Part shown: piece by piece, positions 1 through 64,000 of the stretch
Numbering within the stretch: position 1 is the stretch's first letter
Layout of the letters: each line of letters opens with the position of its first letter
Assembly: GCA_963834265.1 (NCBI GenBank)
Contig: CAWIAU010000001.1
Location: 588,346 to 652,345, forward strand
Source of the DNA: an uncultured bacterium
GTDB taxonomy: Bacteria; Patescibacteriota; Saccharimonadia; Saccharimonadales; 2-12-FULL-41-12
Length of the DNA stretch: 64,000 bases
Reading direction: 5' to 3'
The notes under the pieces: model-generated
What the model was told of the DNA's origin: nothing
Database searches by the model: none
The model's input: the letters and a program-made list of their open reading frames with translations, nothing else
Made by a program: the position numbers and the translations under genes

Positions 1-398
1 AGAAATATGACGATGACGTGTACGAAGTCGTCCTGCCGACGCTGGACGGCGAAATTGGAGTGCTGGAACAGCACATGCCATTGGTCAGCGTAGCTACCAC
101 CGGTACTATTGCCGTTCGTAAACATCCGAATGATCCCGATACGGCGCGTGAGTATTTTGCCAGTAGTAGTGGCGTAATCGAAATCGACGATAATGTCATG
201 CGTGTACTGGTGGATGAAGCTGACCATGCCGACGAGCTGAATGAAGCCGAAATTCAGAAAGCTCTCGAACGGGCGCTCAAAATGAAAGACGAGGCCAAAG
301 ACCAGATGAGTCTGGAACACGCTCAAAGCCTCGTAGACCGTCAAGGAGTCCGCCTGCAAGTCGCCGGCCTCAAAAAGCACTCAAAACGCAGGTATTAA
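1..398 (+). CDS. atpC: F0F1 ATP synthase epsilon subunit, 5' end cut by window edge
   Basis: The frame stays open upstream of the listed GTG, back to base 3. The N-terminal segment VLPTLDGEIGVLEQHMPLVS and the helical Glu/Lys-rich C-terminus are typical of AtpC. Confidence 0.85.
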   Translation, partial: KYDDDVYEVVLPTLDGEIGVLEQHMPLVSVATTGTIAVRKHPNDPDTAREYFASSSGVIEIDDNVMRVLVDEADHADELNEAEIQKALERALKMKDEAKDQMSLEHAQSLVDRQGVRLQVAGLKKHSKRRY

Positions 399-471
399 TC
401 GTGCGCTAGTATAGCTGGTTGCATAAAATAAAGATTTTCCGGAAGTTTAAAGACCTTGACAGATCTCACTA

Positions 472-500
472 TTGACATAAGCACATGATAAGAGTATAAT
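472..500 (+). promoter_or_regulatory. Sigma-70-type promoter, TTGACA-17 nt-TATAAT
   Basis: TTGACA at 472-477 and TATAAT at 495-500 with exactly 17 nt between them, 34 nt upstream of the ATG at 535. Confidence 0.6.
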
Positions 501-534
501 AGTTAAGGTTAATTTTAATAAAAAGCGACTATAT

Positions 535-1503
535 ATGCAAATACCTGAATATGGCCCTTTATTTCCCGGAGTTCACTCACCATCGCCGGAAATTTTAGCC
601 GTTACAGATCTCGGAGCTGGTAATATAGGTGCAATTAGTGCTGCTGGTTTGGTGGGACAAGAAAGAGAACAGCTAATTCAGGATGTCGGGAAAGCTAAAT
701 ATCACTTACCTCCCACAAATCGCTTTCGGTGCGTTGATGGACGAACAGTTGAAGGTGGATTGATTACTTTGCCCGGACATGCTGATCCTCAGCTAGCTGC
801 AGGATTGGGAATGAGCGAGACAGCAAGCGGAATGCTTGTGGTTGAAAAACAGGTAAAACCGATCAGTGAACTACTTGCAGCGAACACAAGGCTGGCAATA
901 ATTAATGGCGTGATTGTAGTGGTTCATGGTGATGATGTTCACGGCTTGGAGGGCTGCGGAGGAAATGCAAAAATGCACGATGCAATCGGACTTGCTGCTG
1001 AAGTAGGCAATCATGACATTCTGGCCGATAAAGCATGGACATTGGCACGCGGGTTAAAGTTATATCGACTCGGAGTCGTAAAAGACGACATTCACGAGCA
1101 ACTTCGAAATGCTGATCGCAATGCGAACGATGACAGCCTGTGGGATACAACAGCATCAGAAAATATAGAAATTTCTTTAACTGCCGGAGCGGAGTATGAG
1201 GAAGTTATTGACGAACATAGTGAAGTAGTGGTAGTACCCGGTGTCTCGGAAACGGCCTTTGATGAAGAAAGTTTTATGCGTGATCATCCGGGACCGGATG
1301 GTACGAGCCGTGAAGCTTTTGTTGCCTCACTCGGTGCCTATACCCGCTGGAAATTAGAAGTGGCACGTAATCAGAGACTTAACATGCGCCAGACGGCTTT
1401 AGGTATTATGGGAGTTGTTATTTATAATCTTGCCGTACCAAAAGTATTAACAGCTGAAGAGCAAGGCAACGGAGAAGCTCTTCCGGTTGTAGTTATCGGT
1501 TAG
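535..1503 (+). CDS. Hypothetical protein, paralog A of a C-x-D-G-R / H / G-C-G signature pair
   Basis: 322-aa ORF behind a consensus promoter. Motifs RFRCVDGR and VIVVVHGDDVHGLEGCGG are shared with the next gene. I recognise no family. Confidence 0.6.
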   Translation: MQIPEYGPLFPGVHSPSPEILAVTDLGAGNIGAISAAGLVGQEREQLIQDVGKAKYHLPPTNRFRCVDGRTVEGGLITLPGHADPQLAAGLGMSETASGMLVVEKQVKPISELLAANTRLAIINGVIVVVHGDDVHGLEGCGGNAKMHDAIGLAAEVGNHDILADKAWTLARGLKLYRLGVVKDDIHEQLRNADRNANDDSLWDTTASENIEISLTAGAEYEEVIDEHSEVVVVPGVSETAFDEESFMRDHPGPDGTSREAFVASLGAYTRWKLEVARNQRLNMRQTALGIMGVVIYNLAVPKVLTAEEQGNGEALPVVVIG

Positions 1504-1572
1504 TATCCTCGATAAACAGACTCCGCCGGATTTAAATAAGCCGCTTAAAAGTGGTATCATATAATTTGTCTT

Positions 1573-2610
1573 ATGAAAATTACTGTACTTGATTTACCGA
1601 TTGCTTCTCTGCTGACCAGTAAGGTTGTTTTTGAATACCCTATAGAAAAAATCTGGAATCCGAATGGCATCTCGCTGCAGAAGCGTATAAACACTACTCC
1701 TGAATTATTACAAAAGATTGATAAAGTATTAGATCCGGAAAATTTCAAAAAATATATCGTGCCGGTTGATCCAACGGCGCCCACACGTTGTATTGACGGC
1801 CGGGGAACTCTGGGCTGGGAAAAATTTGACGCTGATAAAAAGAAATCTCTCGGACCAAAAGTGCCTGGCGGTACTGCGCACGCAGCGCTAACACACCGTG
1901 TCGTGAATGTCAGTAATATGCGCAAAGATCTGCGTTTTGAGAAGGATATCGCAGAAGTTGTCAAAAGGTACAAGGAAGTTGGTGTAGGATTCGGGGGGCA
2001 TGTGGATACGCATCAGCATGGCTGGAATACAGGTTGCGGAGCTGTAGATAATATTAACCTGATACTTGAGAGAATGCAGCGCCCTGAGCCACAGGAACAG
2101 ATCAGACTATTAACCAGACTGATTATGGGACGCTCTTATGAAGGCTTGCATGTAATGAGTGAAGTTATCGGACGAATGTTGTATCTCGATGCCCTGAAGC
2201 CGTCCTATATGCCAAAAGAAGGTGGCGTAATCGGGGGTCAGTTTTTGTATAAAAAAACAGTCGTCGAAGTACTAAGGGGCGAGGCCGCCAGCAACGCCGA
2301 AACGGTTCCACAGCTGGCTGGTAACCACGGTGAAGTAGCAATTGTGCTCAATTCAGTCAGCGGTACAACAATCGATACAGATCAGCTTTATTATGATCAT
2401 GACGGCGAGTTGCAGGTATTTGGCTGGGATTTATGGGAAATGTACGAAGAAGCCGTACGACTTTATCCTTATTCGATGTATATTCCGTACCCGGAACAGA
2501 AAGATGCTGTTATTAAACGTATGAAGCATCTTACATCCCGTATTTTACTGGGCATTGCCACTGCCATGGTGCTGACTGACGGTTCGCTTAAACTGGTAAC
2601 TATTAAATAA
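1573..2610 (+). CDS. Hypothetical protein, paralog B of the same pair
   Basis: 345-aa ORF with motifs PTRCIDGR and GGHVDTHQHGWNTGCGA. TATAAT at 1560-1565 lies 7 nt before the ATG. Confidence 0.65.
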   Translation: MKITVLDLPIASLLTSKVVFEYPIEKIWNPNGISLQKRINTTPELLQKIDKVLDPENFKKYIVPVDPTAPTRCIDGRGTLGWEKFDADKKKSLGPKVPGGTAHAALTHRVVNVSNMRKDLRFEKDIAEVVKRYKEVGVGFGGHVDTHQHGWNTGCGAVDNINLILERMQRPEPQEQIRLLTRLIMGRSYEGLHVMSEVIGRMLYLDALKPSYMPKEGGVIGGQFLYKKTVVEVLRGEAASNAETVPQLAGNHGEVAIVLNSVSGTTIDTDQLYYDHDGELQVFGWDLWEMYEEAVRLYPYSMYIPYPEQKDAVIKRMKHLTSRILLGIATAMVLTDGSLKLVTIK

Positions 2611-5600
2611 CTCCGGCCATTAAATCTTCTTCGAATTTAAGGATACCTAGTATGTCCTTTGAATACCCGGCCGTGTCGGGTAAGTCCAGACTTATAATTC
2701 TGCCCCAGACGGTCCGAATAAGTGATTTCAACCGGTCCATTTCTTCAGTGCCATAATCAAGTGAAAGACTGAGTAACTTTTCGCTGTCCCCTTTTTCCAG
2801 AAAAACAAGTTTACCCTGCACGGGCGCAATTTTCCCCCCATATTCTCTGGATCCATCAACAAGCAGCTTATAGAACAATAATTGCTGTCTGTAACGGTGC
2901 AGTTTAAGTGCCTCATATGTATTTGATCCGGCTTTTGGCCATGAACCTGACGCTTTGCCGGTTTTGTAATCGGTAATTGCGACGGTTTTTGCCTCTTTAT
3001 CGATATCAAGCAAATCGATTTTTCCTTTAAGTCGTATATCACCCAGCATAACATCTTCATAGGCAAAGTCTTTTTCTGCCGCCTGCCCCGATTGGAAAAT
3101 ATGAGAGTCGTTTCTATACAAGTGCTTAATTGCCTGTTCTCCCCGACCTGTCTGTTTGGGCGTTTCTATGTCTCCCAGATGGTAACCAGCCAGATCTGCA
3201 GTAAAATAATCATTTGTTTCTGCAAATGCCGGTAGTTTGCCGTGCTTGCTATAGTGATTGTGCAGATACTCCATCGTATGGTGCATGGCGTTTCCGAAAG
3301 ACGCATTCGGTCCGAGTGCATGCGGAAATCGCAGCAATTGATTCAGCAGGAATGTCCGGGGACCGCCACGGGATACATCGAGGAAAGCATTCAGGTGAGT
3401 CGGACTTAACCGATAAGATTGCATAGATTCGCCCAGCGTTTCGCGCCATGATGCTTGTAACGAAGAGTTAATATGGTGGTCATACCACTCGAACTGCAAT
3501 GTTCGCAGTACGGCTTCGGGTGTTTTTATATGACTTTTTTCCGCCAACAGCAATTTTTTCGCCTGCTCATCAGCAAGCCAGCCAAGCGGTAATGCGGGCT
3601 TACCATCATCGCCTGTCTGATAAGTCGCTAATATTAATTCATCACCGGCCCTGGTAAGCGCAACATAGAACAATCGCAGACGTTCGTCATCATTGCTGCC
3701 TTTCGGCACTGCTGCAATGTGCGGCGGTAAATTAATCAGATTGGGTCGCGTGCGATTATTTGCCCAGCCACTTTGCACGGCTTTGAGTAAATAAACAGTA
3801 TTGAATTCCAGGCCTTTAGCTTTATGAGCAGTCATTAGCTGCACGGCAGCCTCGCCTGTTGTAACCGGATGATCATTGACGATGCGGAGTCCTGCGGATT
3901 TTGATAGCGTTACATAATCAGTAAAATCTTTGAGCAGCAGTGTCCGTGTGCCTGCATATTCCCGGATGTGCCTTCGCAGGGCCACAAGCCCTGTGAGCAG
4001 ATACAGATATGCACCCGAATTTTTGCTGTCATTAAAGTAGTATCGTCTATAAGGGGAGTCAAAAGATGACTTTGGCTGCTCTTCGCTCCCTATAAGATAA
4101 TCCAGCATTGATTCCAGCGGTGTATGGCGGGCCATTACCGACTGCTCAATAAGCCAGACGGCAATAGCCTGAAGTTTCTTATTGCTGCCGGATTGAATAA
4201 CTTCCAGCCAACTGGTTCGGTTTTTATGAGCTTCCAGGCTGATCTGCCATAGTTCCTGTGGATCAATTCCCCACCAGGGCAGACTTAATAGTTCAGGCAG
4301 CTGCGCATTCACTCTGTACATATCCTGGCTCATAAGCCGCTCTATGATTTCACCCAGCAGGCAAAGCTCGCGGATATGTTTCTCTTCCAATACATCCTGC
4401 CTTCGTTCGTAACGAGTAGCTATCTGTAGCGCATCGAGATGAGGCACCAAAGCTTCAAGATGCGCATGACGTGGCCCGAGAACTGCGATTGTTGCGGGAT
4501 CCTGGCCATTCACAATGCGTTGCTTTATCTCTCGTGCAACTTCTGAGAGACTACCGGATTCAGTGGCTGCCTGAACTAAGCGAACATCCGGACCGGCTTC
4601 GTTGTCAGTATGAAGTTCTTTATTTATGGATTCATAATTTGTTTCGAGTCTGTCGGCTCCCTGTACTATAACGGATCGTGAAAATGCCACAATTTCGGGA
4701 GTGGACCGATAATTTTGTGTAAGTATTACGGTCTCTGTTTCCCGCCAGCGATTCAAAAAATCCAAAACATTTGAAATATAAGCTCCCTGAAAGCCATAGA
4801 TTGCCTGATCATCGTCCCCTACCACCATTAAATTCGGTTTGCCTTCATGTACCGGATTGTCAGCTATTATGTCCAGAATCTGCTGTTGCACGCCACTGGT
4901 GTCCTGGTATTCGTCAACCATTATGTACAAAAATTGCTCCTGAAGATCTGCCAGCAGGTCTTTGCTGGTGCGAAGTACATGCAACGTGGTCATCAACAGG
5001 TCGTCATAGTCAACAAATCCGGATTTATTCATTGCGTCCTGATATTGCTCATATACTTCTGCGAGAGCCAATAGCTTCTCATAATCTTTTGTGCTTCGCG
5101 CAATAAATACACCTTCACCTGATTTAGTAAGCCAGCTATTTTTCCACGCGGTAATTGGTTTGGTAGATAGTTTTCCGTCTTCGATTGCATGGCTGAGCGC
5201 TTCACTAAGCTCCAGCCGGCAACGCACACCAAGTTCGCTTTTGGGTGTGACAGGCAATGATTCCAGCAATGATTCGAATAAAGAAATGCTTTTGGCATTG
5301 ATTGTTTTGAGTTCAGTCAAATGTGAACCTAATGCATGATTGCATTCCCTGATCCACTCATTATCAAGTTTGCAAATCTCACGTAAACGCTCCGGCTTTA
5401 TTCCCGCCTGCTTGAGCTGACTGATACGACTCATGGAGTCTTTCAAATATACGTAATCGCCGTCATTTGTACTCGCCAGGGGGCTTTTGTGTGCCAGACG
5501 CTCAAAAACAGAACTGTATATCTGATACCGCATGACATCATCAACCTGAACATAATCAAAAAAATGTCTGAAATATTCGGGATAGGTACGCATGGCCCAC

Positions 5601-5887
5601 GCCCCGAAGCCATGGAATGTATGGATATGCATTTTATAGGCATCTTCACCGGTCAGTTCAACAATGCGTTCCTGCATTACACGCTGGCCGGATTCCGTAA
5701 AGGTAAGACAAAGTATATTGGCCGGCATTGCATCTGTTTCGCGCAGAATGTTTACTGCTCTTGTAGTAAGCAGCGTTGTTTTGCCTGTTCCGGGTCCGGC
5801 CAATACGAGCAGAGGGCCGTCGAGATGGTCAACTGCCTGCTTTTGCGCAGCGTTTAGCTGTTTATACTCATTCTCAAAATCTGCCAT
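2603..5887 (-). CDS. UvrD/PcrA-family SF1 helicase fused to a C-terminal PD-(D/E)XK (RecB-type) nuclease domain
   Basis: Walker A AGPGTGKTT, plus DEYQDT and QNYRST helicase motifs. The C-terminus carries GKIDLLDI...ITDYKTGK, typical of AddA/AddB/RecB nuclease domains. Confidence 0.85.
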   Translation of the reverse strand: MADFENEYKQLNAAQKQAVDHLDGPLLVLAGPGTGKTTLLTTRAVNILRETDAMPANILCLTFTESGQRVMQERIVELTGEDAYKMHIHTFHGFGAWAMRTYPEYFRHFFDYVQVDDVMRYQIYSSVFERLAHKSPLASTNDGDYVYLKDSMSRISQLKQAGIKPERLREICKLDNEWIRECNHALGSHLTELKTINAKSISLFESLLESLPVTPKSELGVRCRLELSEALSHAIEDGKLSTKPITAWKNSWLTKSGEGVFIARSTKDYEKLLALAEVYEQYQDAMNKSGFVDYDDLLMTTLHVLRTSKDLLADLQEQFLYIMVDEYQDTSGVQQQILDIIADNPVHEGKPNLMVVGDDDQAIYGFQGAYISNVLDFLNRWRETETVILTQNYRSTPEIVAFSRSVIVQGADRLETNYESINKELHTDNEAGPDVRLVQAATESGSLSEVAREIKQRIVNGQDPATIAVLGPRHAHLEALVPHLDALQIATRYERRQDVLEEKHIRELCLLGEIIERLMSQDMYRVNAQLPELLSLPWWGIDPQELWQISLEAHKNRTSWLEVIQSGSNKKLQAIAVWLIEQSVMARHTPLESMLDYLIGSEEQPKSSFDSPYRRYYFNDSKNSGAYLYLLTGLVALRRHIREYAGTRTLLLKDFTDYVTLSKSAGLRIVNDHPVTTGEAAVQLMTAHKAKGLEFNTVYLLKAVQSGWANNRTRPNLINLPPHIAAVPKGSNDDERLRLFYVALTRAGDELILATYQTGDDGKPALPLGWLADEQAKKLLLAEKSHIKTPEAVLRTLQFEWYDHHINSSLQASWRETLGESMQSYRLSPTHLNAFLDVSRGGPRTFLLNQLLRFPHALGPNASFGNAMHHTMEYLHNHYSKHGKLPAFAETNDYFTADLAGYHLGDIETPKQTGRGEQAIKHLYRNDSHIFQSGQAAEKDFAYEDVMLGDIRLKGKIDLLDIDKEAKTVAITDYKTGKASGSWPKAGSNTYEALKLHRYRQQLLFYKLLVDGSREYGGKIAPVQGKLVFLEKGDSEKLLSLSLDYGTEEMDRLKSLIRTVWGRIISLDLPDTAGYSKDILGILKFEEDLMAGVI

Positions 5888-5924
5888 ATATTATCTTTAT
5901 ATTGTATAGCAAACCTTTCAACCA

Positions 5925-7265
5925 TCAGATTCTGGGTTGAAGATTCCTGATAACTGTTTTGACTTCTTTGAGCTTATTAATTAGTTTATTTTTAAAATTG
6001 GGGTTATTTCTGTCCTGTTGCCAGTGGGATGCTTCCTCAAGATACGAAACAGCCAGATCTACGAATACACCATTCGTCCAGCCAAAGCCCAGCTGAGGAG
6101 GATAAAGACCAGGCTCAGGAGTTCTGTCAATATTAGTAACATTGTAAGCTTCGCGGAATACGCCATGCTCGAGGAAGTACGCCATGTTTGTTTCCAGCCA
6201 CTTGCGGGCTATTTCACCCGCTTGCTCATGATAACCATAGCGTTCCAGTCCCCGGACCACCAGCCAATGCAGTGGTGCCCACCCGTTCGGGTAGGACCAC
6301 TGGTGATTTGGAGTTCCCTCAACCGGTATTTCGGTTGGTTTAGTAGTGGTAGATAATCCTCCGACTTGCATAAATTTATCCAGATTATGAACCAGTCTTG
6401 CAGCTTGCTCTTCTGATGCCATGCCGGTCCACAGCGGATAAAAACCGGCTAATGACCATATTTCACCCTGCTTCTCCTTATGAAAATTATAATCAAAATA
6501 AAAACCTTTTTCTTCGTTCCATAGATAATTATTAACAGTTTCTTTGCGCTCGGTTGCCTTGCGTTCCCATCTTTCGGAACTCGACATATCGCCCAGCAAT
6601 GATGAGGCGCGTGCAAAATCAGACTCGTACTTATAAAGCAAAGAATTCAGATCAATAGGTATATAAGATAAGCAGGCGTCGGAAAACCGTGTAGTTGTGT
6701 CCCATCCGGCTTCTGCCTCAGCTAACCCATCGATAACGTTTATATCATAGTAGCGGCTCAATCCATGGAACACATTTCTCCAGTTGGGCTGTTTGTCCGC
6801 CATCCAAACCGTGTTGTATTCATACTCCGCTGTAGCTATGCTTTGCTGTAGCCATACCAGATCTTTTTTGTACTCATAGATATCCATAATATAACTGGTA
6901 AGAATCGGAGGTTGCGACCGGCTGGTATAATACAATCGGCTGCCATTGGGTATAATATCGAACTTTCGACCCATGTACATAAGGTTCTCGAGCATGCCGG
7001 AAGCTAGTTTTTTGTGTTTGCCACGCAGTAATCCCTGAGCTATAAGATAACTGTCCCAGTAGTACATTTCATCAAATGTGAAACCGGAGCTGGCGCGGGC
7101 ACTGGGTACAATATACGGATATGGCAGACCAATGAGAGTTCCCTTGTTTTCCGGCTCAAAACGGCGAAGCTCGCGCCATTTGTGCTCAATATAATCCAAA
7201 GCACTCCGAACATTAGCTTTGTCGAAAACCTCGGTTGACACAGGTTGTTTGTGCTTATCAGACAT
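5925..7265 (-). CDS. Trehalase, glycoside hydrolase family 37
   Basis: GH37 signature-like blocks FTFDEMYYWDSY, RSQPP and QWSYPNGWAPLH. I prefer the start at ATG 7265 (MSDKHK) because a TTGCGG-17-TATAGT promoter sits 6 nt upstream. The ORF itself is open to 7400. Confidence 0.85.
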   Translation of the reverse strand: MSDKHKQPVSTEVFDKANVRSALDYIEHKWRELRRFEPENKGTLIGLPYPYIVPSARASSGFTFDEMYYWDSYLIAQGLLRGKHKKLASGMLENLMYMGRKFDIIPNGSRLYYTSRSQPPILTSYIMDIYEYKKDLVWLQQSIATAEYEYNTVWMADKQPNWRNVFHGLSRYYDINVIDGLAEAEAGWDTTTRFSDACLSYIPIDLNSLLYKYESDFARASSLLGDMSSSERWERKATERKETVNNYLWNEEKGFYFDYNFHKEKQGEIWSLAGFYPLWTGMASEEQAARLVHNLDKFMQVGGLSTTTKPTEIPVEGTPNHQWSYPNGWAPLHWLVVRGLERYGYHEQAGEIARKWLETNMAYFLEHGVFREAYNVTNIDRTPEPGLYPPQLGFGWTNGVFVDLAVSYLEEASHWQQDRNNPNFKNKLINKLKEVKTVIRNLQPRI

Positions 7266-7271
7266 CCTAAC

Positions 7272-7300
7272 ACTATAAAGATTAATAAGGGTAACCGCAA
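7272..7300 (-). promoter_or_regulatory. Promoter for trehalase (TTGCGG-17-TATAGT), leaderless-type spacing
   Basis: On the minus strand, the -35 lies at 7295-7300 and the -10 at 7272-7277. Only 6 nt separate the -10 from ATG 7265. Confidence 0.45.
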
Positions 7301-7398
7301 CTGGCAAAATAAGCATTATTATGCTATCGCTTGCTAGTAAACTTAGTTTGTGATATTTTTGAGTTTGAGACAGAAAAAAGGGCCTAAGGAGTTTTAGC

Positions 7399-7911
7399 AT
7401 GGGAATTCAGACTAGCAGTCCAGCAGAGCAATTGGGGGGGCGTTTGTCCGAAGATATTAAGCAAACTGCTTTAATATTAGAGGCCCAAGGCATTGAAGTT
7501 GGTAACGGAACCTCGGCAAGTTACCCAGAAGATAGTCCGGAGTTTGAAAAATTAGTTCATAGTAGTGTGGATATTACGAGACGTTGGTACGGAGCGGTAC
7601 TTCGAGCTACTGTGCTAAACGTCACAGGAAGTATAACAGAAGTTAAAACCGACTCCCCAAATACCCATAAAGTTACTAAACTGCCGCGAATTGTCGGAAC
7701 AATACAAGAAATTAATGCCGATGAAGGCAGTATTGAAGTGTCAGTAGGACAAAGCGAATATCTTTTTCATCTACATGTGGCTGGCCTTGTCGGTATAGCC
7801 GTCGGACAAGATAATAGAGGTTCGGACGGCCTGAAACTTGAAGTGCTTCGCTTTAAACATAGACGGCCCATTTCACACATTATGCAAGAACCTTGGGCGC
7901 CCATAGCTTAG
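7399..7911 (+). CDS. Hypothetical protein (170 aa)
   Basis: AAGGAG lies 7 nt upstream of the ATG. I recognise no motif. Confidence 0.55.
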   Translation: MGIQTSSPAEQLGGRLSEDIKQTALILEAQGIEVGNGTSASYPEDSPEFEKLVHSSVDITRRWYGAVLRATVLNVTGSITEVKTDSPNTHKVTKLPRIVGTIQEINADEGSIEVSVGQSEYLFHLHVAGLVGIAVGQDNRGSDGLKLEVLRFKHRRPISHIMQEPWAPIA

Positions 7912-10900
7912 CCCAGCCATTCCCTTGCGTTTTGAAAGATTTTGAACCACGGGCTTTCTTCGCCCCAATCATTTGGGTGCCAGGAAAGCTGTTTGGACAG
8001 GAAAGCCCGCTCAGGATGAGGCATCAGAATGGTGGCTCGTCCATCGCGGGTAGTCAATGCGGTAATACCCTTCCCGGAGCCATTTGGATTAAGGGGATAC
8101 TCTTCAGTAACTTTACCGTAGTTATTGACATACTGCAGAGGCACTAATTTATCATTCAGCACTCTGTCTGACGAAAAGTTAGCATCAAATACTGCCTGTC
8201 CTTCGCCATGCGCGACCGGAATCGGTAAAACTGAACCAGCCATATCTTTGAAAAATATTGACGGACTGTCGCTGATCTTGACGCTAACCAGACGGGCTTC
8301 ATAACGCCCTGAAATGTTTTGCAAAAATTCAGGCCAGTGATCAGTGCCCGGGATAAGCTCTTTTAGGGCTGAGAGCATCTGACAACCATTACAGACGCCT
8401 AGTGACAATGTATCAGGGCGTTCAAAAAATTGTCGGAATTCCTGTCGCAATTTTGTATTAAACAAAATAGACTTAGCCCAGCCTTCACCTGCTCCCAGAA
8501 CGTCTCCATAGCTAAAGCCACCGCAAGCTGCCAGAAGTGAGAAGCCATCCAAAGAATGTTTGCCCGAGATCAGATCTGACATATGAACATCAATTGCAAC
8601 GAATCCGGCTTTTTCAAACGCTGCGGCCATCTCAACCTGTCCGTTGATTCCCTGCTCACGCAAGATAGCCGCTTTTGGGCGGGTTTTGTAGGTATTCTCA
8701 GATAATTTAAATGAAACGTGAGTAGAAAGTCCCGGGTCTCCATTATCACGGATTGCTTCAAATTCCTGCCTGGCAGATGCCGGGTTGTCCCGTAATTTCT
8801 GAACATGATAACTCGTTTCGGCCCACCACGATTCCAGCTTAGCGCGAGAAGAGCGATATATTTCTTTATCATTACTTCGGATAATAACATCTTGTTTTTT
8901 TGTCGGTCGCCCTATTGCGTGAACATGATTTCCCAGTGCGGCGGTGATTTTTTCTAAAACAAATGCTTCGTCAGCCATCGCTACCTGGATAACAGCTCCA
9001 AGCTCCTCGCTAAACAATTTTTCTATTTCTGATCCCGAAGTATTGATGTTAATGTCCAGACCACAACGACCCGCAAATGCCATCTCGACAAGCGTGGTAA
9101 ATAATCCGCCATCCGAACGATCGTGGTAAGCCAGTATTTTATCAGCTTTACTTAATGCCTGAATAATTTCAAAAAATTGTCGGAGCGAATCAGGATCAAT
9201 ATCAGGAGAGTCATTTCCGGTTTGATTGTATGCCTGTGCAAATGACGAACCGCCTAAACGATTCTTTCCCAGCCCCAGATCAACATATATCAGACTGCTT
9301 ATTTCTTTTTTGAGCTCCGGCGTCAATACTTTTGAGGTGTCGGTTACAGGACTAAATGCGCTGACAATGAGTGATAATGGCGATGAGACTGACTTCGCTT
9401 TGCCATCTTCTTCCCAGGTGGCCCGCATACTGAGTGAATCTTTACCGACAGGTACACAAATTCCGAGTTCGGGACAGAAATCCTCACCAAGAGCCTTGAC
9501 ACTTTCGAATAGCTTTTCATCCTCGGAACCATATCCTGCTGCGGCCATCCAATTGGCTGAAAGTTTGATATCAGATAATCCAGCAATCGGTGCCGCAACA
9601 ATATTAGTGAGCGCTTCGCCAACTGCAATGCGAACCGATGCCGGAGCATTTATAAGACCCAAAGGTGTTCGTTCTCCAACCGCCATGGCCTCGCCAGCAT
9701 TTCCCTCATAGGAGGCGGCGGTTACGGCAACATCGCTGACAGGCACCTGCCAAGGTCCTGTCATCTGATCGCGCACACTGAGGCCGCCAACCGTACGATC
9801 ACCGATAGTGATCAGAAATTTTTTGCTGCCAACAGCCGGCATATGCAGCACGCGTTTTACGGCGTCATTCAAGTCTGTTTTGCTGAGACTGATATCTGCG
9901 AATTGCTGTTCGACATGCTTAAATGAGCGAATCATTTTGGGCGGGTTACCAAATATGAGATTGAGAGGAATGTTCACAGGAGTATTTCCGAAAAGCTCAT
10001 CATGAACCACCAGGTTTTGTTCATCAGTAGCGGTGCCGACTACTGCAAACGGACAGCGCTCTTTTTTGCACAGATTTTCAAAACGAAGCAGGTCTTTCCC
10101 ATTAATAGCCAGGACGTAGCGCTCCTGAGCTTCGTTGCACCAGATTTCCAACGGTGTCATACCAGGTTCGGTGCAAGGTACTTTTCGTAGTTCAATCATT
10201 GCTCCTAAATTATTATCATGCACAAGCTCGGGCAAAGCATTTGATAAGCCCCCGGCACCAACATCATGAATAGAAATAATCGGATTATCATCATCGCTCC
10301 GGCAGGCGCTTATGACTTCTTGTGCCCGACGCTGCATTTCGCCGTTGCCACGTTGGACTGATGCAAAGTCCAGCTCGTCTTTGCTTTCTCCGCTCTGCAT
10401 GCTGGAAGCAGCACCCCCGCCGAGGCCGATAAGCATTGCAGGCCCGCCCAGCACAATCAATTTATCGCCGGCAGTTATTTTATTTTTATGAACATATTTA
10501 TCTCTGATATTACCAAGCCCGCCTGCTATCATAAGCGGTTTGTGATATCCCCATCTGCTGCCATCCACATCCTGCTCATAGGTCCGGAAGTAACCACCCA
10601 GGTTTACGCGGCCAAATTCATTCGCAAAAGCCGCTCCCCCCAAAGGCGCTTCAATCATGATTTCCAGTGGTGAGCTGAAAAGCTTCGGCTTACCGTAATT
10701 TGATTCCCATGGCTGGGGTAAAGTTTTCAGATTGAGGTTAGAAACGCTGAAACCTGTAAAACCCATTTTAGATTCTGCTCCCCGACCGGTAGCTCCTTCA
10801 TCACGTATTTCACCGCCTATGCCTGTAGCTGCCCCTGCATAGGGTGAAATAGCAGTCGGATGATTATGTGTTTCCGCTTTAATGACAAGATGTGCTGGTT

Positions 10901-11741
10901 CATCGTGTTGGGAGTATTCACCTTTGGCATTCGGATAAAACTGCTTAACTTCCGGACCCTTCAGCACCGCCGCATTATCTTTATAGGCCGATAGTACACC
11001 TTCCGGAGACTTGTCATATGTATTCCTGATCATCTTGAACAGACTGTTGGGTTGCTCTTTTCCATCTACGACCCATCCCGCATTGAAGATCTTGTGACGG
11101 CAGTGCTCACTGTTTACCACGGCGAACATCATCAGCTCAACATCGGTCGGATTACGTTTGATAGCTATATATGATCCAGCGAGATATGTTATTTCATCAT
11201 CAGATAGCGCAAGTCCCAGGTTCTTATTAGCTGAATAGAGTGCTTCTTCACCTTCTTTTAATAACGGAATTTCACGGTATGGCTTAGGCACATGCGATTC
11301 GAAAAAGATTGCCGCATGATCAATAGAATCAAATACAGATTCCGTCATACGATCGTGCAACAGCTTGCTGACCTTTGTCCGGTCGAAAGGTGAACCGGCT
11401 TCGACGTAGTATGCGATACCGCGCTCAATGCGTTGTACAACTTCCAGGCCGCTGTTTTTGGCGATATCAGTAGCTTTGGATGACCACGGAGAAATAGTGC
11501 CCAATCGTGGCACGACAAGGAATAATTCTCCGGTTGGTTTATCGGTAAAAGGCGTACCGTAAGTTAACAGAGCCTGTAATTTTTTTCTGTCACTGAGGTT
11601 CAGTTTTCCGGAAATGTCGACAAAATGTATGTACTCCGCTGTAATTCCCTTAATGCCGCTTTGCAGTTCTGCGCACTCTGTCAGTAGTTTTTTCTGTTGA
11701 AATGGGCTAAGTGCCGCGATACCTGCAAATCGCTCTGTCAT
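7908..11741 (-). CDS. purL: Phosphoribosylformylglycinamidine (FGAM) synthase, single-chain large form
   Basis: 1277 aa with an FGAM synthetase core and a C-terminal class I glutamine amidotransferase (LGVCNGCQML, MPHPERA). Confidence 0.95.
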   Translation of the reverse strand: MTERFAGIAALSPFQQKKLLTECAELQSGIKGITAEYIHFVDISGKLNLSDRKKLQALLTYGTPFTDKPTGELFLVVPRLGTISPWSSKATDIAKNSGLEVVQRIERGIAYYVEAGSPFDRTKVSKLLHDRMTESVFDSIDHAAIFFESHVPKPYREIPLLKEGEEALYSANKNLGLALSDDEITYLAGSYIAIKRNPTDVELMMFAVVNSEHCRHKIFNAGWVVDGKEQPNSLFKMIRNTYDKSPEGVLSAYKDNAAVLKGPEVKQFYPNAKGEYSQHDEPAHLVIKAETHNHPTAISPYAGAATGIGGEIRDEGATGRGAESKMGFTGFSVSNLNLKTLPQPWESNYGKPKLFSSPLEIMIEAPLGGAAFANEFGRVNLGGYFRTYEQDVDGSRWGYHKPLMIAGGLGNIRDKYVHKNKITAGDKLIVLGGPAMLIGLGGGAASSMQSGESKDELDFASVQRGNGEMQRRAQEVISACRSDDDNPIISIHDVGAGGLSNALPELVHDNNLGAMIELRKVPCTEPGMTPLEIWCNEAQERYVLAINGKDLLRFENLCKKERCPFAVVGTATDEQNLVVHDELFGNTPVNIPLNLIFGNPPKMIRSFKHVEQQFADISLSKTDLNDAVKRVLHMPAVGSKKFLITIGDRTVGGLSVRDQMTGPWQVPVSDVAVTAASYEGNAGEAMAVGERTPLGLINAPASVRIAVGEALTNIVAAPIAGLSDIKLSANWMAAAGYGSEDEKLFESVKALGEDFCPELGICVPVGKDSLSMRATWEEDGKAKSVSSPLSLIVSAFSPVTDTSKVLTPELKKEISSLIYVDLGLGKNRLGGSSFAQAYNQTGNDSPDIDPDSLRQFFEIIQALSKADKILAYHDRSDGGLFTTLVEMAFAGRCGLDININTSGSEIEKLFSEELGAVIQVAMADEAFVLEKITAALGNHVHAIGRPTKKQDVIIRSNDKEIYRSSRAKLESWWAETSYHVQKLRDNPASARQEFEAIRDNGDPGLSTHVSFKLSENTYKTRPKAAILREQGINGQVEMAAAFEKAGFVAIDVHMSDLISGKHSLDGFSLLAACGGFSYGDVLGAGEGWAKSILFNTKLRQEFRQFFERPDTLSLGVCNGCQMLSALKELIPGTDHWPEFLQNISGRYEARLVSVKISDSPSIFFKDMAGSVLPIPVAHGEGQAVFDANFSSDRVLNDKLVPLQYVNNYGKVTEEYPLNPNGSGKGITALTTRDGRATILMPHPERAFLSKQLSWHPNDWGEESPWFKIFQNAREWLG

Positions 11742-11785
11742 TAACTGATTGTCCCCTTTGTTTCTGATACTAGTATAACAGGGTA

Positions 11786-12883
11786 CTATCGAACAGTTAA
11801 AGTCTTTGAATCAAACGTGATGTTTTTTGGCAGAATGACGACTTGCTTCGGACCGACTTCTACTCGTCCGGCTATCCAGGATTTAAAACCAACTTTAGCA
11901 CTGACTTCCTGAGCTTTCTGTGCGTCAGCTTCCGGTAGATATATAGCGTAGCCGGCGCCCATATTGTAGTTTGCGTACATTTCTTCCGCGTTGTTTCCGC
12001 TCTGCCCTGCTATAAAATCAAATACTTCCTGTGCAGGTGGCACCACATGCATAATATAGCTATATTCCGCTGTGGCGCGCATTAATTTGCGCCAGCCGTG
12101 TCCCGTAATATTCGATAAATAATGAATGTCTATGCCGGCGTTAAACAAAGCCTCCACCAGACCTGCGTACAAATGTGTGGGTGTTGATAATGCTTCACCG
12201 TAGCTTAAATCCCCTGAAAATCTGGTAGCATAACCTTCGGGTAGCTTATGGGCGATTTCTCTCGTCATGCTGATGCCATTGGCATGTACGCCGCTGGATT
12301 CTATCAGTAAAATTACATCACCGGCTTTCAGGTTCTTCTCGCTGACAAGCCGTTTTTTGTCTCTGATCACGCCAAAGGCAGAGCCGGCCAGTTCCAGTCT
12401 GCCATCTTTTACGATTCCTGGTAGTGACTGTGTCTCGCCACCGCCCCATGTAATTTTGGCCTGATCACAGGCCCCTCTCCAGCCTTTTATGAAATCTTCG
12501 GTTATTTTATTATCAGCCAGCCATGCGTAAGAACTCGAAGACCAGTAAGCATTACTGACAACCGGAGTAGCACCGACACTCACCAGATCATTCACAAATG
12601 TAGCTACTGTGTCCTGTGCAATCTGCGCAAAAAATGATTTACCGGTTGCTTCATAAATAGATTGGGTAATAAGGCTTTTGGTACCTAATCCTTCCTGAAC
12701 CAAAGCACCGTACATATCGCCCATATCGAATACATAAGCCGACTCCCCTCGTGTTCCGTCGACTTCTTTGAAGCCAAATGGCATGTTTGAAGCGGTTGCC
12801 AATCCCTCTTTCTGGGCCAGAATCTTAGCCGGATCCGCAACGTCATAGTCGACCATTGCATGATAATCAAGTTTTTTACTCAT
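11786..12883 (-). CDS. purM: Phosphoribosylformylglycinamidine cyclo-ligase (AIR synthase family)
   Basis: AIR-synthase-type blocks (VQEGLGTKSL, WGGGETQS, HGWRK) and a position inside the pur cluster directly after purL. Confidence 0.8.
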   Translation of the reverse strand: MSKKLDYHAMVDYDVADPAKILAQKEGLATASNMPFGFKEVDGTRGESAYVFDMGDMYGALVQEGLGTKSLITQSIYEATGKSFFAQIAQDTVATFVNDLVSVGATPVVSNAYWSSSSYAWLADNKITEDFIKGWRGACDQAKITWGGGETQSLPGIVKDGRLELAGSAFGVIRDKKRLVSEKNLKAGDVILLIESSGVHANGISMTREIAHKLPEGYATRFSGDLSYGEALSTPTHLYAGLVEALFNAGIDIHYLSNITGHGWRKLMRATAEYSYIMHVVPPAQEVFDFIAGQSGNNAEEMYANYNMGAGYAIYLPEADAQKAQEVSAKVGFKSWIAGRVEVGPKQVVILPKNITFDSKTLTVR

Positions 12884-12975
12884 TCAAAGCATCCCCATCT
12901 AATATTAAGTATATACTACAATTACATGACACGGATGGTTATGCTACACTGTTAAGTAATGAGGAAAGCGCTTTA

Positions 12976-13944
12976 GTGAAGACGACTGTAAACCGACGTA
13001 TACAGATTCTGGCAGGCAGTCACCATCCGGAACTTGCCACTAATGTTGCTACAAGACTGGGCATGAAGCTCAGCGGTACAAATCTTCAGCATTTTGCTAA
13101 CGGTGAAATAAAATGTCGTTTGGATGAGTCAGTCCGCGGCTCCGATGTGTTTATCTTTCAGACACATGATAAGCCCGTTGGGGAAGCAATTTTTGAGCAG
13201 GCTATGCTGATAGATGCCGCGAAGCGCGCTTCGGCCAAACATATTACTGCTGTCTGTCCGTTCTTTGGTTATGCCCGTCAGGATCGCAAGTCAGCAGGAC
13301 GCGAGCCCATTACAGCACGTCTGGTTGTTGATATGCTGGCTGTTGCCGGTGCACATCGGATCGTGGGGGTTGATCTGCACTCCGGACAGATTCAGGGCTT
13401 CTTTAACGGTCCTTTTGATCACTTAGTTGCCTTACCCGCTTTGGCTGCTCATCTGAAAGAACGATTCGGCAAAGACTGCATGGTTGTGTCTCCTGACGCC
13501 GGCCGCGTGAAGCTGACCGAACGCTACGCATCACGTCTCGGCGTTGATCTGGCAATAGTACATAAAAAAAGACCGGGCAACAATCAATCTAAAGTTCTTG
13601 GCATCATCGGCGACGTACGGGACCAACACTGTATTATTGTAGATGACATGATCGATACAGGGGGCACACTTTGCGCTGCAGCGGCAGCACTTATGGAAAA
13701 TGGTGCCAAATCAGTGTCCGCTGTTGCGACCCATGGTTTGTTTTCTGAGCCGGCTATCGAACGTCTCAAGGTCTCGCCTATAATAAATATTATAGTCACA
13801 GACACGCTTCCATTGCCTAATCATGGCAACCCGCTCTCAAATGTCGAGGTAGTATCTGTTGTTGATCTGATCGCTGATGCCATACAGGCAATTTTTGAAA
13901 AAGGCTCCGTTTCTGCCATATTTGACGGCGAGCACCACCACTAA
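12976..13944 (+). CDS. prs: Ribose-phosphate pyrophosphokinase
   Basis: Motifs GSHHPELA, DLHSGQIQGFF and the PRPP loop VDDMIDTGGT. The GTG start at 12976 is preceded by GAGGA. The longer ATG-12856 version would overlap purM and add a non-homologous N-terminus. Confidence 0.9.
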   Translation: MKTTVNRRIQILAGSHHPELATNVATRLGMKLSGTNLQHFANGEIKCRLDESVRGSDVFIFQTHDKPVGEAIFEQAMLIDAAKRASAKHITAVCPFFGYARQDRKSAGREPITARLVVDMLAVAGAHRIVGVDLHSGQIQGFFNGPFDHLVALPALAAHLKERFGKDCMVVSPDAGRVKLTERYASRLGVDLAIVHKKRPGNNQSKVLGIIGDVRDQHCIIVDDMIDTGGTLCAAAAALMENGAKSVSAVATHGLFSEPAIERLKVSPIINIIVTDTLPLPNHGNPLSNVEVVSVVDLIADAIQAIFEKGSVSAIFDGEHHH

Positions 13945-13963
13945 ATTTTAAGGCTGATCCGGA

Positions 13964-14794
13964 ATGCCGTATAAATTTTTTTCTAAAAACGGGCAGGTTT
14001 TGCCTGCCCGTCAGGCAGTAGTCCCGATAGATAATATTGCATTTGCCTATGGCTTCGGCGTTTACGAGACGATTCGTGTAGATAAAGGAACTATTTATTT
14101 TCCCAATGAACACCTGGGTCGGTTATTGCAATCGGCTCAAATAATCGGTCTTGAACATCGATTTAATATTGCCGGCATTAATGATTCTATTAGCGAGCTT
14201 ATTCAGAAAAATAAGACGGATACCTGCAATATTAAAATTTTGCTAGTCGGTGGTGCCTCAAAAGATCAGGCAAACCTGTATATTATGTGCCTAAATCCGC
14301 TGTTTCCGGACCGCAAACTTTATCGTGATGGCGCCAAACTTATAACATACGAAGCAGAACGACCATTCGCACATGCAAAAAGTCTGAATATGTTACAAAG
14401 CTATCTTGCTTATCGTCAGGCAAAAGAGAATGATGCATATGATGCCCTGCTGATTGATCGAAACGGGCATATTACGGAAGGAACACGTACCAATTTCTTT
14501 GTTGTTATCGGCAGAACACTAATCAGCCCGCCGGAAGATAAAATATTAATGGGTGTTATGCGCAAAATAGTGCTGAAAGTAGCTCAGGAAAATAACTTTA
14601 AGATCAGACAGTTCAGTATTAAACCAACTGATCTGGAAAACTATGATAGTGCATTCCTTACCAGCACTTCATCCAAAATAATGCCTGTAAAATCGATAGA
14701 CGGTAATATTTTTACAAATAGTTCACCCGAACTTCGTGAATTAATGAAAATGACCGGAGAATTTTTAACGAATTGTAAGGGTGAGCTAAGCTAA
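13964..14794 (+). CDS. Class IV PLP-dependent aminotransferase (aminodeoxychorismate lyase / D-amino-acid or branched-chain aminotransferase family)
   Basis: Motifs FAYGFGVYE, the Lys region HAKSLNML and EGTRTNFF. Confidence 0.8.
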   Translation: MPYKFFSKNGQVLPARQAVVPIDNIAFAYGFGVYETIRVDKGTIYFPNEHLGRLLQSAQIIGLEHRFNIAGINDSISELIQKNKTDTCNIKILLVGGASKDQANLYIMCLNPLFPDRKLYRDGAKLITYEAERPFAHAKSLNMLQSYLAYRQAKENDAYDALLIDRNGHITEGTRTNFFVVIGRTLISPPEDKILMGVMRKIVLKVAQENNFKIRQFSIKPTDLENYDSAFLTSTSSKIMPVKSIDGNIFTNSSPELRELMKMTGEFLTNCKGELS

Positions 14795-16054
14795 CCGTCG
14801 ACCGATGTCTGTACGATATTGCATGCCTTCGAATTTTACAACATCTATAGCCTTGTATGCTCTGGAAAGCGCTAGATCCAGCGTATCACCTGTGGCTGTA
14901 ATGGCCAGCACGCGGCCGCCGGCGGTTTTGAAGCCATCCTCATCCTTTGTGGTGCCAGCGTGAAATACGACTATATCATCCATTTCCCCCACCTCGTCTA
15001 AACCACTGATAGGTAATCCCTTTGTACAATCCCCAGGATAACCGTCGGAAGCCATAACTACGCAGACGGCAAATCCTGAGCGCCAGAAAATTTGACTTGG
15101 ATCGAGCGTACCGTTGACGCAAGCAGTTAAGATTTCGTACAGATCGCAGTCGAGCAACCTCATATAGACTTCGGCTTCCGGATCGCCGAAGCGGGCGTTA
15201 AACTCTATTACTTTCGGATTGTCACCGTCAATCATTAACCCCGGATACAAACAGCCGATAAACGGCGTTCCCATAGATGCTAAGCCGTTTAAGGCCGGCG
15301 CTACAACTGCATTCCTTACCTGCTTCATGTGTGATTCCGTGACCCATGGGACCGGCGCAATTACGCCCATGCCGCCGGTATTCGGTCCTTTGTCGCCGTC
15401 ATAAATCTGTTTATGATCCTGTGAGCTCGGAAATAACACAAAATTCTGTCCATCCGATAGTGCATGTGTAGAAACTTCCTGTCCCTTCAGAAAGTCTTCG
15501 ATAACAACTTTGGATCCGGCTTCGCCAAAAATTTTCTGAATCATTATCTGGTCGATTACTTCCTGCACCTGATTGAATGTCTCGCATATTACTACGCCCT
15601 TACCGGCGGCCAGACCATCGGCCTTAATCACCACCGGCAATGGCCGGCTTTTTGCATATTCTAAGGTTGCAACAGGATCATTAAAGTTTTTATATTCTGC
15701 AGTTGGAATATTCTGTTTTTCCATCAGATCTTTAGAAAAAGTCTTGGATGATTCAATTAGTGTGGCCGCCTTCGTTGATCCGAAGATCTGCATACCAGCA
15801 GCCTGAAAAGCGTCGACTACTCCGGCTTCAGAGGCAACCTCCTGGCCAACAACCGTGAAATCAATATTGTTCTGCTGTGCAAACTCCAGAAGTTTTCCGA
15901 CATCAGTAAATCCGATTGGCACATTCTCTGCAACCAGAGCAGTGCCTGCGTTTCCGGGAGCTACGTATATTTTGTTCACATGTTTTGATTGTTTCAGCTT
16001 CCACGCCAAAGCATGTTCCCGTCCTCCGCCGCCAATTATAAGTATAGCGGCCAT
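14786..16054 (-). CDS. purD: Phosphoribosylamine-glycine ligase
   Basis: Motifs ILIIGGGGREHALAWKL and GDKGPNTGGMG, with ATP-grasp architecture. Confidence 0.95.
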   Translation of the reverse strand: MAAILIIGGGGREHALAWKLKQSKHVNKIYVAPGNAGTALVAENVPIGFTDVGKLLEFAQQNNIDFTVVGQEVASEAGVVDAFQAAGMQIFGSTKAATLIESSKTFSKDLMEKQNIPTAEYKNFNDPVATLEYAKSRPLPVVIKADGLAAGKGVVICETFNQVQEVIDQIMIQKIFGEAGSKVVIEDFLKGQEVSTHALSDGQNFVLFPSSQDHKQIYDGDKGPNTGGMGVIAPVPWVTESHMKQVRNAVVAPALNGLASMGTPFIGCLYPGLMIDGDNPKVIEFNARFGDPEAEVYMRLLDCDLYEILTACVNGTLDPSQIFWRSGFAVCVVMASDGYPGDCTKGLPISGLDEVGEMDDIVVFHAGTTKDEDGFKTAGGRVLAITATGDTLDLALSRAYKAIDVVKFEGMQYRTDIGRRLA

Positions 16055-16057
16055 AGA

Positions 16058-16750
16058 TTATAGCTCCTTTCTGCTAAGAAATTCCTGCCGATTTTTTATA
16101 AAATCAGCCAGATCTCCGGCAATATATTGCTTTTCTACCGCCTGCACGCGTTTCTGCAAACTTTGCGGCGTATCATCTGGCGTAACCACGGTTTTATGTT
16201 CGACAACAGCCGGTCCTTCGTCGTAATCATTCGCCACGACATGTAGCGTTTGTCCGGCATAAGAAAGTCGCTCAGCAATTACATAGTCTGCGACCAGCAT
16301 TCCGTGGAGCCCTTTTGTCTCAGGCAAAAGCCCCGGGTGTGTATTAAGCATGCGACTTTGGTATGCTTTGGTATATTCCGGACGCCAGCCGAATTTATGT
16401 ACCAGATTAGGACCAATTTTTTTCATATAACCCAGAAGCACGATCAGATCGAAGTTTCCTTTGCCAAGTAAATTTAGCAGAGCTAATTCTTCGCTCACTG
16501 TTTGACAGCCAGGTGTGACTATCTCGTCCGGTTTAGCCGGATGAGTAAGCCTGCTGATGTAGCATGATTCAACAGATAGCTTTAGTTCATGATTCAGGTC
16601 AGCAATTTTTTTGAATACCCCGGCTGATTTATTATTAGAAATAACCATCCTGACGCGCGGGGCATCGCTATGCCCTGCCCAGGCACGAATAATTGTCTCC
16701 GTTGTTGTGCCTTCGCCTGACGCCAGAACAGCAACAGACGGATTTTTCAT
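16058..16750 (-). CDS. purN: Phosphoribosylglycinamide formyltransferase
   Basis: Formyltransferase motif LNTHPGLLP. The gene is tightly packed between purF and purD. Confidence 0.85.
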   Translation of the reverse strand: MKNPSVAVLASGEGTTTETIIRAWAGHSDAPRVRMVISNNKSAGVFKKIADLNHELKLSVESCYISRLTHPAKPDEIVTPGCQTVSEELALLNLLGKGNFDLIVLLGYMKKIGPNLVHKFGWRPEYTKAYQSRMLNTHPGLLPETKGLHGMLVADYVIAERLSYAGQTLHVVANDYDEGPAVVEHKTVVTPDDTPQSLQKRVQAVEKQYIAGDLADFIKNRQEFLSRKEL

Positions 16751-18255
16751 ATGTTAATTTTTTTTACAGAGTCGACAGGCTGGAATTTTACCGCTGTATC
16801 ATTATGTACAGGATTATGTGTTGCGGCCCCGGTTTTGATCATCTTTATTCCCTTTGCACGTTTGCCGATACTTATCGGATAAATGCCGTCGAAACATGAT
16901 GTAGAAAAAGTATCGCCCGGCAAACCTGTAGCCTCAATCATGCCATCATATGACAAAAAGTGCAATGAGTCAGCTCCCAGATATTCACACATTTCAGCTA
17001 CGCTCATCCCGGCACCTATAAGCTCTGATTGATCGGGTGTGTTAATACCATAAAAATCAGGGTATCTGATGGGCGGACAGGTGATCAACAGGTGCAACTC
17101 TTTGGCACCGGCATCTTTTAGCATCTGCACAACCTGTCGTACGGTTGTGCCACGGACGATCGAATCATCTACCATAACAACCCGTCGTCCCTTGATACTA
17201 CCTACCACAGGATTAAGTTTAATTTTAAGATCGCGCTTGCGAAGCTCCTCTGTCGGTCTGATAAAGGTACGGTTGATGTACCGGTTTTTGATAAGTCCCA
17301 TCTCGAAGCGCATACCTGTTCCCTGTGAATAGCCCAGAGCCGCCGGTATACCGGAGTCCGGCACCGGCACAACAATATCGGCATCAATCGGGAATTCCCT
17401 GGCCATCTGACGTCCGAAATTTTCACGTACGTGATGCACGTTACGCCCCATGAGTACACTGTCAGGTCGGGCAAAATAAACGAATTCAAATATATCCAGC
17501 TTTGGATTTGGTTTTGCGACCTGATGTGATGTCAGACCATTTTTATCTATAACAACCAGCTCGCCGGGTGCTACATCCCGCAAGAAGGTTGCTCCCACCG
17601 TATCCAGTGCACAGGTCTCAGAAGCAATAACGTACCCTCCTTTTGGCAATGTTCCGATAGACAGCGGCCGGATACCGCATACATCACGAAATGCAATCAG
17701 TTTATCGGCATCAAGAGCCAGTGAAGAGAATACTCCTGTAAATAGCGGGTAAGCTTTGATAATAGCTTGTTCCAGACTCTCTCCGTCAATCATATAACAT
17801 TCAATAGCCTTGCTCATCATCAGGGAATCATTTAATAAATCTGTGTCAATCCCCCTGTCTTTCAAAAACTCTTCAAGTCTGGTCCAGTCGGGCAGATTAC
17901 CGTTGTGGGCATATGCAAACTGAGTGTTTTCGTCGACACTTATCACCGGCTGGTTAAAGAAGGTGTCAGTACCTCCGGATGTTGAGTAACGATTGTGTCC
18001 GATTGCCAGAAGTCCGGGCAAATTATCCAGATCTTCATCTTTGTACACATTTGATACCAAACCAAAGCCGGTATGGCGATGCAGCTTTTTACCGTCAGAA
18101 CTTGCTATACCTGAGCTTTCCTGTCCACGATGCTGCAAAGCCCAAAGGCCGTAAAATGATAATCTGGCAGCCTCGGGCGCACCATAAACTCCGAAAACAG
18201 CGCATTTTTCCTGAAGTCCTAAATCTTTGGAAATATTAAATCCTGTCGCCGACAT
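16747..18255 (-). CDS. purF: Amidophosphoribosyltransferase
   Basis: Ntn Cys after a propeptide (EKCAVFGVYG) and the PRTase motif VVMVDDSIVRGTT. Confidence 0.95.
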   Translation of the reverse strand: MSATGFNISKDLGLQEKCAVFGVYGAPEAARLSFYGLWALQHRGQESSGIASSDGKKLHRHTGFGLVSNVYKDEDLDNLPGLLAIGHNRYSTSGGTDTFFNQPVISVDENTQFAYAHNGNLPDWTRLEEFLKDRGIDTDLLNDSLMMSKAIECYMIDGESLEQAIIKAYPLFTGVFSSLALDADKLIAFRDVCGIRPLSIGTLPKGGYVIASETCALDTVGATFLRDVAPGELVVIDKNGLTSHQVAKPNPKLDIFEFVYFARPDSVLMGRNVHHVRENFGRQMAREFPIDADIVVPVPDSGIPAALGYSQGTGMRFEMGLIKNRYINRTFIRPTEELRKRDLKIKLNPVVGSIKGRRVVMVDDSIVRGTTVRQVVQMLKDAGAKELHLLITCPPIRYPDFYGINTPDQSELIGAGMSVAEMCEYLGADSLHFLSYDGMIEATGLPGDTFSTSCFDGIYPISIGKRAKGIKMIKTGAATHNPVHNDTAVKFQPVDSVKKINI

Positions 18256-18310
18256 TTATCCCCTTTTTCATTTAACCCTCGTGCACCAACAATTACTTCA
18301 ATTATAACAT

Positions 18311-19135
18311 TTACGCTTTTGTAGCTGCAAGAGTGGTTTGCCTCAGCAGGATTGCGGTAGTAACCGGCCCTACTCCGCCCGGCACAGGGGATAACGTTAT
18401 ATCTTTATCCTGAAAAGCTTGTTCGTCTACATCGCCAACCAGATTGCCTGCTACGTCAACATTTGTTCCGACATCAATCACAACTGAGTCTTTGCCTACG
18501 AAGTCACTGGTTACAAATTTTGCTTTGCCTATAGCTACTACCAATACATCTGCCTGACGGGCGACATCGGCCAGATCTTTTGTACGTGAGTGACAGATGG
18601 TGACTGTGGCATTCTGATCCAGCAGTAAATGCGCCACAGGCTTGCCGACAACACGGCTGCGCCCTATTACAACGGCTTGTTTGCCTTTCAGATCAACTTG
18701 GTGAGACCTGAGCAATTCCATTATGGCCAGAGCTGTAGCCGGAGCAAAGGCTTCAAGTCCGCTGACTAATCTGCCCAGACTTACAGGATTAGCACCATCA
18801 ATATCTTTGGCGACAGGTATAAGTTCCAGTAAACTATCGATATCTACATTCTCAGGTAGCGGAGTTTGAAGTATTATACCGTGAATGTTTTTATCATTGG
18901 CTATACGAACAAGCTCACCGGCAATCCCGACCTGCGTAGCATCAGAACCCAGGTCAATAATTTTACATTCTATACCAACCTGTTCAGCTTTTTTGGCTAT
19001 AGAACGAACATACCATTGTGCTGATTCGTCATCCGTTGCAACAATTATGGCCAGCGTCACAGATTTTTGTGCGGCCAGCACAGCGGTTTCTTCCAGGATG
19101 GATTTTGCCAGGCTACGGCCATCCAGCAGATTCAT
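18311..19135 (-). CDS. folD: Bifunctional methylenetetrahydrofolate dehydrogenase / methenyl-THF cyclohydrolase
   Basis: Motifs GRSRVVGKPVAHLL and SPVPGGVGPVTTA. Confidence 0.95.
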   Translation of the reverse strand: MNLLDGRSLAKSILEETAVLAAQKSVTLAIIVATDDESAQWYVRSIAKKAEQVGIECKIIDLGSDATQVGIAGELVRIANDKNIHGIILQTPLPENVDIDSLLELIPVAKDIDGANPVSLGRLVSGLEAFAPATALAIMELLRSHQVDLKGKQAVVIGRSRVVGKPVAHLLLDQNATVTICHSRTKDLADVARQADVLVVAIGKAKFVTSDFVGKDSVVIDVGTNVDVAGNLVGDVDEQAFQDKDITLSPVPGGVGPVTTAILLRQTTLAATKA

Positions 19136-19761
19136 CAGATATTTTTTCCGATCTTGCCGCGAACCTGTTCTACCACCATGTTGGCAATACTCATGGCATT
19201 TGCAGCGTCGTGAATTGCCCCGCTAAGCGTTCTTTTGACTTCCTCATCTGTAATTGCCTGCCGGTTAATTTCTATATTAACTATCGAAGACTCAAGTGCC
19301 GAGCTGGCCATACTCGCTGCCACAGCTACATCGGATATGACATTCGGGTTGCCGGCTTCTACCAACTCTACACAGATTTCTACGAGGCGTCGTGTTAACT
19401 GGGCAATTTTTACCGGAGGCTCAGCTGCTCCGGAAAGTGCTGCCTGGATAGCTTCTGCTTTAGCTACTTTTTCTTCTGTAGATTCACCCGGAAGTTTGTA
19501 GGCGTCACCCACTCCTGCATAGGCATTTGCATCCTCCGAAGCAAGTGCCAGTGCCTGCAAACGCAGGGTTTGCGCCTGAGCAGCTAAGTCGCTCATTCTT
19601 ACTTCACGGTCCGCCCATTTCGGTCCTGTAGTATAAATCGTAACCATACCGATCAGTCCTGCAGATGTAGCCGCTGCTATAGCAGCTACTGCCCCGCCCC
19701 CCGGAGTAGGTGTTCTTGCTGCCAACTCGCTCAACCAGTCTTCTAAAGTTTGTTGATTCAT
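19135..19761 (-). CDS. Cyclodeaminase/cyclohydrolase family protein (FTCD C-terminal domain type, FchA-like)
   Basis: An all-helical protein with RTPTPGGGAVAAIAAATSAGL. Its stop overlaps the folD start (TGATG). Confidence 0.8.
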   Translation of the reverse strand: MNQQTLEDWLSELAARTPTPGGGAVAAIAAATSAGLIGMVTIYTTGPKWADREVRMSDLAAQAQTLRLQALALASEDANAYAGVGDAYKLPGESTEEKVAKAEAIQAALSGAAEPPVKIAQLTRRLVEICVELVEAGNPNVISDVAVAASMASSALESSIVNIEINRQAITDEEVKRTLSGAIHDAANAMSIANMVVEQVRGKIGKNI

Positions 19762-19770
19762 ATTAATAAC

Positions 19771-20274
19771 TTATCCGATTATTTTTTGCCAGCCTTCGGA
19801 CTGAAGCTTCTGGTCTGATTCTAATACCTTGTCGTGTTGTTCTTTTCGAAACGCAGCGTAGCGAATTGCCAGTTCAGGATTATTAAGCGCAAGGACTTCT
19901 ATAGCGAAAAGACCAGCGTTTTTACCACCATTTTCGGGCATTGTTGCAAGTGGTATGCCGGGAGGCATGGCTACATTCGAAAACAAAGCTTCGTGATCAT
20001 GTCCGTCACGCTTTACAGGAATAGCCAGCACAGGAAGGATTGTGTTGGCTGCCATTACGCCTGCCAGATGTGAAGACATGCCCGCACCCGCGATAATAAT
20101 TTTGAGACCACGGTCAGATGCTGTACGAACCCATTCTACTGCTTCATCCGGAGTGCGGTGAGCTGATAACACACGGATTTCGTATTCAATGCCAAACTCT
20201 TCCAGTACTTTTGCCGAAGCGCTAAAAATATCCAGATCAGAAATCGATCCCATTACAATGCCTGCCTGTGCCAT
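19771..20274 (-). CDS. purE: 5-(carboxyamino)imidazole ribonucleotide mutase family (PurE)
   Basis: Motifs GSISDLD, SAHRTPD and AGMSSHLAGV. The start at 20274 has AAGGAG 9 nt upstream. The longer ORF to 20364 would overlap purC. Confidence 0.9.
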   Translation of the reverse strand: MAQAGIVMGSISDLDIFSASAKVLEEFGIEYEIRVLSAHRTPDEAVEWVRTASDRGLKIIIAGAGMSSHLAGVMAANTILPVLAIPVKRDGHDHEALFSNVAMPPGIPLATMPENGGKNAGLFAIEVLALNNPELAIRYAAFRKEQHDKVLESDQKLQSEGWQKIIG

Positions 20275-20351
20275 AGTATTTTTCTCCTTTATAGTATTCA
20301 TAATAGCAGAAGCTTTACCCGCGTGCTTCAAAAAGTTACAATAGAAATAAC

Positions 20352-21311
20352 ATGGGAGACACAATCACACGCACAGATTTTACATTTCCCGGGCAAACAG
20401 CGGCGTATCATGGTAAAGTCCGCGACGTCTACACTATTGGTAACGACCAGGTTGTTATAGTTGCGAGTGATCGGATTTCGGCTTTTGATGTGATTTTGTC
20501 CCGGGGTATACCGCATAAGGGTCAGATGCTTAATCAGCTCTCAGCATACTTTCTGGATGCCACCAAAGATATTGTTCCGAACTGGCTGCAGGCAATGCCG
20601 GACCCCAATGTTAGCGCCGGACTACGGGCTGAACCCGTTATGATCGAGTTGATTATACGTAGCTGTCTGGTCGGCCATGCATGGCGTGAGTATCAGGATG
20701 GCAAACGGGAATTATCAGGTGCTGTTATGCCCGATGGAATGTCAGAGTATGATCTCTTTCCAGAACCACTTATAACACCGACAACCAAGGCCGACGAGGG
20801 TCATGATGAAGATATTACTGAAGCAGAGATTTTTGAACAGGGTCTGGCGACACCAGAGGAATGGCAACAGCTCAAAGACTATATGAAGAAATTATTTGCC
20901 CGCGGTCAGGAAATGGCCCGTGTCCGGGGCCTGGTACTGGCTGATACTAAGTACGAGTTCGGCCGGCTTGACGGCAAGCTTATTCTGATTGATGAAGTGC
21001 ATACTCCTGATTCGTCACGATACTTTTATGCTGATGGATATGATACATATACTGGCGGCGATAAAAGCGTAAAACCCAGGCAGTTATCCAAAGAATTTGT
21101 GCGGGAATGGCTGATGGATCAGGGATTCAGCGGCCGGGATGGACAGACAATGCCTGAACTGACTGACGAGTTCGTACAAAGTGTATCCGACCGATATATG
21201 GAGCTCTACGAAGAAATGACAGGTCAGAAATTTGTCAAAGCACCAACGGATAACATCCTGAAGCGTATTGAAAATAGCGTTAACGAATACCTAAAAAAGA
21301 GTACTGCGTGA
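20352..21311 (+). CDS. purC: Phosphoribosylaminoimidazole-succinocarboxamide (SAICAR) synthase
   Basis: Motifs HGKVRDVY and ASDRISAFD. TACAAT lies 9 nt before the ATG. Confidence 0.95.
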   Translation: MGDTITRTDFTFPGQTAAYHGKVRDVYTIGNDQVVIVASDRISAFDVILSRGIPHKGQMLNQLSAYFLDATKDIVPNWLQAMPDPNVSAGLRAEPVMIELIIRSCLVGHAWREYQDGKRELSGAVMPDGMSEYDLFPEPLITPTTKADEGHDEDITEAEIFEQGLATPEEWQQLKDYMKKLFARGQEMARVRGLVLADTKYEFGRLDGKLILIDEVHTPDSSRYFYADGYDTYTGGDKSVKPRQLSKEFVREWLMDQGFSGRDGQTMPELTDEFVQSVSDRYMELYEEMTGQKFVKAPTDNILKRIENSVNEYLKKSTA

Positions 21312-22699
21312 AGCCCGTTATTCTGCCTGATCCTTCTGGCACACCCAACTACAACAGTATTGATCCGCTGGACGGACGTTATTACGAACAGGAACTTGCC
21401 CGTTACCTGTCAGAACGCAGCCGAATTGCCTATCAGGCATATGTTGAAACCGCCCTGGCACATACTTTGGCAGATGTTAGTATCTGTACTCCGGAAATTG
21501 CAAATCAGATCGAAGATGCTGCCAGCAAAATTACAGTGGAGGAAGTATACGAGCAGGAAAAGACAACAAAACATGACATCAAGGCACTGGTCAACTGTAT
21601 TAAGGCTGGAATCAGTGATGAAGCCAAGCCGTATGTTCACTTCGGCGCCACTTCATATGACATTATTGCTACTGCCAATGCTTTACAGATGCGCGATGTT
21701 ATTAGTAATGTGGTTTTACCCCGCGCGCTGGCTTTGCAGGACACGTTAGTAGCGTTAGCTGAGAAATATGCTGATACACCGCAAGTCGGGCGTACGCATG
21801 GTCAGCATGCGGTACCGATCACATTCGGCTTCGCCATTGCAGAATATGTTGAGCGCCTGGGCTATAGTATCGGGGCTTTAAAATGGCTCAAAGACGAGCT
21901 ACGTGGTAAATTCTCAGGTGCAACCGGCTCCTACAATGCTTTAAGTGTTTTTGTTGATGATCCCATAGCATTCGAAAAAGCTCTGCTTGACAAACTGAAC
22001 CTGCAGCCTGCTCCCTATTCCACGCAAATTATTCCTCCCGAGAATCTGATCCGGATCATTGATGAACTTAAGAATATGTCAGGTATCATGGCAAATATTG
22101 GTCACGACATGCGTAATCTGCAGCGCAGCGAGATAGCTGAAGTTCGCGAACGATTCGAGGAAGGTCAAACCGGATCTTCGACCATGGCGCACAAGCGCAA
22201 TCCCTGGAACTTTGAGAATGTTGTCAGTTTGCACAAGCAGGTGCTGGCCCAGTCTCTTAATGCGTCACAAAATCTGTCCAGCGAACATCAGCGCGATCTG
22301 ACCGATTCGGCCAATTCCCGCTTTTATGTTCTGCCCGTAGCGATTGTCTGCAATATGCTATCCCGCCTGGATCGTATCATGAGCAAGCTCGAAGTTGACG
22401 AAGCCAACATGCAACGCAATCTGATCATGAGCGCCGGAGCAATAGCCGCTGAGCCTTTGTATTTGCTGTTTGAAAAATATGGCCACACTGAAGCCCACGA
22501 AAAGTCAAAAGCACTCGCCCATAAGACACTGGAAGCCGGTATATCTCTTGCAGAAATCATAGCTCACGACGACGAAGCCAAATCGTACTGGGATAAATTT
22601 TCTGACACTGAGAAACAAATCATCCAACAGCCGGAAAAATACTATACCGGCCGTGCCACTCAAAAAACAAAAATGATTATCAGTAGCCGAAAGCAGTAA
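21308..22699 (+). CDS. purB: Adenylosuccinate lyase
   Basis: Fumarate-lyase signature GSSTMAHKRNP. The GTG start overlaps the purC stop (GTGA). Confidence 0.95.
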   Translation: MKPVILPDPSGTPNYNSIDPLDGRYYEQELARYLSERSRIAYQAYVETALAHTLADVSICTPEIANQIEDAASKITVEEVYEQEKTTKHDIKALVNCIKAGISDEAKPYVHFGATSYDIIATANALQMRDVISNVVLPRALALQDTLVALAEKYADTPQVGRTHGQHAVPITFGFAIAEYVERLGYSIGALKWLKDELRGKFSGATGSYNALSVFVDDPIAFEKALLDKLNLQPAPYSTQIIPPENLIRIIDELKNMSGIMANIGHDMRNLQRSEIAEVRERFEEGQTGSSTMAHKRNPWNFENVVSLHKQVLAQSLNASQNLSSEHQRDLTDSANSRFYVLPVAIVCNMLSRLDRIMSKLEVDEANMQRNLIMSAGAIAAEPLYLLFEKYGHTEAHEKSKALAHKTLEAGISLAEIIAHDDEAKSYWDKFSDTEKQIIQQPEKYYTGRATQKTKMIISSRKQ

Positions 22700-22706
22700 T
22701 TCAGGC

Positions 22707-23279
22707 TCAGGAATTGTCTTTGGTATGTAATACCGAGACTAATAGGGCTGCTACAACGAGAAACATTCCTGTGTAGAACCCGATGGTGCCGTAGAGTTGG
22801 ACGTTGTAGCCTTCGTTGAAGAAATCTATAAAGTACTTCACTGCCGACAGAGTATACGCAGCTATACATGCAGCTGCAGTTGCAAATATGGCTGCGCGGC
22901 TGCGGAGGACGGCAGAAACAATAATCGGTATGACAAACAGCAATACTGCTACACTGCTCATTCCCCGCTCCGTATAGACGCTGAATGAGGCCATAGCAAT
23001 ATCGATTGCGATTAATGACAAAACCAGCCAGCGGTGAATGTGTACATTTGATTTGGTGCGCGCCATATACCAGACGAATACCGATACAGCAAAAAGCCCC
23101 GCAGTCATTTGCCATCGTTGTAGCACAAGTTCCGGTGTAATTAGCTTCGAACCGTGAAACGCTATAATCTGCACGGCCAGTAAAGTTGCGTAAGCAAAAT
23201 GAATCCACGACAAACGTATTAAATCAGTACGGAGCTTACCTGTTGTTGCGCTGGTTTTTGCTTTCATCGTTAAAATCAT
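22707..23279 (-). CDS. Polytopic membrane protein, unknown function
   Basis: 190 aa with about five hydrophobic helices. I prefer it over the overlapping Cys-rich alternative frame at 22660-23208. Confidence 0.6.
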   Translation of the reverse strand: MILTMKAKTSATTGKLRTDLIRLSWIHFAYATLLAVQIIAFHGSKLITPELVLQRWQMTAGLFAVSVFVWYMARTKSNVHIHRWLVLSLIAIDIAMASFSVYTERGMSSVAVLLFVIPIIVSAVLRSRAAIFATAAACIAAYTLSAVKYFIDFFNEGYNVQLYGTIGFYTGMFLVVAALLVSVLHTKDNS

Positions 23280-23307
23280 TCAACCATAATCATTTCGCTT
23301 ATGTCAA

Positions 23308-24102
23308 TCACCTTTCAAGTAGCTTAAGGATGAATCGGGCAGAACGAGACGATATAGAATGAGAATCATTAACCATATGAATTGTGATATTGGAATTATT
23401 TTTCAGAATCTGACGGATCTCGCTGCGACTTATAATCAAATCCAGCCTGCCATAGACTATATCAACCGGTTTTTTCAAATGCAGAAGCTCAGAATATGCT
23501 GTCTGCTCCATGATTGTGTTACGTAAGCTTCGCTCAAATGGCAGCCATGTTTCTGCGTTCAGATTATGGCCGGGCAGCCGGGCGGCAATTCGGCCGAGCG
23601 ACCGGGTGTAACGTATGACAGCTTTCGGATTACCGGCAATCCGACCGTATAGAGCAAAATAGCGTTTTCTGTTACGCGAGTGCTTACGAAACTCCGGCAG
23701 ATCAGCAAATAACGGCGGCTCATAAAGGATAATTTTTTCTATAAGCTTCGGATATTTTTCCGCCAGATGTATTGCAACCAGACATCCCATAGAATGCCCT
23801 ACAAGTATCACAGGGTGATTGAGTTTGATAGATTTAATTGTTGTTGCGACGGCTCTGGCATGATGATCGATATTATAATCAAGCCAACCGGGCTTAGGAG
23901 ACTCACCGAACCCCAGCAAGTCAAAAGCAATAATGCGCCATTTATCATAGTCAGCCTGCCTGGCAAGATGCTTCCATGCGTTACTATTGCTAGCCAGACC
24001 ATGCAGTAAAACGACAGGTCTTCCCCTGCCCGTGTCATAACGAAGCATAAGTTTGTAAGGCCGTCTCAGCAAACGATGTCGTATAAAGTCTTTAGTTGGC
24101 AT
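23308..24102 (-). CDS. Alpha/beta hydrolase
   Basis: VVLLHGLASNS and the nucleophile elbow VGHSMG. Confidence 0.8.
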   Translation of the reverse strand: MPTKDFIRHRLLRRPYKLMLRYDTGRGRPVVLLHGLASNSNAWKHLARQADYDKWRIIAFDLLGFGESPKPGWLDYNIDHHARAVATTIKSIKLNHPVILVGHSMGCLVAIHLAEKYPKLIEKIILYEPPLFADLPEFRKHSRNRKRYFALYGRIAGNPKAVIRYTRSLGRIAARLPGHNLNAETWLPFERSLRNTIMEQTAYSELLHLKKPVDIVYGRLDLIISRSEIRQILKNNSNITIHMVNDSHSISSRSARFILKLLER

Positions 24103-24184
24103 TCTAACAGTATACGATCAAGTTGGTTGATCTCAGAAGATACAATATAATAAACTAATATATATGACGAAATTATTCTGATCT

Positions 24185-25351
24185 ATGAGTTTAACACAAG
24201 AGCTTTGGCATATCGGGGTCAATGTACCCACACATAATAACTTCGATCCCTTAGATCGTGCTAATCAGCGTGCTATGAATGCGGATTTTGCGGCATATTC
24301 GATAGATTCGATAACAAGACGCGTTTTACACGGTGCAATGAAAGCTATATTCAAACCGGAAATATCCGGTGGTAGATATAGCTCGTACATAGATGGTTTT
24401 ACTGGTGAAGAAATAGAGTCAGACAATGAGGATATATTTGCAGATGTAGAAAAATGGCTTGCTGACGGTAATTCGCTGATAGTTGTAGGTAATCATCTGT
24501 GGCTTTGGGATCATATCAATGATGCGGCAGGCCTCAGCACGGTTCCGGAGCTTTCAGAAATACCGGAGAGAGGTCGTATACTTGCAAAAGATGAATACTT
24601 TGATATCAATGCTCAAAAAGACAAGTTTGGTAATGATAAACCCCCTACATCTATACAGAAAATTCTTAATTATGGCTATCGTGTTCTCAATGCGATTCCG
24701 ATCACCCGTCCCAAAGATTTAGAACGAAAAATTCAAATAGAACTGCCTGATGATTTTGGAAATATGAGTGAGAGTGAAAAAAACAAAAAACCGGCATCAG
24801 GAGAAAAAGAACGCAGAAATAAAATTATAGACGGAACACTTATTTGTAACGATGAAACCATGAAAGGGTGTATAAACATCCTGAGAAATGAAGATGACAG
24901 CAAAGGTGGAATTCTGGAAGTATACATGGAGGGAGAACGAATGCGGGGTGACTGGGCTGCTATTGGTAATCTAACCGATCTTGTTCCGCGACTTCTCCAG
25001 CGGATAGAATTAGAGAATAAAGAGCACCTGGATGATCTTAATTTCACGCCTCTCAATGTCGCTGTGTTGGTCATGGCCAGGTCATACGGAACTACCAAAG
25101 AAAAGCACAGCACAGAAATAAATGCCCGCAGATCCCATATCCATCTCGGCGCATTTCTTAGAGGATCATTTGCTCACAAAGGAAAAACAAAGAAAAGGAT
25201 TGGCAGAGAGTTACAAAACAGTTTGAATACAGCCCATTGCTATAGTCTCGGTCACGAACCTATTCCTATTGATCCTGATCTGACTCCTTATCAGTCACAA
25301 TATCCTCTGCGGTTTGATCGAAAGACGAATATGATCGTGCGAGAGATGTAA
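24185..25351 (+). CDS. PlsC-like acyltransferase family protein (tentative)
   Basis: HX4D block GNHLWLWDH, block-II-like NAIPITR and block-III-like YMEGERMRG. A Lys/Glu-rich insertion lies between the blocks. Confidence 0.5.
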   Translation: MSLTQELWHIGVNVPTHNNFDPLDRANQRAMNADFAAYSIDSITRRVLHGAMKAIFKPEISGGRYSSYIDGFTGEEIESDNEDIFADVEKWLADGNSLIVVGNHLWLWDHINDAAGLSTVPELSEIPERGRILAKDEYFDINAQKDKFGNDKPPTSIQKILNYGYRVLNAIPITRPKDLERKIQIELPDDFGNMSESEKNKKPASGEKERRNKIIDGTLICNDETMKGCINILRNEDDSKGGILEVYMEGERMRGDWAAIGNLTDLVPRLLQRIELENKEHLDDLNFTPLNVAVLVMARSYGTTKEKHSTEINARRSHIHLGAFLRGSFAHKGKTKKRIGRELQNSLNTAHCYSLGHEPIPIDPDLTPYQSQYPLRFDRKTNMIVREM

Positions 25352-25609
25352 GGGCAGGCATCAGCAGAGTATCCAGCGTGTATAAAGACGGAGCTGTAAA
25401 CAGTAAAGTAATAAATACCCTCGCAATAAGTCCCATGTATCTAAGATGATACCAAACGGATCTGACGAGTAAAATTGCTTATGCAGATTATTTTCTTGGG
25501 TTAGAAAAGCCAATCAGAGCGACAATTGTTGTTGCTATAACGTTGGCAATCAACATAGATTACTATAAAAAAGCAGGTACTGATGCGTGAATAATCTATG
25601 CCTGTAATT

Positions 25610-26158
25610 CTAGGCAGCTTTTGATATAGCCAGGCCAATACGTTCCCCTCCTTCAGTGGCTCTTCCCTCGTGCTCAAGAAGTCTTTGGGTATTGTGATAA
25701 ATCACTCGCCCTGGCCGTAAATCATATACGCATCCATCTTCAAAAAACTCAAACTCTGATCGATTTTTAAGATTGGTGACTGCGACCGCTCCGGCGGGGT
25801 CATCACGGTGTTTTTGCCCCTGTGTACCTGCGTCCATTCGGATGAAAATAAGTTCGCTAACATCATCATCGGTCAATTCCTCGCCAATCAGTGTGGCTCC
25901 TTGCTGAATTCCCCGGACAACCGCAAATAATGCACTTCCTTGCCGGGCAACTGCCGGTAAACTTACAAGGGCTATCTCCTCAGTTCTACGCCTATTACGA
26001 TCTTCCCACTGTCCGGGATCTATGGCTGCCTCTACAAGTGCTAATTCAGCTATTTCAGGAGTCCATAAATCATACATTCCCACACGACCAAAGCGCTCGT
26101 AACTACTTCTGGCTACATCAGGACAAGTAGAGCTAATAAATTCACCTATTTTTGACAT
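25610..26158 (-). CDS. Hypothetical protein (182 aa)
   Basis: An ORF with no recognisable family. It has a possible H-x-D...H pattern (QKHRDD ... LLEHEG), which is only suggestive of a cupin or dioxygenase. Confidence 0.5.
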   Translation of the reverse strand: MSKIGEFISSTCPDVARSSYERFGRVGMYDLWTPEIAELALVEAAIDPGQWEDRNRRRTEEIALVSLPAVARQGSALFAVVRGIQQGATLIGEELTDDDVSELIFIRMDAGTQGQKHRDDPAGAVAVTNLKNRSEFEFFEDGCVYDLRPGRVIYHNTQRLLEHEGRATEGGERIGLAISKAA

Positions 26159-26265
26159 AATACCTATTATATATAATAATTATAATATTATCAAATAAGA
26201 CAGAAGTGTATTACCTTACGAAAAACAGTTTTTAGACCTTTGAAAATAATAAAGTCAGTAAGGTA

Positions 26266-27158
26266 TTATTTTTTGGTGTTTGCGCAAACAAAATAAGCCT
26301 GGCAAACTCTATCGGTAAAATAACCTTCGTGCTCATCGGTAATCGTCATGGACACTTCCTGATCGAAGATTGCTTTTATTTCCGTTTCTATAATTTCTTT
26401 GACAGTCGCCGGATTCGCGAGCTTACCCGTCGACCTATCAAACATACTATCTTTGAGGCTATCCAGTGCATTGCTGTAATCAGGCCATCCATCAGTAGTA
26501 ATATGAAGCGGCGAATCCTGAAACACAGGGCCATCGAGTATTTCAAACCGTTGCCCTAAGAGTCTTTGAGTTTTTTCAATGTCGCAATGGAAATAGTAGG
26601 AAGGTGGCATTTTTGCATCAAGCTTGTCAGCTACAATTCTTGCTAAATCCCACATTTTTGCCAGGTTTTTTGGGCTACGGGTAGCGATTAATAATCGACC
26701 CCCCCTTTGAGTACTCGCTTCATTTCATCAAGTGCCTTTTCGGGGTCAGCTATGTGGTAAAGAATATATAAGGCCACAACAACATCAGCGGAGTTTGTTG
26801 GGAATGCCAGGCTGCGGGCATCCATTTTTACGAATTTTACATTCTCTACGCCCTTTTCTTCTAAAGTATTTTGAGTTTCAGTGTATATTTCGGTGTCGTT
26901 CACGCCAATGATTTTACCGAAATGACTGGATTTTACTATTTCCAGAATCTCTTTACCGGCACCGCAACCTATATCAATAACTGTTTCATGACCTCCCAGT
27001 TTCATCGCCTGAATAATTTTCTCATAGAGGTTGCAGCGTGGGGATGAGAATTTTGTGTATAGGGTTTTGCGAACCTCTATGTTGCGTGGCGAGTGGCGGT
27101 ATTGCAGCCTCGAAAGATTATCTATATGGAAAAGATGCTCATCTGTTTTTGTTGTCAT
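26266..27158 (-). pseudogene. Class I SAM-dependent methyltransferase split by a frameshift in a G7/C7 homopolymer
   Basis: The N-terminal fragment (26688-27158) carries motif I VIDIGCGAGK and ends KGGVDY*. The C-terminal fragment is 26266-26655. Reading one extra G in the C-run at 26699-26705 gives a continuous ...LKGGGRLLIATRSPKNLAKMWDL... sequence. Confidence 0.7.
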
Positions 27159-27286
27159 AGTAAAATGTCGTTCTAAGATGCAATGTTATTTTATGTCGTT
27201 GCAGGAACTTATTTGCTCGTATCGCCGCTCAGGAAACCTGTTTCGCATTTGAATATACGCTACTTGTCTTTGTTTATCAATAAGAT

Positions 27287-27946
27287 CTATGTGGGAATGA
27301 AAGCTTTAGCTATGTCAACGACATCTTTGATAGTATCAGCGTATATATCTGCCCCCTCTTGCTCGTAGCCTTTTCGCAGATTCTGTTTCAGGCCGATAAC
27401 TGTGGCTCGAGAGGCTTTCGCGGAGGCAATACCTATATTCGTATCTTCCAGTATGATAGTACTCTCGGGAGTGGCGTTCAGAGCCTGAATAACCTCATTG
27501 TAGCCATCGGGAGCGGGCTTATGCGCCAGATCAGGACGATCATGCAAAGAAAGTATGATTTGAATATTATTCTTGAAAGGCAAACGCTCTACAACTTCAT
27601 TTACCCACTCTTTCGGAGAAGCCGAAACTATCGCCATATGGTAATTAAGTTTATGCAGCACGCGGCCAAGTTCATCTAAACCTGTAGAGAGCGGTGCTTG
27701 CTTATAAATCTGGTCTGCCTTGTTCTTAACCTCCATCATGAAGTTAGCTTTATTCGCTTTTGACCCAAGTTTCATGGCTGTTTCAAAGATAAGATCTATA
27801 TTTTTTCCGGTAGTTACTCCAATATTTCTTGCAATTTTCTCGCCAAAAATTCTGGAGTAGTTGAGCTGATTCCACTCATACCAAAGATTTTCGCTGTCAA
27901 TTAATACACCGTCCAGATCAAAAATAAAGGCTTTATTAGCAGGCAT
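27287..27946 (-). CDS. HAD-superfamily hydrolase (subfamily IA, beta-phosphoglucomutase-like)
   Basis: Motif I FIFDLDGVLIDSE, with a later LEDTNIGI block. Confidence 0.85.
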   Translation of the reverse strand: MPANKAFIFDLDGVLIDSENLWYEWNQLNYSRIFGEKIARNIGVTTGKNIDLIFETAMKLGSKANKANFMMEVKNKADQIYKQAPLSTGLDELGRVLHKLNYHMAIVSASPKEWVNEVVERLPFKNNIQIILSLHDRPDLAHKPAPDGYNEVIQALNATPESTIILEDTNIGIASAKASRATVIGLKQNLRKGYEQEGADIYADTIKDVVDIAKAFIPT

Positions 27947-27947
27947 A

Positions 27948-29249
27948 TTAATAACGGTAGTGGTCTGGCTTGTAAGGGCCGGCTACCGGAACATCCATAT
28001 ATTCTGCCTGTTCGGGGCTGAGCTTCGTCATATGACCATTAAGCGCTTCAACGTGTACTAATGCCACTTTTTCATCCAGCTCCTTTGGCAGACGATATAC
28101 GCCAACTTCGTATGGTTTGGTGAATAGCTCGATTTGAGCCAGAACCTGATTGGAGAAAGAGTTAGACATGACAAATGACGGGTGACCGGTAGCATTACCG
28201 AGGTTAACGAGGCGGCCTTCGGACAGGACAATCAGCCGGCGGGACGAGCCAGGCATTGTATACAGGTCGACCTGAGGCTTAATCTCTTCTTTTTTAATAC
28301 CGGTGAGTTCATTCAGTTGTTTAATTTGTATCTCATGGTCAAAGTGTCCGATGTTACAAACAATAGCGGTATCTTTCATTTGCTGCATATGTTCCAGCCT
28401 CACAATGTCTTTGCATCCTGTAGTAGTAACAAAAATATCCGCGTAGGATGCAGCTTCTTCCATTGTAACCACCTCGTAGCCTTCCATGAGGGCCTGCAAG
28501 GCACATATAGGGTCAATCTCGGTAATCAGCACTCTGCAGCCAAATGACCGCAGTGACTGGGCACTTCCCTTGCCGACATCACCATATCCGGCTACAACGG
28601 CTACTTTGCCGGCCAGCATTACATCTGTTGCCCGCTTGATGCCATCTACCAGTGACTCGCGACAGCCATACAGGTTGTCGAACTTGGACTTCGTTACAGA
28701 ATCGTTGACATTTATAGCCGGAATTTTGAGTTTGTTCTCTTTGACATATTGATTAAGCTGTTTGACACCTGTGGTGGTCTCTTCGCTGACGCCTTTGACT
28801 TCTGTCAGCAAATCAGGATGTTTATCATGTACCAAAGCTGTCAGGTCGCCGCCATCATCCAGCAACATATTCGGGCCTTTTCCATCCGCAAATACCAGTG
28901 TCTGCTCAATGCACCACCAGTACTCTTCCTCGCTCATGCTTTTCCAGGCAAAAACAGGCGTACCGGCTTCTGCGATCGCAGCTGCAGCGTGATCCTGCGT
29001 CGAAAATATATTACATGAGGACCAGCGGACTTCAGCGCCCAGAGCCTGCAATGTTTCGATAAGGACAGCGGTTTGAATGGTCATATGGATACAGCCCGCA
29101 ATCCTGGCGCCATTGAGTGGCTGAGACTGCTTGAATTCTTCCCGCAGGGCCATAAGTCCTGGCATTTCCTTCTCTGCCAGTGTGATTTCGGTTCGTCCCC
29201 AGTTTGCCAGTTCAATATCTTTGACCTTATAATCTGGTTGATCTGACAT
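27948..29249 (-). CDS. ahcY: Adenosylhomocysteinase
   Basis: Full-length SAH hydrolase with the NAD site [12 protein letters not shown] and a C-terminal PYKPDHYRY tail. Confidence 0.95.
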
Positions 29250-30212
29250 TTATAGTTCCACGCTTTCGTTAAAGTTTCCTTTGTACCTGTCTTCTATTTG
29301 CCGGATATTTAATGGTTGTTGTGTGCCATGCCGTTCGATCACAAATGACGCAAGCACAGCTCCCAACTGCCCACATGTTTGCAGATTCCATTGTCTCAAA
29401 TATCCGTATAAGAATCCAGCCCGGAAAGCATCCCCTGCCCCGGTCGGATCGACTACCTGAGTTGGCTGAGCGATACCAATAGTGATAGGTACGGTCACAT
29501 CTCTGCCCTCGATTACGGATCCCTTGCTGCCAAAGGTAGTAATAACTATCGGAACATTCGATTTAATATTTTCGGGACTTAATCCGGTTTTTTCGGATAA
29601 AACGCCTAGCTCGTAATCATTAACAGTCAGGATCTCAGCCGCGTTAACTCCGATGGCCAGATCATCACCGGATACATTGCTGACCTGCTGACCCGGATCG
29701 TATAGCATACGGATTTTCAGATCTTTGCACTGCTCCGATTGCGAACGCATAGCAACCGGATCATGGGCTGATATACACGCCAGCACATCTTGTCCTGCCC
29801 ACTTATCCAGACCAAGTGAAGATGAATCACTCATTGCTCCCGGATAGAACCCGCCTACCTGGTTGCCATCCATATCTGTCATCACATTGAATGAGGCGGT
29901 TGCCAGCTCGCTATAATGAACAAACTCCGTATCTACACCTATTTCGGTCAGCTCAGAGATGTAGAGTTCGGCATCTCTGCCGACTGCACCGAGTAGTATC
30001 GGATGTTCACCCAGCCGGGCCAGATTGTGAGCAATATTAGCAGCCACACCACCTCTTGTCTGCTCGAGCTTATCCAGTAATACGCTTAGCGATAGTACGT
30101 GCAGTTTATCTGCCTGAATCAGATCTTTGTACCGGCCATCAAAATTCATAATACGATCAATAGCAATTGATCCGGACAGTATGAGTTGAGTCTGGTCAGA
30201 AGAGTTATTCAT
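29250..30212 (-). CDS. PfkB-family carbohydrate/nucleoside kinase (adenosine kinase plausible from context)
   Basis: The DPTGAGDAFRAGF signature. The gene is directly abutted to ahcY. Confidence 0.85.
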   Translation of the reverse strand: MNNSSDQTQLILSGSIAIDRIMNFDGRYKDLIQADKLHVLSLSVLLDKLEQTRGGVAANIAHNLARLGEHPILLGAVGRDAELYISELTEIGVDTEFVHYSELATASFNVMTDMDGNQVGGFYPGAMSDSSSLGLDKWAGQDVLACISAHDPVAMRSQSEQCKDLKIRMLYDPGQQVSNVSGDDLAIGVNAAEILTVNDYELGVLSEKTGLSPENIKSNVPIVITTFGSKGSVIEGRDVTVPITIGIAQPTQVVDPTGAGDAFRAGFLYGYLRQWNLQTCGQLGAVLASFVIERHGTQQPLNIRQIEDRYKGNFNESVEL

Positions 30213-30248
30213 TGACTAATCATAACATGTATGCGGGGCTCTATTCGT

Positions 30249-30277
30249 TTGAGTATGTTGCTTTAAAGATATATACT
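30249..30277 (+). promoter_or_regulatory. Promoter of the rib operon (TTGAGT-17-TATACT)
   Basis: -35 at 30249-30254 and -10 at 30272-30277. The predicted start coincides with the riboswitch P1 stem. Confidence 0.5.
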
Positions 30278-30283
30278 ATAAGT

Positions 30284-30398
30284 ACTCTTTCGGGGTTGGG
30301 TGCAAGTCCCAATCGGTGGTTACAGCCCACGAGTTGCCTGGCAACACGATTTGGTGAAATTCCAAAGCCGACCGTATAGTCGGGATGAAAGAAAGAGT
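30284..30398 (+). promoter_or_regulatory. FMN riboswitch (RFN element) aptamer
   Basis: P1 pairs ACUCUUUC (30284-30291) with GAAAGAGU (30391-30398). Conserved RFN blocks are present: GGGGUUGGGUGCAAGUCCCAAUCGGUGGU, GAUUUGGUGAAAUUCCAAAGCCGAC and AGUCGGGAUGAAAGAAAGA. It lies upstream of ribBA. Confidence 0.85.
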
Positions 30399-30426
30399 GC
30401 AGACGCTTTTAATTGTGTATGCATAT

Positions 30427-30450
30427 TCCCCGAATTGAGGGGATTTTTTT
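30427..30450 (+). promoter_or_regulatory. Riboswitch expression-platform hairpin (SD-sequestering or weak terminator)
   Basis: UCCCC-GAAUUGA-GGGGA followed by U7 running into ATG 30451. The GAGGGG arm is the only SD-like sequence for ribBA. Confidence 0.45.
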
Positions 30451-31683
30451 ATGACGACAGAATTTTCAACTATCAAAGAGGCTATCAGAGCGGTGCGGGG
30501 CGGCAGTATGATCATTATTATCGACGACCCGGGGCGCGAGAATCAGGGGGACATATTCTTCCCTGCTCAGGCGGCAACAACCGAAAACGTCAATTTTCTG
30601 ATCAGCGAATGCCGGGGACTGGTCTGTGCTCCCTTGTCATACGAGTATGCCAAAAGGCTTGATTTGCAATTGATGATACCGCCGGCCGACAACTCTGAGA
30701 GTACATGTGTCAATTTCACTGTCAGCGTCGATGCCACAGATGTCACGGACTTCGGCATATCAGCATCTGACCGTGCATTAACGTTACGTTCACTGGGTGA
30801 TAATCAGTCTCTTTCATCTGATCTGGTTCGTCCAGGTCATATCTTTCCGCTGATTGCAAATGAAGGCGGCATCCAGGCCCGTCAGGGGCATACTGAAGCA
30901 GCTGTGGAGATGTCTGTTCTTGCGGGATTCAGTCCTGCGGGCGTTATCTGTGAGATTCTGGATGCAGATGGCCGGCCGTCGCGTTTGTCTTCTCTGTGTA
31001 GATTTGCCCGCAAATACAACCTTCCGATTATTACAATTGCCGATCTCGTTGAGTATCAGAAGGCGCACGTCAAAAATGAGGAAACAGAGACGACAGCTAT
31101 GACTAAAGCAGCAGAAGCGACCCTGCCAACTGCTTACGGGACATTTCAAATTTCTGCCTATACCTCGTTTCTTGATGACCGTGAGCATGTGCTATTAACC
31201 TGCGGTGATATAAGCCGGGGACCTGTGCTCACCCGCGTCCATTCCAAATGTTTTACCGGCGATACGTTACTGTCTCTGAAATGCGATTGTTATGACCAGC
31301 TTGACCGGAGTATGAAGCTAATACAGGAAATAGGTCACGGAGTCATAGTTTATCTGGATCAGGAAGGCCGGGGAATCGGTCTGATTAATAAACTCAGAGC
31401 CTATGTACTGCAGGATCAAGGTATGGATACCGCGCAGTCTAACGAAGCTCTCGGGTTTTTGCCTGACCTGCGTGACTATAAGGCTGCTGCTGACATACTA
31501 AAAAATGTTGGTGTAACCAATATTGAATTACTGACGAACAATCCGGAGAAAGAAAGACAACTATCAGCAAATGGTATAAAGATTGCAAAGCGCATCCCGC
31601 TGGAGATTGCCCCGAACACTGTCAACAAAACCTACCTTCAGACCAAGAAACTTAAAATGGGCCATCACCTAACGAAAATTTAG
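30451..31683 (+). CDS. ribBA: Bifunctional 3,4-dihydroxy-2-butanone-4-phosphate synthase / GTP cyclohydrolase II
   Basis: DHBP synthase N-domain (DDPGRENQGD) and the GCH II zinc motif CFTGDTLLSLKCDC. Confidence 0.95.
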   Translation: MTTEFSTIKEAIRAVRGGSMIIIIDDPGRENQGDIFFPAQAATTENVNFLISECRGLVCAPLSYEYAKRLDLQLMIPPADNSESTCVNFTVSVDATDVTDFGISASDRALTLRSLGDNQSLSSDLVRPGHIFPLIANEGGIQARQGHTEAAVEMSVLAGFSPAGVICEILDADGRPSRLSSLCRFARKYNLPIITIADLVEYQKAHVKNEETETTAMTKAAEATLPTAYGTFQISAYTSFLDDREHVLLTCGDISRGPVLTRVHSKCFTGDTLLSLKCDCYDQLDRSMKLIQEIGHGVIVYLDQEGRGIGLINKLRAYVLQDQGMDTAQSNEALGFLPDLRDYKAAADILKNVGVTNIELLTNNPEKERQLSANGIKIAKRIPLEIAPNTVNKTYLQTKKLKMGHHLTKI

Positions 31684-31684
31684 T

Positions 31685-32770
31685 ATGCAAAATTCTGATA
31701 TTAATTTCATGAAACAAGCCCTGAAGCTGGCGCGAAAAGGTATGGGTAAGACATACCCCAATCCCCTTGTTGGCGCTGTTATAGTAAAAAATGACCATAT
31801 TATTGGTTACGGTTATCACAAAAAAGCCGGAGGCCCGCATGCCGAAATATATGCTATTAATTCAGCAACAAAGAAACTGCAGGGCTCAACTATGTATGTA
31901 AATCTCGAGCCGCATAGCTATACTGGCAAAACGTTGCCGTGTACAAAAGCAATTATTGCCACTGGTATCACAAGAGTAGTTTGTGCGACCATGGATCCCA
32001 ATCCAAAAGTTCAGGGTGATGGCATTAATCAGCTCCGGAATGCAGGTATTGAAGTACTGACCGGCATTCTTGAGGCAGAAGCATGCTTGCTTAATGAACA
32101 GTTTTTTACATTTCATAAAAATAAACGCCCTTTCATTGCTGTCAAATACGCAGCAAGTCTCGACGGGAAGCTCTCGACAAATAACGGCAACTCCAAATGG
32201 ATTACAAATGATGCTGCACGTGCATATGGGCGCAAACTGCGAAGTAAGTATCAGGCAATTCTGGTCGGGATCAATACTGTGATTGCAGATGATCCGCATC
32301 TTGGCACCCGACAAGTATACAAATCTGATCCCATACGGATTATTCCTGATTCAGAACTGCGCATTCCCATAAACGCTCAGGTTTTGCGTGATAAGAATGT
32401 TCTGATTGCTACCTCGTCTTCCGCGCCGGCGGCAAAGAAAAAGCAACTTATAGCTAAAGGTTATAATGTTGTGAATTTCGACGGCCCCCGTGTACCTATA
32501 AATAAACTTATGACTAAACTATATGAGCTGAATATCATCAGTGTGCTGATCGAGGGAGGCGGAGAAACCATAGGAGAATTTACAGACCAAAAATTGATTG
32601 ATAAGGTGTACGGATTTTATGCACCGATACTCATTGGCGGTAAAAACTCTGTGTCAATTGGTGGCAAAGGCATAGCCAATATTTCAGAAGCTCTTCAAGT
32701 CGCGCGACCACGGATCAAACGATTTGATGATAATTTCCTGATCGAGGGATTAACTAAAAACAAGGATTAG
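31685..32770 (+). CDS. ribD: Diaminohydroxyphosphoribosylaminopyrimidine deaminase / 5-amino-6-(5-phosphoribosylamino)uracil reductase
   Basis: Deaminase HAEIYAI ... LEPHSYTGKTLPC plus a C-terminal reductase domain (KYAASLDGK). Confidence 0.93.
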   Translation: MQNSDINFMKQALKLARKGMGKTYPNPLVGAVIVKNDHIIGYGYHKKAGGPHAEIYAINSATKKLQGSTMYVNLEPHSYTGKTLPCTKAIIATGITRVVCATMDPNPKVQGDGINQLRNAGIEVLTGILEAEACLLNEQFFTFHKNKRPFIAVKYAASLDGKLSTNNGNSKWITNDAARAYGRKLRSKYQAILVGINTVIADDPHLGTRQVYKSDPIRIIPDSELRIPINAQVLRDKNVLIATSSSAPAAKKKQLIAKGYNVVNFDGPRVPINKLMTKLYELNIISVLIEGGGETIGEFTDQKLIDKVYGFYAPILIGGKNSVSIGGKGIANISEALQVARPRIKRFDDNFLIEGLTKNKD

Positions 32771-33264
32771 TAAGGACAGACTTTCGTAATTGTTTTAGAT
32801 TGTACGGGTTGAGAATCCTGCACCAATGCATGAGTTTCCCAATATACTTTACTGGCTGTTGTCTGCTTTTCGTCGCCCGGGAAAGGCGGACTGCCAGGCC
32901 CGATCCATGTATCGAGTATTTCATAATTCCCGTCTTTGTCCTGCTCCAAAGCAATAGTAAGTTTGCTGCTTGGTAGAGGGTATCGGTTTTTGGCATAACG
33001 CGAATACACTTTTTTCTTGGGGGGTTGCGCGTAGAAAATAATGTCTTTTTCGCTGGTCTCTACAATGTCTGTATTGCCGATTACGCGGCCCATATCGTAT
33101 TCTATGAATAATTCTGACTTACGCAGATCTTGTGTTGCCAGTGCTTCTTTTACGAGATTGATCATGTATGGCTGGCGACTAAGGCACTGACCGGCCGGAG
33201 ACTCTATAAAGTTAACATAAACTTCATATCCATGTGCTGACCGTGTAATAACAAATTTATACAT
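32767..33264 (-). CDS. Hypothetical protein (165 aa)
   Basis: GAGGAG lies 10 nt upstream of the ATG. I recognise no family. Confidence 0.6.
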   Translation of the reverse strand: MYKFVITRSAHGYEVYVNFIESPAGQCLSRQPYMINLVKEALATQDLRKSELFIEYDMGRVIGNTDIVETSEKDIIFYAQPPKKKVYSRYAKNRYPLPSSKLTIALEQDKDGNYEILDTWIGPGSPPFPGDEKQTTASKVYWETHALVQDSQPVQSKTITKVCPY

Positions 33265-33322
33265 AAACTTCTTACTCCTCAGTATACGCTTATTTATAGG
33301 TAATAGCGATTACAAATAAGGC

Positions 33323-33489
33323 TATATAGAACTTTCGCACTTTCCCACAGCCCCGGAACTCATCTGAGCTGCTGCAAATTGCCCATCTTCTCTCAATGTA
33401 GCTACGGCTACCCCTCCGGAAGCTGAACAATTTTCGCTAAACCCAGGCTGACCTCCGGAATCCATGTCAAAGTGCGAAAGTTCTATATA
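33323..33489. repeat. 21-bp perfect inverted repeat pair enclosing a 125-bp core
   Basis: TATATAGAACTTTCGCACTTT (33323-33343) is the exact reverse complement of AAAGTGCGAAAGTTCTATATA (33469-33489). Confidence 0.9.
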
Positions 33490-33498
33490 CTGGATAAC

Positions 33499-33948
33499 AT
33501 GAAAATAAAGATTGAGCTTGTCCGCGCAATTGGCAGTGAATTTGTAAACCGTAAGCTGAAGTCAATCGTAATAGTTTTTGGGGTCATCGCACTGATCAGC
33601 CTGATCCTGACAGTATGGCTGGCAACAATAAGCGCATGGTGGCTGCTTCTGTTACTTCCCTTCCTTATTTTTACGATGCTTGGCTTTCTGGCAGGTCTGG
33701 CGGCAAGAGTGGTCATTAAAACGTTACGTCCCGAGCTAACGCGATCTCAAAAAACCGATGTAGGAAACTTCGTTGATAAGCTGGAGCGCGTCGCCGAAAA
33801 TATTCAGACTCCTATGTTCATCATTGTCTTTCGTGTAGTACGCGATATTATCCGCCCAGGTGAAAGAACTTTTGTCCGGTCTGTGGCCAAAGACAGCACC
33901 ACGCTGCATAAGGATTTCTCTGAACTTGAGCAAAATTTCAAAAACTAA
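33499..33948 (+). CDS. Small membrane protein, unknown function
   Basis: Two adjacent hydrophobic helices. I prefer the ATG at 33499. The listed upstream GTG at 33472 lies inside the inverted-repeat arm. Confidence 0.6.
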   Translation: MKIKIELVRAIGSEFVNRKLKSIVIVFGVIALISLILTVWLATISAWWLLLLLPFLIFTMLGFLAGLAARVVIKTLRPELTRSQKTDVGNFVDKLERVAENIQTPMFIIVFRVVRDIIRPGERTFVRSVAKDSTTLHKDFSELEQNFKN

Positions 33949-33964
33949 TTCAAAACTGATAATC

Positions 33965-34510
33965 TTATTCAGTTACATTTTTCATACGATCCGATAACTT
34001 TCGGACAGTATTGCAATTACGTATAGTTACCTGCCCGTATAAATCAGTCCCGATGATTTTCATTAAGCCACTTCGTGTAACGTTCTTACGATCAACGCGC
34101 CATAAAATGGCGCCTGGCGTATAAACTACGTCATCTATATCCGGTTTGATAATAAGATTTTTGACTATATCGGGGGTGTTTACTTTATCCCACAGGAACA
34201 GTACATCGCATTTCATCGTATCATCGTTTTTCCATGTATCAGGTAGCTTTTCAGCAATTTCATGAATATTTCTGATGTCTTTGATAACCAGCTTTATGGC
34301 AAATCCAATCTTTTTCTTGATAGCGTTCTCTAATTTTGCAGTAAGACTTTTTGTATCAAGAGATTTATTTGCGAATATAACATTTCCGCTATTTATATAT
34401 GTAGTAACTGAGCTCATACCAGCCTGCTCGAAAGTTGCTTTGAGCTCTTTCATATCAACTTTGTTCTTGCCGCCAACATTTATACCGCGAAGTAATGCTA
34501 CGTATATCAC
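33965..34510 (-). CDS. DUF1697 domain protein
   Basis: The N-terminus MIYVALLRGINVGGKNKV is characteristic of DUF1697. Confidence 0.8.
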   Translation of the reverse strand: MIYVALLRGINVGGKNKVDMKELKATFEQAGMSSVTTYINSGNVIFANKSLDTKSLTAKLENAIKKKIGFAIKLVIKDIRNIHEIAEKLPDTWKNDDTMKCDVLFLWDKVNTPDIVKNLIIKPDIDDVVYTPGAILWRVDRKNVTRSGLMKIIGTDLYGQVTIRNCNTVRKLSDRMKNVTE

Positions 34511-34604
34511 ATAATCAGTTTATCAAATAACATGATGCGATTCTTCACCCAAGAATAAATTAAATTATTGCGTTATATGGAAATGAGTTGTATAATATAT
34601 AGTT

Positions 34605-36122
34605 ATGGACACACCGTATCCCGGACCAGGGAATGGCAATAAACGCGCAGCTGCAGCAATTACATCTAGCCTTGAGTTAATGCAGGAAATTCACCATCGT
34701 CTTCCTGATGTTGAGATTCGTGATGAACAAATAGATGCACTTGATGCTATTGAGGAGAATGAACAGGCAGGAAATCCGTCAAGTTTGATTGTTTTGCCTC
34801 CGGGCTTGGGTAAAACCGTTATTATGGCTGCTGACACTCGTCGTCGCTTATTGCGAGACCCTGCAGCAAGGGGGGCATTTCTGAATGATAAAAATGATAT
34901 TCTGAATCAGTCCCGTGATCGCTTCGAAAAAATCGTTGGGGAGGAGTTTACTTATGGCTTGTTCAGCGGTGATGGTCGTGATTATGATGAACTATCCGTA
35001 TTGTTCGGTTCTTTTCAGGTTATGCGCGAGTGGCGATATGCATTCCTGAAGGATGAGTTTAAATTCGGAGTTGTTGATGAGAGCCATCATGGTATGGCTC
35101 CGACATATAAACCCACGCTGGATTATTTTGACTTCGAACATTTACTGGGGGCGACGGCAACACCGGATCGGTTAGACATCAAAGATATCAGAGATATTTT
35201 CGGACCAGAGATTTACAGTATGACACTGGAAGTGGCTATAGCACGTCGTTTGCTTGCCGCTGTTGACTATCATGTTATAAGTGATGAAATTACGGAAACG
35301 GGTGTTGTTCTGGACGATGACGGTCATCGTTACGATGCAAATGAGTTTAACCGAACAATATTTGCTCCCCGTCGGGATGAAGAAATTGCTGACATCGCAA
35401 AACGCTACGCGCTTAGACTTAAAAATCCCACAACAATGGGTTTTTGCAAATCGATCGAACATGCGGAAAAGTTCTCCGGACTATTTGAAAATGCGGCTGC
35501 CCTGCATTGTGATTTAAAGCGTCCTAAGCAACGTGAGTTATTGGATCGATTCAGGAGTGGAGATCTAAAAGCTTTGTTTACAGTAAATATGCTTGATGAA
35601 GGAATCGATATACCTGAGGCTAATCAGGTGCTATTCCTGAGTGCTACAGGATCAAAGAGGAAGTATTTGCAGGAATTAGGCAGAGGCCTGCGAAGGACCA
35701 AGACCAAAAAGCGGGTACAAGTATTGGACTTTGTAAATAATGCTGAGCGGTTATTGCTTGTTGATCGTATGTGGCGGGATGCCGCTATTATTGCCGGGGG
35801 AGATGATCCTGCTGACAAAGAAATCTTTGATATCAACATCAGCAAAATACATTTTGACGAATCCTCGCGTAGTGCCCTGCAAATATTACGCGCAATAAAC
35901 GGCAGAGTATATAGGGCTGATCAGGCTGTGCCCGCAGAATCGTTGCGCGCTTCAGGTCTTGCGAAAGAATTAGGCATGTCGAAACCGGCCTTATTGGCAT
36001 TAGCTGCTTCTTTAAAAATCGCGCCTTCAGTTTTTCCAACGCAAAGAGGCAGTAGAGTTCCCTATTTTGTATCTGACGACGTCGAGCGTTTACGGCTAGC
36101 TCGTGATCATCTTTTTCAGTAA
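34605..36122 (+). CDS. SF2 DEAD/DEAH-box helicase (ResIII + helicase-C type) with a helix-turn-helix-like C-terminal tail
   Basis: Motifs PPGLGKT, VVDESHH, GATATPDR and LQELGRGLRR. TTGCGT-17-TATAAT ends 8 nt before the ATG. Confidence 0.85.
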   Translation: MDTPYPGPGNGNKRAAAAITSSLELMQEIHHRLPDVEIRDEQIDALDAIEENEQAGNPSSLIVLPPGLGKTVIMAADTRRRLLRDPAARGAFLNDKNDILNQSRDRFEKIVGEEFTYGLFSGDGRDYDELSVLFGSFQVMREWRYAFLKDEFKFGVVDESHHGMAPTYKPTLDYFDFEHLLGATATPDRLDIKDIRDIFGPEIYSMTLEVAIARRLLAAVDYHVISDEITETGVVLDDDGHRYDANEFNRTIFAPRRDEEIADIAKRYALRLKNPTTMGFCKSIEHAEKFSGLFENAAALHCDLKRPKQRELLDRFRSGDLKALFTVNMLDEGIDIPEANQVLFLSATGSKRKYLQELGRGLRRTKTKKRVQVLDFVNNAERLLLVDRMWRDAAIIAGGDDPADKEIFDINISKIHFDESSRSALQILRAINGRVYRADQAVPAESLRASGLAKELGMSKPALLALAASLKIAPSVFPTQRGSRVPYFVSDDVERLRLARDHLFQ

Positions 36123-36201
36123 AGTAAACATTTTTTTAAAAATAATGCAATCATAAAATACTATTGATTTATAATTAAATATCTTCTATAATACACATAT
36201 T

Positions 36202-37863
36202 ATGGGAGAACTTCTTTACGGACCGGAAATTAGTATAGATATTGAGCGCACTCAATCTGTATTCGAGACTGCTCATGAATTAAATTTGCAGATTTCTGAA
36301 CAGAATGAACGATTTGCTACTGCACACGAGATATTTGTTGATGAACCCGAGGTACTTAGATTAGCCGAACAAGGAATAGCAGAAGAACAACAGGAAACAT
36401 TTACAAATTTATCAACCATCGGACATAGTGAAGCGCAAGTCTATACATCATTAGGCGTGCTGAGCCTGTACTATGACAGTGAGTTAGAAGAAACACAGGC
36501 AAAAGCTGATGCGGCGCAAGCAGAAGGCGATGCAAAATCTGATCAGTTTGAAATAATTAAACAACAACGCGAGCAAGATGAAAGAAGTAAACTTGAGGAT
36601 ATACTCGGCCACGTTGAACGGCTGGCACCTAAAGCCCTGGAACGAGTCAAGGCATTACTGGACGAACGAATAGTTGGTACTGTGTCCAGCCAGGAAATTC
36701 TCGATTTAGAGGAAACGATTCTGGATTTATTCACTGAGGTAGATGAGCATAAGGAACATATAGATTCTATAGCTCGTCAAAAAATTTCATTAACTGAACT
36801 GGATAGGCAGGCTGATGATACCTGGGCACTACCACAGGCACTTATGAAGGTGCTTGGAAATGACACAAGTCAGTGGGTTTTGATAGATGAATTACCCGTC
36901 GATCCTACCTTAAGCCGGAGCGGCCATGAACGATACGCAGAGCTTCGTGGAAGGCACATAGACCAACCTGATGCATCGATTTATGCTGCTCTGTATTTAT
37001 CAGAACATGATAGCGAAACAGTTACAGTAGATGAAATTGCAGGTTTTCTGTACACACCCGAAACAATTGCCGGCATTAGTAATAACAACCTGCGGGCTCG
37101 CGTGACTACTCTTTTGGGACCAATAGCCGGAGAGTGTTTGCATAAAATTTTATTATCTGAGGGATATATCCTTCAGTACGGATGGCGCCGTAAATTGGAA
37201 AAAAATGGAAGCGATGACGTAAAAATTGTTTCCAGACATCGTATATACCGTGCAGTGCCACTTAATGATCTTAGTGTTCTGGAAACAGATACATCCTCAC
37301 AAGAGGATTATAAGGATGATTTCGAAGTAACACCGGAAATTGTAGGTCTGTTCACCGATTTTAAGCAGGAACGGGCAGCAAAACCCCCAGAAGCAGTCAT
37401 AGCCTCCAACCCAGATTCAGCAATCCGACTGCCTGCGCACAGAGATGGCACCCGATTGAGGACTCCGGCAAAGCCCGAAGAAGAGTTGCCGAGGTGGGTT
37501 AAAGAGTTTGAGAAAGAGGTTATGGATATACTAGAAGAACTTGAAATGTCCGATATGCTGACATCAGAAGAGGGCGAGTTAATTAAGGTTGCCCGGCACA
37601 AAAGTCGGAGCCGTAGCTTTGCTACTGAAGAAACTCTGACAAAACTTTACAATGCAGGCCACATGAGACAGCTATCAGGTATTCCTCGTCCACGCTGGGG
37701 AGACGTAAAAATTACTGCTCCAGATATGATCATAATGAAAATGTTTACTACCAAAAGAGAGCTACTGGGTAAAGGCCAGCCCCGACGTCCGGTTGCAGAA
37801 AGTATTATCGAGGGCGTTGTAGCTGACTACTTTACCCACAAAAGAGAGATAAATCCGCGATAA
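36202..37863 (+). CDS. Hypothetical acidic protein (553 aa)
   Basis: A long ORF with a Glu/Asp/Gln-rich, helix-prone N-terminal half. TTGATT-17-TATAAT ends 9 nt before the ATG. I recognise no domain. Confidence 0.65.
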   Translation: MGELLYGPEISIDIERTQSVFETAHELNLQISEQNERFATAHEIFVDEPEVLRLAEQGIAEEQQETFTNLSTIGHSEAQVYTSLGVLSLYYDSELEETQAKADAAQAEGDAKSDQFEIIKQQREQDERSKLEDILGHVERLAPKALERVKALLDERIVGTVSSQEILDLEETILDLFTEVDEHKEHIDSIARQKISLTELDRQADDTWALPQALMKVLGNDTSQWVLIDELPVDPTLSRSGHERYAELRGRHIDQPDASIYAALYLSEHDSETVTVDEIAGFLYTPETIAGISNNNLRARVTTLLGPIAGECLHKILLSEGYILQYGWRRKLEKNGSDDVKIVSRHRIYRAVPLNDLSVLETDTSSQEDYKDDFEVTPEIVGLFTDFKQERAAKPPEAVIASNPDSAIRLPAHRDGTRLRTPAKPEEELPRWVKEFEKEVMDILEELEMSDMLTSEEGELIKVARHKSRSRSFATEETLTKLYNAGHMRQLSGIPRPRWGDVKITAPDMIIMKMFTTKRELLGKGQPRRPVAESIIEGVVADYFTHKREINPR

Positions 37864-38161
37864 TAAATCTTATTCTTTAATAGATGTCACCAGATAAATA
37901 GTCCTCTATCATAGACGAACTTAGTAATAGCAAAATACACTGCATTCAAAATAATTTCATGTTACGTGCTTAACCCGGCAAACGAGGAGCCTACATTTGT
38001 ACCACATTGCATAAATGAAAATACTGAAATCGTGTGTCACATGAACGCAATCATCTATATCCCGAGACATATTTTCCAAGAACATGATTTTACTTAGTAA
38101 AGAAATAATATACATAAAATGCAGGCTTGAATCCGGTGGTTGTGAGGATATAATACCTGGT

Positions 38162-38584
38162 ATGAGCAGTACTATAAAAACACATGTTAATGATTCCAGT
38201 GTCAATGATTTTATTAATGCCGTGAGCGATGAGGCTAAGAAAGAAGATAGCTTTACGCTTCTGGAAATGTATTCCAGAATCACCGGTGAAGAGCCCAAAA
38301 TGTGGGGTTCGAGTATTATCGGCTTCGGACAATATCATTACAAGTCAGAACGCAGCAGGCAGGAGGGCGACTGGCTTCTCACCGGATTTTCGCCGCGTAA
38401 GCAAAACCTGACTCTATATTTTATGCCGGGGTTTGATGGTTATGCAGAAACGCTTACAAAGCTCGGCAAGCATAAGACGAGTGTCGGATGTTTGTATATT
38501 AAGAAGCTGGCTGATGTAGATAAGAGTGTTCTGGAAAAGTTGATCAGGCAGTCTTATTTGGAAATGAAAAAGAAACACAGCTAA
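38162..38584 (+). CDS. DUF1801 (YdhG-like) domain protein
   Basis: The blocks VNDFINAV ... GFGQYHYKSERSRQEGDW ... LYIKKLADVD are typical of DUF1801. TTGAAT-16-TATAAT ends 7 nt before ATG 38162. Confidence 0.75.
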   Translation: MSSTIKTHVNDSSVNDFINAVSDEAKKEDSFTLLEMYSRITGEEPKMWGSSIIGFGQYHYKSERSRQEGDWLLTGFSPRKQNLTLYFMPGFDGYAETLTKLGKHKTSVGCLYIKKLADVDKSVLEKLIRQSYLEMKKKHS

Positions 38585-38647
38585 ATAGTCGATTTCATGT
38601 AATCTGACCGGGGGGGTAGTTCTAAATTAAAACTTATATGCTGGCGA

Positions 38648-39076
38648 TCATGCGGACAGATGTTCGGGTGTTCCTGCAGCAGCGGGAGCTGGCCTTAAAG
38701 GCCCTGTCAGGACAGGTTCCGCGTAAATAAGCGGAATATCAATAGCGAAATGACCTTGATTGAGTACAACTTTTGGCGATTCTCCGCATAGTGCGTCCTG
38801 ATATCCGGCCGTGTAGTCTACTCTGCCTCTAGCAATTCTTGCTGCGTGTCGAAAAACTCCGCTTGCGATTCCCAATCCCAGGCTTACTGCTCCGGTAAGC
38901 AATGGGGGGTCTCCCTCAACGGCATGTTTAACGGATATATATCCTGCAATCGTACTGCCAACTCCGGTAAGGAATGCCTTCCTGTCATCATTCAGAGCGT
39001 TCCGTGCCATCTTTTTTTGGGCAGGATCTAGTTTATCGCTACCATAATCTTGCTTAAATTCTTCTAACGCACCCAT
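38648..39076 (-). CDS. Hypothetical protein with two predicted membrane helices
   Basis: AAGGAG lies 7 nt upstream of the ATG. The central segments are Gly/Ala-rich and hydrophobic. Confidence 0.55.
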   Translation of the reverse strand: MGALEEFKQDYGSDKLDPAQKKMARNALNDDRKAFLTGVGSTIAGYISVKHAVEGDPPLLTGAVSLGLGIASGVFRHAARIARGRVDYTAGYQDALCGESPKVVLNQGHFAIDIPLIYAEPVLTGPLRPAPAAAGTPEHLSA

Positions 39077-39142
39077 GCATCATCTCCTTTCTTTAACATG
39101 CTAATTATTATGCCATATTTCAACTTCGGCCATCAATAATAA

Positions 39143-39260
39143 TGCCACGGAGGAGGGATTCGACCTTGCCATGACAAATTAAAATTAAATTTGTCATGGC
39201 AACTCTTCGGGTGGCAGGCGGCCAATGTCCACAGGGCATTGTCGTTCGAATCCCCCGCCA
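39143..39260. other. Composite palindromic / structured element containing inverted tRNA T-arm-like fragments
   Basis: A perfect 15-bp hairpin (39166-39180 with 39188-39202) is nested in a 12-bp helix (39143-39155 with 39203-39216). A second hairpin domain follows at 39217-39259. The flanks GGAGGAGGGATTCGACC and GTCGTTCGAATCCCCCGCC form an imperfect inverted pair resembling the tRNA-Gln T-arm and acceptor. Confidence 0.6.
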
Positions 39261-39305
39261 AAGAAAAAGGTTTGCACATGAGTACAAGACTCACGGTCAA
39301 ACCTT
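39260..39305 (-). terminator. Intrinsic terminator after tRNA-Gln
   Basis: On the minus strand, AAGGUUUG...GUGAGU-CUUGU-ACUCAU...CAAACCUU is followed by UUUCUUU, starting right after the encoded CCA. Confidence 0.6.
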
Positions 39306-39380
39306 TGGCTGGGGAGGAGGGATTCGAACCCCCGAATGCCAGTACCAAAAACTGGTGCCTTACCACTTGGCCACTCCCCA
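39306..39380 (-). tRNA. tRNA-Gln (anticodon UUG), CCA encoded
   Basis: The 75-nt sequence UGGGGAGUGGCCAAGUGGUAAGGCACCAGUUUUUGGUACUGGCAUUCGGGGGUUCGAAUCCCUCCUCCCCAGCCA folds as a cloverleaf. It has a U1-A72 pair, the anticodon loop UUUUGGU, and close resemblance to bacterial tRNA-Gln. Confidence 0.93.
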
Positions 39381-39429
39381 CTGCACGTTTATTTTACCTT
39401 AAAGGTGTTCGAATTATTAATATGTATTT

Positions 39430-39525
39430 AAAAACTGACCTGCGGTCGGCGTGCCAGTACCGATTAATTGATTTGGTTGCGATGAATCGCAACTGGCTGG
39501 TGCCTTACTACTTGGCCACTCCCCA
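39430..39525 (-). other. tRNA-Gln-like fragment: 5' half plus anticodon-stem 3' strand, with a 35-nt hairpin insert and no T-arm
   Basis: UGGGGAGUGGCCAAGUAGUAAGGCACCAG matches the real gene at 28 of 29 nt. A 35-nt insert containing GUUGCGA-UUCA-UCGCAAC follows, then GGUACUGGCA, then GACC-GCA-GGUC and a U-run. There is no GGUUCGAAUCC and no 3' acceptor strand. Confidence 0.6.
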
Positions 39526-39620
39526 ACGAATTGTAAATAACAGATGGAATTGTAGCATATAACGATAATAAAAATTTGATGTTCTAAACAGGGCCTAAAG
39601 AAGTTATAATAACCTTTAGC

Positions 39621-40487
39621 ATGAGAGTTATTGAGCCGCAAAAGCTATCTACTAAGGCAGTGCAGGATTCTGGACGTAATTATTCTAAACTTATTCTTTT
39701 GAGTTTGTTGGTTGTCGGAGCTGTGGTTGGTGGGTGGTATTTTCTTTCTAACAAATCATCCCCTGCTGAGCGGGCAAAGAATGGTTCAGGGAGCAATAAC
39801 TCAGCGCAGGTACTGGCTGAGTCACCCAAAAAAGGAACGCTGAGAATATTTACACCCCAGCAGTTCCGCGATCTTTATAATAATTTTGCATATCCCAATA
39901 CCGAACGTATCAGCGACAAGACTCCGATAACCGGCAATACCGAAGCTGATAATTATATACGCGCAATGGCTCAGGAAAGAGGTTACACACTGCGCAGTGC
40001 TCCGGTAGCAAACGTATTTCAAGAGGTTGCACCAGGCATGACCCTTCAGCAAAAGGCCGCTCAGCCATGGCTTGACATGCAGGCCGCGGCAAAAAAAGAA
40101 AATATTGAGATAGATCTTTCAGCTGCTTACCGCTCAGCGGCAGACCAGACAGAAATATTTACTTCCCGCTTATCGGTTGCCGGCATCAATGCCAGCCGAA
40201 TTCCATCCGGGGCGTACGACAAACAGATATCGACGGTTCTGCAATCGACAGCCGTACCGGGCTATTCCAGACATCATACAGGCTATACAATTGATATAAC
40301 ATGCGTCAAAACACCAGCACTGTCGTTTTTGGCTACAAATTGCTTTGAATGGCTCAGCAGAGATAATTACAAAAATGCCAAAAAATATGGCTGGATACCC
40401 AGCTATCCGGAGGGCACCGGAATGCAGGGGCCTGAGCCTGAAGCATGGGAATACGTCTGGGTTGGAACTGACACAGTAACCGAGTAG
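39621..40487 (+). CDS. M15-family peptidase (VanY / D-alanyl-D-alanine carboxypeptidase type), membrane anchored
   Basis: N-terminal transmembrane helix, SRHHTGYTIDI (S-x-H-x-x-G-x-x-x-D) and a C-terminal EAWEYVWVG. Confidence 0.8.
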   Translation: MRVIEPQKLSTKAVQDSGRNYSKLILLSLLVVGAVVGGWYFLSNKSSPAERAKNGSGSNNSAQVLAESPKKGTLRIFTPQQFRDLYNNFAYPNTERISDKTPITGNTEADNYIRAMAQERGYTLRSAPVANVFQEVAPGMTLQQKAAQPWLDMQAAAKKENIEIDLSAAYRSAADQTEIFTSRLSVAGINASRIPSGAYDKQISTVLQSTAVPGYSRHHTGYTIDITCVKTPALSFLATNCFEWLSRDNYKNAKKYGWIPSYPEGTGMQGPEPEAWEYVWVGTDTVTE

Positions 40488-40578
40488 TGCTTTGTCATAC
40501 GATATTCGGGGTATAATAGTCTGAACAAGCAATAATAGCGGCACATCATACGCCGCAAACAGATCAGGAGAATTCGAA

Positions 40579-41124
40579 ATGGCACTCGCATCGACAGTAT
40601 TATTAGATGAAGTAAATGACGGGGCAATAATTGGTCAGTCGTACCTCAAAAGGCCACGCTGGTTCCGGGTGCTGGTCGGAGTACCATTGATATATATCCC
40701 GATATTAGTCTCAATGCCATTTGTCGTTCTGGGCATATTGGTAGTTCGCATGCACCTGCGAGCTTTAGGTGCTCATAATATGAAAAGTTATTGGGATTTT
40801 GTACCGGAGAAAGCATCCCATCGTTATACCAGCACAACCCAGCCGAGGTATAACAATAATCCTTTCGCTATTGTTCATTACAAATGGTTCTGGCTCTTTA
40901 ACTGCCGGATGTACTGCCCAATGTCAGTTGCCGGACTACGCTATTACACATATCTGGTAAAAATTGTTGAGAATTGGTGGTGCCCGTTTGAGCATTCACG
41001 CAAACATGAATATTCGGATGCAACTATCGACGGATCATTCTGGCATCTGCGCAAAAAACACCGTGATATGCTGCACCCCGATGATCGCGATAACCCGATC
41101 TGGAATAAAAATAAACGAAAGTAG
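40579..41124 (+). CDS. Hypothetical membrane protein with a Trp/His/Cys-rich C-terminal region
   Basis: AGGAG lies 8 nt upstream of the ATG. One clear transmembrane segment. I recognise no family. Confidence 0.55.
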   Translation: MALASTVLLDEVNDGAIIGQSYLKRPRWFRVLVGVPLIYIPILVSMPFVVLGILVVRMHLRALGAHNMKSYWDFVPEKASHRYTSTTQPRYNNNPFAIVHYKWFWLFNCRMYCPMSVAGLRYYTYLVKIVENWWCPFEHSRKHEYSDATIDGSFWHLRKKHRDMLHPDDRDNPIWNKNKRK

Positions 41125-41185
41125 AGCAGATCATAACTGCTTATGATTGCCTTTTATCAGGGTTTAACGTACATTTTGTAACTAT

Positions 41186-42106
41186 ATGAGCAATACCAAA
41201 AATAATAAATATATAATGCCCCTCCACGTGAACAACCTGAATGGCCGTATGTTGTGTCTGCCCCCCAAAAAAGATAACAGAAAACGAGAGATTTTGGTTT
41301 TATACGGTCAGCATGCCAGTCTGGAACGCATGGCCGGCATTGCCGAGGTATTGAACGGATATGGTGCGATTACAATTCCTGATTTGCCGGGGTTTGGCGG
41401 TATGGATAGTTTTTATAAAATAGGTTCCAAACCTACACTCGATAATTATGCTGATTATCTGGCATCAATTATCAAACTCCGTTACAGCAAACGCAAAGTT
41501 ACTATTGTAGCAATGTCGTTTTCGTTCCTGATTGTAACCCGCATGCTGCAACTTTATCCGGAACTTACAAAAAGAGTTGATATGCTGGTTAGTTTCGTCG
41601 GGTTTTTGCACCGCGATGACTTCCATGTGAGAAAATCCATATACTGGACATGGCGGTCTGTTGCGTTTTTATTCGGTAGTCGTATCGGCTCAACCTTTGC
41701 GCGATATATATTACTTCAACCCTGGGTTATCAGGTCGGCTTATGCATTAGTATCCGGACGCCACCCTAAACTCATGGGGGCTAATAAATTAGAGCAAAAA
41801 AAACGAGTAGACTTCGAAATAAAACTCTGGCATATAAATGATATGCGCACACGGATGAAAACTCTCAAGGCCATGATTACAGCAGATTTATGCAAGCAAT
41901 CCGTTAAAATGCCGGTTTATCATGTATCTGTGGCCGGAGATTTCTATTTCAATAATAACGTTGTTGAACAGCACATGCGTATTGTTTACAGCGATTTTGA
42001 AAATATACCTGCCAAAGTTTCCGCGCATGCTCCGACAATTATAGCTACAGCAAAAGACGCCGCCCCGTTTATACCTCCCCGTCTGCGCAAATTACTATCA
42101 AAGTAA
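41186..42106 (+). CDS. Alpha/beta-hydrolase-fold protein (tentative, atypical nucleophile elbow)
   Basis: ILVLYGQHAS ... DLPGFGGMDS ... VTIVAMSFSF follows the alpha/beta-hydrolase layout but lacks a canonical G-x-S-x-G. Confidence 0.5.
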   Translation: MSNTKNNKYIMPLHVNNLNGRMLCLPPKKDNRKREILVLYGQHASLERMAGIAEVLNGYGAITIPDLPGFGGMDSFYKIGSKPTLDNYADYLASIIKLRYSKRKVTIVAMSFSFLIVTRMLQLYPELTKRVDMLVSFVGFLHRDDFHVRKSIYWTWRSVAFLFGSRIGSTFARYILLQPWVIRSAYALVSGRHPKLMGANKLEQKKRVDFEIKLWHINDMRTRMKTLKAMITADLCKQSVKMPVYHVSVAGDFYFNNNVVEQHMRIVYSDFENIPAKVSAHAPTIIATAKDAAPFIPPRLRKLLSK

Positions 42107-42133
42107 AATTTTCTTAGGGTATAATATCTAGAA

Positions 42134-43270
42134 ATGAAAATAGGACTCGTTTTCCCGTATAGTTTATTTCTCGGCGGTGGCGTGAAAGAATGTGTGCTGG
42201 CCTTGCAGCAGGAGTTGGTTGAGCGTGACCATGATACATGGATCATAACGCCTCAACCGCGTGATTACAAAGGAGACCCGCCGGCAGGGGTAATACTGCT
42301 TGGGGGCTCTATACCTTTTCGCGCTGCCCGTACGGAAGGACATATTTCGGCTAGTGTCGATATGTCGAGCCTCGAAGCAATGCTGGCCCGCGAAAAGTTC
42401 GATGTGTTGCACTTTCATGAGCCATGGAATCCAATGCTGTCTTTTCAGCTGCTTTCGCGGTCAAAGGCTATCAATATCGGTACATTCCATGCTGCGATGT
42501 CTGAACGGCGTACCTCAAGAAGTGTCGAAAAAGTAATCACACCATATACAAAATCAATTCTGAAATATCTTGATGTTATGACGGCTGTTTCTCCTGCCGC
42601 AGCAAACTATGTCAAGTCGCTCACCAAAAAACCAATACAAATTGTTGCTAACGGAATCGATCTGGAAAAATACTCATATAATAAAAGCGTAACTATAAAA
42701 AATAGTACAAAAACTTTACTCTACGTAGGCCGCCTGGAGAAGAGAAAAGGTGTCAGATATCTTTTATCAGCTTTTAAACTTCTCCAAAAAACCAACCCTC
42801 ATACCAGACTGATTATTGCCGGAGACGGTCCTGAACGCCAGAACCTCAAAGAACAAGCCAAAGAAGACAGACTACATAATGTTTCCTTTTTAGGGCTTAT
42901 TGATGAAGAAACAAAATTAGATCTTTTTGCCCGTGCTGATCTGTTCTGTTCACCTGCGCTTTACGGCGAGAGCTTCGGAATTGTACTACTGGAGGCTATG
43001 GCAAGCGGTCGTGTAGTAGTAGCCGGCAACAACGCAGGCTATGAGAGCGTATTAACAGGCAGTGGTCGGATTTCCCTGGTAAACCCCAAGGATATCACAG
43101 AATTCAGCCGCCGGCTGAGCTTACTTTTAGATGACGAAACTATGCGCAAAGCATGGCTGGACTGGGCAGAATCAGAAGTCAAAAAATATAGTTACAGTAA
43201 TATCGTAGATCATTATCTGGCCATCTATAAATCTGCCTATGAAAAGCGGGATGTGAGCTATGAGTCATGA
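42134..43270 (+). CDS. Glycosyltransferase family 4
   Basis: GT-B fold with GESFGIVLLEAMASGRVVVA. TATAAT lies 8 nt before the ATG. Confidence 0.9.
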   Translation: MKIGLVFPYSLFLGGGVKECVLALQQELVERDHDTWIITPQPRDYKGDPPAGVILLGGSIPFRAARTEGHISASVDMSSLEAMLAREKFDVLHFHEPWNPMLSFQLLSRSKAINIGTFHAAMSERRTSRSVEKVITPYTKSILKYLDVMTAVSPAAANYVKSLTKKPIQIVANGIDLEKYSYNKSVTIKNSTKTLLYVGRLEKRKGVRYLLSAFKLLQKTNPHTRLIIAGDGPERQNLKEQAKEDRLHNVSFLGLIDEETKLDLFARADLFCSPALYGESFGIVLLEAMASGRVVVAGNNAGYESVLTGSGRISLVNPKDITEFSRRLSLLLDDETMRKAWLDWAESEVKKYSYSNIVDHYLAIYKSAYEKRDVSYES

Positions 43271-44411
43271 GGCTCCGCTGACTATCGGCTTCGTGCTGGA
43301 TGACGGGCTGGATAAGCCGGACGGTGTACAGCAGCACATTCTGACTCTCGGTGAATGGTTTGTATCACGGGGACATAAAGTCCACTATCTTGTGGGCGAA
43401 ACGGAACGTACTGACATAGCGAACATTCATGTTATGAGCAGGAATTTGAAGGTGCGATTCAACGGAAATGTTCTGTCCAGCCCGTTTCCCGCCAAAACTT
43501 CCCGCATTCGTCAGGTATTGAGCGACAATAAGTTTGATGTGTTGCATATTCAGATACCTTACAGCCCGTTCATGGCGGCTCGCATACTGAGGCGTGCTGA
43601 TACCCGAACCGCGGCGATAGGTACGTTTCATATTCTGCCCGTAGGCTGGACACAGCATAGTCTGACATGGTTTCTGGGCCTTTGGCTTCAACATTCACTC
43701 AGGCGATTTGATAAATTTTTTAGTGTTTCGTCCCCGGCAGCAGATTTTGCCCGCAAAACTTTCCATATTAATTCGTCTGTACTGCCTAACCCCGTTAATA
43801 TTACCCGGTTTGAACCAGCACAGCTTGCAAAAAATACCGGAAATACAGTGCAAATTGTTTTTCTGGGAAGACTTGTAGGACGAAAAGGTTGTTACCAGCT
43901 TCTCGAGGCACTCAATCATTTAGTTCGTGGCAACCTGATTTCTAAGAATCCGGAGATACATATTTGTGGATCAGGACCACTGCGCAGGAAGCTGGAACAG
44001 TACACTAAACAAAATCATTTATCGGAAATGATTTATTTTCACGGTTTTGTGAGCGAAGAAGAAAAAATCACACATTTACAACAGGCTGACATCGCAGTAT
44101 TTCCATCTTTGGGCGGTGAAAGCTTTGGTATCGTGCTTATTGAAGCAATGGCTGCAAAGGCAGGTGTTGTACTGGGAGGAAACAATCCGGGCTACAACAG
44201 CGTTCTCAGTTCGATGCCGGAATCTTTATTTGATCCTGAGAACATAAATGAATTTGCTTTAATCTTACAAAAATACATAGAAAATCCTGATAAACGACGG
44301 GCGCTTCATATTAAACAGCAGCAGCTTGTAGTCGGCTATGATGTGCAAAAAACCGGCAGCAAATTACTTGAAACTTATACTGATTGCATTAACCAGCGAA
44401 AAAGCAGATAA
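43260..44411 (+). CDS. Glycosyltransferase family 4 (paralog of the preceding gene)
   Basis: GGESFGIVLIEAMAAKAGVVLG. It overlaps the upstream GT4 gene by 11 nt. Confidence 0.9.
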   Translation: MSHEAPLTIGFVLDDGLDKPDGVQQHILTLGEWFVSRGHKVHYLVGETERTDIANIHVMSRNLKVRFNGNVLSSPFPAKTSRIRQVLSDNKFDVLHIQIPYSPFMAARILRRADTRTAAIGTFHILPVGWTQHSLTWFLGLWLQHSLRRFDKFFSVSSPAADFARKTFHINSSVLPNPVNITRFEPAQLAKNTGNTVQIVFLGRLVGRKGCYQLLEALNHLVRGNLISKNPEIHICGSGPLRRKLEQYTKQNHLSEMIYFHGFVSEEEKITHLQQADIAVFPSLGGESFGIVLIEAMAAKAGVVLGGNNPGYNSVLSSMPESLFDPENINEFALILQKYIENPDKRRALHIKQQQLVVGYDVQKTGSKLLETYTDCINQRKSR

Positions 44412-44424
44412 TATCTCAAAGATT

Positions 44425-45519
44425 ATGAGTAAAAATGGCGAAAAAAAACTGATTGTTACTATCGAGTCCAAAACAGTGGTTCGTGTGATTTTACTGGTGG
44501 TGGCATCGATTGCTATTATTGCCTTTCTCAGGAATATTACGCACATCATTTTACTTATATTTATCTCATTTTTCCTGGCACTCGCACTTAATCCCGCCGT
44601 ATCATGGATATCTTCCCGCCTCAAGAGTAAGAGCCGTGTCCGTGCTACAGGGGCCGCATACGTACTTGTCATAACATTTCTGATCGGATTTTTTGCTCTT
44701 GTATTTCCGCCGCTTGTTAAGCAAACCGTCGATTTTATCAAAGAAGTACCAGGTACTATCCAGGATATAACGCGGGAAGATTCTGCCTTTAATAAATTCG
44801 TACAGAGACACCAGTTAGGTGATGAAGTAGAACAATTCTCCAGCGACTTTGGTAATAAGTTCAAAGATCTGGGCAAGCCGGCTCTGGCGACAGCAGGTGC
44901 GATTGGTTCCGCTGTGGTCGGATTGGTAACAATACTTGTTCTGACTTTTATGATGCTGGTAGAAGGCCCTATGTGGCTGCAACGAATATTCGGAGCAATG
45001 GCCCCCGCTAAGCGCAAACACAGACAGGAGCTGGCGGGCAGAATGTATAAAGTGGTTATTGGCTTTGTTAACGGTCAGGCCATAATTGCCGCGCTGGGAG
45101 GAACATTTGCAGCGGTTGCTCTGTTTATTTTCAGTCAGATATTTGATGCGTCGGTGAACGCAATAGCCCTGGGAGGCATAATAGCGTTGTTCGCACTGTT
45201 GCCTTTGATCGGCACAATAATCGGTTCAGTAATCGTAATACTGGCCTGCCTGCTAGTCTCCACGCCTCTTGCCATTGCAGCTGCTGTCTATTTTATCGTC
45301 TATCAGCAGATCGAAAACGTTAGCATTCAACCTTATGTTCAGTCACGCAGCAATAACCTCACACCTCTGACAGTATTACTTGCCGCGCTAATAGGAGTTG
45401 GATTCGGCGGCATACTGGGAGCTCTGCTGGCGATACCTGTGGTAGGCTGTATTAAGATTCTTGCCGAAGATTACTATGAAAATCGCAAAATAAAAGCACC
45501 TAAACCCGATACCAGATAG
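44425..45519 (+). CDS. AI-2E family transporter (PerM/UPF0118)
   Basis: Eight-helix-type hydrophobic profile and a conserved C-terminal GxxGxxLAIPV block. I chose the ATG at 44425 because the longer ORF overlaps the GT4 gene. Confidence 0.85.
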   Translation: MSKNGEKKLIVTIESKTVVRVILLVVASIAIIAFLRNITHIILLIFISFFLALALNPAVSWISSRLKSKSRVRATGAAYVLVITFLIGFFALVFPPLVKQTVDFIKEVPGTIQDITREDSAFNKFVQRHQLGDEVEQFSSDFGNKFKDLGKPALATAGAIGSAVVGLVTILVLTFMMLVEGPMWLQRIFGAMAPAKRKHRQELAGRMYKVVIGFVNGQAIIAALGGTFAAVALFIFSQIFDASVNAIALGGIIALFALLPLIGTIIGSVIVILACLLVSTPLAIAAAVYFIVYQQIENVSIQPYVQSRSNNLTPLTVLLAALIGVGFGGILGALLAIPVVGCIKILAEDYYENRKIKAPKPDTR

Positions 45520-46915
45520 CGCCATACTCAGCATCTTTTATTCCGATTCCATGTTTAATCAGCTGATCTCTTAGCTCATCGGATTTTGGCCAGTTTTTTT
45601 CTTTTCGCGCATCTTCTCTTTTTGAAATTAAATCTTTCTGCTCTTTCGTAATGTCGGGGGTTGAAAGAATCAGATTTAACCCTAACAGGCTGTCTATGAT
45701 TTCCAGCCACTTTATAAAATGTGTTTTGGATTCTGGCATAACACCACGATGATCGAACTCATCCATTTCTGAAGCTATAGTTTCTAAAACTTTTGGCGTG
45801 TTAAGGTCATTGATGATTTCGTATTTAATATCCGCGATACTTCTGTCTATAGACGTAGTCTGAGCATACTCGGTCTGACGGGTTATCTGATGTCTTAGTT
45901 CAGCGGTCCTGCGCATCTTTTTCAGACGGCTTTGAGCAGCTTCGAGGTTGTCCCAGCTGAAATTTGCCTGAGTTCGATAATGCGACTGAAGGTATAATAA
46001 TCTGAGTGTCATTGGATCAAATCCGTGTTCTATAACCTCATTAAGCGTAATAGTCTGATCGCCGGATTTGGACATTTTGTTGCCATCGAGTAGCAGGAAC
46101 TCATTATGCATCCAGAAGTTAGCCAGAGATTTACTGTAAGCTACTTCTGACTGGGCTATCTCATTTGTGTGATGCGTTCCGATATGATCAATGCCCCCCG
46201 TATGGATATCAATCGGCTCACCTAACGATTCATGGATAATTGCTGAACATTCAAGATGCCAGCCCGGAAAACCTTCGCCCCAGGGGGACTCCCAGCGCAT
46301 CTGATGATCCGCGAAATGGTCCACAGTAAAGAACCACAAAGCAAAATCCTGTGGATGATACTTGTCGCTATCGGTTACAACTTCGCTGCGTACCCCGATT
46401 TCTTTATCTGATAACTTCTGGCCGGATAGTTTGCCATAGTCTTCCAGCTTTGTCGTATCAAAATAAATCGCCTGTCGGGTCTGGTAGACAAAACTTTTAT
46501 CCATTAATGTCTGAATCAAGCTTACCTGAGCCGGGATAGCATCAGTAGCCCGGATAATCTTAGACGGAGCCAAAACATTCAGTGCTTTTGTATGCCTGCT
46601 GTAAGCTTCCGTGTAAAATTCTGCAACTTCCCAAACAGTCTTCCCTTCTCTGGCAGCACCTTTTTCGAGTTTGTCTTCACCCTCATCCGCATCGGACGCA
46701 AGATGGCCAACATCAGTAATATTCATCACATGATTTACTTCATAACCACTTACCGTCAGTGACCTCTTAAGAGTGTCGTTGAAAATAACATTCCGCAGAT
46801 TACCTATATGTGCATAGTGGTACACCGTCGGCCCGCAGGTATAAAGTTTTACATAACCATCATTTCCGGGGTTGAAGTCCTCAATTTTACGCGTAAGGGT
46901 ATTATATAGTCTCAT
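45500..46915 (-). CDS. cysS: Cysteine-tRNA ligase
   Basis: [17 protein letters not shown] (HIGH region) and KMSKS (NKMSKSGD). Confidence 0.95.
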
Positions 46916-47928
46916 TCTGATAGCTTCTCGTTGTAAATGTTATCCAGTAGTTCTCTGCCTTTAGAAAGCAAAGATACTTTGACATCGTCGATGTTACGGC
47001 CGTCAGTCACCCGGAAACCGCTTGCATAAATGTGGCCGCCTCCGCCGAAATGTTCGGCCAGTTTATCCGCTACGCCAAAGCCGTGATTAGCACGAATTTT
47101 ACCGGTTATTCGTCCGCCCGGATAGAGTTTGATTGCAATAGCAATGGCAACTTTCTCAACCATGCGCATTTCATCTATAACCAGCATAGACGGGTTATAC
47201 TGATGGCTGTACTTTTCTATTTCCGGCCATGGGATGATAATCATGGCAATGCGCTGATCTTCGTGGTACTCAACCCGTTCGAGCAGATGACCTTTGTAGG
47301 TAAGTAGCTCCGGACTCTTCTTTTGCATGCTGCGGCGTGCTTTTTCCAGACTAGCCAGGCTCACACCGTCCTCTACAAGTTCAGCAATAATATGGATGGT
47401 GCGTGCTGATGCCCCTTCACTTATAAGTCCCAGACTATCGGCCATAATAGCAGTAGCAATAAACTGTCTGGCTTGCAGATTGAGTGGCCATTCAAGCTCA
47501 CATGCCAGTTCATAAATTGCTTCTCCGGTAGCAGCTGCTTCAGGACAATGAGCAATGGTGGCAAAACTAATTGTTGATTCAGTCTTATGGTGATCCAGAA
47601 CCATGCAGGGTTTACCTGCCAGCCACGAAAGCTTTCCGGACTTTTGCAGGGTTTCCAGTAATAGTAATGAGCCCGTATCAACTATAATACTTGCATCAAA
47701 CCCGGCTGGTAGTTCGTTGCTCACGCGATCCCAGCCTTCCATATAACGTAAGTAGCCTGGTATATCCACACCGCAGTATAGTATTGGTTCCTTGCCCATA
47801 TCACCAAAGATGTGTTCCAGTGCCAGAGCACTGGACAGGCTATCTCCATCCGGATTATCGGCCTGTATAATTACAATCCGTTTTGCGCTGTCAACGAAAT
47901 TCTTAATTTTTGTTATGTCAGGTTGCAT
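46912..47928 (-). CDS. DHH/DHHA1 phosphoesterase (NrnA-like oligoribonuclease / pAp phosphatase)
   Basis: Motifs DNPDGDSLSS, VLDHHKT and FGGGGHIYASG. Confidence 0.85.
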   Translation of the reverse strand: MQPDITKIKNFVDSAKRIVIIQADNPDGDSLSSALALEHIFGDMGKEPILYCGVDIPGYLRYMEGWDRVSNELPAGFDASIIVDTGSLLLLETLQKSGKLSWLAGKPCMVLDHHKTESTISFATIAHCPEAAATGEAIYELACELEWPLNLQARQFIATAIMADSLGLISEGASARTIHIIAELVEDGVSLASLEKARRSMQKKSPELLTYKGHLLERVEYHEDQRIAMIIIPWPEIEKYSHQYNPSMLVIDEMRMVEKVAIAIAIKLYPGGRITGKIRANHGFGVADKLAEHFGGGGHIYASGFRVTDGRNIDDVKVSLLSKGRELLDNIYNEKLSE

Positions 47929-47947
47929 GGTAAATATAGTTTAGCAG

Positions 47948-48553
47948 TTATAGAGCCTGGCGACCCTCGAGTGCTCTGCCCAAAGTTATCTGATCGGCAT
48001 ATTCAAGGTCAAGACCAATAGGCAGTCCTCTGGCCAGGCGGGAGATTTTGACTTTACGATCACCTATTTTATTCGCGATCAGTAAAGCCGTTGATTCCCC
48101 TTCTACACTGGCATTGGTGGCAAGTATTATTTCTTCTACAGCATCCTCGTCTATGCGGTTCACAAGTTCATCAATACGCAGCTTTTCCGGCCCTATACCA
48201 TCAATGGGAGAGATCAGACCACCCAACACATGATATGTACCACTGAACTGTCCTATTCGCTCCAGAGCAATAATATCAAACGGATCAGCCACAACAGCTA
48301 CAAGTTTCTTATCACGACCAGAGTCACTATATAAAGGAGATATTTTTTGATCCGCGTTTATCAGTGCAAAAGTTTTCGGACAATACCTCGTACCGCTGTG
48401 CAACTTCTCCATGGCGGCGGCAATCTGATGGCTTTTCGCAGAATCATTCCTGAGAAGATAATACGCATACCGCTCTGCACTACGGGGTCCTACACCTGGT
48501 AATACTCCCAGCGCTTCAATAAGATTCTGCAAAGCTTTTGGCAATAAGCTCAT
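47948..48553 (-). CDS. recR: Recombination protein RecR
   Basis: HhH N-terminus LPGVGPRSAERYAYYLL and a Toprim region YHVLGGLISP. Confidence 0.95.
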   Translation of the reverse strand: MSLLPKALQNLIEALGVLPGVGPRSAERYAYYLLRNDSAKSHQIAAAMEKLHSGTRYCPKTFALINADQKISPLYSDSGRDKKLVAVVADPFDIIALERIGQFSGTYHVLGGLISPIDGIGPEKLRIDELVNRIDEDAVEEIILATNASVEGESTALLIANKIGDRKVKISRLARGLPIGLDLEYADQITLGRALEGRQAL

Positions 48554-48565
48554 ATAGGCTGAGTA

Positions 48566-48859
48566 CTACAGCCCGAGATTTCCGAGCATGCCCATCATTG
48601 GCTGCATTTTTTCCGCAGCTACTTTCTGGCTCTGTGAAATAGCATTTTTAACAGCTTCTTCCACCCATTTTTCCAGCTGGCCGATATCCTCAGTATCTAC
48701 ACGTTCAGGATCAATATGTATTTTTTTGATTTTTTGTTCGCCCGTTATCTCTACTCTGACAGCATCATCGCCGGCCGATACTATAATAATCTGTTTCTGC
48801 AGCTCTTTCTGCATTTTTTTCATTTTCAGTACCATTTTGGCCTGATCAAATTTACTCAT
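48566..48859 (-). CDS. YbaB/EbfC nucleoid-associated protein
   Basis: 97 aa with MQKELQKQ ... GDDAVRVEITGEQKIKKIHIDPE, in the typical position next to recR. Confidence 0.9.
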   Translation of the reverse strand: MSKFDQAKMVLKMKKMQKELQKQIIIVSAGDDAVRVEITGEQKIKKIHIDPERVDTEDIGQLEKWVEEAVKNAISQSQKVAAEKMQPMMGMLGNLGL

Positions 48860-48913
48860 TACACATCCCTTTCGTTTATCTCCTTAATTATAGCAAAAAA
48901 GCTCCGGCGATGT

Positions 48914-50263
48914 TTATTCAGATGCCGCCTTTATAGCCTGGTAAGTAGCGGGAGCATGAGGCCAGGCAATATAGTACCTTGTGAGCTGATAACTGCATGC
49001 CACCAAAACTAAGATAACCACAGCAGAAATACCTACACCCCTGGCAAATGGATTGCGCGGAAAAATAGTAAACCATTGCTGTAGTAACAGAGCTAAACCA
49101 TTTCCGGCAAATATATAAACCAACGGTAACAGCAAACTGAGACTTACCGGGCCGCCAAGACTTATAAGAACTATCGACACAAGACTAAGCATACCAAGTA
49201 CCCGCCAACGTAGCGGATATAAACCACTTCGGAAAGAGTATATACCTATTACTGTCAGAGCAATTGTGATTGCATCTAACACGGGTGTGCCGCTCAGCCA
49301 CCGCAGCGGATCATCGGGACCCGTAACAAATAACTGCTTTGGTATTTCGTATAAGTTGCGTAACACTGCTTGTGCATTCAGACCTTGTTCAGGCAGACCA
49401 ACCCATGTCGTAAGAAGCCAAGGGGATTTCCAAAATGAATATGACAAAGGTAAGAGCGGAATAATAAGCGCCAGTAAAGATGTAAAACGTAACGAATTTG
49501 ATAAATATTTGAAGGTTTTATGGATTTTTTTATAATTGAGCAGCAGGAAAAATGTTACTAATACCCATGCTCCCGGCAAATAAAGAAGCATAGTCAATGC
49601 AAAAATTGTCAGAGGCCACAAATGGTCATAGCGCTTTTTTTTGAGTAATATCGTGCCTACAAGTATGGTAGGTATAACAGTCAGGTACATAACTTCCGGT
49701 TCAGCCCATCTGGCCTGATGCAGAAATAAGCCGGATGTACCTAACATAAGTATGCTCAACAACGCTACCCGACGTGTATACCATATGCTGAGTAACCAAT
49801 ACATAAGGACTAACGAAATAACGGCAAATATGACGGATACCAGCCGCAAATATGTTCCTGATCCATTGGATGTGTACAAAAGTGCTGCCTGAATAGCACG
49901 TTCCGGCAGGAAAAAAGGATATTCTATCAGGTTTTCTTTGACAGATATATTAAGCGTGTATGGCTGTTCGGCTTGCGTTGTAGCTGGTATCAGGCTGCCG
50001 AGCTTCGGCAATAATATAAGGCTTGCCGCAACCACTACGAATAGCAGGCTTAGAATAAAACGCCATTTATCTGCCATAAAATTTCGCGATAAGGATGGTT
50101 TGAGAGGTCTGACAGATGGTCCGGGCTCTTTCAATACTTCCTGTTGTGCTACAGGACTGACGCGACTGACCGGATTAATGGCTTTGTTCAACGTGCCGGA
50201 TTGATTCGATACGGATGAACCGCCGACAGGGTGTTTTAGATTATCCACAATATTTTTTATCAA
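48914..50263 (-). CDS. Polytopic membrane protein (possibly a GT-C / ArnT-PMT-like glycosyltransferase)
   Basis: 449 aa with about 11 hydrophobic helices after a soluble N-terminal 70 aa. The start codon is uncertain (TTG listed). Confidence 0.6.
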   Translation of the reverse strand: MIKNIVDNLKHPVGGSSVSNQSGTLNKAINPVSRVSPVAQQEVLKEPGPSVRPLKPSLSRNFMADKWRFILSLLFVVVAASLILLPKLGSLIPATTQAEQPYTLNISVKENLIEYPFFLPERAIQAALLYTSNGSGTYLRLVSVIFAVISLVLMYWLLSIWYTRRVALLSILMLGTSGLFLHQARWAEPEVMYLTVIPTILVGTILLKKKRYDHLWPLTIFALTMLLYLPGAWVLVTFFLLLNYKKIHKTFKYLSNSLRFTSLLALIIPLLPLSYSFWKSPWLLTTWVGLPEQGLNAQAVLRNLYEIPKQLFVTGPDDPLRWLSGTPVLDAITIALTVIGIYSFRSGLYPLRWRVLGMLSLVSIVLISLGGPVSLSLLLPLVYIFAGNGLALLLQQWFTIFPRNPFARGVGISAVVILVLVACSYQLTRYYIAWPHAPATYQAIKAASE

Positions 50264-50361
50264 TTCCCATTTAATAATTTACTATAAATACTAATACAAT
50301 AACTTCCTCACACTATCACTTAACAATTTTATCAGTTTATAAGTTATAAAGTTAGATGGAT

Positions 50362-51720
50362 TTAGTTATCAAATGGCGAACTGTGTTTGGACTCAAGGCT
50401 TCGAAATCGCTGCTTTTCCCGGTCAAAGTACAGCTCAACATTGTCAATTGGGCCATTGCGATGTTTTTTGATTAGTACATCGGCGATATTACGTCGCTCT
50501 GTATCCGGATTATAATAGTCTTCCCTGTAAAGGAAGGCTACAATATCGGCATCCTGCTCGATAGATCCGGACTCACGAAGGTCCGCCAGTTGTGGTATCT
50601 GCGGATGCCTGCTTTCGACTGAACGACTAAGCTGACTGAGGGCGATTAATGGTACGTTCAGCTCGCGGGCTATAATTTTGAGTCCCCGTGATATTTCTGA
50701 TATTTCCTGCACACGGTTACCGCCATCGCCGCTAAAGCGCGTACCACCGCTCATTAACTGCAAATAATCTACGATGATAAGGCCCAAAGGCCGAGTATGA
50801 GCTTCCCGGCGGGCTTTAGTACGTAGATCACTCACTGTAATGCCAGGGCTATCATCAATAAATATAGGCGCCTCGCTAAGAGTACCCATAGCCTGGCCGA
50901 TTTTCTCAAAATCCGAATCGGTCAGATTGCCCGTACGCAGGTTCCAGGCGTTAACACCCGCTTCTGCGGCCAGCAGACGATCTACAAGCTGTTCTTTGCT
51001 CATTTCCAGACTGAATATCAATACCGGTTCTCCTGATTGCACCGCTACATTGTGCGCGAGGTTCAGCGCAAATGCTGTCTTACCCATAGATGGGCGCGAA
51101 GCAAGAACAAACAAATCACTGCGCTGCAGTCCGGCAAGCACATTATCCAGGTCCTTATAGCCGGTTGGAATTCCACGGATAGTCCCTTTGTCCTTGTGCA
51201 ATTCATCAAGTCGCTCAAAACTTTCACCAAGTATTTGCTCCAGACTTACAATGTCCTGCTTCACATTCTTCTGGCTAACGGAGAATAACCGGGTTTCAGC
51301 TTCTTCGAGCAATGATTGCAAACTTTCATCTTCGTTATAACTCAAACCGACGATGTCCTGACTGGCTTTTATCAGACGGCGTCGTAAGGCCTTATTTGAT
51401 ACTATTTGAGCATAACTTTCTACATTGGCTGCCGTAGGTACAAAGTTGGTAAGCTCGCTCAGATACGATCCACCACCCACAATGTCCAGTAAGCCATTAT
51501 TCCTGAGTTCATCGGATAGTGTCAGAACATCAATAGGGCTGTGCGTATCGTAAAGATGTTTGGCCGCACCATATATGTGACGATGTCTTTCTTCATAAAA
51601 ATCATCAGAGTTCACAATATCAGCTATTTTGACAATCGCATCGCCATCGATCAGAATTGCGCCTAATAAGCTGGCTTCAGCTTCCGGGTTTTGTGGTGGT
51701 ATTCTGGCAGCATCAGTCAC
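50362..51720 (-). CDS. dnaB: Replicative DNA helicase
   Basis: PQNPEAEASLLGAIL and Walker A ASRPSMGKTAF. The GTG at 51720 lies 6 nt after GGGAGG. The listed TTG at 51726 abuts the SD. Confidence 0.95.
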   Translation of the reverse strand: MTDAARIPPQNPEAEASLLGAILIDGDAIVKIADIVNSDDFYEERHRHIYGAAKHLYDTHSPIDVLTLSDELRNNGLLDIVGGGSYLSELTNFVPTAANVESYAQIVSNKALRRRLIKASQDIVGLSYNEDESLQSLLEEAETRLFSVSQKNVKQDIVSLEQILGESFERLDELHKDKGTIRGIPTGYKDLDNVLAGLQRSDLFVLASRPSMGKTAFALNLAHNVAVQSGEPVLIFSLEMSKEQLVDRLLAAEAGVNAWNLRTGNLTDSDFEKIGQAMGTLSEAPIFIDDSPGITVSDLRTKARREAHTRPLGLIIVDYLQLMSGGTRFSGDGGNRVQEISEISRGLKIIARELNVPLIALSQLSRSVESRHPQIPQLADLRESGSIEQDADIVAFLYREDYYNPDTERRNIADVLIKKHRNGPIDNVELYFDREKQRFRSLESKHSSPFDN

Positions 51721-51849
51721 TAACAACCTCCCTTTTGACGACTAAATTCAAAAACCCGGGATCAAAATTCAGAAAATTACCACAATACTGACTGCCGGTG
51801 AATGAAGTTTGAAATTTGAAGTTTAAAGTTTGCCCTGACGCAGTCATGG

Positions 51850-53343
51850 TTACGATTCTAGCACTTCGCCGCCACCAAAAATATTGGTTATGCTTGAAAA
51901 TGAAGGATCTGCAGGAGTAGTTTTTTTGATCTGTGATTTATCAGGATTTGGGTTTTTTTCTGCCAATTTAACATCAAGCTCTGTTATGTACTGATAATTA
52001 CTTCTGACGATATCACTAATTATGGTTTTGTTTTTAGGGTCACTAATTTTTTTGTGGTGGAAGGCAAACCTAAAAGTCAGAATAAGTTTGTTATCTGTAA
52101 ATTCGGTTGTAGCCATCCGGGCAATACTATACAAAGTATTGTTTTTGGATTTGAGAGCAGCCAGTATTGTCATCCAGGTTTCTTCAGATTGTGAATCGGT
52201 GTCTGGTAACTGACTGGATTTTGCGACCGGTTGTTTATTGCTGACGGGCATAATAAGTCTTGTCCCGTGGTTCTTTTCTTCATTAGTTACTACTTCCATT
52301 GTAGGTGTTGAGTCAGTAATGACTTCTTTCTTAGCTTTTTCATTTCTTGTTACCATGTTTTGTACGCTGTTCCCTACTGGCTGTTGATCAAGTAAAGTAT
52401 CGAGTAACGTAAGCTCCAGCAGAGCTTTTGCCTGAGATGAAGACTGAATTTCGAGCAGTTCTTTTAACAAGGATAATGTAGAATTGTGATCAAGGCTGAG
52501 ACCATCATTTAACAGATTCGTTCTGAGCACTGATGATAATTGTTTAGCAATTTCGTTTGGTTCGGCTCCGTAATTATAAAGATTTGCTAATACATCAGTC
52601 ATTTGGCCGGCATTTCCGGAAGTTATACTTTCCAGCAATAAAATTATCTGACTTTCCGGAGCCACACCAAGCATGCGTTGCACTTCCTCCAGACGAATAT
52701 GTTTTCCGGCCCCGCGAATCTGGTCAAGCCGGGATATGCTATCACGGAAACTACCGTCACCGTGGTGCGCAATAAGCTCCAGTGCATCGTGATCTACCTT
52801 CAGATTTTCCTTGTCGGCAATATCACGCAAGTGTGCCAGCGCAGTAGCAGATTCAATTGACTTAAAATTAAATCGCAGACAACGACTGACAATTGTATCG
52901 GGCAATTTGTGGAACTCAGTAGTTGCCAGTATGAAGATTACGTGAGCAGGCGGTTCTTCCAGAGTTTTCAGTAGCGCATTAAATGCTTCCCGTGTAAGCA
53001 TATGTACTTCGTCAATGATGTAAACTTTATACTTAGCAGCTGTTGGTGCTACCATAACCCGTTCACGTAGCTCGCGTATTTCATCTATGCGCCGGTTGGA
53101 AGCAGCATCAATCTCAATAATATCTATATGTTCTCCGCTGAGAGAATATTCAAGTTTATTCACCGCGTGTGCCAGAATACGTGCAACACTTGTTTTGCCT
53201 ACCCCCCGAGGACCCGTCAGCAGATAAGCATGGCTTATGTGACCACTTTTTAAAGCATTTTTGAGCGTCGTAGTAATATGATCCTGTCCCAGTACCTCAT
53301 CAAATGACGTCGAACGGTATGTACGATATAGTGCTTTACCCAT
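51850..53343 (-). CDS. dnaX: DNA polymerase III subunit gamma/tau
   Basis: MGKALYRTYRSTSFDEVLGQ, GPRGVGKTS and IIDEVHML. The ATG at 53343 matches the canonical N-terminus. Confidence 0.93.
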   Translation of the reverse strand: MGKALYRTYRSTSFDEVLGQDHITTTLKNALKSGHISHAYLLTGPRGVGKTSVARILAHAVNKLEYSLSGEHIDIIEIDAASNRRIDEIRELRERVMVAPTAAKYKVYIIDEVHMLTREAFNALLKTLEEPPAHVIFILATTEFHKLPDTIVSRCLRFNFKSIESATALAHLRDIADKENLKVDHDALELIAHHGDGSFRDSISRLDQIRGAGKHIRLEEVQRMLGVAPESQIILLLESITSGNAGQMTDVLANLYNYGAEPNEIAKQLSSVLRTNLLNDGLSLDHNSTLSLLKELLEIQSSSQAKALLELTLLDTLLDQQPVGNSVQNMVTRNEKAKKEVITDSTPTMEVVTNEEKNHGTRLIMPVSNKQPVAKSSQLPDTDSQSEETWMTILAALKSKNNTLYSIARMATTEFTDNKLILTFRFAFHHKKISDPKNKTIISDIVRSNYQYITELDVKLAEKNPNPDKSQIKKTTPADPSFSSITNIFGGGEVLES

Positions 53344-53477
53344 AGTATATTCAGTATAAAGCTCAAGCCTCAAACACCAAAGTTCAAATAAACATCAATA
53401 TTTCAAAAATCAAAAAAATGAATAAATCCGGTTGATGTTTTACTTCTCTGAATTTTGTATTTGAACTTTATTGTGTA

Positions 53478-53987
53478 CTAAAGGGCGGCTTCGAGAGCTG
53501 CCCATTCAGCTTCAGGATCATCCTGAGGGATATTGACGCTTACCTGATCGCCTGGCTTAGCCTTGAAGTATGTAACACTGGCCAACAGTACGCGATATTG
53601 GTGGTCGCCTACTTTTACAAAGTAATGTCCCTCCTGAAGCTCCAGAGCTCCTACAACTTGCTTACGGGCAATCGGACCGATCTGTTTATAAAGGAATGTC
53701 CCGTCTTCGGCAATTGTTAACTTCAGAATATCACCCTGAACCAGCTTAGACTTACTGGCATAGTTTGCGGGCACCGGATATGTCTTTGCATCACTGCCAA
53801 TCATATTCTGACCGTCAAAGACACCCTCAATCACCTTGCCGATATTGTCATCGACAGACACGCTGGCTATTTCTTTATCATCGCCAAGCAAACTGAACAT
53901 CAGCTCTTTTGCTGCTGCCAGGCTTGTTTCTGCTTCTGTTATAAGAGAACGCAGTCTTTTTATTTGCTTGTCTGGTACATCTGCCAT
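53478..53987 (-). CDS. Hypothetical protein (169 aa)
   Basis: An ORF co-directional with rplL and dnaX. I recognise no family. Confidence 0.6.
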   Translation of the reverse strand: MADVPDKQIKRLRSLITEAETSLAAAKELMFSLLGDDKEIASVSVDDNIGKVIEGVFDGQNMIGSDAKTYPVPANYASKSKLVQGDILKLTIAEDGTFLYKQIGPIARKQVVGALELQEGHYFVKVGDHQYRVLLASVTYFKAKPGDQVSVNIPQDDPEAEWAALEAAL

Positions 53988-54103
53988 ATTTTTATATTCT
54001 CCGAACGCCTCAGTCTCACTTTTTGTTGGGTAGACCTAAGCCGTAAATTATCACGAACAACCGCAATAGTCAAAACTATATTTGGATAAACTGTGGATAA
54101 TTT

Positions 54104-54140
54104 AGAAAAAAGTATCAGAAGCTGTCACTCACTCCTGATA
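54104..54140 (-). terminator. Candidate intrinsic terminator after rplL
   Basis: On the minus strand, UAUCAG-16 nt-CUGAUA is followed by CUUUUUUC. Confidence 0.45.
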
Positions 54141-54156
54141 TTTTCGGTATAACTTA

Positions 54157-54534
54157 CTAGCTGAGTTCAACGGTTGCGCCGGCTTCTTCCAATGTCTTTT
54201 TGGCAGCTTCAGCTTCTTCTTTAGAGGCTTTTTCCCTGATAGTGCCCGGAGCGCCATCAACCAGTGCTTTTGCTTCACCAAGCCCCAGACCTGTGATGTC
54301 TTTGACTGCCTTGATGACGGCAACTTTTTGCGCGCCGGCGTCTTTGAGCACAACATCATATTCGCTCTTTGCTTCTTCTTCAGGACCAGAGTCTCCGGCT
54401 GCAGGACCAGCAGCAACTGCTACGGCTGCTGCAGGCTCGATGCCATGTTCGTCTTTCAGAATATTCTTAAGTTCATTTACTTCCAGCACGCTTAAGGCCA
54501 CTAACTGGTCTGCGAGTTTCTTTAAATCTGCCAT
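54157..54534 (-). CDS. rplL: 50S ribosomal protein L7/L12
   Basis: An Ala/Pro hinge followed by [22 protein letters not shown]. Confidence 0.95.
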
Positions 54535-54578
54535 TTCATTTTCTCCTTAGTTAAAATCAGTTACTTAAAATATAAAAC

Positions 54579-55106
54579 TTATGCCGGTTTGGCATTCGCC
54601 TCAATTCCGGACATAATACCGCCCAATCCTCCTGAAAGCCCGCTCATCACATCGTTCAACGGTGAGTTAAGCGTATTAATCAGGCTGGCGATTAATACAT
54701 TCTTGCCCGGCAGGCTTGCCAGTGCTTTAACCTCATCAGAGCCAATAAACCGGCCATCGGATGTAAATGCTCCCACAAATTGCAAGCTGGGGGTAGTTTT
54801 TGCAAAAGCTGCCAGTGCATGGGCAGGAGCAACTTCATCAACACTATTGAACGCGTATAGAAGCTGATCTGTCAGAGCGCTTGAATCTGCGCTTTTGTAC
54901 TGTTCGCTGCCGCTCAGAGCTTTAATAACCAGACGATTTTTGATAACTTTGACAACTGTCTGGTTATCCTTTGCCTGTCCACGCAGTGTCTGCAGTTGTT
55001 TTACGGTTATACCACGGTAACTAGCTACTACAGTCATCTTAGAAGCTCCCAGTAATTTGGTTACTTCTTCAATTACATCTTCTTTATTCTTTTTGCTTAG
55101 AGCCAT
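54579..55106 (-). CDS. rplJ: 50S ribosomal protein L10
   Basis: MALSKKNKEDVIEEVTKLL ... YRGITVKQLQTLR. GAGG lies just upstream of the tandem ATGs at 55109 and 55106. Confidence 0.93.
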   Translation of the reverse strand: MALSKKNKEDVIEEVTKLLGASKMTVVASYRGITVKQLQTLRGQAKDNQTVVKVIKNRLVIKALSGSEQYKSADSSALTDQLLYAFNSVDEVAPAHALAAFAKTTPSLQFVGAFTSDGRFIGSDEVKALASLPGKNVLIASLINTLNSPLNDVMSGLSGGLGGIMSGIEANAKPA

Positions 55107-55335
55107 CATCACCTCTTTCAGAGGAAATTCCAAAGTTTGAACGTCAAAGTTCAAAGCTCCGGAATCATTATTATTTGTTTAAAGCATACAGTCGACCACT
55201 GCAAGCCATTCGTTACCACTAAAAAAGCCTTTGGCTTCCCAAAGACTAAGATTGCATTTCAGAATTAACTTCTTATTGCTTCCTCGGCGACATTATCAGG
55301 GCTTTCGCTCGTCGCTGTCTTCGGTAACTTACTCC
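55107..55335 (-). promoter_or_regulatory. Long structured 5' leader of rplJ-rplL (candidate L10-type autoregulatory leader)
   Basis: About 225 nt lie between the promoter and the start codon. This stretch contains GGGAAGCC-AAA-GGCUUUUUU (55221-55240), which looks like an attenuator, and a UUUGAAC-UUUGAC-GUUCAAA hairpin just before the SD. Confidence 0.45.
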
Positions 55336-55365
55336 ACTATACACCTTAAATATCGATAAGGTCAA
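55336..55365 (-). promoter_or_regulatory. Promoter for rplJL (TTGACC-18-TATAGT)
   Basis: On the minus strand, the -35 lies at 55360-55365 and the -10 at 55336-55341. Confidence 0.55.
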
Positions 55366-55371
55366 GAAATA

Positions 55372-55400
55372 TTGACATTACGTAGTAATAAAAGTATATT
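55372..55400 (+). promoter_or_regulatory. Divergent promoter (TTGACA-17-TATATT) for the 134-aa ORF
   Basis: TTGACA at 55372-55377 and TATATT at 55395-55400. Confidence 0.55.
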
Positions 55401-55468
55401 ATAAATTAAATTGTATACATAAAGACTCAATCATTTGTCTCGGAAGTATTTAATGAGGAAGAAACATA

Positions 55469-55873
55469 ATGGCTCTTGAAAAGTGGAAAACAGGATTATC
55501 TAACGATGTTAATCAAGCTGAGTTAGATCACGCTGTTGAGTATGTTGTAGCGGCATTTAATGGTCAGGTTACAATAGACCACGAGCCAGTTGGAGGGAGT
55601 TACGCTCCGGCCATAGTTGATCCCGGACTTTTTTCAAGTAGTGCGGTTGCCCGTCTACTCAGCGAAAGGCTTATTGCACGAGGATACGGAAAGCCGGTAA
55701 TCATTAGTCCGACTCAGTTAGATAAATCAGGCTTACCCGAGGACACAACCGGAACTGTATTAGTGGCGTCAGATGAGGCTATATCGGTAGATAGACACGA
55801 TACAGTTTTAGCTCTGTTATCGCAAGGCGGCAGGCCAACGGCAGTTATTGCTCCCCGTGAACAGGGTAATTAA
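55469..55873 (+). CDS. Hypothetical protein (134 aa), opposite strand to the surrounding core block
   Basis: It has its own promoter and a GAGGAAG SD. I recognise no family. Confidence 0.55.
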   Translation: MALEKWKTGLSNDVNQAELDHAVEYVVAAFNGQVTIDHEPVGGSYAPAIVDPGLFSSSAVARLLSERLIARGYGKPVIISPTQLDKSGLPEDTTGTVLVASDEAISVDRHDTVLALLSQGGRPTAVIAPREQGN

Positions 55874-55884
55874 TATTTAGTTTA

Positions 55885-58194
55885 TCAGCTCAACTGATTT
55901 AATTTGAACTGCGTGTAACGTTCGGCCGCAAGGCGGGATAACTCCGGATCTTCGTCTTTATTGACGAATTTCATTGCTGCGCCAATCAATGGGTGAACTT
56001 CACAAATCTTTTCGTACATCTGGTGTGCTAGCTTGCGGTAGCCAGGATGACCCTGTGGAGCAGTACGGAGCTCTATAAAGTGGAATGCCTCCCGTGCGTT
56101 CATAGTGAGCTTCCAGCGCATTTTATGACCCAGCAGGGTCGCATACTGTGCTTCCCGGGCGTAGCCCTTGTCCTGTAGCAGACTATAGAGTTTCAGACTC
56201 AGCTCGAAACACTGATCAAAATCATCGGTTAGCCCTGCATCCTCGACGAGCTTTGGTGTGTCATAACCGTAGCGCGGGGTAAGCTGCTGCCAGTTGAGGT
56301 CATCGACCATGCGATGCCGCTGCAAATCCCGGAAGATACCATAATCACAGACGAGGTCGAAGCTGTAATGAGCTTTTTCCAGTGCCCGTCCGGGTCGGTG
56401 CCTCCTGTTAAGACGTTCACCGATATATGCCTGAAAAATTTCAAGTTTCTTTGCATAAGACAGCTTTTGCATTTTTGCTGTAATCTCAGCCAGAGAAGCA
56501 TCGCTATGCTCAAACAGCATGTCGGGGATCAGATCCAGTTCATTGCCAGGCCAGATATCAGTCAGGGTCACCGCCTCAGCATCGGTGCTGTGACCACCCG
56601 TAAGATGTTTCTGGGTGAGCTTCCGGACGTTATCGGCTGTACGGGCCCTATAAGCAACTAAAGCGCCGCCTCTGTCAGGCTTGTCTGCCCGTTCCAAAAA
56701 TGCCGGTATTGTCTTACGGGCTTCTACCAGCATATCCTCGCCTGTTTTGCGCGATTCGGCCATAGGATCGCTTAGTAAATGCATTATGAGACTTTCTAAG
56801 GCCTGTCCTGAGGCAAAAATGCCCACAGTAGAGGTTACAGCCACCGGCAATACTACGCGCACCGCGTCACAGGCTTGTGCTCTGGTTGCACCCTGCCAGG
56901 CAACATCCCGTTCGGCAGCCGGTACGTTGGAATGACTTCTCACATGATCGGTCAGACTATGCACAAGGCTCGAATACAGATCATAAATCTGATTCATAAT
57001 TATTTCATAGGATTTTTTTGTTGCGTCATCCAGATTCTCAGGAGTGTAATAGCGGTATTTTCCGTTTTTGTCTTTTTTATCAAAATATATATATCGTGTA
57101 GACTGCTCCAGATATGCCGCCAGCCGACCCCATTCCAGCTTCTTGGTCAGGATGTTACTGGCGTTTTCCACCACGACATGCTGGCCGACTAATTGCTGTA
57201 CAGAGTCATCCCCGTACGCCGTGATTACTCTCTGTAACAGCTTGGAATCTTTGCCGGCAGTCAAAGCAAATTCATCTAATAACGTGACTCTCATATCATC
57301 CGCCCGACGGCTAAGACGAGCCATAGCTGCGGCAACCGTTAGCGGGGAGAGTTTTTCGTTGAAAGCATAAACATTTCCATCAACATTTGTCAGCACCTGT
57401 TCAAGATAATTGCGACCCTCAGTAGTAATGTTAGTACCATTCTTATCTTTGGTCACATATGGGTTTTTTATAAGATCCGAAGCTTTAGACTCAGGACTTT
57501 GACTTTTACCTGGCAGCAGCGGCATAACGGTCTCCCATATAATTGAATGAATTGTTTCTTTGTCCATCAGCTTTCCCCCTCGTGTGCAGTTCAGAGGTTT
57601 GAAATCTTTGGGAAATAACTGGCAGAGACTATCGTAAACTTCTACAGATTTTTTCAGATGTTGCAGATCTGCTTCATGCAGATCACGTTTTTTATCGGTA
57701 TAATCCCGGGTTTCTTTTTGATCTACAAGTTTCTGGGCTACTTCCGCAGGTACTTCCAGGACTAATGACTGAGTAGGGCGTGGAATTTTGAGCATTTCGA
57801 ATTCAATCTGGTCCAGCCAGATAAAATAGCCCCGCCGCTGCTCAACACTTTCAAATTTGGTTCCCTGATGCGCCATGTTAGAGCCTGTGTAGCGATTTGC
57901 AATGACGATCCTGCCCTCGTCCAGAGCCTTGCGTATTTGAGGAGCAGCCTCAAAACGATCCAAAGCATAAAACAGCGAAGCGGTATAAGGACCTACATCT
58001 TCTGCGGTTCCGTATTGTCCGTTCAGATATTGCTTTACAAAATAGCCTGACGGCTGGTCATACCGGGGGAAATCAAAGCTTGCAACATCATAACCCTCTT
58101 GCTTCAGTCGTTTAATGAGCATCTGAGCCTGAGTATTCTTACCGGCACCGTCAGTACCTTCGATAGCCAAAAATAGGCCGGACTCCTTATTCAT
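55885..58194 (-). CDS. Fusion protein: thymidylate kinase (N-terminal) + tandem ThyX/Thy1-like domains (C-terminal)
   Basis: The Tmk P-loop LAIEGTDGAGKNTQ and DRY-type region FYALDRFEAA fall in the first 220 aa or so. Two Thy1-like halves follow: MARLSRR ... LEQSTRYIYF, and HYSFDLVCDYGIFRDLQRHRM ... TMNAREAFHFIELRTAPQGHPGYR. Confidence 0.85.
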   Translation of the reverse strand: MNKESGLFLAIEGTDGAGKNTQAQMLIKRLKQEGYDVASFDFPRYDQPSGYFVKQYLNGQYGTAEDVGPYTASLFYALDRFEAAPQIRKALDEGRIVIANRYTGSNMAHQGTKFESVEQRRGYFIWLDQIEFEMLKIPRPTQSLVLEVPAEVAQKLVDQKETRDYTDKKRDLHEADLQHLKKSVEVYDSLCQLFPKDFKPLNCTRGGKLMDKETIHSIIWETVMPLLPGKSQSPESKASDLIKNPYVTKDKNGTNITTEGRNYLEQVLTNVDGNVYAFNEKLSPLTVAAAMARLSRRADDMRVTLLDEFALTAGKDSKLLQRVITAYGDDSVQQLVGQHVVVENASNILTKKLEWGRLAAYLEQSTRYIYFDKKDKNGKYRYYTPENLDDATKKSYEIIMNQIYDLYSSLVHSLTDHVRSHSNVPAAERDVAWQGATRAQACDAVRVVLPVAVTSTVGIFASGQALESLIMHLLSDPMAESRKTGEDMLVEARKTIPAFLERADKPDRGGALVAYRARTADNVRKLTQKHLTGGHSTDAEAVTLTDIWPGNELDLIPDMLFEHSDASLAEITAKMQKLSYAKKLEIFQAYIGERLNRRHRPGRALEKAHYSFDLVCDYGIFRDLQRHRMVDDLNWQQLTPRYGYDTPKLVEDAGLTDDFDQCFELSLKLYSLLQDKGYAREAQYATLLGHKMRWKLTMNAREAFHFIELRTAPQGHPGYRKLAHQMYEKICEVHPLIGAAMKFVNKDEDPELSRLAAERYTQFKLNQLS

Positions 58195-58933
58195 AGGACC
58201 GTAGTCCTTTAATTCTAGTCGGTAGTGTCCGTTTATCCATATATGCCCTGGGTAGCATTAGTTCAGGTTTCCAGTTGGCAATCAACTGCTTGAGATCGGT
58301 ACCTGTTTGATACTTGCCGCTAAAACCTTTATTACGGCCTTCGCCATAATTACCTTCTACCTCACCCGTTTCATGGAAGATTGCCTGTCCGATACGTTCA
58401 CCAACCGGCAGCAGGACAAGTTCTGTTTGATTCAGATTAAATATCTCGAGGGTCAACCGGTTTATGTAACCGGGATCAACCCAGCCTGCGTCAAAACAAA
58501 CTGCTATGCCATTTCGGCCCCAGCTCGAACGTGATTTGATCTCATACGCCCCCGGTGGCTTGATACCAAAAAATTCATGAGTATGAGCCAGAACGCGCTC
58601 GCCGGGACGAAGCGGGATGACAGGATGATTACGTGGTATACCCTTTTGCAAGGCAAAGCCGTTTTTCCGGCACCATTCAGCATGAGGAACGGCTTTCAGG
58701 GCACCGTCGAAATAACGGTTCACATCATCAGGATCAAAGGGATTGTAGATCAGCTTTCCGCTCATGCGCTCTGTCCGGTAATAGTAATAGCCCAGAGTCA
58801 CATCCAGGCTGGCATGGGCCACATGGCGTTCATCGAATGGCGTGCAGACAATATGCCCGTTCTCAAGCGCTGCCCGGATTTGTTTGTTGCTATAAACTCC
58901 CATAACGTCAGTATAGTGTAGCCTTTCGGACAT
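58187..58933 (-). CDS. dcd: dCTP deaminase / dUTPase-fold family protein
   Basis: KSRSSWGRNGI and DAGWVDPGYINRLTLEIFN ... GERIGQAIF. The gene overlaps the downstream Tmk-ThyX gene by 8 nt. Confidence 0.85.
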   Translation of the reverse strand: MSERLHYTDVMGVYSNKQIRAALENGHIVCTPFDERHVAHASLDVTLGYYYYRTERMSGKLIYNPFDPDDVNRYFDGALKAVPHAEWCRKNGFALQKGIPRNHPVIPLRPGERVLAHTHEFFGIKPPGAYEIKSRSSWGRNGIAVCFDAGWVDPGYINRLTLEIFNLNQTELVLLPVGERIGQAIFHETGEVEGNYGEGRNKGFSGKYQTGTDLKQLIANWKPELMLPRAYMDKRTLPTRIKGLRSYE

Positions 58934-58974
58934 GATTTAGACAACACTTAGGCGAATACCACAACAAAGTTATA

Positions 58975-59003
58975 TTGACAAATCTTAATTTGTGTGCTAA
59001 TAT
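58975..59003 (+). promoter_or_regulatory. Promoter TTGACA-17-TAATAT
   Basis: TTGACA at 58975-58980 and TAATAT at 58998-59003, about 60 nt upstream of the small ORF at 59063. Confidence 0.55.
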
Positions 59004-59062
59004 CTTTAAAATATCTACAACGATTAAACTTATAACAAATCGTAAAACCATGGAGTAAATGT

Positions 59063-59338
59063 TTGAAACGTACAGGAAAAGAAACTGTAAACAATCCGGT
59101 TTGTAGTAAACAGATTGGTTTTTCTGACGATACTCCGCGCATTCCGGCAAGCGAGGCAATCGGTATATTAAACAAAGCGGGTCATACAGGACCGGCACAA
59201 GATGTTAGTTTAGGTAGATATGCGACTTTTGTCTGCCAGGTTGAAGGGTGCGGAACCCTTACGACGGTTGGAGCTCCTGACAATCAGGCTAATGTACCTG
59301 TTGCTACTCTTAGCCTGCGCCCAAAATGTCCGTCATAG
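59063..59338 (+). CDS. Hypothetical small protein (91 aa, four Cys), TTG start
   Basis: GGAG lies 7 nt upstream of the TTG. Cys residues occur at PVCSK, FVCQVEGCG and PKCPS. The ORF is short, so it is uncertain. Confidence 0.4.
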   Translation: MKRTGKETVNNPVCSKQIGFSDDTPRIPASEAIGILNKAGHTGPAQDVSLGRYATFVCQVEGCGTLTTVGAPDNQANVPVATLSLRPKCPS

Positions 59339-59365
59339 TTGAATGTGAATTTATGTCAGTGGGTT

Positions 59366-60406
59366 CTAGGCAACTTCGCTGGTGACGACTTTGATGCCCG
59401 GACCCATAGTGGTGGTAATGCTGATTGAACGCACATAGACGCCTTTGAGACTGGCTGGCTTGTTTTGTTTGATGCTACTCAATAAGGCCGATGCGTTTTC
59501 TTCCAGCTTGTCCGGCCCGAAGCTTACTTTGCCAATCCCCGTATGGACGATACCGGTGCTGTCGACGCGGTATTCGATACGGCCGGCTTTGGCTTGTCCC
59601 ACAGCTTTGATAACATCTGCCGTTACGGTACCGCTCTTCGGATTGGGCATAAGGCCTTTTGGTCCCAAAATCCGGGCGTACTTAGCAAGCTTTACCATCA
59701 GGTTAGGAGTGGCAATTAATACATCAAAATCAATCTGACCCTTGTCCAGCTTTGCCAGGAAATCTTCATTACCGGCAAAGTCTGCACCTGCAGTCATTGC
59801 TTTTTTTGCATTGTCTTCTTCTGCAAATACAGCAATACGGACTGTTTTACCGGTTCCGGCAGGCAATATGATGATGTCGCGTACATTCTGATCTGCCTGC
59901 CGGGGATCTACACCCAGGCGTATATGTGCTTCAACAGTGCCGTCAAATTTGGCACTGTGAGTTTTGCAGGCCAGATCAAGAGCTTCTTTGAGTGTATAAA
60001 ACTTCTGGCGGTCTATAAGCCTGGCGCTCTCACGGTATTTCTTCCCGCGGCGTTCAAGGCGCGAACGTGCCGGCCTGACAGCTATTTTAGGCTTTACGGT
60101 TGACCCCTCAGTTTTAACTGCTGCTTTGCGCTCTTCTTTAGCTTCTTTCTCCTCAACTTCTTTAATGGCTTTAGGACTTCTTTTACCGGCCTTGGCAACG
60201 GCTATCGGTTCATCAGGCTGGTTTTCCGCTGCTATGGCTTCTGTCTGTTCCGGAGCATCCACAATAGCTTCAGTGACGATGTCTTCTGAAACCACGCCTG
60301 AAACAGATTTTTTGACCTTTGCAGTCTTGCTCTCAGCTTTTACTTTTTTAGTTTTTGATTCTTTGGCGTCCGCCATAATGAGTCCTTTCGTGGTACTAAT
60401 GGCCAT
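59366..60406 (-). CDS. rplA: 50S ribosomal protein L1 with a ~115-aa Lys/Ala/Glu-rich N-terminal extension
   Basis: The L1 core starts at [24 protein letters not shown] and continues to the end. GGGAGG lies 5 nt before ATG 60406. An alternative start is 60376. Confidence 0.93.
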
Positions 60407-60437
60407 TCAGGCCTCCCACAAATTAATTATTATACTT

Positions 60438-60749
60438 TCAAGTCTCTCTACCTGACGCCATAGTAGCTGCCAGCAAGGAAATAGGATGAGGAAGATTTTG
60501 AGTCGCTCTATACGATTCAAATTCAATGGTGTTTATACCCATAGCGAGCCCTGCAAGTCCTGCAAAACGATCTTGGGCCGGTGGTAGATCAGTAAACCTG
60601 GTTTTTTGATCTACCGAGTCCTCACCAGGACCACTATCCGGAGGACTAGAAACGAGCTTTAGTTTACCTCTGTGATGCTGTTGGGCACTCGGAACATCGG
60701 GGGCCAACTCTGTTGATGAGTTGCCTTCTGGGAAAGCATGGCTTGGCAT
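60438..60749 (-). CDS. Unassigned 103-aa ORF filling the rplK-rplA spacer (may instead be structured RNA)
   Basis: Its ATG overlaps the rplK stop (TAATG). The product has a low-complexity N-terminal half. The region also folds into several strong hairpins. Confidence 0.35.
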   Translation of the reverse strand: MPSHAFPEGNSSTELAPDVPSAQQHHRGKLKLVSSPPDSGPGEDSVDQKTRFTDLPPAQDRFAGLAGLAMGINTIEFESYRATQNLPHPISLLAATMASGRET

Positions 60750-61174
60750 TATTCCAGCTCGACTCCCATGGAGCGGGCGGTGCCGGCTACCATCTTTTTG
60801 ACAGCTGGGATATCATTGGTATTCATGTCATGAGCCTTGGTTTCGGCGATGCTGGTCAGGTCGGCATCAGACAGTTTCTGAGTGAGTTTCTCGGTATTCG
60901 GCTTGCCCGATCCTTTTTTGACACCCAGTTTGTCCCGTATCAGATCGTCAACAGGCTGGCTAACCACGCGGAAAGCCATAGAACGGTCGTCGTAGATAGT
61001 AATATGGGCAGTAACTATGCCGCGCATTTCCCGCGTAGCATCGTTGAATGGCTGGATAAAATCCATCATATTGACCCCATACTGACCCAAAGTACTCCCT
61101 ACCGGAGGCGCTGCCGTAGCCTTACCGGCCGGTATCTTCATCTTCAGGTTTGCTTTGATTTTCTTGTCTGCCAT
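60749..61174 (-). CDS. rplK: 50S ribosomal protein L11
   Basis: Motif IPAGKATAAPPVGSTLGQYGVNMMDF. Confidence 0.95.
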   Translation of the reverse strand: MADKKIKANLKMKIPAGKATAAPPVGSTLGQYGVNMMDFIQPFNDATREMRGIVTAHITIYDDRSMAFRVVSQPVDDLIRDKLGVKKGSGKPNTEKLTQKLSDADLTSIAETKAHDMNTNDIPAVKKMVAGTARSMGVELE

Positions 61175-61304
61175 AAGTATTTTCGAGCCGAGCGTATGTG
61201 CTCAAGGCTCTCCTTCCCTTTCTTAATTATATTTGAAGCATTAAGACAGAAGTGCGTAACATATCTAGCATAGCATGATGGCTACTTAATGTAAATACGA
61301 AAGG

Positions 61305-61333
61305 TTGCTTTATAGTCAATAGTGTAGTATAGT
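61305..61333 (+). promoter_or_regulatory. Promoter TTGCTT-17-TATAGT, 8 nt before ATG 61342
   Basis: -35 at 61305-61310 and -10 at 61328-61333. Confidence 0.5.
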
Positions 61334-61341
61334 AATTTTCT

Positions 61342-62220
61342 ATGTCTAATCTTTTAGATGTGTACAAAGCGTGTGAGCGTTATGAATCTCACGGAGATGA
61401 GAGGCCGTCTTTAGCCGATCTTGAAACTGGAATACAAGCTATAGACTTCAGTTTTTCAACAAATAAGCTACTTATTGCTGCTGATATGTGTATTGATTTA
61501 GCGATGCTGGACCCCGATCGTTGCGATGAACATCTGGCAGCATCTCGTAAATATTTAGAGATCAGTATTGGTCGAGCTATGCAGGTAAAGAAGCAAGAAC
61601 CTGACAAATATCTCAGTTTAGGCGGAGGAGCTACAAGAGCCCATATGAGACGAGGTGAGCTTGCCAGTTGGCGACAAGCATCTCTTGGTGAGAAGATTGA
61701 AGTTTCGTATTTAAGCTTTTTTAAGAGTCTGATTTTTTCGCAACAGTTTAAGGGCGATTTATATTCGCAAGGGTTACAATTAGAACTTATACCACTGTTG
61801 CTGGGCGCACGAGCTTTAGAGACGGGCAAAAGTTTTGGGTATGTTGCCAGACTTGGACTTGTAAGGGAGGAAAACCGACGCGTAGATCCAGAAACCAGAG
61901 CTAATGCTAACCTTAACTGGGATTGTGGGGTATTTATAGATTTACCAGTAACTAATTTTGATACCCCTACTAGAAAACTGCAGGTTAAAGGAAGAGCTGG
62001 GGGAGGAAGCAGAAGAAAAGCTACTCTTCGGAGGGATTATGCCCGGGGGGGTATTCAGACTGTTAGTGCCGCAGAGTTTGGTTTTAGGGAGGTCGACACG
62101 ATTAAAGAGGTATGCCTCGCAGAGCTTAAAAATGCGCATGGAAACTCTAAACCCGGGGAGAGTGCCCGAGTTGATCTCATAACAGCGAACTTATTCGCTT
62201 CATTTAAAAAACCAATTTAG
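61342..62220 (+). CDS. Hypothetical protein (292 aa) inserted on the opposite strand between nusG and rplK
   Basis: A long ORF with its own promoter. I recognise no family. Confidence 0.6.
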   Translation: MSNLLDVYKACERYESHGDERPSLADLETGIQAIDFSFSTNKLLIAADMCIDLAMLDPDRCDEHLAASRKYLEISIGRAMQVKKQEPDKYLSLGGGATRAHMRRGELASWRQASLGEKIEVSYLSFFKSLIFSQQFKGDLYSQGLQLELIPLLLGARALETGKSFGYVARLGLVREENRRVDPETRANANLNWDCGVFIDLPVTNFDTPTRKLQVKGRAGGGSRRKATLRRDYARGGIQTVSAAEFGFREVDTIKEVCLAELKNAHGNSKPGESARVDLITANLFASFKKPI

Positions 62221-62252
62221 TAGTATCTAAACAAATGGAAGCAGCCGCTTTC

Positions 62253-62795
62253 TTATACCTTCTTTACTTGTAAGCTGTCAAGTTCGACTGGGGTGTCGCG
62301 ACCGAACATATTGACAAGAACTTTGAGTTTACCTTTTGTCTGATCGATCTCATTTATAGCGCCGTCAAAGCCTTTGAACGGACCATCGGTGATATTTACA
62401 ACTTCGCCAATCTTTAGATCGATCTTGTGCTTTGGCTGTTCCAGGCCTACACGTTTGTTGATCTTTTCCATTTCATCATCTGATATAGGCGTCGGATCAA
62501 TGCCGGTGCCGACAAAACCGGTTACATTTGGCGTATTGCGGACAATATACCACGCATCTTCAGATAGTTTCATTTGTACCAGTACATAGCCTTGAAAAAT
62601 GCGTTTTTCAACGACTTTGCGCTTGCCGTTCTTGATCTCGATCATTTTTTCTTTGGGCACCAGGACAGCAAAGATCTTGTCAGCCATTTCCAGACCTTGT
62701 GTTCGCTGGCGTATGCTGGCAGCTACCTTTTCCTCGTAGCCGCTATATGTGTGAATGGCGTACCATTGCTTAGTTGTATCGTATCTCTTACTCAT
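62253..62795 (-). CDS. nusG: Transcription termination/antitermination factor NusG
   Basis: The NGN domain WYAIHTYSGYEEKV and the KOW motif GEVVNITDGPFKGFDGAI. Confidence 0.95.
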   Translation of the reverse strand: MSKRYDTTKQWYAIHTYSGYEEKVAASIRQRTQGLEMADKIFAVLVPKEKMIEIKNGKRKVVEKRIFQGYVLVQMKLSEDAWYIVRNTPNVTGFVGTGIDPTPISDDEMEKINKRVGLEQPKHKIDLKIGEVVNITDGPFKGFDGAINEIDQTKGKLKVLVNMFGRDTPVELDSLQVKKV

Positions 62796-62873
62796 CCCGT
62801 TAGAAATCTCCCTTAAATAAATTAATGTCTTGTTGTCGTCTCATAGTACTCTTTACGCTGTTTCTAACGGGAC

Positions 62874-63293
62874 TCATTTTTTTATAATTACCTCTTTAAA
62901 TAGTCTGTCTAATCCGACATCCAGTAGCGCCACACTAGCACCAAATATTATAGAAAATACAAGTACAGCGAATGTAAGGCGTGTGGTTTCTCGTCGACCG
63001 GGCCATATGACCAGACGAATTTCTGCCCACGCATCCCGGATAAATTTGGGTACAAATCTTATCTTTACTCTCTTTTTGAGCAGCCTGCCGGCTTTGTTAT
63101 CCGGCAATGGCAGATGATACTCACGCCTGCCAAATGATGCGGCTTTTTGTGCTCCACCCCGTATTTTACCGGCGCCACCTCTCAATCGTCTTGGTTTGGC
63201 ATTTGCTGAGGTCTGCGTTCGTTCACGAACCGTTTGTTTATTTCGCAGCGACTTACTGTCCGACTTATTTTCTGAAGATTTTTTACCGGCCAT
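62874..63293 (-). CDS. secE: Preprotein translocase subunit SecE with a long basic N-terminal extension
   Basis: The C-terminal IRDAWAEIRLVIWPGRRETTRLTFAVLVFSIIFGASVALLD matches SecE. It lies upstream of nusG. Confidence 0.85.
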   Translation of the reverse strand: MAGKKSSENKSDSKSLRNKQTVRERTQTSANAKPRRLRGGAGKIRGGAQKAASFGRREYHLPLPDNKAGRLLKKRVKIRFVPKFIRDAWAEIRLVIWPGRRETTRLTFAVLVFSIIFGASVALLDVGLDRLFKEVIIKK

Positions 63294-63407
63294 GATTATT
63301 GCTGTAGCACCTCACAAATTAAATAAACCTACCCTTGATATCATAGAGTAGGTCTGCTGGTGTCAATAGTACCGCGCTTCGCTCGCTGCGTCAAGAGTAC
63401 TTCATTT

Positions 63408-64000
63408 TTAGTCCAGATCCGGTATAAATATTGAGAAAGTTGAACCTTTATTTATTTCACTTATCAATGAGATATCGGCATGTATCAAACGCGCAAGCTT
63501 CATAGTGACGTATAGCCCTAAGCCGGTTCCGCCTACCTCACGTGTACGATAATCTTCACTTCGAAAGAACTTATCGAACACTTTTTCCTGATCGGTTTTA
63601 CTGATACCGATACCGCTGTCATGAACCTGAAATAATACCCCCCCTTTGGCAGGTTCGGCTCCAATAGTGACAGAACCTTCTTTGGTATATTTGATAGCGT
63701 TCGTAACAAAATTCTGTAGAATTTCGCGTACGTACAACTTGCTTGAGCGTAGCAATTCAAGCTCCGGATCAAGATCGGTTTTTATTACGAGGCCTTTGGC
63801 GCCGGATTCATCTTTATACGCATCAGCCAGATCCTGAACTAAATCATGCGCATTTATTGGCTCTATCTCCAAAGTAAGTGCTCCTCGTTCGGCTCGCGAC
63901 AAAGTAGAAAGATCATTAATAATACTGCTAAGGAACATAATCTGAGTGCGTGCCTGCTTCAATGCTTTCTGAACCTGAACACTGCCGCCACTTTTTTCTA
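63408..64000 (-). CDS. Sensor histidine kinase, C-terminal part (gene continues beyond the window end)
   Basis: HATPase_c N box ILQNFVTNAIKY, G1 VHDSGIGI and G2 GGTGLGLYV. The frame is open to base 64000. Confidence 0.85.
   Translation of the reverse strand, partial: EKSGGSVQVQKALKQARTQIMFLSSIINDLSTLSRAERGALTLEIEPINAHDLVQDLADAYKDESGAKGLVIKTDLDPELELLRSSKLYVREILQNFVTNAIKYTKEGSVTIGAEPAKGGVLFQVHDSGIGISKTDQEKVFDKFFRSEDYRTREVGGTGLGLYVTMKLARLIHADISLISEINKGSTFSIFIPDLD

Follow-up and report, generated by a model that had tools for sequence, protein, structure and literature searches.

The 167-bp unit at positions 33,323 to 33,489 of the window, a term used here for the whole 64-kb stretch of DNA that was analysed, is very probably one copy of a previously undescribed repeat family of the Saccharibacteria/Saccharimonadales. 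The family appears to be mobile, or to have been so once, and its members seem to insert in the TATA of -10 boxes that lie 6–10 nt before start codons. As a group of non-autonomous transposable elements (MITEs) it is new to description and ordinary in kind; no account of MITEs or comparable repeats in Saccharibacteria was found in the literature searched. Its value for follow-up lies in its density in some lineages with genomes of about 1 Mb, in its targeting of promoters and in a structural conservation that is confined to one strand.

The genomes of Saccharibacteria are about 1 Mb in size and contain very little DNA that does not code. In the sampled contigs of some lineages a 166-bp repeat nevertheless recurs every 2–3 kb, placed in -10 boxes that belong to housekeeping and tRNA genes, and the family offers a natural system in which to see how a reduced genome tolerates, or makes use of, mobile DNA that may rewire promoters. 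It also accounts for the breaking of assemblies of these organisms upstream of genes, and it provides a model of both sequence and structure with which the repeats can be masked and annotated. The conservation of a rod of about 80 bp on one strand is a possible route to a new RNA function or to an unusual transposition intermediate.

The window copy and its family

The unit is bounded by two arms of 21 nt, at 33,323–33,343 (TATATAGAACTTTCGCACTTT) and 33,469–33,489, the second being the exact reverse complement of the first (100% complementary), with a spacer of 125 nt between them; the perfect inverted repeat that a sequence-only reading of this DNA had described is confirmed. With up to three mismatches allowed, the 21-mer arm is found at these two sites only in the 64 kb, and at none in 100 shuffles. 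The core has a GC content of about 0.50, against 0.29–0.39 in the neighbouring intergenic DNA, and its GC-richer character relative to AT-rich surroundings was also correctly noted in that reading. The unit is non-coding and, at 167 bp, falls within the size range of MITEs (less than about 600 bp).

Two finer details that had been picked out are real features of this copy but are not shared by most of the family. The three copies of CCGGAA in the core (33,353–33,358, 33,416–33,421 and 33,455–33,460) are missing from most other copies; two of them pair with each other through CCGG, and the other copies differ in sequence there. Similarly, the plus-strand hairpin GTAGC-TACG-GCTAC is present at 33,398–33,411, but its UACG loop is of the UNCG type only where the sense-strand loop is CGUA, and most copies carry CAUA instead.

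The arm 21-mer matches three loci of a groundwater MAG of Candidatus Saccharibacteria (JACOTW01) in the genome collection, and AAAGTGCGAAAGTYCTATATA matches 65 metagenome loci, mainly on contigs from groundwater and microbial mats. Three copies lie on one 106-kb contig. At the metagenome loci, where the left arm reads GGAC instead of GAAC, the arms are paired 49 times at a distance of 165–168 nt (mode 166), which gives 32 unique sequences. A covariance model, R1, was built from these 32 unique copies and run over 566 kb of loci, and returned about 86 non-overlapping copies, most of them exactly 166 nt long. The densest loci hold up to five copies in 13 kb (L056) and four in 6 kb (L027), while the 64-kb window holds a single copy by both the 21-mer scan and model R1. 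The search for further copies and for target-site duplications, as had been proposed with the sequence-only reading, yielded the copies above and the 4-nt direct repeats described below. An exact 21-mer in a coding region of Clostridium vincentii is without a partner arm and was set aside as a chance match, and a general promoter or regulon motif was dropped on account of the one site in 64 kb.

Many of the additional copies detected by R1 have other termini (CACGCCTTTCGCAC..., CCCGACTTACGCA..., CTGGACTTACGCA... and several more), and each of these subfamilies has its own matching inverted arms. All the subfamilies share a common length, mostly exactly 166, and a common centre, which on the better-folding strand reads GCGAAAAC ... 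GAGAGG-GUAGC-CAUA-GCUAC-AUCGAGAG ... GUUUGCAG. Within subfamily A conservation is much higher in the arms than in the core, whereas between subfamilies it is the centre that is more conserved than the termini. A TIR search can use TAGGACTTTCGCAC together with the subfamily variants. The copies sit singly before housekeeping genes and tRNAs, and the flanking genes are unrelated to one another. With regard to the host, the 165-aa protein encoded beside the window unit has 226 homologues, for which the sources given are Saccharimonadales or Patescibacteria.

Signs of decay and nesting are found at a number of loci. Truncated copies are present at L039, L055, L046 and L047; at L008 a second, different rod is nested beside the apex of the first, and at L034 two elements abut and have one TATA in common. 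Some rods carry one or two GC-rich mini-palindromes of 20 nt at a fixed internal loop. Several copies were seen on the same contig and many at contig ends. Assembly contigs terminate inside copies, and one flank is joined to differing partners in separate assemblies. A MITE-like insertion had been among the explanations first put forward, and it is supported by the many dispersed copies, their TIRs and short duplications, the nested and decayed copies and the orthologous sites that are free of the element.

The window TATA is palindromic and does not itself separate TIR from duplication, and the length of the duplication (2, 4 or 6 bp) was set by homology to the subfamilies. The ends of subfamily A read TATA-TAGGAC ... 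GTCCTA-TATA. Direct repeats of TAGA stand outside the TIRs at L014:4022 and L027:1792, and in subfamily A2, at a constant offset of 1 nt, the repeats are TAGA (L016:5649), CAGA (L056:4641), CAGT (L014:613) and TAAA (L061:5521). In all six of these non-palindromic cases the 4-nt direct repeats are perfect, although for the four A2 copies repeats of 3 nt would do just as well, and a target duplication of 3–4 bp is suggested. Since the four flank positions lie outside the TIR in the subfamily alignment, and are direct rather than inverted where they are not palindromic, they are taken to be the duplication. Mismatched flank tetranucleotides occur in copies whose flanks derive from different contexts, being recombinants or assembly chimeras, and are to be expected there because the two flanks have different origins.

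By this comparison of copies the element proper would be a 159-bp segment, 33,327–33,485, with perfect TIRs of 17 bp and a 4-bp TATA duplication outside them. The left TIR (TAGAACTTTCGCACTTT, 33,327–33,343) is the perfect complement of the right TIR (AAAGTGCGAAAGTTCTA, 33,469–33,485), and the two TATA copies occupy 33,323–33,326 and 33,486–33,489. It is likely that the family prefers T/C-A-G/T-A targets, and such targets would be concentrated in -10 boxes 6–10 nt before the starts of leaderless or short-leader genes.

An autonomous partner was sought among the same loci. A search for arm-like motifs spaced 0.25–4 kb from each other yielded nothing, no pair of arms at 0.7–4 kb encloses a gene in the 566 kb or the window, and a tblastn search with E. 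coli InsH gives no IS5-like transposase in the 566 kb of loci or the window. BLAST of the unit against plasmid and phage collections returns no match, and a scan of viral contigs finds no arm and no autonomous element there. The lack of an autonomous relative with the same termini and a transposase, in the window, the 566 kb and the viral contigs, counts against the MITE interpretation. So do the conserved centre and the fixed length, which are the reverse of what would be predicted for a transposase that recognises the ends alone.

Position in the putative promoters of the 149-aa gene and of pheS

The promoter that the element appears to have hit belongs to a membrane-protein gene on the plus strand at 33,499–33,948. 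Its homologues are of 147–150 aa, and the start is therefore placed at ATG 33,499 in preference to GTG 33,472. A recorded version of 158 aa (P0121, NCBI/ENA) implies the GTG start, which falls inside the right arm, and the start-codon call is thereby corrected from 158 aa to 149 aa. The TATATA box that had been reported before this ATG does end 9 nt upstream of it. The right-hand TATA and the next two bases together make up a -10 hexamer, TATACT (33,486–33,491, plus strand), the ATG coming 7 nt downstream, and a promoter scan of the window returns ATGTCA-16-TATACT at 33,464–33,491.

The same hexamer can be followed into genomes that lack the insertion. Model R1 finds no element in the contexts of three orthologues of the 149-aa gene, and these read GGCTATACT-9-ATG (ccGGCTATACT), TATACT-6-ATG and TATAAT-6-ATG. 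The right junction in the window reads GTTCTA/TATA/CT-7-ATG, and deletion of the element with one TATA leaves aaGGC-TATA-CT-7-ATG (GGC-TATA-CTGGATAACATG), a reconstructed promoter whose GGC is also present in the closest orthologue. The empty-site genomes, which were found by protein-guided look-ups, have 50–77% protein identity and are not isogenic strains, so the insertion event is not caught directly, a further point against the MITE interpretation. A BLAST search with joined flanks among the fetched loci gave filled alleles only.

The window element probably entered the TATA within the TATACT box of the 149-aa gene. As the target TATA is duplicated, the box would be kept intact, with the gene-proximal TATA and the native CT restoring TATACT 7 nt before the ATG. 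The inner arm would now provide the upstream DNA of the promoter, including the -35-like hexamer ATGTCA, and the distal TATA together with the first TA of the element would create a second -10-like sequence, TATATA, facing into the element. From the spacing of 6–10 nt between box and ATG it appears that mRNAs of such genes are leaderless or have short leaders, and the mRNA of the 149-aa gene is probably leaderless or provided with a very short leader.

Filled and empty alleles are also found upstream of pheS. In L081, where the gene order is trehalase-yajQ-...-pheS-pheT, the filled site reads gtttgc/TATA/element/TATA/AT-10-ATG, and the syntenic empty orthologues read cttgtTATAAT-7-ATG (L089) and gatgaTATACT-10-ATG (L090). 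At least three divergent genomes carry an element at this site, and its orientation is not always the same (L001 and L019 versus L031/L081). Either the target is a hot spot that has been hit more than once, or one old insertion has since inverted between its arms. Six independent assemblies break within the pheS-site copy.

Across the family, gene starts are found 8–14 nt past the arms at many loci. At 21 of the 111 unique element ends, a long ATG-initiated ORF begins no more than 12 nt past the hexamer that is formed by the duplication and two flank bases. The hexamer fits TA[TG]ANT at 13 of these 21 ends, mostly as TATAAT or TATACT, compared with 23 of the remaining 90.

The gene on the other side keeps a -10 box of its own. 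The 165-aa gene has GTATACT 16–22 nt before its ATG both in the window, where the TATACT is at 33,281–33,286 on the minus strand and outside the element, and in the element-free orthologues L072, L074 and L076. Because this box lies between the element and the ATG and is conserved in all the orthologues, the left arm is not the promoter of the 165-aa gene, and the suggestion that the left-arm TATATA serves it was not borne out. The related idea of duplicated promoter or operator modules survives in part, in that a TATA does stand at each arm, but it is the duplicated -10 target and not the operator of a regulator.

The rod, its sense strand and other explanations

The whole 167 nt form an imperfect palindrome that folds as a nearly continuous rod, the rod-forming core occupying 33,344–33,468. 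When folded as RNA, the minus strand of the window unit has an energy of -84 kcal/mol (z = -9.5) and the plus strand one of -61 (z = -7.8), and the minus strand, being the better folder, is referred to as the sense strand. Covariation, which had been proposed as a check on the sequence-only reading, is strong. RNAalifold applied to the alignment of 32 copies gives 48 pairs, 30 of which display compensatory double changes, and paired cells in this alignment reach 95.8% compared with 84.2% in column shuffles, none of 500 shuffles being as high. When the partners are shifted by 1–3 columns, paired cells fall to only 35–46%.

The apical 5-bp hairpin, sense GUAGC-CGUA-GCUAC at 33,398–33,411 (minus strand), covaries among copies, its stem occurring as GUAGC/GCUAC, GUACC/GGUAC, GUAAC/GUUAC, GUAUC/GAUAC and GAUGC/GCAUC, and it is the most widely conserved part of the rod across the subfamilies. 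On either side of it is an unpaired GA dinucleotide, sense G74 A75 on the 5' side (33,415–33,416, minus strand) and G96 A97 on the 3' side (33,393–33,394, minus strand), and these are the best-conserved positions in 50 copies drawn from all subfamilies. Only two columns of this 50-copy alignment are invariant, A75 among them, and G74 and the GA at 96–97 are conserved in at least 90%. The two dinucleotides face each other across the helix and could possibly form tandem G·A pairs.

The strand on which the fold is better is the one that corresponds to the window minus strand in all 32 subfamily A copies and in 58 of 59 unique copies overall. The per-copy means for the sense and the other strand are -85 versus -65 kcal/mol, with 6.5 versus 1.5 G·U pairs. 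Alignment A1 contains 138 G·U cells at 26 positions versus 12 A·C cells at 8, although its structure was derived from the sense strand and the per-copy folds are the fairer test of asymmetry. The asymmetry also remains with DNA parameters (-40.9 versus -31.3 kcal/mol), so that RNA and single-stranded DNA are not separable here.

It would appear, then, that the interior of the element is an imperfect palindrome able to form a rod of about 80 bp, capped by the conserved 5-bp hairpin between the two GA dinucleotides. Compensatory changes would keep the helix paired, together with G·U (G·T) wobbles on just one of the strands. Wobble confined to one strand implies that selection acts on that strand in single-stranded form, and the overall pattern points to selection on RNA or ssDNA. 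Simple cut-and-paste movement of double-stranded DNA offers no reason for a difference between the strands, which also weighs against the MITE interpretation, and the structural conservation seen on one of them is unexplained by a MITE that moves in this way. It can be suggested, tentatively, that the rod is a structured nucleic acid selected in its single-stranded form, being either a functional RNA or the marker of an unusual single-stranded transposition intermediate. As an RNA with a GA-motif apex, it may be produced by divergent or read-through transcription at the colonised promoters and act on neighbouring genes or in trans. As an intermediate of transposition, it may be a strand-specific form of ssDNA or RNA whose mobilising protein recognises the conserved centre and not the termini.

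The fuller form of the first suggestion, in which the rod is a functional structured RNA made from the window minus strand and the family is in the first place an RNA gene present in many copies, or a cis-acting RNA module, is possible though doubtful. Such an RNA could be a substrate of RNase III, a 5' stabiliser or processing site, or an RNA that binds a protein through its GA apex, and all these roles are compatible with mobility. The better folding and the excess of G·U on one strand argue for it, as do the compensatory pairs, the placing of the best-conserved nucleotides in the unpaired GA beside the apical hairpin and the conservation of the centre where the subfamily termini differ. Moreover, the sense 5' end adjoins the start of a divergent gene in 47 of 58 scorable cases, counted with crude ORF-based gene calls in which some loci are redundant, and this would fit divergent transcription from the symmetric TATATA. 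However, by the same gene calls, reading from adjacent genes enters the antisense side in 25 cases and the sense side in 11, and both orientations occur before pheS (L019 versus L031/L081). A promoter scan and reading of the element gave no recognisable internal promoter or intrinsic terminator, the asymmetry appears with DNA parameters as well, and target duplications, decay and nesting are the behaviour of a mobile repeat rather than of a gene. The window element has no match in Rfam 15 even at E-values up to 10, and there are no matches at gathering score in the window or in 100 kb containing at least 25 copies; SRP RNA, 6S RNA, retron msr/msd, Y RNA and ribozymes were dropped on the grounds of copy number and the lack of a model match. 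The structured RNA of about 167 nt that had been proposed thus keeps its strong covariation and strand-specific wobble but has no promoter or terminator of its own that was found, and the selected form may instead be ssDNA.

A rather improbable variant is that the element is moved or maintained through an ssDNA hairpin, as in REPIN/RAYT systems, IS200/IS605-derived elements or attC sites, and that the asymmetry marks the processed strand. Strand-specific folding with DNA parameters is consistent with this, and the whole-element hairpin, the compensatory changes and the better-conserved landmarks may be likened to those of REPINs. Short target duplications are nevertheless present, and HUH/Y1 elements and attC recombination are not known to make any. 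Neither a REP head of the GTAG type nor a GTTRRRY core site is present at the ends, and the copies are dispersed singly before housekeeping genes rather than assembled in cassette arrays.

It is very unlikely that the arms are operator or promoter modules through which a shared regulator controls the two divergent genes, with the core as a spacer. The arms do contain a direct repeat, AAAGT-N3-AAAGT, they are far better conserved than the core in subfamily A, and the distance from arm to gene start is suitably short at many loci. A regulator is hard to reconcile, however, with one site in the 64-kb window against up to five in 13 kb elsewhere, with flanking genes that are unrelated housekeeping genes and tRNAs, and with other subfamilies in which quite different arms surround the same core. 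In addition, the 165-aa gene has a conserved -10 of its own on the downstream side of the arm, the -10 is at the same distance in element-free orthologues, and the core is structurally constrained and no neutral spacer. Finally, the 47-codon frame on the minus strand (33,322–33,465) exists and is ATG-initiated, as had been noted, but a small secreted or modified peptide is refuted because the frame is not conserved: the ATG is kept in 2 of 32 aligned copies, ATG-initiated ORFs of at least 40 codons occur in 6 of 59 copies at differing positions and in differing frames, the substitutions track base-pairing and not codon structure, there is no Pfam match, and the ORF is best regarded as a chance open frame.

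Comparison with known systems

Considered as a family of mobile repeats, the elements can be set beside several described groups. The motif (G)GAAGGTGCGAAAG is present in the arms of both A and A2, and when these arms are aligned locally to E. coli IS5 the best match coincides exactly with the terminal repeats of IS5, GGAAGGTGCGAA(T/C)AAG. For two arm variants only 0–1 of 300 shuffles give as good a match, while the window arm is equalled by 19 of 300 and does not stand above shuffles. The IS5 group makes 4-bp duplications. The polarity is reversed with respect to IS5, the IS5-like tip pointing towards the core and not towards the flank. The likeness may be one of coincidence or convergence and is kept as a lead only.

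Strand-specific folding is a property shared with the attC sites of integrons, but attC sites differ in the motifs at their ends and are arranged in arrays. An integron attC was rejected for the present elements, whose termini are TAGGAC...GTCCTA with no RYYYAAC...GTTRRRY and which are found as single copies in both orientations. REPINs are extragenic whole-element hairpins of about 100 nt that are present in many copies and are mobilised by RAYT. They show compensatory changes and long persistence at orthologous sites, and the presumed substrate is single-stranded. The present family resembles them in its whole-element hairpin and compensatory changes, and differs in having target duplications, in having no GTAG head and in termini that are like classical TIRs; no RAYT gene was seen in the fetched loci.

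Correia elements (CREE or nemis) of Neisseria are non-coding, about 105–157 bp long, and have TIRs and a conserved, directional core (PMC2649163). They make a short target duplication at a TA-containing site, and many copies lie just 5' of genes (PMC2649163). Two kinds of promoter are built at their ends, namely the 'Black promoter', in which a partial -10 at the element end is completed by native sequence, and the 'Snyder promoter', with an inward-facing -10 in the first six bases (PMC2649163). Transcripts of these elements form hairpins that are bound or cut by RNase III (PMC2649163). The Saccharibacteria elements share no sequence similarity with them when arms and core are compared with the CREE ends (PMC2649163), the hosts belong to different phyla, and the likeness is one of architecture only.

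There are further differences between the two. The duplication is of 4 bp here (TAKA/CAGW) and TA in CREE, and no IHF-like site was recognised in the core of the Saccharibacteria element. In the present family it is the centre, rather than the termini, that the subfamilies have in common, copies keep to a fixed length of 166, and only one strand shows conserved pairing. For CREE, promoter activity and RNase III cleavage have been demonstrated by experiment; for the Saccharibacteria elements they are predictions. The window element starts with TATA-TAG, which resembles what we take to be the CREE start, TATAG. CREE nevertheless have the closest architecture, sharing with the present family their size, TIRs, directional core, duplication at a TA site and hairpins and, putatively, promoters built at the element ends.

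Nested and composite copies

Otherwise normal rods, the folded copies of this MITE-like repeat, can harbour a GC-rich mini-palindrome of 20 nt (CCTGCCTGCCGGCAGGCAGG and variants), which is housed in the same internal loop and is found once or twice per rod. The rods that contain it reach 186-201 nt, as observed in the fetched loci L015 (7073-7261), L020 (1737-1937, equivalent to L062:210-410), L021 (27-212) and L034 (5352-5538), and the mini-palindrome appears to represent another, very small repeat family lodged inside that of the rods. A larger composite element of 341 nt is found at L008:640-980, where a second rod-like element with other termini (AGAGCTAAATTACATCTATCCGTTA...) is inserted just 3' of the apex of a rod belonging to family A, the subfamily that includes the window copy. 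The two rods of this composite have the apical hairpin GTACCCATAGGTAC in common.

Behaviour of copies in assemblies

In different assemblies from related microbial-mat samples, one flank of a copy, either the right or the left, is joined to different partners (L010/L045, L016, L053, L025 and L059), a pattern produced either by copies recombining with one another within the population or by chimeric assembly across the repeat. Seven independent contigs, namely L083-L088 together with one Logan contig, terminate within a copy, with the breaks located 40-113 nt ahead of the neighbouring gene and with part of the element forming the first 28-100 nt of each of L083-L088. Either the repeat itself or the hairpin it forms is a systematic cause of fragmentation in assemblies of the genomes that carry it.

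Neighbouring genes and their starts

The 165-aa protein encoded beside the element (32767-33264, minus strand) has no Pfam domain and has 226 homologues across the Saccharimonadales, which are of constant length (about 165 aa) and 60-73% identical. This uncharacterised protein is conserved and specific to the lineage. On the other side, the protein collection entry P0121 (sources NCBI and ENA) gives a 158-aa version of the downstream gene (33472-33948), implying a start at GTG 33472, within the repeat arm. Since the homologues of its product are 147-150 aa long and the -10 box falls within the 158-aa reading frame, the start is likely to be ATG 33499. In the Saccharimonadales genes examined, TATAAT or TATACT is found just 6-10 nt upstream of the ATG with no intervening Shine-Dalgarno sequence (L078:1985-2003, L079:1989-2003, L080:1989-2003, L089:1488-1503 and L090:1485-1503), an arrangement which suggests that leaderless or near-leaderless mRNAs may be widespread in this order.

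Transfer RNA genes are located 8-50 nt from element copies at three loci (L002:1587-1658, L011:8920-8991 and L056:12147-12220). Within the window, Rfam matches above the gathering threshold identify an FMN riboswitch upstream of ribBA-ribD (30282-30400), a tRNA-Gln(UUG) gene (39306-39380) and a ribosomal protein L10 leader (55212-55342), all of which are ordinary.

Comparison with IS5

No IS5-like transposase was found in the fetched loci. The arms of the element (33469-33489 in the window; L056:4641-4806) are similar to the IS5 terminal inverted repeat (GGAAGGTGCGAA...), and their best local alignment is to the tips of Escherichia coli IS5A (L070, 956-2150). The polarity, however, differs from that of IS5, as the IS5-like tip of the arm faces the core of the rod rather than the flank.

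Follow-up and report, generated by a model that had tools for sequence, protein, structure and literature searches.

Linked genes for a short-form SF2 helicase and an acidic protein of an unannotated family in Saccharibacteria

Saccharibacteria are episymbionts whose genomes are reduced and very small, and for a large part of their genes no function is known. In the 64,000-nt stretch of a Saccharibacteria (CPR) genome analysed here (hereafter the window), a helicase gene is directly followed by a gene for a large acidic protein, which raises the question of whether the two genes belong together and, if so, whether they would act in defence, as cargo of a mobile element or in some chromosomal process.

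The helicase gene and the layout of the pair

The two genes and their associated elements, in window coordinates, are as follows.

34568..34596, plus strand: promoter-like element of the helicase gene, TTGCGT (34568-34573), 17-nt spacer, TATAAT (34591-34596), 8 nt to the ATG
34605..36122, plus strand: ORF1, helicase gene, 505 aa, predicted SF2 DExH helicase/translocase of the short form, with the core and its motifs I, II, III and VI at about aa 36-390
35775..36119, plus strand: C-terminal tail of the helicase, aa 391-505, pI 8.3
36164..36192, plus strand: promoter-like element of ORF2, TTGATT-17-TATAAT, 9 nt to the ATG
36202..37863, plus strand: ORF2, 553 aa, acidic, member of an unannotated family

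These coordinates agree with the earlier note on this DNA, which had described a helicase followed about 80 nt later by a 553-aa protein; the gap is 79 nt. The four helicase motifs named there (PPGLGKT, VVDESHH, TATPDR and QELGRGLRR; motifs I, II, III and VI) are all intact, and Pfam agrees: ResIII (7.9e-24) and Helicase_C (1.3e-14) each score above the respective cut-off. Since the two RecA-like domains are both found, ORF1 can be assigned to the Superfamily 2 DExH helicases/translocases, and its core motif residues are invariant across 24 short-form relatives. The closest solved structure to the core is SauUSI (7CLG; E = 2.3e-56), matched over the SauUSI ATPase region 227-606. In PADLOC the core finds its best matches among the motors of restriction or defence systems (mREase_IV, 1.5e-38; PbeA; type I R), with the mREase_IV models covering the region that also matches SauUSI. 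The ResIII/motor region begins after only about 35 residues. Neither protein showed a nuclease, toxin or other effector domain in searches against Pfam, NCBIfam, PHROGs and PADLOC; the observation that no nuclease, integrase or toxin domain is visible stands for the pair and for the eight nearest flanking ORFs scanned.

The C-terminal tail of the helicase is composed of two parts of different distribution. Its first ~55 aa are common to longer relatives of the helicase (blastp of the tail), and an hhalign comparison of short tails with long-form extensions gave 97.5% probability, limited to the first 55 columns. The last ~65 aa (LAKELGMS...FPTQRGSRVPYF) are confined to the short forms, those paired with ORF2 (blastp, hhalign), and contain residues F477, P478 and G482, which are invariant in 24 short-form relatives, as well as the nearly invariant Y487. 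A helix-turn-helix, previously suggested for this C-terminus, finds no profile support: the best match, HTH_5, has an E-value of 0.13, below the cut-off, and none of the 24 short-form helicases matches an HTH family at E <= 0.5 in a Pfam scan, which also detected no recurrent extra domain among them.

Upstream of both genes a perfect TATAAT lies 8-9 nt from the ATG and a Shine-Dalgarno sequence is absent, the arrangement by which leaderless genes are recognised (a -10 hexamer about 7-10 nt before the start codon and no Shine-Dalgarno). The twin promoters claimed in the earlier note have the boxes described, but "near-consensus" does not fit the -35 box of the helicase gene: TTGCGT shares 3/6 positions with TTGACA, below the criterion of the promoter scan and so unlisted by it, whereas the ORF2 boxes reach 10/12 consensus matches. 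In three other loci (L002, L003 and L029) the orthologous helicase gene likewise has TATAAT 9-10 nt ahead of its ATG, and the ORF2 TATAAT is kept 7-9 nt before the ATG in four (L001, L002, L003 and L028). Because six of the 64 genes in the window have TATAAT 7-10 nt before the ATG, this arrangement is a habit of this genome and not a mark of the pair. Both genes are predicted to have their own promoters of the leaderless type used in this genome; the intergenic gap contains no terminator-like site, and transcriptional read-through from the helicase gene into ORF2 is possible. A literature search on leaderless transcription in Saccharibacteria returned nothing specific.

ORF2, its family and its linkage to the helicase

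ORF2 is acidic (pI 4.8, 19% Asp+Glu) and has no match in Pfam, NCBIfam, PHROGs or PADLOC, in agreement with the earlier description of a Glu/Asp-rich protein with no recognisable domain. AlphaFold2 models divide it into the following regions.

36220..36816, plus strand: long N-terminal helices, coiled-coil-like, aa 7-205, pI 4.35
36817..36915, plus strand: low-confidence linker (pLDDT < 50) with the best-conserved short motifs of the family
36916..37266, plus strand: winged-helix-like domain with a long beta-hairpin, aa 239-355 (LQYGWRR ... RIYRA)
37267..37491, plus strand: acidic, predicted disordered linker of variable length, aa 356-430, pI 4.4, pLDDT < 50
37492..37860, plus strand: basic C-terminal helical domain, aa 431-553, pI 9.0, pLDDT 93-97

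The modelled N-terminal helices span residues 7-44, 49-141, 143-160 and 164-205 (pLDDT mostly 60-92), with the conserved motifs DQNxRF and GIAEEQxETF. The first linker carries W208-x-x-P211 and D229-E-L-P-V-x-P235; W208 is the sole invariant column across 55 family sequences, while P211, D229 and P232 are nearly invariant. In the next domain, helices followed by a long beta-hairpin form a winged-helix-like topology (pLDDT 74-92), for which the top Foldseek matches (ArsR, the MarR-type MepR and TFE-alpha) are non-significant, with a best E-value of 0.36; weak Pfam matches to MarR and to Trans_reg_C each occur in one of the 55 family members. The largest insertions and deletions of the alignment fall in the second linker. 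The C-terminal domain is basic whereas the remainder of the protein is acidic. It also ends otherwise unrelated proteins of 640-790 aa (P0077, P0088, P0095 and others), which have no Pfam match at all and are not helicases, and other sequence takes its place in some paired orthologues (P0004, P0005 and P0011). The full-length model yielded only non-significant fold matches, mostly to long-helix/coiled-coil proteins. When residues 200-553 were re-modelled with 18 sequences, fold searches of PDB and BFVD gave nothing below E = 0.07, and neither did a search of PDB sequences with the ORF2 profile. The Pfam scan of the 55 relatives detected no recurrent extra domain.

The label of orphan, by contrast, is not sustained. 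A metagenome scan with a 10-sequence alignment found four loci. A word-indexed protein search, run with the alignment of 55 ORF2 sequences, added nothing to four proteins already known; the family was revealed by an exhaustive representative search, in which 139 representative clusters match the ORF2 profile. Of the profile and structure searches proposed in the earlier note, the profile search uncovered a family, and neither kind gave a match to an annotated family or a significant fold match. ORF2 belongs to an unannotated family that Pfam, NCBIfam, PHROGs and PADLOC do not contain, known so far only from Saccharibacteria or untitled metagenome contigs. In a neighbour-joining tree, its helicase-linked members form one clade, and all seven tree members of this clade with examined loci have the helicase. 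Three members outside the clade stand alone beside housekeeping genes (truB/rpsO/pnp, groEL, and FBP aldolase/pfkB). One paired locus (L019) and one stand-alone locus (L030) have flanking genes in common on both sides (among them rpsO, 65% identity, and pnp, 69%), and the 547-aa protein of the former is similar to the 582-aa protein of the latter by tblastx and direct translation, a similarity that blastp missed. The window itself contains no second gene of the family.

Co-occurrence of the two genes, the first check that had been proposed, is strict: in 13 of 13 distinct loci (the window and 12 others) the short-form helicase lies directly upstream of an ORF2 relative, in the same order, with helicase identity among paired loci down to 41%. 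A short-form helicase without ORF2 was never seen, nor, among the loci examined, was an ORF2 of the linked clade without the helicase. Flanking genes differ almost everywhere: for 5-10 kb around the pair, the other loci have no gene matching one from the window. The pairwise identities of the helicases and of the ORF2 proteins rise and fall together (Pearson 0.88, Spearman 0.63, over 55 pairs that are not independent), with ORF2 evolving fast (22-66% identity vs 41-86% for the helicase), and in a deep lineage (L035) the helicase stop overlaps the ORF2 start (TAATG), with GGAGGA upstream. All 25 clusters at >= 48% identity (368-517 aa) are short forms, although the 368-aa cluster lies on a contig of 1.5 kb and may be truncated. 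The pair is rare: 5.8 billion proteins contain about 25 clusters at 90% identity. This rarity and the differing flanks would also fit an accessory gene pair. Taken as a whole, the comparisons show that the two genes are a real conserved module, co-occurring and co-evolving.

Outside the paired clade, the nearest relatives of the helicase are long forms of CPR bacteria with 35-50% identity and the same core. Each is a single protein of 575-861 aa whose C-terminus carries an array of repeats presumed to bind DNA: HNH_repeat (PF18780), INT_rpt (PF14882), DUF4379 (PF14311) or WTAEDS repeats of about 60 aa. The window helicase has their core and the first ~55 aa after it, but lacks their repeat array and has a distinct end of about 65 aa. 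None of the long-form loci examined has an ORF2 neighbour. A Rosetta-stone link was considered and rejected, as ORF2 has no homology to long-form C-terminal extensions or to the short-form tail (hmmsearch, hhalign); in hhalign, its probability against the repeat arrays proposed as replaced is < 2%. A full-text literature search combining the name of the Pfam repeat with "helicase" found no paper, and the long forms too yielded no reported function.

A possible two-part DNA motor and competing explanations

The explanation that we prefer, and to which we would give an even chance of being right, is that the pair constitutes two parts of one chromosomal, lineage-restricted Saccharibacteria DNA-motor system, a translocase with a trans-acting DNA-binding adaptor. 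ORF1 would be an SF2 DExH translocase/helicase powered by ATP and acting on double-strand DNA, of the SauUSI, type I R-subunit, XPB or RadD kind, with neither a nuclease nor a built-in target-recognition domain. ORF2 would be an elongated acidic protein that dimerises through its coiled-coil-like N-terminal region and binds DNA through both the winged-helix-like domain and the basic C-terminal helical domain. The short-form helicases would have lost the repeat array and gained a clade-specific tail of ~65 aa. Because the array is lost, the tail gained and ORF2 always next, we infer that ORF2 would provide in trans, probably in place of the array, the ability to bind or target DNA and perhaps also regulation, and it would dock on the helicase, possibly through the ~65-aa tail. 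Genome maintenance or transcription-linked remodelling seems a more plausible role than immunity. A bolder version, which we regard as only tentative, would make the pair a new two-component nuclease-free motor, seen so far only in Saccharibacteria, in which a SauUSI-like translocase shed its fused repeats and uses a fast-evolving coiled-coil-like/winged-helix-like partner recruited from an uncharacterised family, either in a new form of immunity or in DNA/chromatin remodelling particular to these episymbionts.

Several observations run counter to the translocase-adaptor explanation. The best matches of the helicase are restriction and defence motors, and several loci lie near restriction-modification, recombinase, zeta-toxin, T4SS or relaxase genes; the winged helix was assigned from a model for which Foldseek gave non-significant matches, and ORF2 has no homology to the arrays.

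Among the alternatives, anti-phage or anti-plasmid defence fares best, although we consider it unlikely. A SauUSI-like motor would be guided by ORF2 as sensor or recognition subunit, and the effector would be unrecognised or the action nuclease-free, such as stripping or stalling foreign replication. In its favour, the helicase core is closest to SauUSI (PMC7913695) and to the PADLOC models of mREase_IV, PbeA and type I R, and CglI/NgoAVII, with separate helicase and recognition subunits, offers a two-subunit precedent (PMC7913695). The fast evolution of ORF2, the swapping of its C-terminal domain in some loci and the variable flanking genes point the same way, as do three neighbourhoods: in L002 the pair adjoins a methyltransferase + ResIII pair and a serine recombinase, zeta-toxin and T4SS genes lie near it in L003, and M78/HTH and relaxase genes in L029. 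However, neither protein has an effector domain, the 55 ORF2 sequences contain no invariant His or Lys able to form a PLD-type HxK site, and ORF2 has no PADLOC match. Its relatives outside the linked clade, standing alone among housekeeping genes, are further evidence against an accessory or defence role, and the closest paired locus has a conserved gene on one side and rpsO-pnp on the other. In GC, GC3 and codon use, neither gene departs from the window mean by more than about 1.5 SD, so that the composition comparison suggested in the earlier note reveals no deviation, and no ORF2 relatives occur in IMG/VR viral contigs, GenBank phages or PLSDB plasmids. A literature search on Saccharibacteria defence helicases returned nothing specific.

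It is improbable that the two genes are neighbours by descent only, ORF2 being a lineage-wide housekeeping protein (e.g., nucleoid- or RNA-associated) that lies uncoupled beside a repair helicase. Family members do occur without the helicase in other lineages and recur beside truB, rpsO, pnp and groEL, genes of RNA and protein housekeeping, and each gene of the window pair has its own promoter-like element. Yet adjacency persists while flanking genes change, start and stop overlap in L035, the short-form helicase always comes with ORF2, and the two proteins diverge in parallel.

The surroundings of the pair bear on the remaining alternative, cargo of a mobile or integrated element.

33323/33469: perfect 21-nt inverted repeat, forming one local hairpin and present only once in the window
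33965-34510, minus strand: DUF1697 gene, confirmed by domain scan
38084-38584: DUF1801 gene, from the domain scan
39306-39380, minus strand: tRNA-Gln
39149-39163 and 39497-39525: partial tRNA copies, both within 170 nt of tRNA-Gln

All of these landmarks, noted earlier, are present. That the pair is cargo bounded by the 33.3-kb inverted repeat and tRNA-Gln is nevertheless largely refuted and very improbable: the partial tRNA copies on both sides of tRNA-Gln, the unique inverted repeat, the mostly unknown-function genes between the two and the different placement of the pair in different genomes are outweighed by the absence of any integrase, recombinase or transposase domain from the eight flanking ORFs scanned (32.7-42.1 kb), by the lack of att-like tRNA or inverted-repeat copies flanking the pair (no tRNA copy lies near 33-34 kb), by the native composition, and by the fact that only the two genes travel together elsewhere, leaving DUF1697, DUF1801 and the membrane genes behind. 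With no viral, phage or plasmid relatives of ORF2 either, the phage-defence or mobile-cargo reading of the earlier note is unsupported. The hallmarks of a tRNA-integrated island are likewise missing (no recombinase in the eight ORFs, no flanking tRNA repeats, composition not deviant), and the tempting but unsupported annotation as a defence island at a tRNA has been removed.

Significance and comparison with known systems

The analysis defines a new protein family of 139 representative clusters, and one branch of this family shows tight coupling to a DNA motor of the restriction type that has no nuclease. Should the two proteins turn out to form a complex, they would exemplify a helicase that swaps fused DNA-binding repeats for a separate adaptor subunit, and would provide a first functional handle on the ORF2 family. 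The value is moderate, consisting of a well-supported gene linkage and a new family and not of a demonstrated new mechanism.

In archaea, the gene for XPB commonly lies beside that for its partner, Bax1. The core of ORF1 matches XPB (PDB 6p4f, 2fwr), RadD (6jde) and Pfam ERCC3_RAD25_C, but its NCBIfam scores are far under the cut-offs (43.3 vs 610 bits for XPB; 68.1 vs 720 bits for RadD) and ORF2 matches no Pfam family, that of Bax1 included. Membership in the XPB-Bax1 or RadD repair helicases was ruled out on these equivalog cut-offs and the missing Bax1 match. A known defence system of PADLOC-DB 2.0 was also ruled out, ORF2 having 0 matches and those of the helicase being scattered over several unrelated systems, with the best stretches in the ATPase core. 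The modelled helices and beta-hairpin of the central domain of ORF2 recall ArsR/MarR winged-helix regulators and architectural proteins that combine a winged helix with a coiled coil, but the domain shows no significant sequence or fold match, and ORF2 is far larger, acidic overall and multi-domain.

SauUSI, a Staphylococcus aureus type IV modification-dependent restriction enzyme (PDB 7CLG), is a single 953-aa chain in which a PLD nuclease (residues 1-191) is followed by an SF2 ATPase and, at the C-terminus, by a domain for target recognition (PMC7913695). The helicase has an ATPase core of the same SF2 subfamily. Neither protein of the pair, however, has a Pfam match to the PLD family, to which the N-terminal HxK nuclease of SauUSI belongs. 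The recognition domain for modified cytosine is missing: the helicase match ends at residue 606 of 953, and no SRA or recognition-domain match was detected in the helicase tail or ORF2.

The CglI/NgoAVII systems are R2H2 complexes of a separate helicase H subunit and an R subunit with a PLD nuclease and a B3 recognition domain (PMC7913695). ORF2 has neither PLD nor B3 nor candidate catalytic residues, and no methyltransferase gene lies beside the pair in the window. The likeness lies in the architecture: both have a two-gene design and a nuclease-less SF2 motor, whose partner in CglI/NgoAVII is a separate DNA-recognition subunit.

The helicase gene and ORF2 as a conserved pair

The two genes lie on one strand of the window:

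34605-36122, same strand as ORF2: helicase ORF, 505 aa
36202-37863, same strand as the helicase gene and 79 nt from it: ORF2, 553 aa

Together they form a genuine, conserved two-gene module. A short-form helicase stands directly upstream of an ORF2 relative, with order and strand kept, at 13 distinct loci (the window, L001, L002, L003, L008, L009, L019, L021/L032, L022, L028, L029, L033 and L035), with helicase lengths of about 483-523 aa where complete. Identity among the paired loci falls as low as 41% for the helicase and 22% for ORF2, and when loci are compared two by two, identity in one protein tracks identity in the other (Pearson 0.88, Spearman 0.63; 11 loci giving 55 non-independent pairs). 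The co-occurrence across genomes on which the earlier note had made its module depend is therefore observed. Within 5-10 kb of the pair, no counterparts of window genes were detected at the other loci, and flanking genes are common to the close pair L029/L032 only. A few kb from the pair, L002 carries a methyltransferase and ResIII pair (likely a restriction-modification system) together with a serine recombinase (9914-16778), and L003 carries PLDc_2, HTH, zeta-toxin and type IV secretion genes (16562-21677).

The paired locus closest to the window, L019, is syntenic on both sides with L030, where an ORF2 relative stands without a helicase. Upstream, both loci share a conserved gene (547/582 aa, 78% identity over the best 158-aa stretch); downstream, they share rpsO (65%) and pnp (69%), with the L019 pair directly upstream of rpsO-pnp. 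Between these flanks, L019 contains the helicase gene and ORF2, and L030 contains truB, the ORF2 relative and three further genes (358, 115 and 564 aa, none with a recorded Pfam family). At this site, then, the ORF2-family gene belongs to a neighbourhood of housekeeping genes, to which the helicase gene has been added.

Domain architecture and relatives of the two proteins

All SF2 signatures previously quoted for the first ORF are present, and Pfam assigns it to ResIII (7.9e-24) and Helicase_C (1.3e-14). In a collection of 5.8 billion proteins, the short-form set comprises 25 clusters at >= 48% identity, all 25 short (368-517 aa; the 368-aa one comes from a 1.5-kb contig and may be cut), and by this measure the pair is rare. 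Helicase matches of 575-861 aa bear HNH_repeat, INT_rpt or DUF4379 arrays, and the nearest long forms are extended by five or six repeats of ~60 aa (WTAEDSxRIY...LPS...PFxG). At the long-form loci examined, no ORF2-family gene was found. Only the first ~55 residues of the short-form tail are common to the long forms (hhalign 97.5%); the last ~65, which include a segment described earlier as a helix-turn-helix, are limited to short forms, with F477, P478 and G482 invariant and Y487 nearly so. No HTH profile backs that description. In long-form helicases P0166-P0172 (e.g., L034 6001-8511), the five or six repeats are in tandem, with the pattern W-T/S-A-E-D-S-x-R-I-Y ... L-P-S ... P-F-x-G, which Pfam detects in part only, as HNH_repeat; no described function was found for this architecture.

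ORF2 is acidic (pI 4.8, Asp+Glu 19%) and has no match in Pfam, NCBIfam, PHROGs or PADLOC. It is not the orphan it was taken for: an exhaustive profile search recovered 139 representative clusters, mostly of 450-600 aa. A 55-member alignment revealed an invariant Trp (W208), a conserved DE(L/I)PVxP motif and conserved LQYGWR ... RIYR strands. In AlphaFold2 models, long helices make up the N-terminal part (aa 7-205); next come a winged-helix-like domain bearing a long hairpin (aa 239-355) and a disordered, acidic linker, and a basic C-terminal helical domain closes the chain (pI 9.0, pLDDT 93-97). Fold searches returned nothing significant, the top matches being ArsR/MarR/TFE winged helices at E > 0.3.

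In a neighbour-joining tree, ORF2 members with a helicase neighbour form one clade (seven members with verified loci: the window, P0002, P0003, P0004, P0012, P0015 and P0025). Three stand-alone members fall outside it:

P0035: between FBP aldolase and pfkB
P0019: after groEL
P0021: after truB, with rpsO-pnp downstream

The C-terminal domain of ORF2 is modular. It is gone in P0004 and P0005, where other sequence takes its place, and in P0011 ~750 extra residues stand instead. Nine otherwise unrelated proteins of 640-790 aa without a Pfam domain (P0077, P0088, P0095, P0102, P0108, P0114 and P0131-P0133) have only this ~130-aa domain in common with ORF2, at their own C-terminus; it is therefore an independent module. 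P0011 (L019 4974-8441; 1155 aa) is the orthologue closest to the window's ORF2, and its added residues, past residue ~400, resemble by eye several winged-helix-like repeats, with no Pfam match.

Start signals and genomic setting

The promoter boxes reported earlier read as stated: TTGCGT-17-TATAAT-8-ATG for the helicase and TTGATT-17-TATAAT-9-ATG for ORF2, neither with a Shine-Dalgarno sequence. The helicase -35 box agrees with the consensus at 3/6 positions and was missed by a consensus scan, in which the ORF2 site reaches 10/12; the spacer between the genes contains no terminator-like site. The twin promoters do not set the pair apart, as the TATAAT spacing recurs in the window: a perfect TATAAT lies 7-10 nt before the ATG of 6/64 long ORFs, and near-perfect ones precede several more. 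The arrangement is a habit of the window's genome, not a mark of the pair. It is real and probably functional. TATAAT is kept 7-9 nt ahead of the ORF2 start in four of the five orthologous loci examined, and 9-10 nt ahead of the helicase start in three of the five. TATAAT-like boxes 6-10 nt before an ATG without a Shine-Dalgarno sequence occur at many genes of this genome, for example at starts 1573, 26158 (minus strand), 39621, 42134, 20352 and 61342, and other window genes use GGAG-type ribosome-binding sites; the genome apparently combines leaderless with SD-led genes. In L035, a paired locus that branches deeply, the stop codon of the helicase gene overlaps the start codon of ORF2 (TAATG, 5999-6003) with GGAGGA 5 nt upstream. 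This arrangement is an operon, and the two genes look translationally coupled in that lineage, unlike the window's separate leaderless-type promoter.

The surroundings described earlier were confirmed, including the DUF1697 and DUF1801 neighbours, and the following elements were located:

33323-33489: perfect 21-nt inverted repeat (33323/33469) with a 125-nt spacer
39149-39163: 15-nt copy of the tRNA-Gln 3' part
39166-39202: palindrome with 18-nt arms
39306-39380, minus strand: tRNA-Gln
39497-39525: 29-nt copy (97%) of the tRNA-Gln 5' part

The suggestion that the pair is defence or mobile cargo at tRNA-Gln is not supported. No repeats span the pair, no recombinase was found among eight flanking ORFs scanned (32.7-42.1 kb), and composition is native: GC and GC3 are 0.449 and 0.374 for the helicase and 0.439 and 0.350 for ORF2, against window means of 0.452 +/- 0.026 and 0.417 +/- 0.046, with both codon-usage distances under the window average. 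None of the tRNA-Gln fragments is more than 170 nt from the tRNA, and, with the palindrome, they look like scars of local duplication or rearrangement rather than island boundaries. The inverted repeat folds locally into one long hairpin (-62 kcal/mol, z = -6.4), unique in the window and situated between divergent ORFs; its right arm overlaps the start codon (GTG) of ORF 33472-33948, and Rfam gave no match at E <= 0.1.

That the pair is a defence system is conceivable, considering its restriction-type motor core, its rarity, the fast evolution of ORF2 and the presence of R-M, recombinase, zeta-toxin, T4SS or relaxase genes near some paired loci. However, besides the native composition and the lack of a nearby recombinase, no ORF2 relatives were found in IMG/VR, GenBank phages or PLSDB, and the only viral match to the helicase shows 25% identity. 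The pair is chromosomal and limited to one Saccharibacteria lineage. Relatives with titled records come from Candidatus Saccharibacteria/Saccharimonadales, and the proteins of the window are encoded on a contig of 720 kb.

Comparison with known systems

The most plausible interpretation of the pair is a nuclease-free SF2 DNA translocase served by an adaptor that acts in trans. That part would fall to ORF2, from an unannotated family, with its coiled-coil-like region and winged-helix-like domain; its interaction with the helicase, the binding of DNA and the biological function are what we infer. The closest solved structure to the helicase is SauUSI (7CLG, E = 2.3e-56), with a match that spans the SauUSI ATPase region only. 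SauUSI carries a PLD nuclease and a recognition domain (PMC7913695), neither of which has a counterpart in the pair. A helicase plus a DNA-binding partner is a known arrangement; here it would be built on the ORF2 family, which none of the four profile libraries searched contains.

Follow-up and report, generated by a model that had tools for sequence, protein, structure and literature searches.

The stretch from the start of the T-loop to the 3' end of a tRNA gene is the classical sublocation of tRNA-integrating elements. The attL/attR repeats produced by tyrosine integrases acting at the T-loop, and the tycheposon islands, share several traits with the modules described here: a repeat that runs from the T-loop through the acceptor strand and CCA, an intact tRNA on one side with a partial copy on the other, insertions that stack, and a variable island at the flank. 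Such tRNA-linked islands, with partial tRNAs and remnants, are known from the tycheposons of Prochlorococcus (10.1101/2020.12.28.424599). Integron attC sites and the CTX-phi attP(+) hairpin (XerCD) are like the modules in other respects; they are imperfect palindromes whose ends are conserved and whose centre varies and covaries, the stem rebuilds the target in double-stranded form, the recombinase may be encoded outside the unit, and the units form arrays in which some carry one to a few promoter-less-looking cargo genes. PMC3442271 sets out the single-strand exchange mechanism of folded recombination sites, and PMC12614218 deals with integron cassette arrays. REP/REPIN and MITE sequences are also short, non-coding and hairpin-forming, and they too follow genes and are sometimes tandem. 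The modules can further be compared with tRNA-operon spacer RNAs (small-RNA sponges) and the tmRNA 5' GGAUUCGAC motif, which likewise lie within or just after tRNA transcription units; we take the GGAUUCGAAC-GGG...CCC-(C)GGAC arrangement of long module variants to resemble the tRNA-like domain of tmRNA. Literature searches found no description of a tRNA-linked hairpin module of this kind.

The element analyzed here lies in the window, the whole 64 kb stretch of DNA under study, attached to an intact tRNA-Gln(UUG) gene on the minus strand (39306–39380; ARAGORN; Rfam tRNA model, 64 bits), and because the tRNA is on that strand, the element is described on the minus strand as well. The original prediction placed an element of approximately 118 nt at 45 nt past the tRNA, in agreement with a tRNA 3' end at 39306 and a near element edge at 39260. 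The intervening spacer, F (39261–39305, minus strand; sequence reading and inverted-repeat search), contains an imperfect hairpin followed by TTTTTCTTT, which together are likely, from their sequence, to form the terminator of tRNA-Gln; a consensus terminator scan returned no call for this hairpin.

The element begins with a 5' closing strand, GGCGGGGGATTCGAAC (39244–39259, minus strand), in which the T-loop and 3' T-stem strand are copied in inverted orientation; it was recognized as an inverted repeat and is kept in the related locus L162. Within it, GTTCGAATCCC (39244–39254) perfectly matches the inverted tRNA T-arm at 39319–39329 (11 nt, 100% complementary) and is located at +51 from the tRNA end, the same offset as in L068, L092, L125 and L135. 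Hairpin 1, CAATGCCC-TGT-GGACATTG (39223–39241, minus strand; sequence and folding), has a single mismatch, which reads C-A on the minus strand and pairs as G-T on the plus strand. It is followed by a middle segment, GCCGCC-TGCCACCCGAAGAG (39203–39222, minus strand; sequence and L162 comparison), and by a long hairpin with perfect 15-bp arms and a 7-nt loop, TAATTTT (39166–39202, no strand assigned; repeat search and exact match). This is the perfect 15-bp hairpin that had been predicted: its arms, TTGCCATGACAAATT, at 39166–39180 and 39188–39202, are the sole exact matches in the window, and an inverted-repeat search lengthens them to 18 nt at 94% complementarity. The hairpin was considered as an intrinsic terminator and rejected, as it is AT-rich and has no T-run on either strand. 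The 3' closing strand and tail, GGTCGAATCCCTCCTCC-GTGGCA (39143–39165, minus strand; 15-nt exact direct repeat), repeats the tRNA directly from its T-loop into the 3' acceptor strand and is placed at +142. GGAGGAGGGATTCGA is present exactly twice, at 39149–39163 and within the tRNA at 39313–39327, and the direct copy, TCGAATCCCTCCTCC, is exact over 15 nt and begins at T-loop position 55/56. The last 6 nt of the window tail have diverged from the CCAGCCA of the tRNA, unlike the L162 tail, which is identical to the tRNA 3' end. The 15-nt direct and 11-nt inverted matches to the tRNA bear out the proposal that the flanks are T-arm-like copies, and the proposed second domain, GGCGGCCAATGTCCACAGGGCATTGTCGTTCGAATCCCCCGCC, is readable in the sequence.

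Predicted folding energies were -54.4 kcal/mol for the plus strand of the element (z = -5.45) and -48 kcal/mol for the minus strand (z = -3.63), and 0 of 200 shuffles folded as well in either case. A 12-bp helix with one G-T pair, TGCCAC-G-GAGGAG / CTCTTC-GG-GTGGCA, had also been proposed. It can be read in the sequence, with one arm in the middle segment. The G-T pair had been described as a wobble only on the plus strand; both non-Watson-Crick positions of the window copy are wobbles on that strand alone. The helix itself is not conserved in L162, where the middle segment, GCCGCC-CAACGCCCGAAGGG, retains GCCGCC and CCCGAAG but has a changed TGCCAC arm; instead, the minimum-free-energy fold and the L162 comparison support an outer closing helix that joins the two T-arm-like ends.

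L162 carries a homologous element in the same position, with the same gene order and an adjacent VanY protein that is 68% identical. The two elements match at 89 of 110 positions (81%) compared with 15 of 46 (33%) in the adjoining spacer F, which has diverged. Hairpin 1 in L162 is CAAAGTCC-TGT-GGACTTTG and includes a compensatory T-A to A-T change, and the long hairpin keeps its outer TTGCC/GGCAA pairs and its loop, with two loop-proximal pairs changed on both sides; conservation of the structured interior is read here from two sequences of this interior class (window and L162). The ORF downstream of the L162 element is unrelated to that of the window; the 3' flank of the tRNA is non-syntenic among relatives, and in the window defence-like, whereas the 5' flank is syntenic. 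The relatives found for the window lineage are occupied (L162) or rearranged (L163), with no empty allele.

On the far side of the element is a 142-aa ORF (38648–39076) with a promoter-like site, TTGATG-18-CATAAT (39107–39136, minus strand; promoter scan). Because this site is downstream of the element, the element is probably outside the mRNA of the ORF, and we rejected the idea that the hairpin is a leader of the downstream gene. A homologue search with the ORF gave no matches; it is an orphan and unusable as a locus anchor. No repeat remnant was found between it and DUF1801, and at 28–39 kb neither a second repeat nor another element was found that would bound the variable genes left of the window element. 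The element is single copy, with no dispersed matches to its arms or ends in the 64 kb window. On the other side of the tRNA is a companion feature, U (39440–39560, minus strand; direct repeats), consisting of an ancestral tRNA-Gln promoter and then a tRNA-Gln 5' fragment that lacks a T-arm and has some of its anticodon loop replaced by a 35-nt hairpin insertion. Genuine tRNA-Gln genes in L006, L162 and L163 have promoters homologous to the one in U. The idea that this fragment and the element are the halves of a split tRNA was discarded, as their acceptor strands have ceased to match and relatives carry the two features independently.

The same layout was present in about 10 of 120 CPR tRNA-Gln loci (L004, L050, L054, L068, L092, L093 and L103 among them) and in 36 metagenome contigs. 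Its order is tRNA, short hairpin spacer, inverted GGATTCGAAC, covarying hairpins, and a direct copy from T-loop to 3' end; the inverted copy is sometimes extended by the complement of the 3' acceptor strand, and the interior comprises two or more hairpins. For this analysis we defined the family operationally, by co-orientation with a tRNA gene at 9–60 nt 3' of it or at the far end of a short cargo segment, by inverted and direct tRNA copies at the two ends, and by a structured interior kept through compensatory change; the window element shows all of these. The metagenome members follow tRNA-Gln, tRNA-Arg and tRNA-Ser, are always co-oriented with the tRNA, and have a direct copy that matches the adjacent tRNA. 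In a 15-sequence alignment, 99% of cells were paired and 10 pairs had changed on both sides, a score reached by 0 of 500 shuffles. A covariance model built from the window and L162 elements (R2) recovered at least 20 further members, correctly placed and oriented, with E values from 4.5e-8 to 0.01, scores that come partly from the shared tRNA-like ends; matches in the tRNA sense included L135 (4.5e-8), L105 (1.4e-5), and L126, L137 and L092 (4e-5 to 2e-4), and the model also scores the long hairpin on the plus strand. A model of the commonest interior class (R1) did not recognize the window element (E about 9).

Searches for known RNAs returned only tRNAs: Rfam 15, which includes tRNA, tmRNA, Y RNA and ribozyme models, matched nothing else in the window at the gathering threshold or at E up to 10, nor in sets of eleven and eight element-bearing loci even below threshold, so the covariance match to a known RNA that could have explained the element was not found. 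ARAGORN called no tmRNA in the window or in the 15 loci run, and the likeness of GGATTCGAAC-GGG to the tmRNA 5' region was supported by neither program. One isolated tmRNA call looks spurious.

Evidence of DNA mobility came from comparisons between and within loci. L001 and L092 are 91% identical over 1370 nt from the tRNA 3' end onward, and exactly at that point L092 has an extra 134 nt consisting of spacer, interior and repeat, while L001 is empty. The comparison of tRNA-Gln loci in relatives that had been suggested gave an occupied site in L162 and, within the family, an empty and occupied pair. A 159-nt sequence is 100% identical behind two different tRNA-Ser genes on one contig, and the most similar interiors sit at different tRNAs (Arg-CCG and Gln-UUG, 94%) with tails that follow the local tRNA; the tail can also be missing or truncated (L055, L125 and L145). 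Copying appears to occur at the DNA level, since in L103 the tRNA gene has no encoded CCA and the repeat has none either. A retro-copy of mature tRNA was rejected for the same reason and because several repeats run into non-transcribed or trailer flank. Tandem arrays were seen in L054, L093 (period 344, 98% identical), L121, L129 and L138; Tandem Repeats Finder returned no rows for the array loci, since these lie at contig ends. A second copy of the spacer follows the last repeat in L121 and L138, a pattern that fits unequal exchange or duplicative insertion better than simple integration. Four loci (L105, L023, L024 and L147) have 1–5.6 kb of cargo between tRNA and element, with cargo genes for NUDIX, HSP20, nucleotidyltransferase and restriction-modification proteins. 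Short-read assemblies break at element loci, and elements are found at contig ends in L128 and L141.

No recombinase gene adjoins any element locus. At the window, an absence of nearby integrases had already been noted, and this held for the ORFs between 23308 and 42106 that were scanned against Pfam (ten lying left of the tRNA as far as 34.5 kb, every one at 34.6–39 kb and the first three on the right). A XerD tblastn of 169 loci plus the window, using an approximate query of limited sensitivity that distant integrases may escape, gave a match only in L148. A search for the exact 15-bp palindrome gave no matches in the genome and viral collections, and three scans of viral contigs gave no attP-like copy. 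Five viral matches to a relaxed pattern are attributable to chance; they are inside coding sequence, with neither hairpins nor tRNAs.

Our preferred, still tentative, reading, to which we give a probability of roughly 0.45, is that the window element serves as a structured recombination site for integrase-less mini-cassettes aimed at the tRNA T-loop; the family as a whole most likely represents insertion sites for short mobile DNA segments. A recombinase encoded elsewhere, most likely a tyrosine recombinase, would recognize the near-palindromic T-arm sequence GGTTCGAATCC, and a small circular segment made up of the interior, a copy of the tRNA 3' end and spacer or cargo would recombine with the T-loop of a tRNA gene. 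The predicted product is an intact tRNA, then spacer or cargo, the interior, and, as a direct repeat, the native 3' end that was displaced. Successive events would produce tandem arrays and make the tRNA 3' flank a hot spot of variable genes. The large hairpin, with a stem equivalent to the double-stranded tRNA 3' end, may let the site take the form of folded single-stranded DNA. The window copy would be an old, vertically inherited one, its interior kept and its tail drifted from the tRNA sequence. Several points count against this reading: no recombinase gene adjoins the loci, viral contigs do not carry the element, the spacers of L121 and L138 are duplicated, the window copy has neither an empty allele nor a second bounding repeat among the sequences compared, and model R1 does not recognize it. 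In addition, a circle of 110–340 bp is close to the lower limit for double-stranded recombination, and movement of one interior among Arg, Ser and Gln genes needs extra steps because in classical integration the functional tRNA receives the element's own acceptor-strand copy.

It is unlikely that the modules form an integron-like system of Patescibacteria that docks at tRNA genes, with integrase-less cassettes ending in attC-like hairpins and a trans-encoded recombinase. The smallest units would be bare hairpins of 110 bp and the largest would carry a few kb of defence or stress genes, the stem of the terminal hairpin would copy the T-arm and acceptor end of the tRNA, and the recombinase would insert at the T-loop, so that new cassettes would lie next to the tRNA and older ones decay distally. 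The U-type 5' fragments, with their insertions in the anticodon loop, would then mirror this product at the second of the classical integration sites within tRNA genes. Several differences separate the modules from the folded sites to which they would be analogous. The attC consensus boxes RYYYAAC / GTTRRRY are absent, and on inspection of two alignments the module ends are GGATTCGAAC ... CGAATCC; unlike in integrons, neither IntI nor another recombinase adjoins the 'attI-like' tRNA; the repeat shared with the target is 11–22 nt or more, rather than 6–7 nt; and the strand bias of the modules is weak and inconsistent.

The main rival to a recombination site, somewhat unlikely but the strongest of the alternatives, holds that the tRNA transcript, through read-through or an operon arrangement, yields a structured non-coding RNA mimicking the top half of a tRNA (acceptor and T-arm). 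Its role might be that of a processing signal, decoy or sponge, and on this view the duplications at the DNA level would be secondary. The stems covary without sequence conservation while junction and loop nucleotides are conserved (AAC, CGGCAC and the loop GAGATTAATCGA), the element is conserved next to a diverged flank, and the constant co-orientation with the tRNA would also be expected of an RNA. In L123/L149, L124 and L132 the elements lie between two tRNA genes, 10–60 nt from each with no terminator between, and the stem in L131 is equivalent to the acceptor/T-arm minihelix of tRNA-Ser, with 16–19 bp matching. In 26 of 32 non-symmetric members folding is better for the tRNA-sense strand than for the antisense strand, but the window copy, with its wobbles, folds better on the strand opposite to the tRNA. 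A hairpin and T-run separate tRNA from element in the window and most tRNA-Gln loci, and in the same loci no promoter-like site precedes the element. The modules also differ from tRNA-operon spacer RNAs and tmRNA in that most copies have no 5' acceptor strand and a terminator is usually ahead of the element, in addition to the lack of any tmRNA or other Rfam match. Exact insertion boundaries, arrays, cargo and copying between loci are traits of DNA mobility, and the absence or truncation of the tail in some loci also counts against this rival. Of the two possibilities raised originally, a small structured RNA or a recombination site, the second is tentatively favoured.

The other alternatives are less probable. 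The suggestion of att-site debris was in part upheld, since the link to the tRNA 3' end is supported at the family level by the T-loop start, the L001/L092 pair and the non-syntenic 3' flank, but the debris itself was not. Neutral decay of attL/attR remnants from integrase-bearing prophages or islands lost from the tRNA-Gln 3' end is disfavoured and, in our estimate, distinctly improbable. A direct repeat from the T-loop start to the 3' end does occupy the classical T-loop sublocation, the window 3' flank is variable, its tail has drifted, and a 5' tRNA fragment is also present upstream. Partial tRNAs with older integration remnants are found in Prochlorococcus tycheposon islands (10.1101/2020.12.28.424599). 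Decay does not account for the compensatory changes or for an element 81% identical beside a flank at 33%, even where the adjacent VanY is 68% identical; nor does it predict the same covarying interior architecture behind different tRNAs in many lineages, or whole elements of 110–340 bp with exact boundaries, and neither the Pfam scans of window ORFs nor the XerD tblastn revealed integrase remnants. Unlike in attL/attR systems, no integrase is in or near the unit, units are as small as about 110–160 bp, and the partial tRNA is always preceded by a conserved, covarying interior and an inverted tRNA copy; the module interior is under constraint. Least probable of all is a selfish palindrome of the REP/REPIN or MITE type, mobilized by a transposase (IS200/IS605-type or RAYT, for example) and favouring sites past tRNA terminators. 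The long hairpin form, the length of 60–160 nt, the placement after terminators, the tandem copies, and the assembly breaks and contig-end elements noted above would all suit such a sequence. However, the ends of the modules are not constant; they derive from the acceptor strand of the neighbouring tRNA and change with it. Every copy seen adjoins a tRNA in the same orientation, no fixed-length short target-site duplications flank the elements, and the window has its one copy with no dispersed matches.

CPR/Patescibacteria have tiny genomes with few recognizable mobile elements, and little is understood of how accessory and defence genes pass between them. The modules mark insertion points, form arrays and bracket small cargo segments, all without a linked integrase, and they would account for the breaks in short-read assemblies at these tRNA loci. 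They are useful markers of island boundaries and, at the same time, potential false positives for island finders based on tRNA fragments. If they do act as folded single-stranded DNA, the principle of attC and CTX-phi would be extended to tRNA targets; if they act as RNA instead, they would represent a new mimic of the tRNA top half embedded in tRNA operons. As a conserved, tRNA-linked structured site, the module would provide a testable route of gene flux in CPR/Patescibacteria.

The tRNA-Gln(UUG) gene (39306–39380) is intact and encoded on the minus strand, so the locus is read on that strand. It is followed by a 45-nt spacer that forms an imperfect hairpin and ends in TTTTTCTTT (39305–39261), the element (39260–39143), a promoter-like site, TTGATG-18-CATAAT (39136–39107), and an orphan ORF of 142 aa (39076–38648) with no homologue among 5.8 billion proteins searched; all are minus-strand features. 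The sequence of the element is GGCGGGGGATTCGAAC / GACAATGCCCTGTGGACATTG / GCCGCC TGCCACCCGAAGAG / TTGCCATGACAAATT-TAATTTT-AATTTGTCATGGCAA / GGTCGAATCCCTCCTCC-GTGGCA. On the 5' side of the gene, also on the minus strand, a tRNA-Gln 5' fragment, designated U (39530–39440, feature 39440–39560), lies behind an apparently ancestral promoter, TGCTACAATTCCATCTGTTA, which is common to the genuine tRNA-Gln promoters of three comparison loci (L006, L162 and L163). In U, which lacks a T-arm, a 35-nt hairpin insertion stands in place of the anticodon-loop TTTTT, and the anticodon stem's 3' strand comes after it. Beyond U, the intact tRNA-Gln has a promoter-like site of its own on the minus strand (39420–39391; like the other, from the promoter scan). 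Comparable tRNA 5' fragments with loop insertions were also seen in locus L073, and locus L001 has an array of them upstream of its tRNA.

All of the structural features listed in the original prediction were found in the window. The perfect 15-bp arms are the sole exact matches there, the 15-mer GGAGGAGGGATTCGA is common only to the element and the tRNA, the inverted 11-mer matches the tRNA T-arm perfectly, and the second domain is visible directly in the sequence. The proposed 12-bp helix with one G-T pair can be read in the sequence, but minimum-free-energy folds do not use it and L162 does not keep it; instead, the folds close the element with an outer helix between its two T-arm-like ends. 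The TGCCAC/GTGGCA complementarity is lineage specific and may reflect chance (estimated at roughly 1%) or a palindrome-perfecting template switch. Both strands fold with energies far beyond those of shuffled controls (z = -5.45 plus, -3.63 minus). No Rfam family, including tRNA-like, tmRNA and ribozyme models, matched the element in the window or the related loci searched. The element was also rejected as a terminator by the terminator/promoter scan, as the leader of the next gene by the promoter-like site on its 3' side, and as a dispersed repeat by a search of the window for further copies.

L162, the closest relative among the loci obtained (VanY 68% identical), has the gene order of the window (DUF1801, small ORF, element, spacer, tRNA-Gln, VanY) and, in the same place, a homologue of the element. 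Identity is 89/110 in the element and 15/46 in the spacer, and the ORFs beyond the element are unrelated. In hairpin 1, a T-A pair of the window copy is A-T in L162. The long hairpin retains its TAATTTT loop and its outer pairs, TTGCC/GGCAA, but the two pairs nearest the loop have changed on both sides. TGCCACCCGAAGAG is replaced by CAACGCCCGAAGGG, and in L162 the tail (CCCCAGCCA) is identical to the tRNA 3' end. This comparison indicates that the element is conserved and not debris. In a second relative, L163 (1–260, minus strand; VanY 65% identical), the same promoter is followed by a pseudo-tRNA-Gln with an approximately 90-nt T-loop insertion and no 3' acceptor strand, and 45 nt later by a second tRNA-Gln that is cut off by the contig end. 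Towards its 3' side the insertion has an AT-rich hairpin followed by GG-TCGAATCCC, a part that is similar to the window element.

The same layout was found in about ten of 120 CPR tRNA-Gln loci chosen without regard to the element: tRNA, hairpin spacer of ~50 nt, GGATTCGAAC, covarying hairpins, CGAATCC and the rest of the tRNA 3' end. A metagenome pattern scan added 36 loci, in which the element always lies 9–60 nt after the tRNA (Gln-UUG/CUG, Arg-UCG/CCG or Ser-UGA/GCU/CGA), co-oriented with it and in some cases between two tRNAs of one operon. The direct copy matches the local tRNA (for example ...CTCTCCGCCA, ...GGGAGCACCA and ...GCCCTAGCCA), and looser variants follow tRNA-Arg(GCG), whose T-stem differs. 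In some members the inverted copy also covers the acceptor strand, up to 19 nt (L131), so that the stem equals the tRNA acceptor/T-arm minihelix. For the commonest interior, meaning the hairpins between the inverted and direct copies, a 15-sequence alignment gave 99% paired cells, changes on both sides in 7/9 pairs of hairpin 1 and 3/6 pairs of hairpin 2, and a covariation score reached by none of 500 shuffles. A model of this interior does not detect the window element, whose interior belongs to another class, one that includes a long AT-rich hairpin comparable with that of locus L147. A model from the window and L162 detects family members at the correct place and orientation (L135, 4.5e-8; L105, 1.4e-5; L126, L137 and L092, about 1e-4; many others, < 0.01). 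In geometry, too, the window element agrees with the family; its inverted copy lies at +51 and its direct copy at +142. Its interior is maintained, and the last six tail nucleotides have drifted from the tRNA sequence; the window copy is an old one of a less common interior class.

Several loci carry signs of mobility at the DNA level. The original prediction proposed comparing empty and occupied sites in relatives and searching for a matching sequence on phage; none of the viral contigs scanned carries the element, and an empty/occupied pair was found for the family. L001 and L092 share a 1370-nt stretch at 91% identity that starts in the tRNA 3' end, and at exactly that point L092 has 134 nt more (spacer, interior and repeat); their upstream flanks are unrelated. 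On one contig, a 159-nt stretch spanning T-arm, spacer, interior and part of the repeat occurs behind tRNA-Ser(CGA) and again, at 100% identity, behind tRNA-Ser(GCU); the bodies and outer flanks of the two tRNAs differ. The closest interiors sit at different tRNAs (Arg-CCG versus Gln-UUG, 94%) with local tails. Tandem arrays occur at five loci (L054, L093, L121, L129 and L138, the last with a decayed distal unit). In L105, L023, L024 and L147, cargo of 1–5.6 kb (NUDIX, nucleotidyltransferase, HSP20 or restriction-modification genes) lies between the tRNA or first element and an element plus repeat, and no integrase is present in any of these segments. The 5.6-kb segment of L147 (560–6490) lies between tRNA-Ser plus a first element and, at its other end, a second element with a 13-nt repeat. 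It encodes DUF5655, DUF3800 and two DNA methylases, one of which carries a fused LexA-like S24 peptidase domain, and is thus restriction-modification/defence cargo without an integrase. In L103, CCA is missing from tRNA gene and repeat alike, which points to DNA or primary sequence, not mature tRNA, as the probable source of the repeat.

The 3' 25-mer of the tRNA-Gln matches almost exclusively Patescibacteria/CPR genomes (Saccharimonadales, Peribacteria/Peregrinibacteria and others). To the right of the tRNA, VanY, a 306-aa protein and glycosyltransferases are syntenic across Saccharimonadales. The left, 3' side differs in every relative compared, which makes it a variable hot spot; in the window it holds the orphan ORF, DUF1801 and, at 34605–37863, a ResIII/Helicase_C protein followed by a 553-aa protein without a family match. 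In its helicase region the former protein matches models of type IV and type I restriction enzymes, and the two genes form a defence-like pair. Upstream of VanY, L166, L167 and L168 have the same promoter and position with a tRNA-Gln(UUG) of quite different body (acceptor CGGGATC...), which suggests that the tRNA gene itself may have been replaced there. A Logan short-read assembly of the same organism (ERR12037361) breaks within the tRNA locus (about 39331–39354), leaving one contig that begins 255 nt ahead of the orphan ORF and one that begins 267 nt ahead of VanY, consistent with assembler confusion by the internal tRNA-fragment repeats; contigs of several relatives likewise end at this locus. 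Elsewhere in the window, at 30282–32770, ribBA (DHBP synthase/GTP cyclohydrolase II) and ribD follow immediately after an FMN riboswitch (107 bits); this riboflavin pathway sits in what is otherwise a typical Saccharimonadales genome. A ribosomal protein L10 leader (55212–55342, minus strand) scored 46.8 bits, barely over the Rfam gathering score of 44.

The best-supported reading is that the element is a structured recombination site of integrase-less mini-cassettes entering at the tRNA T-loop. The direct repeat begins at T-loop position 55/56, and the T-loop start is a classical sublocation of tRNA-integrating recombinases. In tycheposons, partial tRNAs are described as stacking up through successive insertions (10.1101/2020.12.28.424599). 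The stem of the module's hairpin copies the target in double-stranded form; this copying suggests that the site may act as a folded single strand, as integron attC sites and CTX-phi do. Against this, the units are very small, a single interior must move among tRNAs with different acceptor stems, and the spacer is duplicated past the last repeat in some arrays. Nor was a recombinase found: as originally stated, there is no integrase among the ORFs examined (23–42 kb), and tblastn with an approximate XerD-like query was negative across the whole window.

The main rival, a structured RNA, would account for the covariation, the conserved loops, the position inside tRNA operons and the fact that in 26/32 members the tRNA-sense strand folds better than its complement. 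However, terminators usually precede the element, the promoter scan found no promoter for it, and the window copy prefers the opposite strand. The recombination-site and structured-RNA readings are not mutually exclusive. The original observation is confirmed and its interpretation is partly supported: at family level, a connection with recombination at the 3' end of the tRNA holds, but the reading as att-site debris does not. tRNA-linked attachment repeats are a known class, of which this element is a new structured variant.

Follow-up and report, generated by a model that had tools for sequence, protein, structure and literature searches.

A partial tRNA-Gln copy, probably an insertion scar, and a family of structured units in the tRNA loops of Patescibacteria

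Patescibacteria have tiny genomes, which typically hold a single copy of each tRNA gene. Tyrosine-integrase phages and islands that integrate in tRNA genes leave displaced gene segments behind as attL and attR repeats. A general rule on the tRNA segments displaced by integration in the anticodon loop or T-loop was reportedly set out by Williams in 2002. Cis-mobilisable and miniature integrative elements are att-flanked remnants that lack recombination genes, and the pneumococcal BOX, REP/BIME, and MITE families are modular structured repeats. Group I introns have a core comprising P1-P9 and are usually longer than 200 nt. Described cases close to the present locus are mycobacteriophage Ms6, which integrates in tRNA-Ala T-loops (PMC1762012), an instance of the classical loop integration that duplicates the 3' part of the tRNA; the group I introns in tRNA anticodon loops of Patescibacteria (PMC13011429); and split and permuted tRNA genes of Archaea, as outlined in PMC3218864.

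The window considered here is a 64-kb stretch of DNA from this phylum. Its sole tRNA gene, tRNA-Gln(UUG), lies between a 142-aa open reading frame (38648-39076) and a divergent gene for a VanY-type peptidase (39621-40487). A truncated second copy of the tRNA sits just upstream. The features of the locus, all on the minus strand, are as follows:

39549-39557 (-): native tRNA-Gln promoter, extended -10 TGCTACAAT, conserved in position and sequence in relatives
39530-39535 (-): second TACAAT, 4 nt 5' of the fragment
39497-39525 (-): copy of tRNA-Gln 1-29 (the long arm), 28/29 match, in native promoter context
39462-39496 (-): 35-nt insert, standing in for 5 nt of anticodon stem and loop (UUUUU)
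39452-39461 (-): copy of tRNA-Gln 35-44 (the short arm), 10/10 match
39430-39451 (-): weak terminator-like hairpin, CGCC + GACC-GCA-GGUC + AG + UUUUU, noted from the sequence and negative in a terminator scan
39381-39429 (-): AT-rich spacer of the putatively inserted block, homologous to the spacers of loci L087 and L030
39306-39380 (-): intact tRNA-Gln(UUG), identified by ARAGORN and by Rfam tRNA (64 bits)
39261-39305 (-): terminator of the intact tRNA, hairpin AAGGUUUG...CAAACCUU plus U-run, noted from the sequence
39143-39260 (-): downstream unit R2, with a piece of the tRNA 3' end in inverted orientation (UGGCGGGGGAUUCGAAC), then three hairpins and a decayed direct copy from T-loop to 3' end, GGUCGAAUCCCUCCUCCGUGGCA

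The long arm (39525-39497) reads UGGGGAGUGGCCAAGUAGUAAGGCACCAG. With up to three mismatches allowed, tRNA-Gln 1-29 occurs twice in the window, against an expectation of zero (100 shuffles). The only mismatch is an A at 39509, replacing the first G of the D-loop GG, which we take to be the invariant G18. In the fragment, tRNA sequence stops behind the CCAG of the anticodon stem and picks up again at the third anticodon base: the short arm, 39461-39452, is an exact recurrence of GGUACUGGCA (0.05 expected by chance). Between the arms, the insert contains a 7-bp hairpin, GUUGCGA/UCGCAAC (39493-39476). Neither T-arm nor 3' acceptor strand follows the short arm. The original prediction, made from the sequence alone, had described this anatomy correctly: the 29-nt repeat with one mismatch; the 3' strand of the anticodon stem; the hairpin-bearing insert in place of UUUUU; and the missing T-arm and 3' acceptor strand.

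ARAGORN (default, intron, and relaxed-score settings) and Rfam (E<=10), applied to 38900-39800, called only the intact gene at 39306-39380. The fragment was rejected as a functional tRNA gene on this ground and for its missing parts. Taken alone it is a non-functional leftover, which explains why tRNA finders report one gene where the sequence holds one and a half. Elsewhere in the window, Rfam at its gathering threshold found an FMN riboswitch (30282-30400, plus strand, 107 bits) and a ribosomal protein L10 leader (55212-55342, minus strand, 46.8 bits). No Pfam family was found for four sizeable open reading frames near the locus, at 36202-37863 (+), 38648-39076 (-), 40579-41124 (+), and 41186-42106 (+).

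The promoter of the locus is informative about the fragment's position. The extended -10 lies 23 nt upstream of the fragment's first base (a 24-nt offset) and is followed next by the conserved CCATCTGTT. Many relatives share the consensus TGnTACAAT..CTGTT 5' of tRNA-Gln, and the native promoter is kept 5' of the intact gene in L086, L087, L001, L003, L006, L007, L034, L038, and L043. In the window, this promoter precedes the fragment and not the intact tRNA-Gln. The fragment therefore occupies the gene's native 5' position. The TACAAT box noted earlier is indeed present, but it is not conserved in L086, which has TTTCAT in its place.

The same note had proposed that the fragment ends in a terminator and could yield a self-contained RNA of ~95 nt. 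The GACC/GGUC stem (39447-39437) has only 4 bp, followed by U5, and fails the terminator scan, which found no terminator-like site between the fragment and the intact tRNA-Gln. With no effective terminator before the intact gene, the fragment is probably co-transcribed as part of a long leader. On the sequence, read-through into the intact tRNA is more likely than a ~95-nt RNA, which is doubtful given the weak terminator and a conserved promoter that lies further upstream. Transcription would start at the native promoter, and RNase P would cut the leader, with no role of its own, from the intact tRNA downstream.

By its VanY homologues and 80 related loci, the window belongs to the Saccharimonadales (TM7, Patescibacteria). 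A tRNA-Gln gene diverging from VanY is a widely conserved arrangement, but the distance between the two is 240 nt in the window versus 62-133 nt usually in relatives. In the nearest relative found, L086 (VanY 68% identical, gene order the same), the promoter TATGYTACAATTCCATCTGTTATTT abuts the intact tRNA-Gln, and the promoter stretch directly 5' of the gene is TATGTTACAATTCCATCTGTTATTT. The two sequences align with a single gap of 145 nt: a block present in the window and missing in L086. This block consists of 116 nt of unique sequence plus the first 29 nt of the intact gene (39352-39380, the second copy of the direct repeat). A 29-nt direct repeat thus bounds the extra DNA, and owing to this repeat the block may be placed at either 39352-39496 or 39381-39525. 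Two further near relatives, L088 and L089, also do without the fragment. Polarity rests on very few relatives, and recombination between the 29-nt repeats gives the L086 state just as well as insertion gives the state in the window.

Other relatives resemble the window. In L087 (VanY 65% identical), the native promoter is followed by tRNA-Gln 1-52, an insert of ~88 nt, GGTCGAATCCCTC, a spacer, and the intact tRNA-Gln; L030 and L005 are built alike. The window spacer (39381-39420) aligns with the spacers of the L087 and L030 units, sharing TTAAyAATTCGAACmC..TTArGGTAwAAT. The window spacer contains an inverted T-arm piece, AATTCGAACACC (39415-39404), whose T-arm-like AATTCGAAC matches part of the T-arm in reverse complement. 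Just 5' of the intact gene, it also has a promoter-like TTAATA-18-TAAAAT (39420-39391). Across 32 tRNA-Gln loci selected by VanY homology only, 13 contain partial tRNA-Gln copies, ~10 of them convincing direct copies. Partial copies thus accompany about one third of the sampled tRNA-Gln loci, despite the typical single-copy state of tRNA genes.

Several contigs end at or inside tRNA-Gln: L014, L024, L032, L087, L088, and the Logan contigs of the window's own genome. The tRNA-Gln of L022 is identical to that of the window (75/75). Such tRNA sequences, identical between species, together with local repeats, probably break assembly graphs at tRNA-Gln. Separately, L020 contains (3360-3450, minus strand) a 5'-truncated tRNA-Gln copy with a 43-nt T-loop insert that includes GTAAGGATACTTCCGAG, reminiscent of the core of the R1 module described below. 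The tRNA-Gln next to this copy belongs to another sequence type, and just 5' of the intact tRNA is a GIY-YIG-like open reading frame.

In a BLAST comparison with the window and every fetched locus, the 116-nt interval of the block matched only itself, and neither block nor insert matched viral contigs, metagenomes, phages, or the ~200 fetched loci. Exact searches for the 35-nt insert found none in viral or metagenome contigs, and blastn of the unit against phages found no match. The block contains no open reading frame, and no recombinase, transposase, or integrase lies in or beside it. Nor was a circular or free form of it, or any cargo or parent element, found in the window, viral contigs, phages, or metagenomes.

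The layout of the fragment, by contrast with its sequence, recurs widely. Loci L005, L012, L015, L027, L029, and L030 share a conserved insert of ~95 nt, here called R1, in which the conserved strands UGAGA, GCAAGGAAAYCUUCCGAUG, and AAUCGYGAAGUUUCGG link three hairpins. No Rfam family matches R1, which a pattern scan located in at least 120 loci among metagenome contigs (L090-L209; for example, L123:2425-2520 and L097:1505-1599). Pairing holds in 96.5% of cells over 119 distinct sequences, with compensatory changes at 32 of the 33 pairs. Covariation scores 0.44, and no more than 0.07 once the pairing partners are slid; the alignment was fitted to the model, which favours structure, and the slid controls are nevertheless far lower.

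Two arrangements account for most of the 120 distinct R1 copies listed. In 59, R1 lies ~100 nt downstream of an intact tRNA (most at ~95-123 nt) and is followed by that tRNA's own 3' end, often identical to the intact gene at 21/21 positions. In 27, it lies 40-140 nt upstream of an intact tRNA and is preceded by that tRNA's own 5' part. For the other 34, no tRNA stands within 400 nt, in part because contigs end. At least 16 tRNA species adjoin R1. The insertion point is mostly the T-loop; in some cases the D-loop (tRNA-Gly, tRNA-Pro, some tRNA-Gln, and L015); and in L169 (tRNA-Glu) the anticodon loop, the same loop as that of the window's insert. R1 is co-oriented with the tRNA in all 86 cases listed, and in 46 of these 86 the short arm adjoins at least 8 nt of the interrupted arm in inverted orientation, well above shuffled controls.

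The 27 upstream units listed share a plan: a long 5' arm runs into the T-, D-, or anticodon loop, where an insert interrupts it, and the tRNA sequence then goes on for another 10-20 nt. An inverted copy of the interrupted arm often comes next, and then a spacer and the intact gene. As a general pattern, recurring in Saccharimonadales and other Patescibacteria, a unit is a partial tRNA copy interrupted in one loop, normally by R1, beside an intact copy that gains its own promoter (upstream form) or terminator (downstream form).

Two simple accounts of R1 were rejected. Treated as an intron, with in-silico removal at 48,378 boundary combinations, R1 gave a restored tRNA in only 1 of 129 instances. 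As a general model, R1 does not mark both ends of a single element in the manner of an LTR. The upstream and downstream copies around one tRNA are usually not each other's closest relatives (identity 0.57-0.80, with the exception of L030/L112 at 0.93), which argues for separate events; tandem downstream copies are 0.89-1.0 identical. R1 had no match in phages, plasmids, or viral contigs, and five 17-mer matches in viral contigs were discarded as chance, with no covariance-model match.

Units also accumulate. Tandem identical downstream units are present in L144 and L153, and units are stacked in L027, L144, L134, and L121. The last of these (L121:1-4480) presents tRNA-Gln(CUG), a 4.1-kb cargo island (P-type ATPase, CsoR-like repressor, SHOCT, and PLD-like nuclease genes), two tRNA 3' fragments, and an R1 unit, and its contig probably ends in one more unit. 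The search for an integrase-bearing parent element at these sites found none; the L121 island itself has no integrase. In L027, the displaced 3' fragment belonging to an R1 unit is succeeded first by a terminator homologous to that of the window and then by an R2-like piece. Successive T-loop insertions, each pushing older units downstream, would produce this order; the tandem units of L144 and L153 and the L121 island point the same way.

R1 is not the only module. A second, R1b (GCAAGGCCGGAAGCCGGAUGACGAACGUCACCGACUGAGGCGG-like), was seen in L087 (120-205, minus strand), L095, L100, L113, L130, L131, L175, and L177, either alone or fused in tandem with R1 ahead of a shared final hairpin; the fusions point to a modular family of repeats. 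Another downstream insert, the third, is R3 (110-250 nt), which lies 3' of tRNA-Gln in L001, L003, L006, and L015. It opens with GGAGGGTTCCGAAACC..GAGCGAAGCGAA and runs up to ATCCCTCCGCCCCAGCCA, which is the final ~18 nt of the tRNA; the layout is shared and the module differs. Some R1 copies (L122, L173, L196, L198, and L209) have flanks that are not tRNA-like (GUUAUCACGGGUGACG...CGUGAUAAC), in which Rfam finds no family; L173 also carries a lysM-TM7 RNA (8833-8972).

The window contains a unit on the downstream side as well. R2 ends with GGUCGAAUCCCUCCUCC and a decayed acceptor end. Two of its tRNA-derived pieces were overlooked in the first reading of the sequence: an exact 15-nt copy of T-arm and acceptor (39163-39149), and an inverted 3'-end-like piece (39244-39263, plus strand). 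R2 is highly conserved between the window and L086, whereas the adjacent terminator is unalignable. An nhmmer search found R2 only in the window, L086, and L043; its consensus fold shows compensatory changes, and it has no Rfam match. Because it is so conserved beside an unalignable terminator, and recurs in L043, R2 is under constraint or has been recently homogenised. The 142-aa open reading frame adjoining R2 has a syntenic counterpart of 160 aa at the same place in L086.

How does the fragment compare with the upstream units, a class defined in the present analysis and termed B-type? Its long arm, positions 1-29, stands behind the conserved promoter, and its break point is a tRNA loop bounded by a symmetric stem. 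Short arms of the class run to ~10-20 nt, with the intact gene within ~40-140 nt; here the values are 10 nt and 71 nt. The spacer has L087/L030 homology, an inverted T-arm piece, and a promoter-like box. The 35-nt insert occupies the position at which family members carry R1, but it yields no significant R1 score: with filters off, the R1 covariance model gave at best 8.7 bits across 38500-40000, on the opposite strand, and -0.2 bits at 39434-39450. A likeness between the insert and the R1 or R1b hairpins is suggestive by eye only, and was set aside for lack of support from alignment or model. Judged by its layout and by ~40 nt of spacer homology, the window's unit is a member of the recurring upstream class.

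Together, these comparisons make it probable that the fragment is tRNA-Gln's original 5' part, still at its native promoter, cut off from the rest of the gene by the 145-bp block in the form of a recurrent upstream unit. It is best read as a decayed insertion scar: a displaced segment of a gene, not a gene. The block would have brought the hairpin insert, 10 nt of tRNA, the spacer, in which the inverted T-arm piece and the promoter-like site lie, and a fresh copy of tRNA 1-29 that restores the intact gene. We infer that the unit arose when a small DNA, bearing an insert, a spacer with a promoter, and a 5' segment of tRNA-Gln, recombined with the chromosomal gene in a loop. Such recombination would leave the old 5' part at the native promoter; the module would have been deleted, replaced, or never present in the window. 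Among the possibilities first listed for the fragment, duplication by a mobile element fits best, given the empty site in L086, the spacer homology with L087 and L030, and the 27 upstream units. Several observations count against insertion: no mobility gene and no free form accompany the block, its sequence is unmatched in the collections searched, the R1 model does not score in the window, and the elements that classically integrate in tRNA genes displace the 3' part, unlike the 5' part displaced here.

The chief competitor is plain tandem duplication: slippage or unequal crossing-over would have doubled a segment with the 5' part of tRNA-Gln, and the upstream copy would have decayed later, no mobile cassette being involved. 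The copies are direct and 145 nt apart, the upstream one has a mutated D-loop GG and a disrupted anticodon loop, and no mobility gene is nearby. A tandem duplication should repeat the flank, but the upstream flanks of fragment and intact gene are unrelated, and that of the intact gene is instead homologous to the L087 and L030 spacers. The arrangement of long arm, insert, and short arm recurs at 27 other tRNA genes, and the L087 copies have different acceptor stems (UGGGGAG in the interrupted copy at the native promoter, UGGGGCG in the intact copy downstream). Tandem duplication is thus unlikely. The earlier suggestion of a decaying tRNA duplicate survives insofar as the fragment is not a working tRNA, but not in the sense of a simple tandem copy. 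That suggestion treated an absence of conservation beyond this genome as the mark of simple decay: insert and block have no match in any of the collections searched, but the architecture is widespread.

A functional tRNA-derived RNA, which might draw off tRNA-binding factors as a decoy, regulate the maturation of tRNA-Gln, or as a leader tune the expression of the downstream gene, also seems rather improbable. The unit does stand behind the strongest conserved promoter of the locus; its 39 tRNA-derived bases are nearly intact; and the related modules R1 and R2 are under clear structural constraint. The structured module constrained elsewhere is, however, missing from the window, the sequence is unconserved in every relative and collection searched, the nearest relatives manage with no such unit, and the terminator is weak. 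The predicted fold of the unit is somewhat more stable than that of shuffled sequences (z = -2.2), an unexceptional value, since 5 of 200 shuffles are equally stable.

The original prediction also raised a relic of an intron-containing or split tRNA, with the insert as an intron remnant, or with the fragment and the 3' piece at 39149-39170 as the two halves. Anticodon-loop group I introns are common in Patescibacteria, including at position 35/36 (PMC13011429), the insert's right-hand junction adjoins the third anticodon base, and a 3' fragment does exist downstream. Against this, the 35-nt insert matches neither Intron_gpI (RF00028) nor any other Rfam family at E<=10, ARAGORN's intron mode is negative, and the 10-nt short arm is not followed by the parts from which exons could rejoin into a complete tRNA. 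The supposed halves have no complementary leader or trailer, and the intact gene stands between them. This reading is largely refuted, and we regard it as very improbable. Least credible is an assembly artefact, an extra partial copy from a mis-joined repeat: tRNA-Gln is a repeat node at which relatives' contigs and the Logan contigs of this genome break, but a separate Logan assembly (ERR12037361, whose reads may or may not underlie the window's genome) begins within the intact gene and has VanY 267 nt further on, as expected if the block is present; a mismatch and an insert set the fragment apart from the intact copy, so that no read path was collapsed or duplicated; and comparable units occur in many independent assemblies.

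Returning to the insertion scar, a broader proposal can be made, more tentatively. The fragment may be the decayed trace of a set of undescribed and abundant elements of Patescibacteria: modules R1, probably R1b, R2, and R3, lodged in partial-tRNA loops at at least 16 tRNA species. These would be either mobile DNAs that enter tRNA loops and rebuild their targets, perhaps acting through folded single strands, or functional RNAs linked to tRNAs. If mobile, they use essential single-copy tRNA genes as landing sites and spare the host, with no adjacent recombinase. If functional, they constitute a new class of tRNA-linked RNA in a phylum with very little known regulation. Either way, the units cause metagenome assemblies to break at tRNA genes, and one may easily take them for pseudogenes or split tRNAs. 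The scar itself is of modest interest; its family deserves dedicated study.

The literature searched contained no description of R1-like modules, of gene-less units of this size, or of 5'-side displacement with a supplied promoter. The systems introduced above each share part of the picture. The group I introns of Patescibacteria belong to the same phylum and insert in tRNA anticodon loops, but they are full ribozymes in complete genes, from which they splice precisely (PMC13011429); the window holds a 35-nt insert in a truncated copy. Archaeal split tRNAs, as PMC3218864 outlines them, likewise encode separate 5' and 3' pieces; here, in a bacterium, an intact gene is present and the pieces have no complementary joining sequences. 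Like BOX, REP/BIME, and MITE repeats, R1 consists of consecutive imperfect hairpins with conserved linkers, and occurs in many copies, tandem or nested with a related module. Unlike them, it is tied to partial-tRNA loops and always oriented with the tRNA among the cases listed, and the window's fragment lacks it.

Resemblance to integrative elements is closer. As with cis-mobilisable elements, the units are small gene-less DNAs bounded by integration-site repeats and found in tandem at one tRNA gene; they differ in that no integrase-bearing parent was found and in their regular size (R1 at ~95-123 nt from the tRNA downstream), which is a poor fit to random deletion remnants. Tyrosine-integrase elements differ from the window's block, which is 145 bp with neither integrase nor cargo, displaces the 5' part, and supplies a promoter. 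Their scars also differ, in that the displaced copy here is interrupted in a loop and often accompanied by an inverted tRNA arm. In other respects the parallel with those scars is direct: the inserted DNA carries part of the tRNA, and the gene stays intact; the displaced part remains as a direct repeat; the break falls in a tRNA loop; and repeated events stack units, as in L027, L144, L134, and L121.
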